The notes under the pieces: generated by a model
Database searches by the model: none
What the model was told of the DNA's origin: nothing
Seen by the model: the letters and a program-made list of their open reading frames with translations, nothing else
Source of the DNA: a virus
Lineage: Duplodnaviria > Caudoviricetes
Length of the DNA stretch: 27,656 nt
Virus record (IMG/VR): IMGVR_UViG_3300031823_000101
Location: 1 to 27,656 of that record
Reading direction: 5' to 3' (one strand)
In this document: one piece after another, positions 1 to 27,656 of the stretch
Layout of the letters: each line of letters begins with the position of its first letter
Position numbering within the stretch: position 1 is the first letter of the stretch
Made by a program: the position numbers and the translations under genes

Positions 1-444
1 TTGAAAGACGACGTCGGACGCCGCCGCAACAAGAGTCGTTGGATCGACCGTGCTGAATTGAGCGGAGGAAATTCTGGCGAGTGCTCGACCATTGGGATAT
101 GCGTTGACGAGAGACGGACCGAGTCCTACCGTGTTGCTGCGGATCACGCGGCCATCCATCCGGTAATCCATGAAAGCGTTGGCGGAGGTCGCTCCAGCCC
201 CTTGGCGTCCCACCAGAATGGCCGACGACGGAATCGCGGCAAATGCTCCGCCGATTGAAAATGACGATCCTGGAGACGGATAGAATTCGCTGAAGCCGAC
301 TCGCGGGCTCATGTCGGACGATCGTAAGCCGATGATCGAAGCACACGGCAGCGGGGTGCCACTTGACGGGCTGAAGCCGGCGAAAAGATCGGCGTCGTTG
401 TCGGTGAAGAGCGGGACGAGCGGCGGGCGGGTGATTGTGGTCAA
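1..444 (-). CDS. Putative tail/virion structural protein, runs off the left edge (MTTITRPPLVPLFTDNDADLFAGF...)
   Basis: Not in the ORF track because there is no stop in the window. Read manually: TTG at 444 overlaps the TGA of the upstream gene (TTGA coupling) and the frame is open to base 1. Ser/Gly/Ala-rich, in tail gene context. Confidence 0.6.
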   Translation of the reverse strand, partial: MTTITRPPLVPLFTDNDADLFAGFSPSSGTPLPCASIIGLRSSDMSPRVGFSEFYPSPGSSFSIGGAFAAIPSSAILVGRQGAGATSANAFMDYRMDGRVIRSNTVGLGPSLVNAYPNGRALARISSAQFSTVDPTTLVAAASDVVFQ

Positions 445-1130
445 TTTTCGTCCGAGAATTTAATCGTGAAGTGCGGCAATGCAAGTTGCCTCCAGTCGGT
501 TCCGTGGGATGACGGGTTGATAACGTCGTCCCATTCGATCAACCAGTTACCTTGTGGCATCAAAACTCCGTAGCCTTTGATGCCGCTGTCTCTGGCCGAA
601 AACTGCCTGACGAACCGACCCGGTTTGAATCGCTCAAGCGGATCAGGCTCTGGAGCCGGCTTCGGCAACTCAGGCGGACGCGGAATGACGAGATGCTGGC
701 GAATCGCCGATTCTGAAAAACATTCATGGGAACTGGTATTCGCATGGCAGCTAAGAACGCCGCACAGCATGAAGGCGACGTCAGCAAGTTCCAAACTCTC
801 GTCGTTTAATTCGACGACCGCTAGTTGCCCATCCAGCGGTCGGCCAGGTTTCCATCCTGAATCAAACAACGACTTCGGATCGACATGGACGGTGTGCGTG
901 CCGTCTGGACTCGTTACGGTAATGATTCCGCCGAACTCAACTCGATAGCCGTCCGACGTAACCATGAATCCGCACGCATCCCGACAGAAGCGACGGAATA
1001 CGCCTTCGTTGACCACGATCGCAAGTTGCAATCCTTCAACCTCGATCCGCACATTGCCGCCAGAAATCGTACTCGTTACAAAAATCGCCCGATGGCCACG
1101 GTCCTTTAACTCGGCGTCTCTGATCGCCAT
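441..1130 (-). CDS. Hypothetical accessory protein, 229 aa (MAIRDAELKD...), paralog of 2507-3229
   Basis: AGGAG about 8 nt upstream of ATG 1130. The track's extension to 1538 overlaps the next gene. Shares the blocks RRxCRxxCG, SDGY, SGWxPG and HLxIPxPP with the 240-aa protein. Confidence 0.75.
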   Translation of the reverse strand: MAIRDAELKDRGHRAIFVTSTISGGNVRIEVEGLQLAIVVNEGVFRRFCRDACGFMVTSDGYRVEFGGIITVTSPDGTHTVHVDPKSLFDSGWKPGRPLDGQLAVVELNDESLELADVAFMLCGVLSCHANTSSHECFSESAIRQHLVIPRPPELPKPAPEPDPLERFKPGRFVRQFSARDSGIKGYGVLMPQGNWLIEWDDVINPSSHGTDWRQLALPHFTIKFSDEN

Positions 1131-1141
1131 TTCGCCATCTC

Positions 1142-2503
1142 CTATTCCACCGCCGAAACAACCGTCGTGGCCCCGTCCGCATTGAGTCGCCAAGTCACGT
1201 TCTCGACGAGCGAGCCGGGAAGGAAACCGATGATGCCGTCGTAAGTAAACACCTTCGCACGCATCGCTTGATCGCGGGCCTGAAGATAGGCAGCGACAAG
1301 ATACGTGGCGAGCGTCTGCATCGAAGCGTAGTTCGTCGGGTACGTGGTCTGCTCTTGCCAAACGACTGAACCGTCCGCGATCGTCGCACCGGTTCCGGTC
1401 GGCCAAACCGGTTGCGTGCCGCCGCTTGTCCCGGCCGTGGTCGCAATGTACGTGTGCCCGTTGTCTCCGTCGACCAGTGTTCCAAGTGCGTAAGCCATTG
1501 TCGCGGTCCACTGGATTGACGCGGGAATTCCGCCGCAAGGCATCTGGGCATCGAGCGGAGCATAGATCACGTCCGTCGTGCCCGGCATCGGCGTGACTCC
1601 GCCCGGATAGGTCGTCGGCGTGACGCTCAGCACGTAATACGGGCCTTCCGTCAACTGCTGCTCCGGCGTCCCGCTGTAGACCGCCAGAAACATGACGTCA
1701 AGCGAGGCTGGAAACCATGTCGAATTCGAGTCGATCGGATTGGTCGCGTCCAAGAGCGATGAGGCCGACGCCGTTTGCAGGGTCGTGAACGTCCCGTCGA
1801 TCGCACCGAGCGGCACAATGCTAAAACTGCCGCCTTGTGTCGGTTTGTAGACCAGCGAGAAAAAGACGGACGCGAGTGCTTGTTGAAACGCGGCGAGCGG
1901 CGAATCTTCGATGAAGCGGAACCGCTCCGGATTCTGTTCGGGGAACAATGCTGAGTTGACCGACGGAGCGGTCATGGCCGGCACGAGCGAGAGTTGCGTC
2001 CAGACGTTCGCCAGCATAGTTTCCCATGCCCACGGACCGACGCCCGGACCGGCACCCCCGCCGTAGAGTGTGGCCGCTGTGGGATTCTCGCTGTCGGCCC
2101 AATATTCTGCGGTTGGGACCGCCAGCGATCGCAGGTTGTACGCCTTGGTGAACGTGCTCCGCAGCATGAGGTAACGGACGTCGGCCAGTGTGCAGCGGTA
2201 GAGGGCGTTCGGATCGCCGGCAGCGCCGTAAACGACCTGCTCGGCCGTCAGGTAGACCATTTGCGACGCTGAGACTTGCGACTGGCCGCAGCCCAAGACT
2301 AGCGGTTGTGGCGTGCTCAACGACTGCCACTGAGTCACGGTCGACTGCGTGCCGAGAATCGTCGCGTAGCCGGGGCCGATGCCGCGTGGACACGAATAGG
2401 AGTTAGCGTCGCCTATCAGGTCGGCATCGTCGCCAAGCTGGTCTGCGGCTTGCATGGCCGAGATGATGGGGAGGCCGGCGAAGGAAGCGAAAAGTTGAGA
2501 GAT
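1142..2503 (-). CDS. Tail/baseplate hub-like protein containing a CBM-like W-x4-AY...TSG-x2-P-x-W module; probable ATC start at 2503 (first ATG is at 2455)
   Basis: 437-aa ORF extends in frame to GGAG-TGA-GCC-ATC, giving MSQLFASFAGLPIISAMQ. Composition and context are virion-like. Confidence 0.65.
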   Translation of the reverse strand: MSQLFASFAGLPIISAMQAADQLGDDADLIGDANSYSCPRGIGPGYATILGTQSTVTQWQSLSTPQPLVLGCGQSQVSASQMVYLTAEQVVYGAAGDPNALYRCTLADVRYLMLRSTFTKAYNLRSLAVPTAEYWADSENPTAATLYGGGAGPGVGPWAWETMLANVWTQLSLVPAMTAPSVNSALFPEQNPERFRFIEDSPLAAFQQALASVFFSLVYKPTQGGSFSIVPLGAIDGTFTTLQTASASSLLDATNPIDSNSTWFPASLDVMFLAVYSGTPEQQLTEGPYYVLSVTPTTYPGGVTPMPGTTDVIYAPLDAQMPCGGIPASIQWTATMAYALGTLVDGDNGHTYIATTAGTSGGTQPVWPTGTGATIADGSVVWQEQTTYPTNYASMQTLATYLVAAYLQARDQAMRAKVFTYDGIIGFLPGSLVENVTWRLNADGATTVVSAVE

Positions 2504-2506
2504 GGC

Positions 2507-3229
2507 TCACTCCGCGATCTGAATGAAGCTTGATTCTTTGTGGCCGGCTTGCAAGATTCCTGTGTCGTCCGGAATGAAACAATAGCTCAATTTGTCGTTA
2601 AATCCCCATCCGACGCGGCATGGCCTGCCGCCGCTTTCAATCGCGGTTCGCACCCTCACCCATTTCGGCGGTTCGGGAATCGGCTTCGGTGCGGGAGGAT
2701 CTGGGATGAAGAGGTGGGCACTGATGTCTTCCAGTTTATACGACGTGCCGTCGTGAAAATCGACGCGTCCGGCAGATATATTCTTCAGCGTTGCCACTTT
2801 GCACGCCACACCACGTAGTTCGGCGACGCAAAGGCCAGCTTGGGTTTCAGTCGGCGGACCGGGGAGCCAGCCTGAGGGCGATTGTGGTTCACACTCGAAT
2901 TCATCGCAGCGGTCGCGGAACTGAGTCCATTCGGCCACCGTGTGAGACATGACCGCTCCGCTCGGAGTTGTCATTTCGATTATGTCGCCCTTGATCTCGG
3001 CACAGTACCCATCAGACCCGTTAATCGCTTGGGTCCAAGCCGCTCCGCACGACTTGCGGCAGAGGCGACGCCATTCGGATTCCGGCATCGTGACGTGCGT
3101 CGAACAATAGGAAGATGCAGCTATTGCGACTTCAACCCCGTCCGTTCCGTCTGGGGCCACAAAGACGGAGACGCCTCGCGGAATCAAGACATTCGTGTCG
3201 TTGCTTGCCCTGTAGGCTTTGATCGCCAT
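2507..3229 (-). CDS. Hypothetical accessory protein, 240 aa, paralog of 441-1130
   Basis: Strong SD (TAAGGAG) upstream of the ATG, own promoter at 3279-3307, shared motifs with the paralog. Confidence 0.8.
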   Translation of the reverse strand: MAIKAYRASNDTNVLIPRGVSVFVAPDGTDGVEVAIAASSYCSTHVTMPESEWRRLCRKSCGAAWTQAINGSDGYCAEIKGDIIEMTTPSGAVMSHTVAEWTQFRDRCDEFECEPQSPSGWLPGPPTETQAGLCVAELRGVACKVATLKNISAGRVDFHDGTSYKLEDISAHLFIPDPPAPKPIPEPPKWVRVRTAIESGGRPCRVGWGFNDKLSYCFIPDDTGILQAGHKESSFIQIAE

Positions 3230-3278
3230 CGTGATCGCTCCTTACTGGGGTCTATTTGACAACGTCGTCTGAGCAACC

Positions 3279-3307
3279 ATCGTGGCAAAGCGGGACATGG
3301 CTGTCAA
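3279..3307 (-). promoter_or_regulatory. Sigma70-like promoter with CATGTC box
   Basis: TTGACA-GCCATGTCCCGCTTTGC(17 nt)-CACGAT upstream of 3229. Confidence 0.65.
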
Positions 3308-3310
3308 ACT

Positions 3311-5944
3311 TTACGGGAGCCGCTTGGTAGGCCAAAACGCCCATGCCGCGATGCCGGATTCGAGGACGACCCGCTTGCGGCGGTAGAACTTATGCTCCCA
3401 ATCGTCCAGTGCCTTCAGATCATCGGCCGAGACGTTGACGCGGAAGCCGCTGACTTCGTGGTCCGGATCGGGATTCAAATCGGAGAAGCCTTCATCAAAT
3501 TCCTTGTGCTCGTAGCCTTCGATCGAGTCGGCCGTCATCGAGACTTCGTGGCCAACGACCTTGGCGAACAGTGAGCCGCTTTTCAGGCTTCCATAGACAA
3601 AGATCGGCAGTGTTTTCTTTCCGGCCGACATTTGCTCGATGCGGCCGTCCATGCTCATTTGCTGTTTTTTCTCTCCGATCGCCGACTTGATCTGGTCTGG
3701 CTTGAAAACGATATAGACGTCGGTGAATGGATTGTAACTTTCCGCCCCCGGTTCAGCCGATGTGAGATCGTAGGAGTTCTTGATGATGATGCCGTCGTAG
3801 CCAATCACGCCAGCCGGATCGGCATCGTATTTTTTCTTGTTCGCGATGATGTCGTGCTCAAGCGTCTTTCGCATCGCTTCGAGTTTGGCGAGGTCTTGCT
3901 GAGGCGGTCCCAGATCATCGTATTCCGCCCAGCCTGGATACTCTTGTAGCAAATCCCAACGCAGCTGCTTGAATCGCCGTTCCTCTTCTGTGCGATATGT
4001 CTCGATGTTATCAGCGACTTCGCCGAGCGAGTCGGCCCACGATTCGCCGTTAGCGTTGATTCGCAACGGATGCTGAATTGAGAGGTAAACCGGGCGAATG
4101 TTGCCGCCCTCTGTTTGAGCGTAGCTGTCTGCGACGTCTGGATTGCTCGCGAAAAAATAGCACGGCACGCCGATCATCGAACTTTGCGTGTTTCCGCCGA
4201 TACGCGATTGAAACTGATCGAAATCCTTTCCGGTCCCATGAAACACGACCAGCGGTCGCCCTTTCTCGTCTGTCACTTCTGAATCGGAGAACCACGCCTT
4301 GAATCCTTTTCTCTCTGGCGTCTTTTTTGGTTCTGGATTTTCTTCGAGTTGGGCCTGCTGTTCTGGCGTCGCCTGCTCTAATGCCTCTGACGGAATGAAC
4401 TCGCCACCTTCAAAAAATTGATTGGCGATTCTAATGCCGTTTTTCGGGGCGTGGCGAATCGCCATTTGCACCGTCTCGTCCCCCCTTGGAGGACGCCCGA
4501 CGAAAAAATCAGTTTGACCGTTTCTGCCCGGTCCAAACCCATTGAAATGCCCCAACCGCTGCCGGCCGCCGTTGACCGTGAACCGCAAGTCAGTCGCAGC
4601 ATAACCGCCAAACGCCGCCGCCGCCTTTTTGAAAATCTTCCGGTGACGTGGACGGATGCTGGAATCGTCCATCGAGAACTGCTGTGCGTCGTCGGCCCGT
4701 TTCTTCATTGAACGTGTATCAGGCCCTTCCATATTGTCAGCACCGTCAATCGCGTCGGCCGGGTCGCCGCCTTCGCCGGTCAACTCATCCGGCATCAGGC
4801 GTTCGATGTCCACTTCCGCCTGCACGTCGTAATCGACCTTGCCAAAGTTGAGTTGCACAAGCGGGTCCCAAACCTGCTCTTTCTCATCGAGGGCGATCTG
4901 CCGGACCGTCTGCTGCTCGCTCAAGATGAAGGCCCGGAACGGCACCGAGCGGCCCGCCCGCGAACCAGACTCGCTCACGGCGGTCACGATGTCATCGGGG
5001 ATTTCAAGGCCGTGCAACGTCTCGCCGCGAAGTTCCTTGAGGTAGTCGTGCAGCCCCTGAGCCTCGCCGTTGAACTTCGGCTCGATGATGGCCCACATGG
5101 GATTTCCTTTTTCATCGAACACGGCCGGATAGCCCCAGACGGCACCCGCGGTGATTGACTCGACCATCTGCCGAGCTAAGTCGCGGTAGGGAATTTTCTG
5201 GATCACGCCGTTGGAATCCTGCCAAGTGTAGTCACCCGGAGGATGCTGAATGCCCCAACCGCTATAGACGTTTTTGTAGAACCACATGAGGCGGAGAGCG
5301 AGTGCCCCGCGTTGATCCCACTTTTCCAGCCACGTCTTATAGCAGCCGAGCAAATCCGAGCGGCCGTTCCAACTGCTGAACCGGCGATTGTGAACGTAGA
5401 CGAACGACTTCGGGGCCAGCAGCTTGATTTCGCCCTTGTCGGTTAACTCGGATTTCTCGTCGCCTTCGTAAGTGGGCCCGGCCTCCGTGCCGGAGTGTGC
5501 ATGAATGCGGATGCCGGCCAAGATGCCCGTCCGTGTGAGAATGCTCATGTCGGCCGAGTAAACGTCGCGGAGCCCAGCCAAGTGGACAAGGCCGTCGTCG
5601 CCCAGCTTGAACAGGTTTTCCCCGCCGCTCCGCGTGTACCATCGGCCTTCGAGCACCCGTGGCATCGTGTAATACCAAGTCGTCGTGATCTGCCGCTTGA
5701 CGTACTCGGCCACTGCCGGATCGCCGTCGATGTTGAACTTTACGGTGAGGCACGGGGCATACTTAATCGCCATGCCCAGCCGAATGTCGCCGTCGAACTT
5801 CATTTGCTCGACATGGCGGATCGTGAAAACCGGCAGGCCAAGCGACGTGAGAGCCGGGAGAGCCAATCCCCAGCCGCTCGGACGGTAGCCGGCAGTGCGG
5901 AACTCCATCAACTGTCGAACGGTCTGGGGAACGACTTCAAGCAT
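3311..5944 (-). CDS. Portal protein (Mu gp29/DUF935-like) fused to an ART-PolyVal-like ADP-ribosyltransferase and a C-terminal gamma-glutamylcyclotransferase (GGCT/AIG2-like) domain
   Basis: The N-terminal ~380 aa are portal-like (GRSDLLGCYKTW, SGSRAGRSV, VWDPLVQLNFG). ~4303-3677: FKAWFSDSEVTDEKGRPLVVFHGT...FFAS...PVYLSIQHP...GYDGIII...YIVFKPDQIKSAIG. ~3612-3314: IFVYGSLK...LKALDDWE...YRR. Confidence 0.85.
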   Translation of the reverse strand: MLEVVPQTVRQLMEFRTAGYRPSGWGLALPALTSLGLPVFTIRHVEQMKFDGDIRLGMAIKYAPCLTVKFNIDGDPAVAEYVKRQITTTWYYTMPRVLEGRWYTRSGGENLFKLGDDGLVHLAGLRDVYSADMSILTRTGILAGIRIHAHSGTEAGPTYEGDEKSELTDKGEIKLLAPKSFVYVHNRRFSSWNGRSDLLGCYKTWLEKWDQRGALALRLMWFYKNVYSGWGIQHPPGDYTWQDSNGVIQKIPYRDLARQMVESITAGAVWGYPAVFDEKGNPMWAIIEPKFNGEAQGLHDYLKELRGETLHGLEIPDDIVTAVSESGSRAGRSVPFRAFILSEQQTVRQIALDEKEQVWDPLVQLNFGKVDYDVQAEVDIERLMPDELTGEGGDPADAIDGADNMEGPDTRSMKKRADDAQQFSMDDSSIRPRHRKIFKKAAAAFGGYAATDLRFTVNGGRQRLGHFNGFGPGRNGQTDFFVGRPPRGDETVQMAIRHAPKNGIRIANQFFEGGEFIPSEALEQATPEQQAQLEENPEPKKTPERKGFKAWFSDSEVTDEKGRPLVVFHGTGKDFDQFQSRIGGNTQSSMIGVPCYFFASNPDVADSYAQTEGGNIRPVYLSIQHPLRINANGESWADSLGEVADNIETYRTEEERRFKQLRWDLLQEYPGWAEYDDLGPPQQDLAKLEAMRKTLEHDIIANKKKYDADPAGVIGYDGIIIKNSYDLTSAEPGAESYNPFTDVYIVFKPDQIKSAIGEKKQQMSMDGRIEQMSAGKKTLPIFVYGSLKSGSLFAKVVGHEVSMTADSIEGYEHKEFDEGFSDLNPDPDHEVSGFRVNVSADDLKALDDWEHKFYRRKRVVLESGIAAWAFWPTKRLP

Positions 5945-6546
5945 CTAGCGTCCTGCGTTGGCTTTCGCTTCGGCCGCAACAAAAGCGTCGATATATGCTT
6001 CCCATTCGTCCGCGACTTCGGCCGCGATCTGCTTTTCTTCCGGTTCCTGCTGCGTGGATCGCTGGGCTGTCATTCGTTTCAGGTCCGCGACGTAATCCTT
6101 GGTCGGGCTGTCGTCGTAAATCCGTCTCAGGGACTCGTCGGCTCGGATGCGGTCGATGGCTCTGTTGAATCCGATGCGGGCGTTTCGTCCGATGGTTCGG
6201 GGATCGATGTTTGGGCAGTAGAATGCAATCCGAACCGTTTGATAAAAAAACGGTCAAGTTCGCCCGCCTTGTCCGCGACTTTCTCGTAAAAGGCCCATGC
6301 CATGTGCAGGCTGACGTCGACGCCGAACTTATTCTTGACGTAACCTTGGACAATCAGCGTGAAGCGGATGCCGTTCTGATCCTCTTTGTTTGGCGTGAGC
6401 TTGGCGATGCTTTCAATGACTTCCAGCGGCGAGATTTTGAACGTCTTGCCGGCGATGACCAGCGTGATCCAGCCGACGTCGTCGCCGAGGTCAATCGTGT
6501 CATCCTTTGGCGGTTGATCGAAATCAGAATTTGTTGGTTGGGTCAT
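5945..6546 (-). CDS. Tail assembly chaperone GT-like -1 frameshift product, about 200 aa
   Basis: Slippery heptamer T TTT TTT at 6250-6244 in the frame of 6127-6546. The -1 frame stays open (YQTVRIAFYCPNIDP...EAKANAGR) to TAG at 5947-5945, which abuts the portal ATG. Confidence 0.75.
6127..6546 (-). CDS. Tail assembly chaperone G-like protein, 139 aa
   Basis: Small acidic ORF with a low-complexity tail after the slippery site, as in G/GT chaperones. Confidence 0.7.
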   Translation of the reverse strand: MTQPTNSDFDQPPKDDTIDLGDDVGWITLVIAGKTFKISPLEVIESIAKLTPNKEDQNGIRFTLIVQGYVKNKFGVDVSLHMAWAFYEKVADKAGELDRFFIKRFGLHSTAQTSIPEPSDETPASDSTEPSTASEPTSP

Positions 6547-8275
6547 TTGCTGTTGCCACCAGAAGTCCGGAAACGTCGCCCGTCAGCACCGTCGCCAACG
6601 TGGTCGGGTCATTTACTTGGAAAACAATGTACCAAATCGATCCGTAAAGCGTAGCCCCGAAGTAGTTCTGAAACGCTGCCGGCTCGATCTTCGAGTAAAT
6701 CTGCGTCCAGCCAGATTGCTGCGTCATCTGCTGAATAACCGACGGCAATTCGACAGGCTGATTCGCTCGCAGGGCGTAGCCGCGGGAGACGACGTAGACC
6801 GGATTCTGCCCTGAAATCTGCGTCTGCGGCACGGGGAGAGTCGTATCGGCGGCTGGAATCGATGGCTGGCCAGGGCTCCCATTCCCGTAATACAGAGCCC
6901 CAAGGCTCCCGTTGCTCTCTGCCGGCGGAGTTGTCGGCAGAGGAAAATGCGTCGTCGAATTATCGCCGCTCTCCACGTGAATGCGATGATCCCAGTCTTT
7001 GTACGTCGTATCACCGAGACTGTTCTGTAGCGGATACGTGTATTGCGGCGGTTGCTGCTGCCCGGGCGTGTAATTGATCGACGATTGCGAGGATCCGGGG
7101 TGGCAATAATCGACGATCAGGTCGTCCGCAGGATTCATGTACAATCCGGCCCCACCGCGAGACAGCCACGCCGAATTGTTCATGGTCGTTTGCCAGTCGC
7201 CCCAATCTGTCGACTGCACCGGCATGAACAGGCCGGTTTTCGTCGCCATGTTGTTCAAGTCTTGCATGTTGTTGACGTAAAAACTGATCGAAAAGTTGAT
7301 CCGTTGGCTATTGAATAACGACTCAGAAATGTCGACATCCTGAAGAAAACAGGCCGCGCCCTGATCCCTGATTGCTTGGACTCTTTCCTGCATGATCATC
7401 AGGGCCACGAGCCAACCCCATCCGTTCGCCTGCGGTTTAACAATTTCAACGGAACCGCTGATCACGCAGTTCGCGATGACAAAATTACCGTTCGCCCTGT
7501 CGCGTTTCGCTCTGGATCGTTGGGTGACTTGGATATCGCTGACGAATTGCGGATAGGCGTTTTGACCGGCGACCTCTTTACAGACTCCGACAAAATCCAT
7601 GCGGCTCTTGTCTTCGCTGATTTTGTAGTCCTGACTGACCAGAATGAAGCCAAGTGGGACCTGAAATTGAAATGCGTCACGCTGTTGATCGGCGTTGTAA
7701 GTGATGCTGGTTGCTCCGGGACTTGAGCGATTCAGGGCGATCGCCAAGTGTCCGTGCGTCGTGACCGTCGTTAATCCCGTCTGGTTGATCGAGAAATCCT
7801 GCGTCCAAACGTAGTCGAGCAACCGATTCTGTTGGCCGACAAAGCTATAGGAGCTGGGGCATTGGGCGATCGCCACCTCGCACGTCCAGTGAACTTGCAT
7901 CACCGCATTGGAAGCAACGGGCCGGTACGCAATCGCCTGTGACTTGGGACCGTACAGCACGTCCACGTTTTGCGAGGTCGTATTGACGCTCAGGCCACCG
8001 TAGCCCAGTCCGCTGAACTCAAGAGGTCCGCCCGGCTGATTGAGCAGGGCCATAATCATCTCGGAATTCATGCCCGCATCGCCGCCGCCGCCGCCAAGTC
8101 CGGTGATGTCGTCGCTAAGGACAAAATCCGTCTCAAGTCGATAGACGTTGTAGAGATTTGTGCGATTGGCACTATCCGGCTGCGGGCGGCAAGAGAATCG
8201 CGTATGGACACGCGGCCCGGCAATGGTCACGCCGTTGTAAGAAATCGTGCCGAGTGCTGGGAGAGTGATTGGCAT
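6524..8275 (-). CDS. Putative tail protein (distal tail/baseplate-like), 583 aa
   Basis: Directly follows the tape-measure-like gene. Beta-rich N/Q/S/T composition and an N-terminal GTISYNG motif. Confidence 0.6.
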   Translation of the reverse strand: MPITLPALGTISYNGVTIAGPRVHTRFSCRPQPDSANRTNLYNVYRLETDFVLSDDITGLGGGGGDAGMNSEMIMALLNQPGGPLEFSGLGYGGLSVNTTSQNVDVLYGPKSQAIAYRPVASNAVMQVHWTCEVAIAQCPSSYSFVGQQNRLLDYVWTQDFSINQTGLTTVTTHGHLAIALNRSSPGATSITYNADQQRDAFQFQVPLGFILVSQDYKISEDKSRMDFVGVCKEVAGQNAYPQFVSDIQVTQRSRAKRDRANGNFVIANCVISGSVEIVKPQANGWGWLVALMIMQERVQAIRDQGAACFLQDVDISESLFNSQRINFSISFYVNNMQDLNNMATKTGLFMPVQSTDWGDWQTTMNNSAWLSRGGAGLYMNPADDLIVDYCHPGSSQSSINYTPGQQQPPQYTYPLQNSLGDTTYKDWDHRIHVESGDNSTTHFPLPTTPPAESNGSLGALYYGNGSPGQPSIPAADTTLPVPQTQISGQNPVYVVSRGYALRANQPVELPSVIQQMTQQSGWTQIYSKIEPAAFQNYFGATLYGSIWYIVFQVNDPTTLATVLTGDVSGLLVATANDPTNKF

Positions 8276-8278
8276 AAA

Positions 8279-9862
8279 TCAGGGGACGTTCTTCGGACCG
8301 CCGATAGCTTGACGGCCGGGAATTGCAGTTCTTTTCCCTTGGTGGGCGGCGGCCCTTTTATTTTGGAATCCTGGAACTTGCATGTTGAATAGGTCGTTCC
8401 AGTTCTTGTCGTCCATGTGGGCATCGCCCTTGAACTCGGTCAGCTTTAACTCGTTGAGGTGAATCCAGAGGAGGAGTGCCCTCTTGGCAAAATCGAGCGA
8501 CTGCACGATGTTTCCCGAGCCTGGAAACGCTCCCGCAATACCTTCGGCCACGCTGTAGGCAAGATCAACAAATGTGCTGCTCAAGTCCACAGACGAAAGC
8601 CAGAGGTTTACTCCGTTCAGGGTCTCCGCGAGTTTTTCCATAGCTGCCGCAAGAATCGGCTCGAACTGCTGCGTCAAGTTGGCTTTTGTGTCCTCCCACG
8701 ATTGATCGATACCGAATTTGCGTTCGGAGAACTGAGACAGGTAGGGAGAGATCGCTTGTGATCGCATGAAGTCCAATTGAAGGCCACGAACCGAAAGAGA
8801 TGCCTGCGTTTCCTGGAACAGACTGCTCAATTGGCCATAGCGAGCGGTCTGCTCGTTGATCGACGTGACAAGGGCATAGGTCGCACCCGTCAGACCGGCG
8901 ACTGCCGCCGCCCCCGCAGCGAGCGGGGCTGCGATCGCCATAATGCCGGCGGCTCCCCCGAGTCCGGCTGCCGCACCTGCTCCGCCGACTCCGCCGCCAC
9001 CGACGATCCCGGCCGCACCGCGAAAGCCCATCGACGCGATTTGGGCAACGCGACCGCCGCGACCCATGACAGTGCCGGCCGCCTGAAGGCCGACGGCCAT
9101 TCCTCTAAGGTTTGCCGCCGCGTGGTGACGCTGCAAACGCCCGGCGACGACAGCCGCCCGCCGGGCGGCGTTGGCTGACCTCTGGCTTGCTTGTGCCACT
9201 CGTGCCGTTTTCTGGCGTTGCTTTCGACGTCTCTGACGGAGCAGGTTAACGGCCTTTGCTTGCCGCTGTGGGCTGCCGCGTTGGTGCATCCCGCGAGGTG
9301 TCACGAAACTCTTGATCGGAATCGGCCGTGCCGCCGCTCGCTGTTGATGACGTCTGCGACGGATCAAGCCTAGTGCCCGTTGACGTCGCTGCGGACTGCC
9401 ACGCTGATACATGCCACGCGGTCCGCGTTGTGCTCCCTGTGGCTGCTTTGTCGTCGGTTGCTGGAGCGATTTGTACTGGTCGAGCACGCCCGCGAATTCT
9501 GCCGCCTGCGGGATGTTCGACTTGGCAAGCGATTCGAGCGACTTGAAGACTTCGCCCAAGGCTTCCATCCCGCCGCGAATCGACTGCATCGCCTCTTTGG
9601 CGGACGCTTCGTAGGCGAGGTCGCGTTGCTGGCCGCCAGAGCGAACCGATTGCCGGTAGGCGGAGTATTTGGACTCTTCCGAGACGAGCCGCTGTTGATA
9701 CTGCTTGAACTGGTCAAGGTCGCGTTGAAAGGCACCTGCGACGCCGGCACCGGCTTCAGCGGATGGGCCTGGGCCTAAACCGGGAGCTGCGGCAGGCTGG
9801 CCGGATGGCTGCTCGCCTTCGCCCTCGATGACGATCCGAAGTTCAGGGTTGTCGCCAGCCAT
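8279..9862 (-). CDS. Short tape-measure-like protein, 527 aa
   Basis: Follows the tail tube. Helical, with a Gly/Ala-rich hydrophobic centre (GAAGIVGGGGVGGAGAAAG...) and an N-terminal ELRIVIEG. Confidence 0.6.
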   Translation of the reverse strand: MAGDNPELRIVIEGEGEQPSGQPAAAPGLGPGPSAEAGAGVAGAFQRDLDQFKQYQQRLVSEESKYSAYRQSVRSGGQQRDLAYEASAKEAMQSIRGGMEALGEVFKSLESLAKSNIPQAAEFAGVLDQYKSLQQPTTKQPQGAQRGPRGMYQRGSPQRRQRALGLIRRRRHQQRAAARPIPIKSFVTPRGMHQRGSPQRQAKAVNLLRQRRRKQRQKTARVAQASQRSANAARRAAVVAGRLQRHHAAANLRGMAVGLQAAGTVMGRGGRVAQIASMGFRGAAGIVGGGGVGGAGAAAGLGGAAGIMAIAAPLAAGAAAVAGLTGATYALVTSINEQTARYGQLSSLFQETQASLSVRGLQLDFMRSQAISPYLSQFSERKFGIDQSWEDTKANLTQQFEPILAAAMEKLAETLNGVNLWLSSVDLSSTFVDLAYSVAEGIAGAFPGSGNIVQSLDFAKRALLLWIHLNELKLTEFKGDAHMDDKNWNDLFNMQVPGFQNKRAAAHQGKRTAIPGRQAIGGPKNVP

Positions 9863-9877
9863 GATGCGGCCATGATA

Positions 9878-10378
9878 CTAAACCGCCGTGAAGAATCTCA
9901 GGCCGGAGTTGACGTAGGGGTAGAGCCGCATCGAGAAATTGAGCATGCGGGCGTTGGAACTGAGCATCGTTTCTCGGCTGAAGTTCTCGTCGATGATCGC
10001 CTGACTCCCGGCCAAGTTCGTCGGGTTGCCGATTGCCGGCGTTCCAGTTGCCGCCGTGAGCGAAACTTGCTGTGCGAGACTGCTGCCGACGTCCAAGAGG
10101 CCGACCGGGTTTCCGCCGCCGCCCGTGTTCATTGCACCGAACGCCGACCCGTATGGCCACCACGAGCCGATCGCTGAAGCGTACTCGATGCCCGTCCAAA
10201 GCAAAAAGACATCACCGCCGCGGAACACGCCTTCGATCGCGGAATCGCCGTAACTGTCAGATCGGACCATTTCCTTATTCTGTGTCGCCCGGAGACGGTA
10301 TCCGCTCTGGGATTGGCCGAGCGATGCGGAATTCCAAGAGCCAGTGTAAGCTCCAGCGATGACGGTCGCGAGTCCCAA
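9878..10378 (-). CDS. Probable tail tube (major tail) protein, 166 aa
   Basis: Size, LGQSQSGYRL...DSYGDSAIEGVFRG pattern typical of tube proteins, and position before the tape measure. Confidence 0.6.
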   Translation of the reverse strand: MGLATVIAGAYTGSWNSASLGQSQSGYRLRATQNKEMVRSDSYGDSAIEGVFRGGDVFLLWTGIEYASAIGSWWPYGSAFGAMNTGGGGNPVGLLDVGSSLAQQVSLTAATGTPAIGNPTNLAGSQAIIDENFSRETMLSSNARMLNFSMRLYPYVNSGLRFFTAV

Positions 10379-10380
10379 GG

Positions 10381-10923
10381 TTATGCCCCCTGTGCTTTCG
10401 GCGTTGCCACGTTTGCCGGCTGCGTCGGCAGAGGCGGGACGACAGTTGCGGGCGACGGCGTCACGTCGGCCGGCGGACTCACCGAGGTAGCAACAGCCGG
10501 AATCGGATTCGCCGGGCTGACTCCCGTTGCCGGAACCGGATCACTCGGTACGTTTGCCGGCGGAGTGATACCAAATGCCGCCCACTGCGGATCATCGGCC
10601 GTCGTTCCCTGCTCAATCAAAAGCGCCAGAATGGCCGCCTGCCAAACTGGCGTTGCCCGGCACTTGGCACACGTCACGCCGTTTGCTTCCGGCGTGCATG
10701 GATAACCCTTCAGGCTGGTGACGGTCGGATTGCAGGCAGGTCCCATCGGAAACGACGTGACCCGCTGCTGGCCGTGGTCGAAGATTTTTCCGGTGAACGT
10801 GCCGCCCGTGACCGGGGCCATGAAATGCTGATTGATGCGGTACGACTTGATCTTGCCGATCTTCGCCGCGGCCTCGTGCATGGAAGTCCCGGCGTTCGGT
10901 GCGGTCGGCGTTCCAGTGCTCAT
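10381..10923 (-). CDS. Hypothetical protein with a Cys cluster (CAKC) and a Pro/Thr/Ala/Val-rich C-terminus
   Basis: Tightly packed between its neighbours (0-2 nt gaps); low-complexity C-terminal ~60 aa. Confidence 0.7.
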   Translation of the reverse strand: MSTGTPTAPNAGTSMHEAAAKIGKIKSYRINQHFMAPVTGGTFTGKIFDHGQQRVTSFPMGPACNPTVTSLKGYPCTPEANGVTCAKCRATPVWQAAILALLIEQGTTADDPQWAAFGITPPANVPSDPVPATGVSPANPIPAVATSVSPPADVTPSPATVVPPLPTQPANVATPKAQGA

Positions 10924-11460
10924 TTAGACCAACTCCGCATCTTTTTCGGCTCGCTCGGCTTCGATGAAGTGAAGCGTCTGGGACACACCAGCCCGCCCGG
11001 CATCTTTGGCGTCCTCCGCCCCCCACCATGCGGAGCCACGCGGCATCGGGTTGTCGGCATACGAGAAATGGACCGGTCGGTAAAAGATCGACTGTCCGCC
11101 CACCAACATTTGATTCGCCCGTTGCATGATCTGTGGGTAGTTGCCATGAATCAGACCTATCATCGCACGGGCGGCATAGTCGAGCCGGAAATCCTGATCC
11201 GACGTGATTTCAAGTCCCCACTGCGAAAGCGGGATGTTTCCGGCCCGCACTGAAATCGTGAGATCGATTCCGAAGACTTCGTTCAGCCAGTCGATGTCTC
11301 CGGCAGTGTTCCGCCAACTCGCCTCATGGATGGAAACAAAAAGTTTCGCTCCCATCTGAACAGGAGCGGCAGTTACCATCGGACGGATGTCTTGATCTGT
11401 CAAGCCGAATGTCTCTCGCGTGACGGCGGCGATGGCCATTCTGTAAGCGTACGAACTCAC
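10924..11460 (-). CDS. Putative tail terminator/completion protein, 178 aa
   Basis: GTGA-coupled start; size and position between the gpG-like and tube genes. Confidence 0.5.
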   Translation of the reverse strand: MSSYAYRMAIAAVTRETFGLTDQDIRPMVTAAPVQMGAKLFVSIHEASWRNTAGDIDWLNEVFGIDLTISVRAGNIPLSQWGLEITSDQDFRLDYAARAMIGLIHGNYPQIMQRANQMLVGGQSIFYRPVHFSYADNPMPRGSAWWGAEDAKDAGRAGVSQTLHFIEAERAEKDAELV

Positions 11461-11936
11461 GGCCCCGCCTTCACCAAATACTTCTGCAAAAACGCACGAA
11501 CGCCCCTGATCGACCGCCGCAATTCAACAGCGATCGCCACGCCGCTCGCTTCGCCAGATTCGGCCGTCATCGTAATCGTGATCTGCGACCTGCCCATTTC
11601 AATTGGCTGCACGATAACGTCGTACCCGTAATCGCACAGAGATCCGACAGACCGATCGACGAATCGCCCGCTGTACCGGCCCTCCCGGCTCGACCGCTCG
11701 ATGCGAAACACTTCCCGGCCGTACTTCGTTTCCTTCGATAGCGTGATGATGTCGCCGGCCGTCTCGATGACGTCGGCCCCGGTGCTCGTTTCCAGTTGCT
11801 TCGCGTTCTTTTCAATCCAGCGGCAGACCGTGCGGTAATCGTAGTCGACCTCGATCGTGTCGGTTTGGCGGCCTTGGCCTGCCTGTGCGATCGTGACGAC
11901 GAGCAGGAGTGAGATCAACACGGTCAGTCGGATCAT
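11457..11936 (-). CDS. Exported hypothetical protein (signal peptide MIRLTVLISLLLVVTIAQA), possibly START/SRPBCC-like
   Basis: The ATG at 11936 precedes a classic signal peptide ending AQA. The fold call is a guess from the secondary-structure pattern. Confidence 0.6.
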   Translation of the reverse strand: MIRLTVLISLLLVVTIAQAGQGRQTDTIEVDYDYRTVCRWIEKNAKQLETSTGADVIETAGDIITLSKETKYGREVFRIERSSREGRYSGRFVDRSVGSLCDYGYDVIVQPIEMGRSQITITMTAESGEASGVAIAVELRRSIRGVRAFLQKYLVKAGP

Positions 11937-12027
11937 TATGAAATCCAGTCTCCGAATTTCCATCCAAGCCACGAAGCGAGCACGGAAATGCAAAGGCCGC
12001 CTAACAGACCGGCAATGATCGGGTCCA

Positions 12028-12240
12028 TTATTTATGCTTCTCCCAATGGCGATGACTGTTGAGAGAATCGACGTCTTTCCTCAATTTTTTGTTCTCGTCG
12101 GCGAGAATCTTCATGCCGGCCTTCAGCCCCTTGATTTCCTTCTCGCACGTCGTGACACGTTCCTCGAAGCTTGGCGGGTCCTTGGCGAAGCCGGCCGCGA
12201 GCGAGAGGCCGAGAACGAAGCCGAGCAGTGAACCTTTCAT
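12028..12240 (-). CDS. Small exported or membrane-anchored coiled-coil protein, 70 aa
   Basis: GGAG SD, hydrophobic N-terminus, heptad-like EERVTTCEKEIKGLK...NKKLRKDV. Confidence 0.65.
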   Translation of the reverse strand: MKGSLLGFVLGLSLAAGFAKDPPSFEERVTTCEKEIKGLKAGMKILADENKKLRKDVDSLNSHRHWEKHK

Positions 12241-12261
12241 CGAATCTCCGATACGTATCGG

Positions 12262-12789
12262 TCAGGCTGCCACCTGGGGTCTCGACAGGATAAACGCCAC
12301 TCGCTGCATGATACCCTCGAAAATGATCGGAGCAATCACGCGACGGTAAGACGCTGGGAAGTAGTTGTCCGCCGGCCACGGGAGACGCGGTGGAAGAATC
12401 TGGTTTCCTTCAGCGTCATGCGTGCCGAAAAACACGAATTTTGCATATGGGGCACGGCCGTCAGCGTTGGCCTGAACCGAGATAATGGCTCGTGCCGTCA
12501 ACAGGACTCTGCCCTGAATAGAATCGAGCAACTGCCCGGTGTCGATCAGCGTCAGCCCCTTGCGTTTCTTGGCCGCCCCGCTTTCCTTCCAAACGATCCC
12601 GTCTGAGCCGCGTCTGATGTAAGCCTTGGCAATGAAGTCTCGCTTCACCTGATCCGCCAGAGCCTCAGCGGCATCTTCCACGACGCGATAGGCCCAAGGT
12701 TCGGTGCACTGGATCAGTTCGCGGACGACTTGCGAGATGACGGCCCGCACCTGTCTTGACGATTTTACGTGGACCGTGCGGATGTCCAT
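12262..12789 (-). CDS. Virion morphogenesis protein (Mu gpG / phage tail S-like)
   Basis: LIDTGQLLDSI, PYAKFVFFGT and ILPPRLPW motifs. Confidence 0.8.
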   Translation of the reverse strand: MDIRTVHVKSSRQVRAVISQVVRELIQCTEPWAYRVVEDAAEALADQVKRDFIAKAYIRRGSDGIVWKESGAAKKRKGLTLIDTGQLLDSIQGRVLLTARAIISVQANADGRAPYAKFVFFGTHDAEGNQILPPRLPWPADNYFPASYRRVIAPIIFEGIMQRVAFILSRPQVAA

Positions 12790-12792
12790 TTT

Positions 12793-13359
12793 TCAAGCCA
12801 TAAAACAGGCGTAAGTCGTTATTAGAGCTAGCGTTAGACTCCACAGGTCAACCCATAAATCTGAGGGGTCTAGGAATCTTTGGAAGGCTGAGGTCTGATC
12901 GTTTGATGAGAGAGTCTGGGAAACTCGCATCTTCGTGATCCCAAACCGCTGATCGACCCGAATCGCCGACTCCCAAGCCCCAAGTTCAGACCGCGGCACG
13001 GTTAGCGGCACTTCGCACCCCGCCTCGTTCCGCTGAATCCGCTCCAATTGGTCGATGATCTTGTCGTAATCGGCCTGCAACCCGGATTGGACGGCGTTAT
13101 CACGCCGGATGATCTCCACGCTGGCGATGATCGCACAAGCCCAAGTGACATAATCGTTTCCGACTAGATTGCCGGGATCATACCGCGTGTCGAGGTAGAA
13201 GTCGATCTGTGTCGAGGCTCGGTTGATCGCGTTGTCGATGTCCCACGTCGTGACCGGCGAATTCGTGTCGCCGTCTTGGGCCATGAACGACTGGAGTCCG
13301 GCCCGGCGGAGAATGTACTGGATATGGGACTGGTCGCAGTAGTTGGTTGTGGTGGTCAT
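12793..13359 (-). CDS. Head-tail connector, Mu gp36/DUF1320-like
   Basis: YC near the N-terminus; IDNAINRASTQIDFYLDTRY; ACAIIA; YDKIIDQLERI. Confidence 0.8.
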   Translation of the reverse strand: MTTTTNYCDQSHIQYILRRAGLQSFMAQDGDTNSPVTTWDIDNAINRASTQIDFYLDTRYDPGNLVGNDYVTWACAIIASVEIIRRDNAVQSGLQADYDKIIDQLERIQRNEAGCEVPLTVPRSELGAWESAIRVDQRFGITKMRVSQTLSSNDQTSAFQRFLDPSDLWVDLWSLTLALITTYACFMA

Positions 13360-13430
13360 TTATCACCGAAACCGCCTGATTTATAACCTGATGCGGAAAT
13401 TTTATCACAGAATCGTCCGCTTTTATTACC
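13359..13430. repeat. Four 9-bp direct repeats TTTAT[CAT]AC[CA] at exact 21-bp period
   Basis: TTTATCACC 13359, TTTATAACC 13380, TTTATCACA 13401, TTTATTACC 13422; degenerate TTTGTACC at 13443. Confidence 0.8.
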
Positions 13431-13448
13431 AAACAGGCACTCTTTGTA

Positions 13449-13492
13449 CCAAGCGAGCGGGCTGACTCGTGAAAGTCTCGCCCGCTCGTTGG
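13449..13492 (-). terminator. GC-rich stem-loop (terminator or processing hairpin) after the head genes
   Basis: CCAA-GCGAGCGGGC...GCCCGCTCG-TTGG inverted repeat. There is no U-tract on the minus strand, so an intrinsic-terminator role is uncertain. Confidence 0.5.
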
Positions 13493-13524
13493 CTCCAGTG
13501 GCGGCAACCCGAATTGCGTCCGGT

Positions 13525-13878
13525 TTACGGTGTTTTCGGCGGCACGACTGCGGCCGGCGTCACCGCGGGCGTCGTAGCCTCTCCAATGCCGGGCGTCACT
13601 GCCGGCGGAGTGGTAGGAACAGCCGAAGTCGGTGCCGGCGGAGGTGGAACAACGACCGGGGCAACCGGCGGAGGTGGCGTGACAACCGAAGTTGGAGCGA
13701 CAGTTGATGCCACAACCGGCGGTGCCGGCATAGGAGGCGTGGACGGTGCCTCCTGTTTCGTTTTGTCGGACGGCTTGTCCGGCGGCTTGGGTGCGTTCGG
13801 ATCGGTCCTGTCGATCTTGGCTTCGTCCAAGAGCAAGCAAAGCAGCCGGTGAATCTCTTCCAAGGTCACTTTTGGCAT
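13525..13878 (-). CDS. Pro/Thr/Ala/Val-rich (mucin-like) protein, 117 aa
   Basis: GGAG SD; short helical N-terminus followed by ~75 aa of P/T/A/V low complexity. Confidence 0.7.
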   Translation of the reverse strand: MPKVTLEEIHRLLCLLLDEAKIDRTDPNAPKPPDKPSDKTKQEAPSTPPMPAPPVVASTVAPTSVVTPPPPVAPVVVPPPPAPTSAVPTTPPAVTPGIGEATTPAVTPAAVVPPKTP

Positions 13879-13896
13879 CGCGAGCGTCTCCGGCCG

Positions 13897-14313
13897 TTAT
13901 GTGATGTTCGATCCGAGCGTCCCAAGCGGGTGCCAGTAGGCATCCACGTACAGCACGCCGCCCGTGACGTTGGCCGTCGCGTAGGTCAGGATGATATTGC
14001 TGGCGACGAGAATGTCTTTGAGGGCTGACCCAACCGTGGCCGGCGAAGTGGATTCCCAGAAGTCCCCGGCGATGAGCGTCGTGGCGGTGGTCGGGGAGAT
14101 GATCCCCGACGTGTTCCCGGCAATGCCGAGAGCCATCGTCGCGGAAGTGCCGGTCAACGTCGCCTGGACGTAAATTACCAGATACCGGATGAAGACTTGG
14201 CCGCTGACCGTGAACAGCGTATCCGGCCCGCTCGTCAGGCCATTCGTCGACCCGTTGTAGGTGAAGGTCTTCTGGGACCGCTTGAGGATCCCCGACAGCA
14301 ACGGAAATGACAT
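13897..14313 (-). CDS. Small beta-rich head-associated protein, 138 aa
   Basis: Immediately after the capsid gene, GAGG SD, T/G/S-rich jelly-roll-like pattern. Confidence 0.6.
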   Translation of the reverse strand: MSFPLLSGILKRSQKTFTYNGSTNGLTSGPDTLFTVSGQVFIRYLVIYVQATLTGTSATMALGIAGNTSGIISPTTATTLIAGDFWESTSPATVGSALKDILVASNIILTYATANVTGGVLYVDAYWHPLGTLGSNIT

Positions 14314-14328
14314 GGAGAAACCTCTCGC

Positions 14329-15501
14329 TCAGTAACCGTAAGCGGTCGCGTACCCCGAAGCGTAAGGCACGTAATTGCATGGGAATGCGTTGTCGAGAGC
14401 GAACAGCAGCGTCGCGGTCGGATTCCACTGCCACGTCGTCCAGGCCGAGAGTCCCATTTTGACCACGGGATTCTGATTCGGCCCTTCCGCGATCGGCTCG
14501 GAACCGATGGCCATCTCGAAAAAGAACGGGTCCGGCGTCCGCGGTCCGAACCAGAACGAGCCGTCCGCGACGAGTTTCGTCTTGGTGTAACTCGAACTGC
14601 CGGTGCCGGGGTTTTCGGCCGTCTGCTTGCCCAACTGCAAGACCGTGTCCGTGATGATGAACTCCAGCCACGGCGTGCAGGCGAGACGACCGATCTTGAG
14701 GTTACTCGGGGCCTCAATGGTCCCGGACGGACGCCGCGTGTATTCGGAAAACGGCGTGTTGGAGATGCCGGCCTTCATGGCGACAAAGTCATTGGCCGTG
14801 ATGTACGACCAAAGTTGGGCACCACAGACGATCCGCTGGAGACCGATGCCGACCAAGTTCTGCATCGCGATGTCGATCAACTCGAACTGCGTCGGGATGT
14901 CGGTCGCGGACGAGGACCAGTAGCCCGTGATGATGTTGCCGGCCCCCAGCATATTCAACTGGTTTTGGTTGCCGGACGGCATCTGCCAGTTGTACGTGAT
15001 GAGATTCGTGCCGGACGTGTAATCGATATACAGGTCGTTGCCGTTCGGATGTGCGTAGGCCAAGCCACGCATCATGCCGCCCAAGAGCACGGCCCTGAAG
15101 TTGGCCGCCCGCTGACCCATGAACCGCTGTTGCCGGCGAATGAACGACGTGCCCAGCGTGTCGTAGACATTGGAATTGCCGCCGATCGGCCGCATGTTGT
15201 GCAACTCTTCCGCGGACAGCGGCAGTTGCTCGTGCATACGCGGAATCGTGACGTTGACACGACCGACTGCCTGCCGCGTGACGGTCTTGGCCGCTTCGCC
15301 CGGCATCGTGGTCATGCCGACTGATCGGCTGTTGTTGAACACGTCGTAACCGTGGGCACGATGGCCGACCGGCAATTCGCACGGTCCGCCGGGAGTCATG
15401 CCAAACTCGGCCAAGAGCGGCATTTCCGCCGTCGCGACGCGGGAAATGACCTTGGTCGTGACGATGGGCGAGAGAAGTTGTCTGACTGTCGCGTTTGCCA
15501 C
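14329..15501 (-). CDS. Major capsid protein (lambda gpE / Phage_cap_E-like)
   Basis: AGGAG SD + GTG, 390 aa, position after the decoration protein; PGEAAKTV, IPRMHEQ, WSSSATDIP, NPTATLL...AFP motifs. Confidence 0.85.
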   Translation of the reverse strand: MANATVRQLLSPIVTTKVISRVATAEMPLLAEFGMTPGGPCELPVGHRAHGYDVFNNSRSVGMTTMPGEAAKTVTRQAVGRVNVTIPRMHEQLPLSAEELHNMRPIGGNSNVYDTLGTSFIRRQQRFMGQRAANFRAVLLGGMMRGLAYAHPNGNDLYIDYTSGTNLITYNWQMPSGNQNQLNMLGAGNIITGYWSSSATDIPTQFELIDIAMQNLVGIGLQRIVCGAQLWSYITANDFVAMKAGISNTPFSEYTRRPSGTIEAPSNLKIGRLACTPWLEFIITDTVLQLGKQTAENPGTGSSSYTKTKLVADGSFWFGPRTPDPFFFEMAIGSEPIAEGPNQNPVVKMGLSAWTTWQWNPTATLLFALDNAFPCNYVPYASGYATAYGY

Positions 15502-15574
15502 GTCTCTGACTCCTGTCTTTGTCTCTCAGGTGACAAGCGACGTTGCCTGTCGTCCCGTTTCCCGTCGTCTCGGA

Positions 15575-16387
15575 TTAGGTGATGGTCAAAGTGGTCGCGT
15601 TGACGCTGTACTGGCGGAACAGCCAGACGTAATTGGTGCCGTCGAAAATGCTGAGGAAATCGACGTAGGCACCGCGTTCATGCGAGGTCGTGTTGAACGC
15701 GACGTTGTTCGATGCGATGGCGTTGTCGGAGTAGATGTTGGCGCCTTCCGACGAACTGATTTCCATCACCTGCTGGGCACGGTTGACGAAGCCGAAGTAG
15801 TACCCGTAACCGAGCGGAGTCGTGATGGCCGGCAGTGTGAAAACGGTCGTCAAGCTGCCGTTGGCGACGAACAGCGTGCCTTGATCGGACGACAGCAATT
15901 GGTAACTCGCCGTCTTGGGAATCACGCATTTGTACGGGAAGTAACTGAACTGCTGCGGCAAGTCGTCGTCGAAGATGAACCGGCCACGCATTTGGCTGCG
16001 GGCCTGCTGGTCAAGACCGATGATCGTGGTCGACTTCACGGGGCCACCGACGAGCACCGCACACGCCCGCGACTGATCCGCATTCGAGTACGGGTCAAGC
16101 ATGTCGAGGTCGATCGCCAGAATGGCCGTGGCGATTTCGGTCCCATCGACCGCCGTACCGCTGTATTGCAGGTAGTTGTTGGACGACGTCTGAAAACCAA
16201 GCAAGAGGCCGGGCCGCAAGAACGTGGTGGGCGTGTTGCCGGCGTCGACCGTGGCGGAGTTGATGACGCCGTAATCCCACAGGAACGGCCCGAAGAATCC
16301 GCCCCAGCCGATCGTCCCTTCGATCGACTGATAGATGTCGGTCTGGCCCGGAATGTTATAGGAGCCGAATCCGCCTGCTGTCGACAT
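15575..16387 (-). CDS. Head decoration protein (gpD-like) with a C-terminal beta-rich extension
   Basis: LRPGLLLG...Y...DGTEIATAIL motif; C-terminal KTASYQLLSSDQG...FTLPA domain; lies between scaffold and capsid genes. Confidence 0.75.
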   Translation of the reverse strand: MSTAGGFGSYNIPGQTDIYQSIEGTIGWGGFFGPFLWDYGVINSATVDAGNTPTTFLRPGLLLGFQTSSNNYLQYSGTAVDGTEIATAILAIDLDMLDPYSNADQSRACAVLVGGPVKSTTIIGLDQQARSQMRGRFIFDDDLPQQFSYFPYKCVIPKTASYQLLSSDQGTLFVANGSLTTVFTLPAITTPLGYGYYFGFVNRAQQVMEISSSEGANIYSDNAIASNNVAFNTTSHERGAYVDFLSIFDGTNYVWLFRQYSVNATTLTIT

Positions 16388-16456
16388 CTTTGCTCTCCCC
16401 GAACCGGACTGCTCTCGTTAAACCGCTTGATTCCGGGCACCCGTCCGCGACGGCTG

Positions 16457-17890
16457 CTAGTTCGTCTTGGTCAACTCTGGTTCGTTGCCGTAACCCATGA
16501 GGCGTGCCGCTTCGGACGCGAACTTTTCGGCTTCCTCTTCCGTGATGTTGCTGCCGTCCGGCGTCATAAACGGGTCGCGTGGCTCTTCCCGCGTCGCCAT
16601 TTGCTGAACTCGCTGCTGATCGTCCCATGCCGCTCCATCCCGCATCCGGTCGGCCATACGAAGCTCGGCTTCAAGAATCGCGTCAGCCGGAGCGTCGGCC
16701 GCAAACTGGTACGTGCCGGCCCGTTGTTTCATTTCGTTGGCGACTTCCGGGCTGATCGCACCGCGTTTGAGGTTGGCGTCGATCCGCTGAAGGTACTTTT
16801 CGCGGCGAAGCGTCGTAACTTCCGCCTGGAGAGCCTTTTCGGTCTGCGACATTTGCACAACAGGCTCCGGTTTCGGCTCCGGAGGCTTGGGCGTTGGCTC
16901 GGTGGGCGTCGGATGCGGCGGCTTCCGCTCCGGGTCGATCGACATTTGAAACACACCGGCATCGGCCAGTTCCATGATCCGCTTGGCCTCGTCGGCGGTC
17001 ATCTTGCCAGCGGCAACGGCCTCGTCGAACTTCGCTTTCGCATTGGCGTCGATGGACATAACAAGCACCGATGGTTCAGTTTTGAGCGGGGCTTTCTTCC
17101 CGCCGGGTTCTTGCATCGACTGGCTTCCGCCGGCCAGCCCTTTGTTCGCAATCGAGTACGTTTCGGCCGCTGCCAAAAGTACCTTCAAATCACCGTTCCA
17201 ATTCTCGGGCACCGCGATTCCGAGATTCCTGAGGCAGCAGACGAGTTTTTCGCGTTCCGTGGGCGGTTTCTTGCCCTTTGCCTTTTCGCCTTCCGGGTCA
17301 TTCGGGTCGTACTCGTCATCGACGGTCTGCCTCATGCCGGATTCGTCGTACATCGGTTCGCCGGCCATCTGGATCACGGGATACTTTTCGCTCGCCGCGT
17401 CCAAACTGAGGGCCTGAACCGCCTTGAATTCCTTGGTTTGCTGCGGATTGAGAGGCCGCGGCGTGATCGCCATATGGCTGATCGCCCGCCGATATGTCTT
17501 GCCGGTCAGGGGATTCGTGTACCGGCTGAGTTGCGGGCTGACAAAGCTGCCCACCTTCTCGATGCGGTCCGCATCCTCGTCGCGTGCAATTTCGATCCGT
17601 GCCTTGACCTTTCCGTCCGTGTCGCGGAACAGATCGGTCATCCAGCCGGCCGTCAGATAATCCCGCTCCCGTTTCTCGATTTCCGAGCGATTCTTGCCGT
17701 CGACAGGGTAGCCCATCTGGTCGAGAGCATCCGGGTGAGCGAACGGGACTGGAATCTCCAGCCCGCTCTTCTGCATGTCGTGGAAGTTCTCGATGAATTC
17801 GTCGAAGTCCTTGTCGGTGACTGTGACTGCGGCCCCTTCCGTCAGAAAGGTTCCTGGTCGTCCGACTTCTTTGATGAACTCTCTGGGCAT
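16457..17890 (-). CDS. Mu-like prohead protease I fused to a scaffold region
   Basis: H(P), AGWM, FVSPQL and ISHMAITPRP motifs of Mu-like proteases; charged, coiled-coil C-terminal scaffold. Confidence 0.85.
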   Translation of the reverse strand: MPREFIKEVGRPGTFLTEGAAVTVTDKDFDEFIENFHDMQKSGLEIPVPFAHPDALDQMGYPVDGKNRSEIEKRERDYLTAGWMTDLFRDTDGKVKARIEIARDEDADRIEKVGSFVSPQLSRYTNPLTGKTYRRAISHMAITPRPLNPQQTKEFKAVQALSLDAASEKYPVIQMAGEPMYDESGMRQTVDDEYDPNDPEGEKAKGKKPPTEREKLVCCLRNLGIAVPENWNGDLKVLLAAAETYSIANKGLAGGSQSMQEPGGKKAPLKTEPSVLVMSIDANAKAKFDEAVAAGKMTADEAKRIMELADAGVFQMSIDPERKPPHPTPTEPTPKPPEPKPEPVVQMSQTEKALQAEVTTLRREKYLQRIDANLKRGAISPEVANEMKQRAGTYQFAADAPADAILEAELRMADRMRDGAAWDDQQRVQQMATREEPRDPFMTPDGSNITEEEAEKFASEAARLMGYGNEPELTKTN

Positions 17891-17907
17891 TGGTCATCCT
17901 GAATCGC

Positions 17908-17936
17908 AAACTCAGGGACAACGGCTACTCTGTCAA
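17908..17936 (-). promoter_or_regulatory. Possible late promoter for the head operon (perfect -35, weak -10)
   Basis: TTGACA at 17936-17931 upstream of the protease. No consensus -10 at 17 nt and no CATGTC box. Confidence 0.35.
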
Positions 17937-17966
17937 GCCCATTGTCTCAGCCAGCGAGCAAAATCC

Positions 17967-17995
17967 TTTACAGCCATGTCCGCGAGGGGCAGAAT
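17967..17995 (+). promoter_or_regulatory. Sigma70-like promoter with CATGTC box, likely giving a leaderless mRNA
   Basis: TTTACA-GCCATGTCCGCGAGGGG(17)-CAGAAT, with ATG 18003 seven nt downstream. Confidence 0.65.
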
Positions 17996-18002
17996 GGCGA
18001 GC

Positions 18003-18251
18003 ATGAAAACGATTCATCGAACAACGATTTCCGCACAGTGTCCACATGGACATGCCGATCTTTACGACGTCGAATTTCACACAGCGTGCCTCGTGCTGGT
18101 CGAGAGCCTACAAAAGGCGATCGACGAATCTGTCGGCACTCCGGCGTATCAGGAAGAATTGACGATCAAACTGGCAGAGAAGTCCGGTTGCCATGTCGTT
18201 ACTCGCGGTCGGCATCTCAAGTTTGAAACTGAATGCACGGCGGATCCATGA
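18003..18251 (+). CDS. Small QueF-like T-fold protein, 82 aa
   Basis: ISAQCPHGHADLYDV, VESL, YQEELT and GRH motifs resemble QueF/GCH-I T-fold; ATGA-coupled to the TGT-like gene. Confidence 0.7.
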   Translation: MKTIHRTTISAQCPHGHADLYDVEFHTACLVLVESLQKAIDESVGTPAYQEELTIKLAEKSGCHVVTRGRHLKFETECTADP

Positions 18252-18994
18252 TCCATTACCACGGCACGCCAGTCGGCGGCTCGCGAGAACAGGCGACGAA
18301 ATTCTTGAAGGGCCGTCACGCGATGGTCTCATTCGCCCGCGATGAAGATTTGGCGGTCGCGGCTGACGTCTGCCAATCATTCGCGATCGACAACGGGGCA
18401 TTTACGACATGGAAGCAAGGCAACAAATTCGATCCGAACGAATTCACGGATTGGGTAGGAAACAATTGGGCGAAACACCCGGGATTCGATTGGGCTTTGA
18501 TTCCCGACGTTATCGACGGGACCGAGGAAGAAAACGATCTTCTCATTAATCGGTGGCCGTTTGAAATTCGTGGTTGCCCGGTGTGGCATCTTCACGAGTC
18601 GCTCGACCGCCTTAAAAAACTTTGCGGTTTGATCCAGTTTCGTGCCGTCGCTTTCGGCAGTTCCGGCAAATGGAGAACGCCCGGAACGGACGCTTGGAAA
18701 ACACGGATGGGCGAGGCCTTTGACGCGATCTGCGACAGTGACGGTCGGCCGCCATGTCGATTGCACGGCTTGCGAATGCTGGCGTCTGATATTGTTTGTC
18801 GGTTCCCGTTCTCGTCGGCTGATTCGACGAATGCGGTTCGCAATTCGAGTCTCTATGGGCGATATGGCTGCTACTGTCCCCCAGAGCGTTCACAGCGAGC
18901 CGAAAACAACGCCCGCATAATCGAGGCGATCAACAGTCCGCCGGTCTGGAAACGCACGAATCTGCAACTCTCGCTCGATGAACTTTGGGGATGA
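18248..18994 (+). CDS. TGT/DpdA-like transglycosylase (putative 7-deazaguanine DNA insertion enzyme)
   Basis: MIHYHGTP, IDNGAF, IPDVI, PVWH, LHGL and SADST motifs of TGT-like TIM barrels. Confidence 0.75.
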   Translation: MIHYHGTPVGGSREQATKFLKGRHAMVSFARDEDLAVAADVCQSFAIDNGAFTTWKQGNKFDPNEFTDWVGNNWAKHPGFDWALIPDVIDGTEEENDLLINRWPFEIRGCPVWHLHESLDRLKKLCGLIQFRAVAFGSSGKWRTPGTDAWKTRMGEAFDAICDSDGRPPCRLHGLRMLASDIVCRFPFSSADSTNAVRNSSLYGRYGCYCPPERSQRAENNARIIEAINSPPVWKRTNLQLSLDELWG

Positions 18995-18995
18995 A

Positions 18996-19580
18996 ATGAC
19001 CATCGAAGACCTAATCGCCCGCGTCCGCTTCCGCACGCCACAAGCCGAAGTGAACAAAATCCGCGACCGTCACCCGGAATATCACGCACAGAAGTTCTTC
19101 GACTCGGTCACGTTCGGTGCCCAAGCGTGCCATCAGGCCCAGCGTGTCGGGCTGTTCGACGCGAAGCCGGGGAGGCTGCTCGACATTGGGTGTGCGTTCG
19201 GGTACTTGCTTGTCGCGGCGGAGGAGTTGGGGCATTGGGCCGGCGGCATCGACACCACGAGCATGTGCATCTTCGATGCGTGCGAACTTTTCAACGTCCG
19301 GTATTTTCCGCAGAACGTGAAGGCGTTCGAACCGCTGACTATCGACCATCAGGGATACGACTTCATCACCGTTTTCGGCGTCAACTTCGCGGAGGGCGGC
19401 CGATTCTGGGGCTTCGAGGAATACGACTTTTTCTTCCGCGACTGCGTGAGCCGGCTGAATCCTGGCGGCATCGTGTGGGTCGAATACAACCGCGGCGAAC
19501 AGACGTCATGGCTTGCCGATGCCAAGTGGCCCGGGATGAATTTCGAGGCTGTCGACAATCGGATTAGGATAAAAAAATGA
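18996..19580 (+). CDS. Class I SAM-dependent methyltransferase, 194 aa
   Basis: LLDIGCAFGY motif I, YDFIT, RLNPGG. Confidence 0.85.
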   Translation: MTIEDLIARVRFRTPQAEVNKIRDRHPEYHAQKFFDSVTFGAQACHQAQRVGLFDAKPGRLLDIGCAFGYLLVAAEELGHWAGGIDTTSMCIFDACELFNVRYFPQNVKAFEPLTIDHQGYDFITVFGVNFAEGGRFWGFEEYDFFFRDCVSRLNPGGIVWVEYNRGEQTSWLADAKWPGMNFEAVDNRIRIKK

Positions 19581-19803
19581 GTCACACTCCTCCGTGGGCA
19601 ACGCTGATTTTCGCTGTCATGTTTTTCATGACGGCTCAGCTCGTCGGGATCGAAATCAGAATTGAAAAGAGCAAAAAGCCGTTTGACTATTGCATTAAAT
19701 ACCTTGCGTGGGGCATCGGATTTTATTTGGCAATCGTCGCCATTCGTGCCGATGGCAGCTTCATTCCGTGAGCGTTGACAATCGGATTAGGATTCGGAAA
19801 TGA
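19554..19803 (+). repeat. Direct repeat of the methyltransferase 3' end flanking a small gene
   Basis: GACAATCGGATTAGGAT at 19554-19570 and 19777-19793; both copies continue to AAATGA. Confidence 0.85.
19577..19771 (+). CDS. Small two-TM membrane protein, 64 aa
   Basis: ATGA coupling; two hydrophobic segments. Confidence 0.65.
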   Translation: MSHTPPWATLIFAVMFFMTAQLVGIEIRIEKSKKPFDYCIKYLAWGIGFYLAIVAIRADGSFIP

Positions 19804-20057
19804 CTGGACGTCTGCCGGTAATCGAAGCTTGCTACCGGTGCCCGTATGCCTCACGCAAAACACACAGCGAGGACATGGGCGGCTCGCAACGTGGAACGCA
19901 CACGTATTTCCTAAGGTTGTATTGCACGCATCCAAACGGCAAAGACGACGGGAAGATTTTCGACAATTCGGCTGATGAGTTTGGAGAGCATTTTCCAATC
20001 ATCTTGGGCGAAATAGACATTCCAGAATGGTGCCCACTTCCGAAAGCAGAGAAATGA
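19800..20057 (+). CDS. Small Cys-rich putative Zn-binding protein, 85 aa
   Basis: CYRCPY...C...IPEWCPL; ATGA-coupled to the GT gene. Confidence 0.7.
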   Translation: MTGRLPVIEACYRCPYASRKTHSEDMGGSQRGTHTYFLRLYCTHPNGKDDGKIFDNSADEFGEHFPIILGEIDIPEWCPLPKAEK

Positions 20058-21109
20058 CCGATCGACCGATACGAGTGGCCTGCCTCTGTGATCGCGCGGG
20101 ATGGTGCTTCGAAAGCCGAGCACTTCAGATTCAAAAGCACGCCCCGCCGCACCTTCACATCGACGTCCTGCACATCGGCTACAGCAGCATCGAGCACGAA
20201 ATCGTCTGGCCGCTCTACGACGTCGTGTTTTGCATGTGGCCGCAAAAGACGTCAGAGGTCCGGGCGATCCTCGACAATCTCGGCCTCAAGACGCCACTGA
20301 TCGCCGCGTACAACTCCGGCACGCATCGGCCCGGCTACGGCCTCGAAATGACGGCCGCTGCGGATTACGTCATCGTCAACAATTGGGGCTCGTGGGCTCA
20401 CGCGATGGCCAAGTCATTCGGACGGTTCAAGGGCTGCCACATTTCCAACGGCGTGGACATGGGCTTCTATTGCGTCAAGCGACCGATCGCCGAGCGGCCC
20501 AACCGCGTGCTGTGGATCACGTCCGAAACGAAGGCTCAGGACCCCGACGACGTCAAGGGCTGGCGGACGCTGCTGAGACCGCTGGAGCCGATGCTGCGTG
20601 AGAAAGGCATCGAGTGCGATTTCCGCGTGGTGAAGCCTGAAGAGGAAATGACGGCCGAACGGATGGTCGATTGGTACAACAGCGGCTCAGTGTTTCTGGT
20701 GACGTCCAAGAGCGAGGGGACGCCAAACACGGCTCTTGAGGCCGCGGCTTGCGGGTGCGTGATCGTGTCGACGCCGGTCGGTAATCTCACGGAGTTGATC
20801 CAGCCGGGACGCAATGGGGCCATCTTCGAGCGCGGCGGTGATGCGGACGTGCTCAAGGCGTTTGAAGGAATCGAGGCTGCGTTGGCGAATCGGGAAGCGT
20901 GGTCGGCGGCGATGCGTGAATCGCTGATCGGCGGCGAGTGGGAGTGGTCACGAAGGTCGCGGTTTTACCATGCCGTTTTCAAAGGCGTTCACGCTCGCTA
21001 CGCCGTGGATTTCGAGGACTCATCACGTAACAGCGTAATCGGCATGCCGCCGTTCACGTACCTGACGGCTGATCTTGAGCAGATTGACGGGTCGGCTCCG
21101 CCGTTTTAA
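20054..21109 (+). CDS. GT-B glycosyltransferase, family 4-like
   Basis: ISNGVD, YNSGSVFLVTSKSEGTPNTALEAAACGCVIVSTPVG (EX7E motif). Confidence 0.9.
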   Translation: MTDRPIRVACLCDRAGWCFESRALQIQKHAPPHLHIDVLHIGYSSIEHEIVWPLYDVVFCMWPQKTSEVRAILDNLGLKTPLIAAYNSGTHRPGYGLEMTAAADYVIVNNWGSWAHAMAKSFGRFKGCHISNGVDMGFYCVKRPIAERPNRVLWITSETKAQDPDDVKGWRTLLRPLEPMLREKGIECDFRVVKPEEEMTAERMVDWYNSGSVFLVTSKSEGTPNTALEAAACGCVIVSTPVGNLTELIQPGRNGAIFERGGDADVLKAFEGIEAALANREAWSAAMRESLIGGEWEWSRRSRFYHAVFKGVHARYAVDFEDSSRNSVIGMPPFTYLTADLEQIDGSAPPF

Positions 21110-21344
21110 TGCCGAGTATTTCGTCGATCCTGTCACGCAAATCGCACCAAGCGTCGACTTGTGCTCCAGACCAACTCTGCTGCAACGCGAACTGGATCGG
21201 CACCCGGGACTTTTCTAGCAGCCGTCGCAGGCACGCGATTTCATCAAGCAATTCAAGGCCGATCTTCGGATCTTCCATCCATCCGAGCGGGCCAGTCATT
21301 TTCTTGAGACGAAACTTGAGATCGTCTTTGTCCGCTTGATTCAC
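21054..21344 (-). CDS. Hypothetical small phage protein, 96 aa
   Basis: GTGA coupling with the epimerase stop; LELLDEI motif of small phage accessory proteins; 3' end overlaps the convergent GT gene. Confidence 0.55.
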   Translation of the reverse strand: MNQADKDDLKFRLKKMTGPLGWMEDPKIGLELLDEIACLRRLLEKSRVPIQFALQQSWSGAQVDAWCDLRDRIDEILGIKTAEPTRQSAQDQPSGT

Positions 21345-22390
21345 AACCGTTCCCTCCACCCCTGCACAATCTCGACCACGATCTCTTCCAGCGTCCGCGA
21401 CACAGACCAGCCCGGATAATCATGCATCACGCGGCGAAGGTCCGAATAGTAGCAGATGTGATCGCCCTTACGCGGCTGATCCACGTAGACCGATTTCATC
21501 GGCAGTCCGGTTACCGACTCGACCAGCTTGAACGCTTCGAGGATCGAGCACGAATTCGCTTTGCCGCCGCCCAGATTGTACACGGCCGCTTTGCGTGGGG
21601 CCTTGGCGAACTCTTCGACGAACCGGGCCACGTCGACCGCGTGCAGATTGTCGCGGACCTGCTTGCCTTTGTAGCCGAAGATTTTGTACTCACGGCCTTC
21701 GAGGTTGCAGCGGACGAGATAGCTCAGGAAGCCGTGCAACTCGACGCCGGCATGGTTTGGCCCGGTGATGCACCCGCAACGCAGGCAGACTGTCGGCATG
21801 TCGAAGTATCGGCCGTACTCTTGGACCATTAGATCGGCGGCGAGTTTGGAGACTCCGAATGGGGAGTGTAGGCAGACGTCTACGCTCAACATTTCTGTGA
21901 TGCCCTCAAAGGCGTTGCTCATTCTGTGGAAATCGTATCGGTCTTCACTTTCAGTGTGCATGTAAAAATTAGGCCGGTCCCCATAGACCTTGTTCGTCGA
22001 CAGAAACACGAACGGCGATTCAGGGCAATGCTGCCGAGCGGCCTCCAACACGTTCAGCGTGCCCACCGCGTTGATGTCGAAGTCTTCGAGCGGAATCTTG
22101 GCTGAAAGGTCGTGCGATGGCTGCCCGGCTGCGTGGACGATCAGGGAGGGTTTAATCTTGCCGATTCGCCAGTCCATACGGCGTCGATCACAGACGTCTT
22201 CGTGCATGAAGTTTCCGTTGCACCACTTCAATGACCGATCGTTACCAAATGAATTCGGACCATCACCGAGCAATTTTCTACGCCCATAGTTGTCGATTCC
22301 GAAGACTTCCCAGCCCAACTCGGCGAAGTGCCAGCAGACCTCCGAACCGACGAGGCCCGATGAGCCGGTGACGAGGATTGTTTTGGTCAT
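21341..22390 (-). CDS. NAD-dependent NDP-sugar epimerase/dehydratase, CDP-paratose 2-epimerase-like
   Basis: ILVTGSSGLVG, HAAGQPSH, STNKVYG, HSPFGVSKLAADLMVQEYGRYF, GKQVRD, GDHICYYSD; start at ATG 22390 (ATGA overlap). Confidence 0.9.
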   Translation of the reverse strand: MTKTILVTGSSGLVGSEVCWHFAELGWEVFGIDNYGRRKLLGDGPNSFGNDRSLKWCNGNFMHEDVCDRRRMDWRIGKIKPSLIVHAAGQPSHDLSAKIPLEDFDINAVGTLNVLEAARQHCPESPFVFLSTNKVYGDRPNFYMHTESEDRYDFHRMSNAFEGITEMLSVDVCLHSPFGVSKLAADLMVQEYGRYFDMPTVCLRCGCITGPNHAGVELHGFLSYLVRCNLEGREYKIFGYKGKQVRDNLHAVDVARFVEEFAKAPRKAAVYNLGGGKANSCSILEAFKLVESVTGLPMKSVYVDQPRKGDHICYYSDLRRVMHDYPGWSVSRTLEEIVVEIVQGWRERL

Positions 22391-22629
22391 TGGTCGTCTT
22401 TCAAAAAGAAAGCGTTGTTTTTGACGATGCCGGCCGCTTTCCAAAATTGCCATACGCAGCCGAGTTCGGCCGCAATCAGAATCAGCAAGTTGACGATCAT
22501 AAGAGGCAACGAGCACCAATAATTGAACTTATCGCCATGATTCGGTAATGACGCTGCGATTGAATCGTTGCAGAGTCTCGCGGCAACCGCGATCAGCCAC
22601 CACATCGCGATCAATTTGAAGTTCTTCAA
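22387..22629 (-). CDS. Small two-TM membrane protein, 80 aa (MKNFKLIAMWW...)
   Basis: TTGA coupling at 22629; two hydrophobic stretches. Confidence 0.6.
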   Translation of the reverse strand: MKNFKLIAMWWLIAVAARLCNDSIAASLPNHGDKFNYWCSLPLMIVNLLILIAAELGCVWQFWKAAGIVKNNAFFLKDDQ

Positions 22630-23252
22630 GCGTTCCCCTTCTCCGCCAAAATGACACAGACGCCAACGCCCCAGCCGCATGAATTGTAGTTGTCGTTGAC
22701 CTCAATCTTCAGCAGCACACGCCAGCCATTCGCCGCAATCGCCGCCTCAGTCCCACGTCGCGGCCCGATCCACGACCAGTCGTCGACGATCAGGATGAAG
22801 CGGTCCGCGAGGATTGGAGACAGGCGAATCATTGTGTCCCGAGTCGCCTCTTCGGAATGATGAGCATCGTAGAACAATACGTTCACGTCTTGCGGCCCAT
22901 GCTGAACCGAATAATCGACCGCAACCGTGCCGCTGCTCACAATCGTCCTGACTTTGTATTCATTCTCAAATTTTCGGAGATTGTCCTGAAGCGTCTTGAG
23001 GTCTCCGCCGAACTGAGAGAAATTGTCGATTCCGCAGAAGTTGCCTTTGTTATTCCAAGCGGCAGCAATCAAGCTCGCCCCGTGCAACGTCCCGACCTCA
23101 AGATAATTGCACCCATCGAAGTCGCAGATCGCATTCAGCAGCCTCCGCAGTTTCGGCGTGGCGAACCCCGGCACGGCGAGTACCGCTTCGTTCAGACGCC
23201 AGTCTTGGGCGAATGAGAGGACGATGCGTTCGATGGAGAGGGGATCGGTCAT
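22626..23252 (-). CDS. Class I SAM methyltransferase (Methyltransf_24-like, sugar O-methyltransferase type)
   Basis: YLEVGTLHGAS, GIDNF, FYDAHH, ILIVDDW; TAATG coupling. Confidence 0.85.
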   Translation of the reverse strand: MTDPLSIERIVLSFAQDWRLNEAVLAVPGFATPKLRRLLNAICDFDGCNYLEVGTLHGASLIAAAWNNKGNFCGIDNFSQFGGDLKTLQDNLRKFENEYKVRTIVSSGTVAVDYSVQHGPQDVNVLFYDAHHSEEATRDTMIRLSPILADRFILIVDDWSWIGPRRGTEAAIAANGWRVLLKIEVNDNYNSCGWGVGVCVILAEKGNA

Positions 23253-23431
23253 TAATGAAATCCTGCCACGAGGCAGCACGCTAGGCAGACAATCAAAATG
23301 GCACGTATCACAAAGGCAACGCCGCGATCCAGCGGTGTCGTCTTCTGTTTTTCGGATGGCACTCCAAGATCGATCATCAGCCCAGTGCTAATAACAGCGG
23401 CGATCAATAACCATCCCTGTTGCTCAGTCAC
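23252..23431 (-). CDS. Small two-TM membrane protein, 59 aa (MTEQQGWLLIAAV...)
   Basis: GTGA coupling at 23431; two hydrophobic segments. The longer track ORF lies inside the GT gene. Confidence 0.6.
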   Translation of the reverse strand: MTEQQGWLLIAAVISTGLMIDLGVPSEKQKTTPLDRGVAFVIRAILIVCLACCLVAGFH

Positions 23432-24438
23432 GATTGCACCGCCTGTTCGATTTCGGCCCAGAGACGGGATGCGACGGAAGCTGGGGAACAGTCGTGGACC
23501 TGCATCCGGCGAAAGTGGTCTGTCGCGTCGTGATGTTGATCTAATCCACGAACGGCCTGCCCGACAACTTCCGCCAAGTCGGAGAAGTCCGGCTTGCAGG
23601 CGAAGTGCGACGGAAACCCGGCAAGATGCTCGGCACACGGTTTTATTAGTTGGCATCCGGCGAAGATCGCTTCCCAGTCTCGCCAAGCTATCTCGCCCCA
23701 CCCGCAGGGAGAAACCACGCACTTTGAGTTGAAAAGCAGATCGTCGTACTCGACTTGTCCGAGTGGACGGCCAGAGGCTGCCGACACAGCCAATGGCGTT
23801 TTGACAGCGACTCGTTGAAGTGATTCAATGCACGCCTGCCGATGCCGCTCAATCAGGCCGCCGCTGTAGCTGACGGTTCCCGCGAAACTCACGTCAATCG
23901 GCCGATCCGTGTTCGCGGCCCGCTCGTCACCGTACTGCAAAATCCGCTGGCAATGCTCATAAGCCCCGAAGTTAAACGGCACGCTGATCCGTTCCAGCCG
24001 GTCGATCGGCACCTGCTTCGGCCAACGCGGCTCTTCAAAAGGCACACCGAACGCCTCGGCGATCAGCTTTTCCTGATAGCGGCCGTTGTACCGATTCCAT
24101 AGCCACGGATCGGCATACTTCGACGTCTTGAATACCTTTGCCGGTGGGCAGTCCGAGCACAGCAGCCGTCGCGTGATGCCGGTGATGTTCGCTCCGTCCA
24201 AGCGTTCGACCAGAATGTAAGGCACGCCGAACGATTGAACCTCAGTGAGCAACCGGCCCACGCCGTCGCTGTTCGCGTCCTCAAGGCAGAGTTGCTGGAC
24301 AATAATCAGATCAAACGATCTGCCGCAAAGTAAATCGAAGTCGACAAGATCAACATCGTGGTTTTCGGCGACAATTTCCAGCATCCGGCGAAGCGCGACC
24401 GCTTGGGCGTTGTGTGCGAGGCGGAGGGCGATTCTCAT
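23428..24438 (-). CDS. GT-B glycosyltransferase (CgeB/Glyco_trans_1_2- or exostosin-like C-terminus)
   Basis: RPIDVSFAG, YDDLLFNSKCVVSPCGWGEIAWRDWEAIFAGCQLIKP, CKPDFSDL. Confidence 0.8.
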   Translation of the reverse strand: MRIALRLAHNAQAVALRRMLEIVAENHDVDLVDFDLLCGRSFDLIIVQQLCLEDANSDGVGRLLTEVQSFGVPYILVERLDGANITGITRRLLCSDCPPAKVFKTSKYADPWLWNRYNGRYQEKLIAEAFGVPFEEPRWPKQVPIDRLERISVPFNFGAYEHCQRILQYGDERAANTDRPIDVSFAGTVSYSGGLIERHRQACIESLQRVAVKTPLAVSAASGRPLGQVEYDDLLFNSKCVVSPCGWGEIAWRDWEAIFAGCQLIKPCAEHLAGFPSHFACKPDFSDLAEVVGQAVRGLDQHHDATDHFRRMQVHDCSPASVASRLWAEIEQAVQS

Positions 24439-24620
24439 TGTTTTTTATCCGGCCGTGTTTTGGCGACGGCCTCTTTGAGACGTTTGAGCAATCGGTGTGT
24501 GTATGCCGACCCGTACAGTCCACTGCGATAGGCGTCATCCAGCCCGCGAAGATAAAACCTCCGCAGGTCGATCAATTCCCAATGAGAGAATTCGAGTCGG
24601 ACTCGCTTCGCTTTCCTCAT
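24435..24620 (-). CDS. Small basic hypothetical protein, 61 aa
   Basis: First gene after the 24627-24655 promoter; ATGA-coupled to the GT gene. Confidence 0.6.
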   Translation of the reverse strand: MRKAKRVRLEFSHWELIDLRRFYLRGLDDAYRSGLYGSAYTHRLLKRLKEAVAKTRPDKKQ

Positions 24621-24626
24621 CCCCCC

Positions 24627-24655
24627 TCAATACAACTCCGCGACATGGCTGTCAA
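24627..24655 (-). promoter_or_regulatory. Sigma70-like promoter with CATGTC box (leftward)
   Basis: TTGACA-GCCATGTCGCGGAGTTG(17)-TATTGA, with the ATG six nt later. Confidence 0.6.
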
Positions 24656-24668
24656 ATTTGCCAAAAGT

Positions 24669-24697
24669 TTGACGAGCATGTCCGGAACCGGCAGAAT
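24669..24697 (+). promoter_or_regulatory. Sigma70-like promoter with CATGTC box (rightward)
   Basis: TTGACG-AGCATGTCCGGAACCGG(17)-CAGAAT. Confidence 0.6.
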
Positions 24698-24848
24698 GCA
24701 GCAACTCCCGGTCGTGCGTCACAGCATGAAAGATTTCCAGATTTGGTCACGGCTCCTGTTTACTGATAAAGAGCCTGACTGGCGGCAGCGTGCCGCGTGC
24801 GGAAATTACGGAACCGACGTGCGGCCGGGAGAATTTTGAGGCGACAAA

Positions 24849-25127
24849 ATGAGCGGAGAAGGCGAGCTTTGGATTAGTCGAGACGAAGAACCCAATTACT
24901 ACTCGAAGTTTATTTTCTTCTGGGGCGGCGAGCCCACGCTGGAGGCTGGCAGCGAGGGCTTCATTTCCACAGGGGGATCGCTCGGCTGCTTTTCGGTTTC
25001 GATGTTTCCGCACCCGATTCTGCCAGGGACAAAGAAACGGATCGAAGGCCTCACGATCGTGGAGGAAGATGAAGTCGATGACCAGCGAGCGGACGAATCG
25101 GCTTTTGATTACGGAGATCAACAATGA
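24849..25127 (+). CDS. Acidic hypothetical protein, 92 aa
   Basis: GAGG SD; ATGA-coupled to the GT2 gene. Confidence 0.65.
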   Translation: MSGEGELWISRDEEPNYYSKFIFFWGGEPTLEAGSEGFISTGGSLGCFSVSMFPHPILPGTKKRIEGLTIVEEDEVDDQRADESAFDYGDQQ

Positions 25128-25840
25128 TCACAATCTGCCTCACGACATGGCCGCGGAGCAAGGAACGGGTCGAGTATTGCAAACAGGCGATCACGTCTGT
25201 TGCGTACAGAACTAAAAGCTTTGGCGACCTTCGCCATCATGTCGAAATTGTCTGCTCGATTGAGTCGCAGGAAGTCTCTCAGTCCGCAATGCGTGATCTG
25301 ACCGATTTCCTCTTCAATTCGACGGTCCGTTGGAGCGTCAAGAGAACGCCTGCCAATCTCGGTGCCAACCTCAATCGCGTAATGATGGGAGCCATCTGGC
25401 TCGGTGCCGACTATATCCTCCTGATGGACGACGACTACATGGTTCCGGCCCCGCTCGACCTCTCGCCGTACTGCGACTTTCTCGACGCCAATCAAAAGTT
25501 CGCGATGGTCCGCCTGTCGTGGACCGTGATCCCGGCAGGCGACCCGCGGAGCCACTGGATCAAGTTCAAGCCGGGCGAGATCGAGATGCCCAACGGCGGC
25601 AAGTTGCTCGAAGTCGACCCGCAGAGCACGTACTTTTACGCTCAGCAGCCTCACTTGCGACGGGCCAAGTTCCATCAGGAGTACGGCTGGCACAAAGAGG
25701 GCGGCAACCACGGCGAGCCGGAGTGTGAGTTGAACGCGGCGATCAAGGCCGGCAAGTGGCGAATGGCCGCGAGTCCCGTGCAGTTGTTCAAGGACTGTGG
25801 GGCTGTGAGTTCGATTAGCGATGTGGAGAGGTGGGCATGA
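25124..25840 (+). CDS. GT-A glycosyltransferase, family 2-like
   Basis: ITICLTTWPR, LGANLN, YILLMDDDY (DxD motif), PHLRR. Confidence 0.85.
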   Translation: MITICLTTWPRSKERVEYCKQAITSVAYRTKSFGDLRHHVEIVCSIESQEVSQSAMRDLTDFLFNSTVRWSVKRTPANLGANLNRVMMGAIWLGADYILLMDDDYMVPAPLDLSPYCDFLDANQKFAMVRLSWTVIPAGDPRSHWIKFKPGEIEMPNGGKLLEVDPQSTYFYAQQPHLRRAKFHQEYGWHKEGGNHGEPECELNAAIKAGKWRMAASPVQLFKDCGAVSSISDVERWA

Positions 25841-26061
25841 CCGGCAATATCGAGGACGCAGAGGAAAAACTGCCTAAGGCCAGAGATGACGCCGAGCGTG
25901 TCCTAATCGCTCTTTATTGCATGACCGATGGCGATCATACGATTCAAGGAATTTATGTTTGGCTCTGCCTTCGCGGCTACGAACTCGGCGGAGATCGGAT
26001 TAAAGAGGCACTGGAGCGACTTAAAACCAAGGGGCTTGTCGCAAAGGGACACTATGACTGA
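25837..26061 (+). CDS. Small protein with winged-helix-like C-terminus, 74 aa
   Basis: ATGA coupling; IKEALERLKTKGLV pattern. Confidence 0.55.
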   Translation: MTGNIEDAEEKLPKARDDAERVLIALYCMTDGDHTIQGIYVWLCLRGYELGGDRIKEALERLKTKGLVAKGHYD

Positions 26062-26347
26062 CGAACGACCGTTGAGCGATGCGGAGTTGGACGCGATCTG
26101 CTACCGCGTAAAGACATGGAGCCCGGAAGATCCGAGCTACGGAGCGGAGGGCATGATCTGCGATGAGCTTCCCCGCGTGGTCGCTGCCTTGCGTCTGGCG
26201 AGAGCGGCGATACTGGAGATGGTGCCGCTAGACATGCTCTTGTCTGTGGCTGGCGTAACCGCAAACGGACCGGCCATGGAATTCTCTCCGACGATCCGGC
26301 GTGACAAGGCCCGCCGCATCCTGCGGGCGTTGGGGAAAAGCGAATGA
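26054..26347 (+). CDS. Hypothetical phage accessory protein, 97 aa (MTDERPLSDAELDAI...)
   Basis: AAGGGA SD; LSDAELDAI...LPRVVAALR pattern common in small phage proteins. Confidence 0.6.
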   Translation: MTDERPLSDAELDAICYRVKTWSPEDPSYGAEGMICDELPRVVAALRLARAAILEMVPLDMLLSVAGVTANGPAMEFSPTIRRDKARRILRALGKSE

Positions 26348-26541
26348 AAGACAGGGTCGTTTGGTGGCCAAAAATCAAGGTTTGGCCCAAGTCGAAGAAA
26401 AAGCAGCGGAAGCGACTTGCCAAGCTTCAAAAGGCCCTCTTTCCAATCGTGGTCGCGGCGGTTACAACGAAGATCGTCACGGCACCGGAAGAAACGAGAG
26501 TCTTCGGATTCCAAGGCGAATCGGTCACGAAAGAGGGGTGA
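26344..26541 (+). CDS. Small basic hypothetical protein, 65 aa
   Basis: ATGA coupling with the previous gene. Confidence 0.55.
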   Translation: MKDRVVWWPKIKVWPKSKKKQRKRLAKLQKALFPIVVAAVTTKIVTAPEETRVFGFQGESVTKEG

Positions 26542-26544
26542 TTT

Positions 26545-27656
26545 ATCGCTCTCAACTATCTCGGCACAGGCGGTATTTTCCCGATCCTTGGCAAACTGAT
26601 CGGCCGCGTGAATTCGTACTACAATTTCGGTGCCACGACACTGCCAACGGACCTCGACACACTCATCGCCGCGATTTCAGCCGGAAACTTCGGCGACATC
26701 CTCTCACCGCTGCCGGGGTACTACTCGACCGCACAATCCGCGATCGCGTCAATCCGCCAGTCGGTCGCCAATCTAGCCAACAATCGGATGCTCGAATCGG
26801 ACGTGACCACGGGCCTAGGCGTGACGCAGACGAACATCGCAAGCGTGATGGCCGCGTTCCTCCCTCAGATGAAGTCCGACACGCAAACTGTTCTCAACAA
26901 CAACGTGACCATCGGCACGGTCACGGCGGCCGGATCGAACACCGGCAACGGCGTGGTGATGATCTCTCCCATCCTGGACGGCGTCACGGCTCCAGCCAAG
27001 TTCGCCGCGGCTCAAGCGGTTTACAACGGCGTGTCGAGCGAACTGCCAATAGCTGAGACAATGACGCTGACCTGCGTCAACGATTCGTACAGCGGCAACG
27101 TCACGGCCGGGCAAGAGCAGTTCCAGATCACGGGTCCGCTCGGCCAATCAAACGTCTGGGGCGTGGGTACGGAAGGCACCGGACAAGGCCCGACGATCAA
27201 GACGCTTCAGGCCGGTACGCAGTTGCAGAACATGGGATTCACGACGTTTGCTGGAAGCGTTCCAACCGGCTGGACGCTTGCGGCTGGTGCGGCCCCTGCG
27301 AACTGCCTGCAAGACACGTCGACCACGTTCTTTGGCGGATCGTCCGTGCAATTGCTCGGCGACGGCACGACAGCCACGATTCAACTGACGCAGGTGCCGA
27401 ATCGGCTCGTTCCGATGAAGCGGTATTGCTTCTGCGTCTGGTATCAGGCGTCAGTCGCGGCCACGTCCGCACAGCAGTTGTTGATCGAATTCACGGGCAC
27501 CGGGTACACAGCGGCATCGAGTGAGAAGATTTCGATCGCTGGCAACGCTTGGGCGACGACTTGGACGCTGGTGAGCTTTTATATCAACCTCCCGGCGACA
27601 CTGCCCGCCAATTTCACACTGACGATCACGTTGAGCGGCACTGTTCCAAGCGGAAC
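26545..27656 (+). CDS. Large virion structural protein (tail-associated, CBM-like LQNMGF...PTGW region), probable ATC start, runs off the right edge
   Basis: Absent from the track (no stop). The frame reads (M)ALNYLGTGGIFPILGKLIGRVN...SNTGNG...ETMTLTCVND... and appears open to the window end. SD-like GAGGGGTGA precedes ATC 26545. Confidence 0.75.
   Translation, partial: MALNYLGTGGIFPILGKLIGRVNSYYNFGATTLPTDLDTLIAAISAGNFGDILSPLPGYYSTAQSAIASIRQSVANLANNRMLESDVTTGLGVTQTNIASVMAAFLPQMKSDTQTVLNNNVTIGTVTAAGSNTGNGVVMISPILDGVTAPAKFAAAQAVYNGVSSELPIAETMTLTCVNDSYSGNVTAGQEQFQITGPLGQSNVWGVGTEGTGQGPTIKTLQAGTQLQNMGFTTFAGSVPTGWTLAAGAAPANCLQDTSTTFFGGSSVQLLGDGTTATIQLTQVPNRLVPMKRYCFCVWYQASVAATSAQQLLIEFTGTGYTAASSEKISIAGNAWATTWTLVSFYINLPATLPANFTLTITLSGTVPSG

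Follow-up and report, generated by a model that had tools for sequence, protein, structure and literature searches.

The window analysed here is a stretch of 27,656 nucleotides from a virus of the Caudoviricetes. On its minus strand, one open reading frame (3311..5944, 877 aa) encodes a portal precursor made of a portal core and a cargo tail. The frame is open throughout, with no stop codon inside it according to the list of reading frames and translations, and the tail of this portal from an uncultured soil virus bears an ADP-ribosyltransferase (ART) and a gamma-glutamylcyclotransferase (GGCT) domain, that is, two disparate effector domains on one chain, as in polyvalent proteins. A sequence-only reading had placed a portal, an ART-PolyVal domain and a GGCT domain in a single frame, and this arrangement is borne out. 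Neither stop nor frameshift was found between portal and ART. A Logan contig of run X1 spans positions 3200-6000 unbroken and is letter-identical (0 differences, 0 gaps, depth 7.5); as it possibly comes from the source of this same DNA, it does not confirm the frame independently. A frameshift or chimera is unsupported, given the identical contig and the presence of GGCT on three other portals and of ART-PolyVal on six. No RNA holder is listed. A portal query against 50,697 phage records gave no match, and no cultured phage with this portal was found there.

The portal core and its neighbours

The portal core (residues 1-387; 4784..5944, minus strand) belongs to a Portal_Mu-related family with the HK97/G20c-type fold. 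Direct profile evidence is weak (PHROG 113, E 3e-5), and a Pfam search of the 877-aa protein left the portal part without any match, Portal_Mu included; most of the 98 scanned homologues do match Portal_Mu (PF06074). A profile of 72 family portals finds solved portals at E 1.6e-7. The AlphaFold model of residues 1-430 (pLDDT 84.6) has the wing, stem, clip and crown of a portal; Foldseek returns the G20c portal as its best match (E 2.6e-12), portals throughout its top rows and the Mu neck entry at E 1.4e-5. The N-terminus, proposed to be a portal, does model as one. Alignment of the family profile with Mu gp29 by hhalign gave no significant match.

Further genes of the virion are present on the same strand: a major capsid protein (14329..15501), a head decoration protein (15575..16387) and a Mu gp36-like head-tail adaptor (12793..13359), the last two assigned by Pfam/PHROG. 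A terminase is absent from the 27.6-kb window and present in the complete syntenic relative G006; MuF gave no Pfam or PHROG match in the window. Next to the decoration gene lies a reading frame of 477 aa (16457..17890, minus strand) for a Mu gpI-like prohead protease/scaffold, with an assemblin-type fold, a His and a Ser, and a scaffold fused behind the protease domain (residues 1-166). H52 and S118 are invariant, being kept in all 20 family protease-scaffolds. The assignment is based on these residues and on look-alikes in the Atlas (TM 0.67 to PF10123 clusters); Pfam and PHROG searches gave no match, hhalign of the family against Mu gpI none that was significant, and a pattern scan of IMG/VR did not find the protease.

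Two enzyme domains among variable cargo

The ART-PolyVal domain (residues 559-760; 3665..4270, minus strand), named as such from the letters alone, was confirmed by Pfam PF18760 (E 8.9e-26; 91.8 bits against a cut-off of 31.2; profile positions 1-138 of 140). It contains H569, F597 at the usual place of Tyr, Y608 and D717 (in G-Y-D-G), with a helical insert of about 70 aa at 640-708. Strand 2 could be parsed in 15 of 20 ART-PolyVal units, its Tyr place being held by Y in nine, W in four and F in two. We infer that D717 is the strand-5 Asp of the H-Y-D set, by which PMC5512222 describes the family. The segment TDVYIVF (741-747) puts V743 at the place of the canonical Glu, and the domain had been suspected of atypical activity or substrate for this reason. 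That view is rejected: Glu occupies the place in just four of 20 units, so that its lack is the majority state, and mono-ARTs such as PARP10/14 are tabulated as H-Y-I/L (PMC7955679). What does set this domain apart is the C-terminal segment N-x-G-x-[FYW], found in 19 of the 20 units (our own observation on these units, not a published criterion) and missing only here; this ART may be impaired. A pattern scan of IMG/VR did not find the ART, and ART-PolyVal occurs in one of 301 genomes of the phylum of G001.

The GGCT/AIG2-fold domain (residues 773-877, 11.8 kDa; 3314..3628, minus strand) matches Pfam GGACT (PF06094) at residues 781-872 (E 1.4e-9; 39 bits against a cut-off of 22.8). Its YGSL (at 784) and LDDWE (846-850) motifs are intact, as the sequence-only reading had it. 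By fold it resembles YkqA (Z 9.5, rmsd 2.8 over 92 residues) and human GGCT (Z 8.3); in the fold comparison, allophanate hydrolase has the GGCT fold too. E850, in the D-x-x-E helix, is presumably the catalytic Glu of this fold, and it is retained in all four portal-fused copies and in one cellular homologue. That the domain undoes isopeptide chemistry, as first suggested, is speculative; enzymes of this fold require a gamma-glutamyl group with a free alpha-amino group. The domain is conserved as well as the portal core against relative P0002 (63% and 64%). A search of PDB sequences with it found nothing, and two of 201 genomes of the phylum of G001 matched the GGCT query. Known PF06094 members (GGCT, GGACT, AIG2, YtfP) share the fold, the FVYG[ST]L start and the conserved Glu, but are cellular proteins or free-standing phage genes (PHROG 2520), whereas this one is a portal appendage.

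The portal family comprises at least 932 clusters. Variable C-terminal cargo is common in it: 99 of 161 family portals have tails of at least 200 aa (a related prophage in a cultured Alienimonas isolate has a portal tail of only 32 aa), and a Pfam scan of 98 of the 104 long portals found diverse classes, namely 2H/Acb1-like domains, PBECR, topoisomerase IB, sigma-70, ARTs, Nudix and MuF. Besides this portal, ART-PolyVal occurs on six of those scanned and GGCT on three; the two stand together on one of the 98, and a coupled ART-GGCT pair was accordingly rejected. The closest relatives carry GGCT without ART, and GC3 is 0.61 in the insert at 495-771 but 0.77 in the portal core (p 7e-6). Since the nearest relatives are GGCT-only and codon GC of the insert differs, the two enzymes look like separately gained cassettes and not like the one effector system first supposed. 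On a quick tree of 55 hand-chosen rows of the 161, GGCT was acquired at least twice and cargo turns over fast. In this lineage GGCT would be the older acquisition, already fixed when the ART cassette came in between copies of a motif described below.

A recurrent motif at the cargo borders

The tail between core and ART had been described as a charged linker. This holds in part, there being a disordered stretch rich in G, P, Q and acidic residues; the description missed a 71-aa segment (424-494; 4463..4675), which cargo-bearing and cargo-free relatives share, and the short module HAPK...GGEFIP (498-518; 4391..4453). The motif Q-[M/F]-[S/A] occurs just beyond the portal core and at every cargo border. 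Site 1 (Q-F-S, 422-424; 4673..4681) lies 35 residues beyond the core, at an equal position in relatives P0002 and P0003. Site 2 (Q-M-A, 493-495; 4460..4468) forms the left border of the ART insert, and site 4 (Q-M-S, 771-773; 3626..3634) its right border, shortly after site 3 (Q-M-S, 762-764; 3653..3661); all these features are on the minus strand. The four sites in the tail compare with 0.27 expected (p 1e-4), and the core has none.

The same motif runs through the scaffold of the protease, at residues 174 (just downstream of the protease domain), 315, 346, 395 and 430: five copies against 0.16 expected, a number reached in 0 of 20,000 shuffles. M, F and L replace one another at aligned scaffold sites. 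In 20 family scaffolds, [QR][MF][SA] was counted 40 times against 5.7 expected, and in the protease domains three times against 1.9. QMS is the most enriched 3-mer of the 161 portal tails (58 observed, 4.6 expected). Among 43 proteins with mapped cargo, [QR]MS is confined almost entirely to linkers (38 in 25,693 residues, against 1 in 6,651 of cargo domains and 0 in 16,464 of core), and [QR][MF][SA] stands between core and first cargo domain in 33 (shuffle mean 10.3, maximum 17). Homologues of the capsid, tube, adaptor and 6524-gene products showed no enrichment, and the capsid protein of the window lacks Q-[MF]-[SA]. In the cultured phages F116, USP_18 and Dfl-JY45, I-x-F-S comes after the ART units. 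Since 25 of 49 short cargo-free tails also contain a copy, the motif does not mark cargo as such. Scaffold and portal of the same phage may share a preference for Q or for R/K: the first test was not significant (rho 0.42, p 0.17, n 12), and a larger set, in which related phages are not independent, the P0163-P0003 pairing is provisional and two unpairable prophages of one genome were left out, gave rho 0.49 (n 19), or 0.72 where each has at least two sites (n 14).

Short modules, candidate leaders, tend to follow [MFL][SAG] pairs. HAPK...GGEFIP occurs 14 times, spread over 12 of the 161 portals, and 13 of these copies lie within 12 aa downstream of such a pair; it has no PHROG match and a predicted-structure pLDDT under 50. 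Taking three leader types together (APKGG...GGxFIP, HPR...G[RKQE][FW] and GHxH), 39 of 41 copies lie within 12 aa past such a pair.

From this distribution, cutting of the portal tail by the head protease of the phage appears likely. The cut would probably fall between the hydrophobic residue and Ser/Ala. The motif might instead serve, uncut, in binding or assembly, as a docking signal for coat, scaffold or protease. Its place in disordered linkers, where short binding motifs also occur, and in cargo-free tails would suit such a role; its placement directly after the protease domain, where the portal core ends and on either side of inserted cassettes makes such a role very improbable. A hydrophobic residue followed by Ser/Ala also fits serine head proteases, and phage Mu, for which portal processing is reported, has the same layout. 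Slightly more improbable still is internal initiation at the Met of Q-M-[SA], by which ART and GGCT would in addition be produced as separate nested proteins, in the way of gpZ in Mu gene I. Nested starts are indeed known in that gene and ATG is present in three of the portal's four sites, but the codon of site 1 is TTC; Leu or Phe takes the place at 49 of 94 sites in 87 locus tails, with TTG for only six of 35 Leu codons. The three ATGs also score weakly for ribosome binding (-1.7 to -3.5), yet these values overlap those of weaker real starts.

Phage Mu (gp29/gpH, gpI, gpZ) offers the nearest precedent. The last 124 residues of Mu gp29 are missing in cryo-EM, which has been ascribed to protease I (PMC11915804); 388 residues are resolved there, and the portal core here has 387. 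Both phages have a protease-scaffold fusion, a gp36-like adaptor and a hydrophobic-Ser/Ala repeat running through the scaffold, with a copy some 35-40 aa beyond the portal core. In Mu the repeat reads x-L-[SA]-A, six times in the scaffold (0.31 expected) and once in the portal tail (428-431, alone not significant, p 0.055). The differences are that the repeat is x-L-S-A in Mu and Q-[MF]-[SA] here, that the Mu tail of 124 aa has no known enzyme whereas this one has 490 aa and two enzyme folds, and that the best fold matches here are portals of the G20c/P74-26 type, direct similarity to gp29 and gpI not being significant.

Proposed release and delivery of the cargo

We propose, with somewhat better than even confidence, that the portal is a precursor cut by the phage's own Mu gpI-like protease at the four Q-[M/F]-[S/A] sites, and that the head takes up the freed enzymes, which probably enter the host with the DNA. 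Twelve precursors would nucleate the prohead with their tails inward, as in standard portal geometry. A cut at site 1 would trim the portal to some 423 aa (47.6 kDa) in its mature form, the other products being a 7.8-kDa piece, a 30.3-kDa leader plus ART with HAPK...GGEFIP as its new N-terminus, a 1.1-kDa peptide and the 11.8-kDa GGCT; cutting inside the prohead would free 12 copies of each enzyme. A point against the proposal is that cut scaffold as a rule exits the head (PMC11445458), as the GGCT piece of 11.8 kDa could do also.

Given cutting, retention and ejection of the enzymes seem fairly probable. The folded pieces would remain in the head, where 12 x 51 kDa would take up less than 1% of a head of 55-65 nm, and would then be ejected. 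The ART would most likely mono-ADP-ribosylate a host protein early in infection, in the manner of T4 Alt, its target being a guess; equally a guess, the GGCT would most likely produce 5-oxoproline from some small gamma-glutamyl compound, either one resembling glutathione or a gamma-glutamyl amine. T4 has a head protease, gp21, that trims cargo, cutting after Glu. Alt itself, an ART of the R-S-E clade, travels in the head and enters the cell together with the DNA (PMC5512222), a route that is only proposed here; Alt is free, whereas the ART here has the PARP/diphtheria fold and sits on the portal, so that each head would receive a fixed 12 copies.

That the portal itself loads the enzymes into the head was already suggested from the sequence, and as a loading device it retains its place in our proposal. 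The further idea, that the portal dodecamer of the mature head still has the enzymes covalently attached, is distinctly unlikely. It draws on the single continuous frame and on the N4 virion RNA polymerase, which is packaged unprocessed (PMC5512222). Because probable prohead-protease sites flank each enzyme, they are probably not kept on the portal; motifs at all borders and in the scaffold, and the Mu portal precedent, argue in the same direction. Moreover, the portal is still modelled in the neck of DNA-ejected Mu (PMC11915804), and if it remains there after ejection, attached enzymes could not reach the cytoplasm.

A weightier possibility, though on the whole a rather unlikely one, is that the tail is cut and the pieces are undelivered: they would exit the prohead and work at a late stage in the cell that makes the particles, where defences sensing portal or terminase are one conceivable target; alternatively, the clipped tail would be a tolerant landing site with some cassettes, this ART included, inert. 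Cut scaffold does exit procapsids (PMC11445458), such ARTs might, according to PMC9503650, instead protect the packaging apparatus, and the fast turnover of cargo across the tree points the same way, as do, for an inert ART, the loss of the conserved C-terminal segment and the Phe in place of the strand-2 Tyr. Against this stand the GGCT, conserved at the portal's rate with its Glu kept, the agreement of the cargo classes with the early-acting, head-packaged classes of PMC5512222, and the consideration that a 12-copy structural fusion would be a costly route to a cytoplasmic enzyme.

Fusions of PBECR, 2H, InPase, Nudix and ART domains to portal or head proteins have been predicted (PMC5512222, PMC9503650). 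The sequence-only reading knew of no described portal-ART-GGCT fusion; portal-effector fusions with ARTs are thus on record as predictions, and GGCT cargo did not turn up in the searches made. GGCT or cyclotransferase has 0 occurrences in the main texts of these two papers, the figures and supplement of PMC5512222 (Iyer 2017) being places where it may be listed; a search by title and abstract start, with subscription papers mostly outside its range, returned neither a portal-GGCT fusion nor protease release of portal cargo. The polyvalent and portal-fused effectors of Iyer likewise include ART-PolyVal and unrelated enzymes on one chain, and the same classes recur on this portal family. For those effectors PMC5512222 puts the emphasis on processing by built-in zincin or assemblin-like peptidases; the polyprotein here has none, and a separate head protease would cut it at a defined motif.

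A broader reading, which we regard as unlikely but worth stating, makes the portal tail of a large uncultured phage family a plug-in cargo dock giving exactly 12 copies per cassette, with the leaders exposed by cutting as ejection or targeting tags and GGCT as the first virion-injected enzyme directed at gamma-glutamyl chemistry of the host. Our preferred mechanism, cutting followed by head packaging and probable injection, joins the unexplained trimming of the Mu portal and the predicted portal-effector fusions in one testable scheme with named cut positions. If it is true, the injected enzymes of at least 932 portal clusters would be readable from sequence, GGCT would join the candidate classes of head-packaged effectors as a new one, and the cleavable portal tail would represent a natural loading device of fixed number.

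The portal fusion protein and its enzyme domains

The portal ORF (3311-5944, minus strand) encodes 877 aa without interruption, and a Logan contig from the single run holding the stretch spans 3200-6000 unbroken with 0 differences; this run is possibly the source of the window DNA itself, and the contig tests assembly only. The sequence-only reading had proposed portal, ART-PolyVal and GGCT fused in one frame, and this is borne out: no stop or frameshift separates portal from ART, Pfam places ART-PolyVal at residues 559-760 (E 8.9e-26) and GGACT at 781-872 (E 1.4e-9), and the N-terminus models as a portal. Directly, the N-terminal part yields a weak match to a PHROG portal family and none stronger; a profile of 72 portal sequences matched solved portals at E 1.6e-7. 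The model of residues 1-430 (pLDDT 84.6, ordered up to about residue 390) resembles the portals of G20c (E 2.6e-12), P7-1, P74-26, JBD30 and Mu (E 1.4e-5). For the weaker model of residues 492-877 (pLDDT 62.8, built on 14 sequences), the structures matched are GGCT-fold proteins (92 residues at Z 9.5 and rmsd 2.8) and, at a lower level, the catalytic domains of PARPs (116 residues at Z 6.5 and rmsd 4.8).

The same reading suspected that the ART, for want of its usual catalytic Glu, may be atypical in activity or substrate, a view that did not hold. Since the ART-PolyVal active site is described as H-Y-D, not H-Y-E (PMC5512222), and Glu occupies the V743 place in only 4 of the 20 units compared, which come from portals, loci and cultured phages, its absence does not single out the window ART. 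What does set it apart is Phe at the strand-2 Tyr place (2/15 parsed units), a helical insert of ~70 aa, and the missing N-x-G-x-[FYW] segment, which in the other 19 units comes after QIKSA. The enzyme may be functional, changed in function or in decay. The GGCT retains YG[ST]L and E850, intact as previously noted, and is 63% identical to the GGCT of the related portal P0002, similar to the core. The GGCT fold acts on small compounds having a free gamma-glutamyl group, and removal of protein cross-links is therefore unlikely.

A motif common to scaffold and portal tail

Neither Pfam nor PHROG gives a match for ORF 16457-17890, whose residues 1-166 resemble Mu-like prohead proteases (Atlas; TM 0.67 to PF10123 clusters), and H52 and S118 are kept in 20/20 family proteases. 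Its fused scaffold contains five Q-[MF]-[SA] copies against 0.16 expected, the first directly beyond the protease domain, and M, F and L interchange at aligned scaffold motif positions. Across 20 scaffolds, [QR][MF][SA] occurs 40 times (5.7 expected, maximum 14), and the protease domains of the same proteins have 3 (1.9 expected). No excess appears in homologues of the capsid, tube, adaptor or 6524-8275 gene.

In the window portal, the core (residues 1-387) has no Q-[MF]-[SA] and the tail has four (p 1e-4): Q493-M-A and Q771-M-S border the putative ART insert at its start and end, where P0002 has one Q-M-S, and two more are found at 422 and 762. Outside portal and scaffold, the window has single copies in ORF 8279-9862, in the decoration protein and in an ORF of doubtful status. 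QMS, present in 33 of the tails of 161 portals, is their top over-represented 3-mer (58 against 4.6 expected); MSL and RMS come next. For 43 proteins whose cargo was mapped, [QR]MS counts are 0 in cores, 1 inside cargo domains and 38 in linkers, and looser [QR][MF][SAG] reaches 1.3, 1.5 and 4.5 per 1,000 residues, respectively. [QR][MFL][SAG] falls within the first 100 tail residues of 78/99 long tails (shuffle mean 35, maximum 48) and also occurs in 25/49 short ones; the median core-to-motif distance is 36 residues. It is very improbable that the motif is a signal rather than a cut site, and hardly credible that its Met is an internal start, given Leu or Phe at 49 of 94 motif sites. Phages with Q rather than R/K ahead of the hydrophobic position in the scaffold tend to show the same preference in the portal tail (rho 0.42, p 0.17, n=12 in a first set; in a larger one rho 0.49, n=19, and 0.72 for the 14 with at least two sites each), which, as kin share the trait, we count as minor support only.

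I-x-M-[SA] comes after ART-PolyVal units of related loci, and I-x-F-S after those of the cultured phages F116, Dfl-JY45 and USP_18; these are candidate border motifs of a similar kind, the latter in phages that can be grown.

We propose that the prohead is seeded by 12 portal precursors, tails pointing inside, and that the gpI-like protease would cut scaffold and portal tail at the common motif, probably after M/F to judge from the specificity of head proteases. The predicted pieces are 47.6, 7.8, 30.3, 1.1 and 11.8 kDa; that the enzymes instead stay permanently attached to the portal seems improbable. Cargo would fill <1% of a head assumed to measure 55-65 nm, and the freed ART and GGCT would leave with the DNA at ejection, as does the ART Alt of T4 (PMC5512222). 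The whole chain, from precursor seeding through motif cutting and packed cargo to ejection, is in our view just on the probable side. Its main rival, that cut pieces exit the head and function late, if they function, has a minor though appreciable chance: scaffold does exit after cutting (PMC11445458), and protection of the packaging machine has been raised as an alternative role (PMC9503650).

Mu offers a parallel for cutting of the portal tail. Cryo-EM lacks the last 124 residues of gp29, whose C-terminus may be cut by protease I (PMC11915804, citing Grimaud 1996). In Mu, [ASV]-L-[SA]-A occurs six times in the gpI/Z scaffold, where 0.31 is expected, and once in the tail of gp29 (428-431), this single copy being not significant by itself (p 0.055); this layout across scaffold and portal tail is that of the window phage. 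Direct comparison of window-family profiles with the single Mu sequences gp29 and gpI was not significant.

Cargo of related portals and probable order of its gain

Clustered at 50%, relatives of the portal core number 932. Among 161 portals, tails are at least 200 aa in 99, at least 500 aa in 52 and below 100 aa in 49. Homologues with variable C-terminal cargo, which the sequence-only reading proposed to look for, were found. By our own tally of a Pfam scan covering 98 of the 104 portals with tails of at least 150 aa, nine carry 2H (some Acb1-like), seven ART-PolyVal, six topoisomerase IB, five MuF, four each GGCT, PBECR and other ARTs, three each zeta-like and LPD domains, and two sigma-70; only the window protein joins ART and GGCT. 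Cargo of P0060, P0067, P0137, P0020, P0079 and P0090 comprises sigma-70, RelA/SpoT, SNF2 helicase, topoisomerase IB, Nudix and Acb1-like 2H, total length reaching 2,740 aa. In the cultured Tunturiibacter phage Tunturi_5 (locus L127, 5419-11281), a gene for a 1,262-aa Nudix/ART-PolyVal protein directly precedes the portal gene, an unfused counterpart of the portal-ART fusion.

The nearest relatives, P0002 and P0003 (core identity 64% and 60%), carry GGCT without ART; their sisters P0008 and P0009 lack both. In a quick tree that took in 55 of 161 portal rows, P0094, which also has GGCT, sits on a distant branch, and the seven ART-PolyVal carriers are dispersed among non-carriers. Residues 495-771 have a GC3 of 0.61, below the 0.77 of the core (p 7e-6), and that of the GGCT, 0.74, is core-like (p 0.44). 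From these GGCT-only relatives, scattered carriers and deviating GC3 we infer that GGCT was gained first and that the ART cassette was inserted afterwards.

Genomic setting and novelty

In the window, a virus record, the genes for capsid, decoration protein and adaptor stand upstream of the portal gene; the ORFs following these we take from position, rather than from a database match, to be tail genes. Here (3311-17890), as in the relative G006, the portal gene lies downstream of these putative tail genes and ~10 kb from the protease, an order recurring across many related loci. The syntenic G006, a complete related genome (82.9 kb, direct terminal repeats), carries terminase and primase/helicase genes and a cargo-free portal of 466 aa, its gene ~30 kb from the terminase. 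That terminase (78558-81488, minus strand, 975 aa) has its profile match split into separate stretches; a second ORF (26243-28264, minus strand) joins a terminase/helicase-like ATPase to a DNA methyltransferase-like part. The window portal has no match among cultured phage records. Of the seven genome loci with relatives, two belong to planctomycetes, one a Planctomycetaceae MAG and the other an Alienimonas isolate; the remaining five are in MAGs from other groups, and a planctomycete host is plausible.

Further window genes deserve mention. The 583-aa product of 6524-8275 (minus strand), with 83 matches in related loci and no Pfam or PHROG family, is by position probably a tail-tip component. 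The 834-aa ORF 15398-17902 (plus strand), antisense to the decoration and protease genes and without family match, is probably a shadow frame. A queuine tRNA-ribosyltransferase-like gene (18233-18994, plus strand; PHROG 887, E 2e-62), whose product is possibly a DNA deazaguanine-insertion enzyme, was not found in the G006 parts examined. Methyltransferases, a glycosyltransferase and a nucleotide-sugar epimerase cluster beside the head genes (18978-25840), four having G006 homologues; they possibly serve virion or DNA glycosylation.

PBECR, 2H and InPase fusions to portals have been predicted (PMC5512222), and ARTs, Nudix and 2H fused to portal or head proteins described (PMC9503650). GGCT or cyclotransferase is not named in the main texts of these papers, nor in the accessible text of PMC7824862; neither a portal-GGCT fusion nor protease release of portal cargo was found in the literature searched, which for Iyer 2017 (PMC5512222) covered the main text. 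The fusion itself is real, and portal-effector fusion is a type already predicted in print and common in this portal family. Three things are new at the level of sequence: GGCT as cargo, an ART cassette whose insertion between copies of the motif can be traced, and predictions of the exact cut positions, linked to the phage's own protease.

Follow-up and report, generated by a model that had tools for sequence, protein, structure and literature searches.

A hydrophobic-small junction motif common to the protease/scaffold and the enzyme-bearing portal of a tailed phage: a predicted prohead-protease cleavage code

The stretch of DNA analysed here (27,656 nucleotides of a Caudoviricetes record, IMGVR_UViG_3300031823_000101; below, the window) carries a portal gene whose product continues, behind the portal core, into predicted ART-PolyVal and GGCT domains; the unprocessed fusion has a mass of 98.6 kDa. 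The question raised by this locus is whether such a protein is taken apart in the prohead, by which protease, and at which bonds. A preliminary description had pointed to a three-residue pattern, Q-[MF]-[SA], at the portal domain joints and throughout the protease/scaffold protein encoded in the same window, and had read it as a code for cleavage. From sequence comparison we consider it probable that the motif is recognised by the prohead protease that this phage itself encodes, with cleavage after the hydrophobic and before the small residue, and that the portal is a polyprotein. The features on which this reading draws are summarized in Table 1.

Table 1. Coordinates of the portal, protease/scaffold and capsid features within the window
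Feature	Position	Strand	Remarks
Portal polyprotein gene (core, small domain, leader + ART-PolyVal, GGCT)	3311..5944	-	877 aa
Portal core, residues ~1-390	4775..5944	-	without internal Q[MF][SA]
Motif 1, QQFSMD, residues 421-426	4667..4684	-	behind acidic linker; predicted cut F423|S424
71-aa segment, motif 1 to motif 2	4463..4675	-	first half kept in P0009/P0010
Motif 2, VQMAIR, residues 492-497	4454..4471	-	predicted cut M494|A495
Cargo leader, APxG..GGxFIP type, residues 499-518	4391..4450	-	same type behind the motif in sister-clade proteins
Predicted ART-PolyVal domain, residues 559-760	3665..4270	-	Pfam, E 8.9e-26
Motif 3, QQMSMD, residues 761-766	3647..3664	-	predicted cut M763|S764; C-terminal slot of ART cassette
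Motif 4, EQMSAG, residues 770-775	3620..3637	-	ahead of GGCT; predicted cut M772|S773
GGCT/AIG2-like domain, residues 781-872	3329..3604	-	Pfam GGACT, E 1.4e-9
Major capsid protein (context)	14329..15501	-	without Q[MF][SA]
Prohead protease/scaffold gene	16457..17890	-	477 aa; decoration and capsid genes follow immediately
Protease domain, residues ~1-157	17420..17890	-	predicted assemblin/gp21 fold
His52	17737-17735	-	
Ser118	17539-17537	-	
His139	17476-17474	-	
Variant site QALSLD, residue 159	17399..17416	-	right behind protease domain; candidate release site
Scaffold motif IQMAGE, residue 173	17357..17374	-	column met in 18/22 rows
Variant site LVMSID, residue 276	17048..17065	-	column met in 21/23 rows
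Scaffold motif FQMSID, residue 314	16934..16951	-	
Scaffold motif VQMSQT, residue 345	16841..16858	-	
Scaffold motif YQFAAD, residue 394	16694..16711	-	column met in 23/23 rows
Scaffold motif QQMATR, residue 429	16589..16606	-	

All four Q[MF][SA] copies of the portal fall outside the core, ART and GGCT domains. Three of them (QQFSMD, QQMSMD and EQMSAG) lie where the preliminary description had placed them, as do all five scaffold motifs and the variants QALSLD and LVMSID; VQMAIR is present as well, at 4471-4454, i.e. one base off the 4472-4455 given there. Motifs 3 and 4 form a doubled copy, 9 residues apart, and the motif stands at both ends of the ART cassette; about 65 residues, with the conserved leader among them, separate VQMAIR from the start of the Pfam ART match. 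The linkers were placed from Pfam boundaries and alignments, because the AlphaFold model of the whole portal (mean pLDDT 39.6) was too poor for use. The window portal has a weak portal match in PHROGs (phrog_113, E 3e-5) and no match to Portal_Mu (PF06074) in the Pfam scan, a family that is matched by 10 of the 16 relatives scanned. Pfam assigns ART-PolyVal and GGACT only, and no zincin metallopeptidase domain was found in the portal; the position of the usual ART catalytic acid differs among the relatives examined.

Counted against shuffled sequences, Q-[MF]-[SA] is enriched in the two proteins for which the code had been proposed, with 4 copies in the portal (0.345 expected; 4 reached in 5 of 10,000 shuffles) and 5 in the protease/scaffold (0.228 expected; 5 reached in none of 10,000), and is at background level in 33 other, hand-picked ORFs (4 copies, 3.4 expected; p 0.45, 2,000 shuffles). 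These p-values are post hoc, the pattern having been chosen on the same window, and the tests on relatives are out of sample. The QFS copies in the decoration protein (position 146) and in a 527-aa tail-region protein (position 377) belong to this background and are attributed to chance; the decoration protein of relative G005 has no strict copy, which is further ground for the former. The major capsid protein is devoid of the motif and therefore probably not processed by this code.

Searches with single sequences of the locus returned no relatives, although alignment-based searches did find some; neither the portal core nor a sister-clade protease had a match among cultured phages. One relative was found in a Planctomycetaceae assembly, another in a Deferribacteres assembly. 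The scaffold motif positions are kept in six homologues at 23-48% identity. For 23 records in which portal and protease occur together, [FML][SAG] is present at three columns of the scaffold alignment, in 18/22, 21/23 and 23/23 rows. A fourth column (12/23 rows), apparently helical, was set aside; its rows still enter the residue counts, which over 74 scaffold sites are L 37, M 25 and F 12 at the hydrophobic position and S 48, A 20 and G 6 at the small position. The conserved core of the predicted site is thus hydrophobic-small, x-[F/M/L]-[S/A/G], and the preceding Gln is the variant of this clade; it is well supported that scaffold and portal joints have a selected motif in common, and its restriction to Q-[MF]-[SA] does not hold.

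In the portal tails of the phage's own clade (15 portals, window included), the strict form Q[FM][SA] occurs 17 times against 1.6 expected, and in the cores of the same 15 portals 3 times against 2.7; it is present in 9 of the 15 tails, a variant in four more, and two short tails are without any site. For the 18 sister-clade portals, [RK][FML][SAG] occurs 58 times in the tails (25.6 expected), with a broad Gln form at 12 against 11.7 and a mild excess of the strict Gln form (7 against 3.1). When the window pattern was fixed beforehand, the protease and the portal took the top two ranks among all genes of G005 (92 genes) and G014 (26 genes), the G005 ranking being weakened by two of its three strict portal copies that are inside the folded core; of the 11 genomes or contigs examined, the remaining nine do not have both genes on top by the strict Gln motif. 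These nine come from other clades, except that G003 has a different word.

Two related portals, P0009 (61% identical) and P0010 (58%), show the order portal-QFS-linker-QM[SA]-GGCT without ART, with QFS aligned in the slot of motif 1 (QMS in G001) and the GGCT domain preceded by QM[SA] in both; therefore, on these alignments, the ART cassette spans exactly the interval between two motif copies. Other relatives carry TopoIB, 2H/Acb1-like phosphoesterase, LPD3, kinase-like or ART domains in the tail; as in known portal-effector fusions, unrelated effector domains thus sit on a head protein and vary between relatives. Acb1-like 2H domains are among those already held by relatives in such cassettes.

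The first residue of the motif appears to track the clade, with Gln here and Arg/Lys in the sister clade, also in front of homologous cargo leaders. The excess of Gln over Arg/Lys in the scaffold is correlated with that in the portal tail (Spearman 0.72, n=23, permutation p 0.00015), so that the expected co-variation of portal and scaffold is found at clade level; this p-value is overstated, with one or two independent changes only, because the portal tree and the protease tree have the same three matching clades. In an automated pick of best sites, read by eye, the first residue of the scaffold was matched in about 11 of 23 pairs, the third clade being inconsistent. Cargo that occurs in more than one clade offers a better test. 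Many cassettes open with short leaders (APxG..GGxFIP, FDESKHxR and others), and [FML][SAG] is found no more than 9 residues upstream of the leader in 27 of 29 cases, against a background of 24% (3,894/15,950 positions); the patterns for the leaders were set up by eye, their rows are not independent of one another, and one N-terminal row and the leaders of G017 and G020 are omitted from the count. The residue in front of this pair is Gln/Glu in 5/5 own-clade and 0/21 sister-clade leaders, and Arg/Lys in 0/5 and 14/21, respectively. At the C-terminal end of the ART cassette, too, the slot varies between phages, being QQMS here and IN[MF]A in L053; unrelated carriers of ART have IL[YFH]Q, IRYS or ITK types.

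For the protease, no family was assigned by Pfam (13 members scanned) or PHROGs, and a sequence search against solved structures gave no match. The fold was predicted from the first 160 residues with a 13-row alignment (mean pLDDT 78.6), and His52, Ser118 and His139 are invariant in 13/13 rows. Compared with 48,161 solved chains, this model is closest to the varicella-zoster virus (VZV) protease (Z 9.6, rmsd 2.9, 113 aligned), followed by T4 gp21 (Z 8.6, rmsd 2.8, 110 aligned); the cytomegalovirus (HCMV) protease reaches Z 7.4, and unrelated rows 5.3 or below. The traits of the assemblin/HK97 clan are thus found in the modelled beta-barrel fold, the conserved Ser/His, and a head-module gene with the protease N-terminal to a scaffold and upstream of the capsid gene. 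It is well supported that this neighbour of the portal is a prohead protease of assemblin-like predicted fold with conserved Ser/His, its activity being predicted. The breadth of the protease family found here is a lower bound. With hhalign against single sequences, P2 gpO (probability 0.7) and Mu gpI (0.2) gave no convincing match, but the profiles were shallow and kinship may still exist; in the P2 gpO alignment, which is not significant, Ser118 faces Ser107. Herpesvirus assemblin (MEROPS S21) is alike in being the best structural match and in its protease-scaffold precursor, and its sites have a consensus of a hydrophobic P3, Ala at P1 and Ser at P1'. The P3 and P1' preferences agree with the counts over the 74 sites, whereas P1 is Ala there and Leu, Met or Phe here.

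The bond assignment is suggested by L053, in which a stand-alone ART polyprotein starts Met-SGVPFDESKH and the portal holds the same leader internally, behind a KRM-SGIPFDERK joint; removal of the initiator Met from the former would create the same N-terminus as a cut behind the hydrophobic residue in the latter. A model of the protease domain in complex with residues 404-440 of the portal scored 0.01 and carries no weight either way. In the proposed course of events, the full-length portal fusion would enter the prohead as a dodecamer, its C-terminal tail lying on the inner side, and the protease would release itself and fragment the scaffold at up to seven sites. The portal would be trimmed at F423 to a core of residues 1-423 (47.6 kDa), and the remainder would give a tail piece (424-494, 7.8 kDa), a leader + ART piece (495-763, 30.3 kDa), a 9-residue peptide (764-772), and a GGCT piece (773-877, 11.8 kDa). 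The folded ART and GGCT pieces, as many as 12 of either, may be kept in the head and may then pass into the next host together with the DNA, in the manner of T4 Alt; for this ejection of the freed enzymes, which the preliminary description had also suggested, we see the chances as roughly balanced.

Several other readings of the motif were weighed. It may be an assembly binding signal (strand pairing between scaffold proteins or of scaffold with portal, or a targeting tag), the tail then being uncut or cut only at the first site; conservation, linker location and clade co-variation suit any recognition signal, T4 combines targeting and processing determinants in one short propeptide (PMC9026906), and third-clade portals without cargo keep a single site with a short helix behind it. 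A portal fusion, however, needs no tag for each cargo joint, yet the motif stands at both cassette ends and is doubled; furthermore, one copy lies right behind the protease domain, and the stand-alone gene begins at the equivalent of a predicted product, so that a pure binding signal seems improbable. Internal translation starts or gene-fusion relics at the Met-Ser/Met-Ala joints, as for gene Z within Mu gene I, are very improbable despite the ATG at 7 of 9 strict sites and the annotated internal start in Mu I: F423 (TTC) and F396 (TTT) cannot initiate, M, F and L replace each other at homologous sites, and AGGA is found 6 bases upstream of both real starts while the internal Met codons, inspected by eye, have none at 5-10 bases. 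A single internal start in the scaffold may exist. We give equally little credence to a relic of DNA-level recombination, to chance, or to a site for a host protease; the pattern has three residues only and was picked on this window, but codons vary among the copies (Ser TCG/AGC, Gln CAA/CAG) with unrelated flanks, the enrichment persists out of sample, and the variant follows the clade of the phage protease.

A further alternative shares the cutting step with the polyprotein reading and differs in the fate of the cargo: the sites would be cut merely to clear the portal crown for packaging, and the pieces would leave the prohead or act in the producing cell. T4 core fragments mostly exit the head once cleaved (PMC9026906), and the portal tail of Mu is missing from the virion map (PMC11915804). 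Against such a loss, the cargos of the relatives are of kinds that have been proposed as packaged in the head and injected (PMC9503650), and a fusion to the portal would be hard to explain for enzymes needed solely in the cytoplasm; this fate is hence regarded as the less likely one, though as a serious contender.

The principle of such processing is already known from T4, SPN3US, P2 gpO, the trimming of the Mu portal, and portal-effector fusions. In Mu, the last 124 residues of the portal are absent from the virion map, which was ascribed to protease I (PMC11915804). The likeness of gpI (gp32) and gpH (gp29) to the present locus consists in the PF06074 portals of relatives, the fused protease-scaffold and the C-terminal portal trimming, whereas the Mu portal tail has no recognised enzyme, unlike the ART/GGCT tail here. 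By a post hoc pattern, an ALS-type word occurs five times in the scaffold part of Mu gpI (0.02 expected) and once, at 427-431, in the missing portal tail; its first residue is Ala, that of the present motif Gln. No mapped Mu cut site was found in the literature searched; if the code is right, protease I would be expected to cut the Mu portal at L429|S430. P2 gpO, with an N-terminal serine protease and a C-terminal scaffold, processes itself, the capsid protein and presumably the portal, and takes 31 residues off gpN (PMC7552001). On the sequence, this gpN cut falls at F|T; in gpO, F141 is the last residue of the protease domain and is followed by Cys. Both bonds are hydrophobic|small, and F141|Cys may be a cut site as well. 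P2 trims the N-termini of capsid and portal, while the present sites are in a C-terminal cargo tail and the capsid protein is free of the motif.

T4 gp21, phiKZ gp175 and SPN3US gp245 cut behind short Glu motifs (L/I-X-E, A-X-E), and the ADP-ribosyltransferase Alt of T4 is both processed and ejected (PMC9026906, PMC10052503). As in the T4/SPN3US-type codes, a short recurring motif is repeated here in a scaffold predicted to be fragmented and at substrate boundaries, and the predicted protease fold matches gp21; in those phages it is mostly the terminal propeptides of separate proteins that are removed, whereas the cargo here is a chain of cassettes fused to the portal. ART-PolyVal, 2H and LPD cargo on MuF or portal proteins has been proposed to be packaged, injected and processed (Iyer 2017, 2022; Jamet 2017; PMC5512222, PMC9503650, PMC5576092); the available text of these papers credits the processing for the most part to zincin metallopeptidases embedded in the proteins or to assemblin-like domains fused to them, and contains no junction motif shared with a scaffold. 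Scaffold cleavage is treated in general terms only in the corresponding parts of PMC11445458 and PMC2628397. A junction motif common to scaffold and portal cargo was not described in the literature searched, largely open-access main texts, and that literature gave no description of a cassette-level, clade-matched code.

The release of enzymes from multi-domain portal/MuF fusions has, in the accessible literature, so far only been a proposal. Should the code be right, the releasing is done by the head protease, the boundaries of the cassettes and their mature products become predictable from the sequence, and any unnamed cassette that lies between motifs is a candidate counter-defence protein. 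More tentatively, and less likely than not, the portal may be viewed as a plug-in polyprotein, in which cassettes move between lineages, each slot is rewritten to the code of the resident protease, the short leaders (APxG..GGxFIP and FDESKHxR types), exposed by cleavage as new N-termini, serve as retention or ejection signals, and every virion delivers about 12 copies of each counter-defence enzyme; were this true, the repeat in the scaffold would give a key to the cargo of phages that are not in culture.

The window carries a cluster of Pfam-assigned methyltransferase, glycosyltransferase and NAD-dependent epimerase genes, which suggests glycosylation of the capsid or of DNA. The tail genes precede the portal gene, and immediately before the latter stands a gene for a protein that has no family assignment and is not a terminase; the compared genome G005 has a similar order. 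Among the tail-region proteins, one with a very arginine-rich middle stretch is encoded where a short tape measure protein would be expected.

In the compared genome G003, the words in the scaffold are FSR/MSR, and the short portal tail contains no clear site. In phage Mu (L088), an ALS-type word is repeated in the protease/scaffold gpI and present as a single copy in the portal (residues 427-431), within the tail missing from the virion map; this copy is a predicted, testable cut site.

Three portals are fused to a 2H phosphoesterase domain, two of them with a weak match to Acb1 (anti-CBASS) below the Pfam cut-off. Two loci encode, directly behind the portal gene, polyproteins of tandem ART-PolyVal or LPD1 cassettes with the clade's motif between cassettes.

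Coordinates of the features in the window and in compared loci
Feature	Locus	Position (strand)	Length
Methyltransferase, glycosyltransferase and epimerase gene cluster	window	18978-25840	
Arg-rich tail-region protein	window	8279-9862 (-)	527 aa
Protein upstream of portal	window	6127-6546 (-)	139 aa
Scaffold, G003	L065	1456-2886	
Mu gpI and portal	L088	3555-5093 and 7057-8142	
Portal-2H fusion	L035	9749-11932	
Portal-2H fusion	L051	9875-12934	
Portal-2H fusion	L106	12167-15697	
Polyprotein	L053	13066-17496	at least 1,477 aa
Polyprotein	L051	13056-19025	1,989 aa
Leader module	window	4450-4391 (-)	
Leader modules	L037, L046, L051, L052, L061, G020		

Many cassettes open, after the motif, with a short conserved leader module (types APxG..GGxFIP, FDESKHxR..GxF, DAxGHEH and W..GxRGGxGW); these modules are possibly retention or ejection signals.
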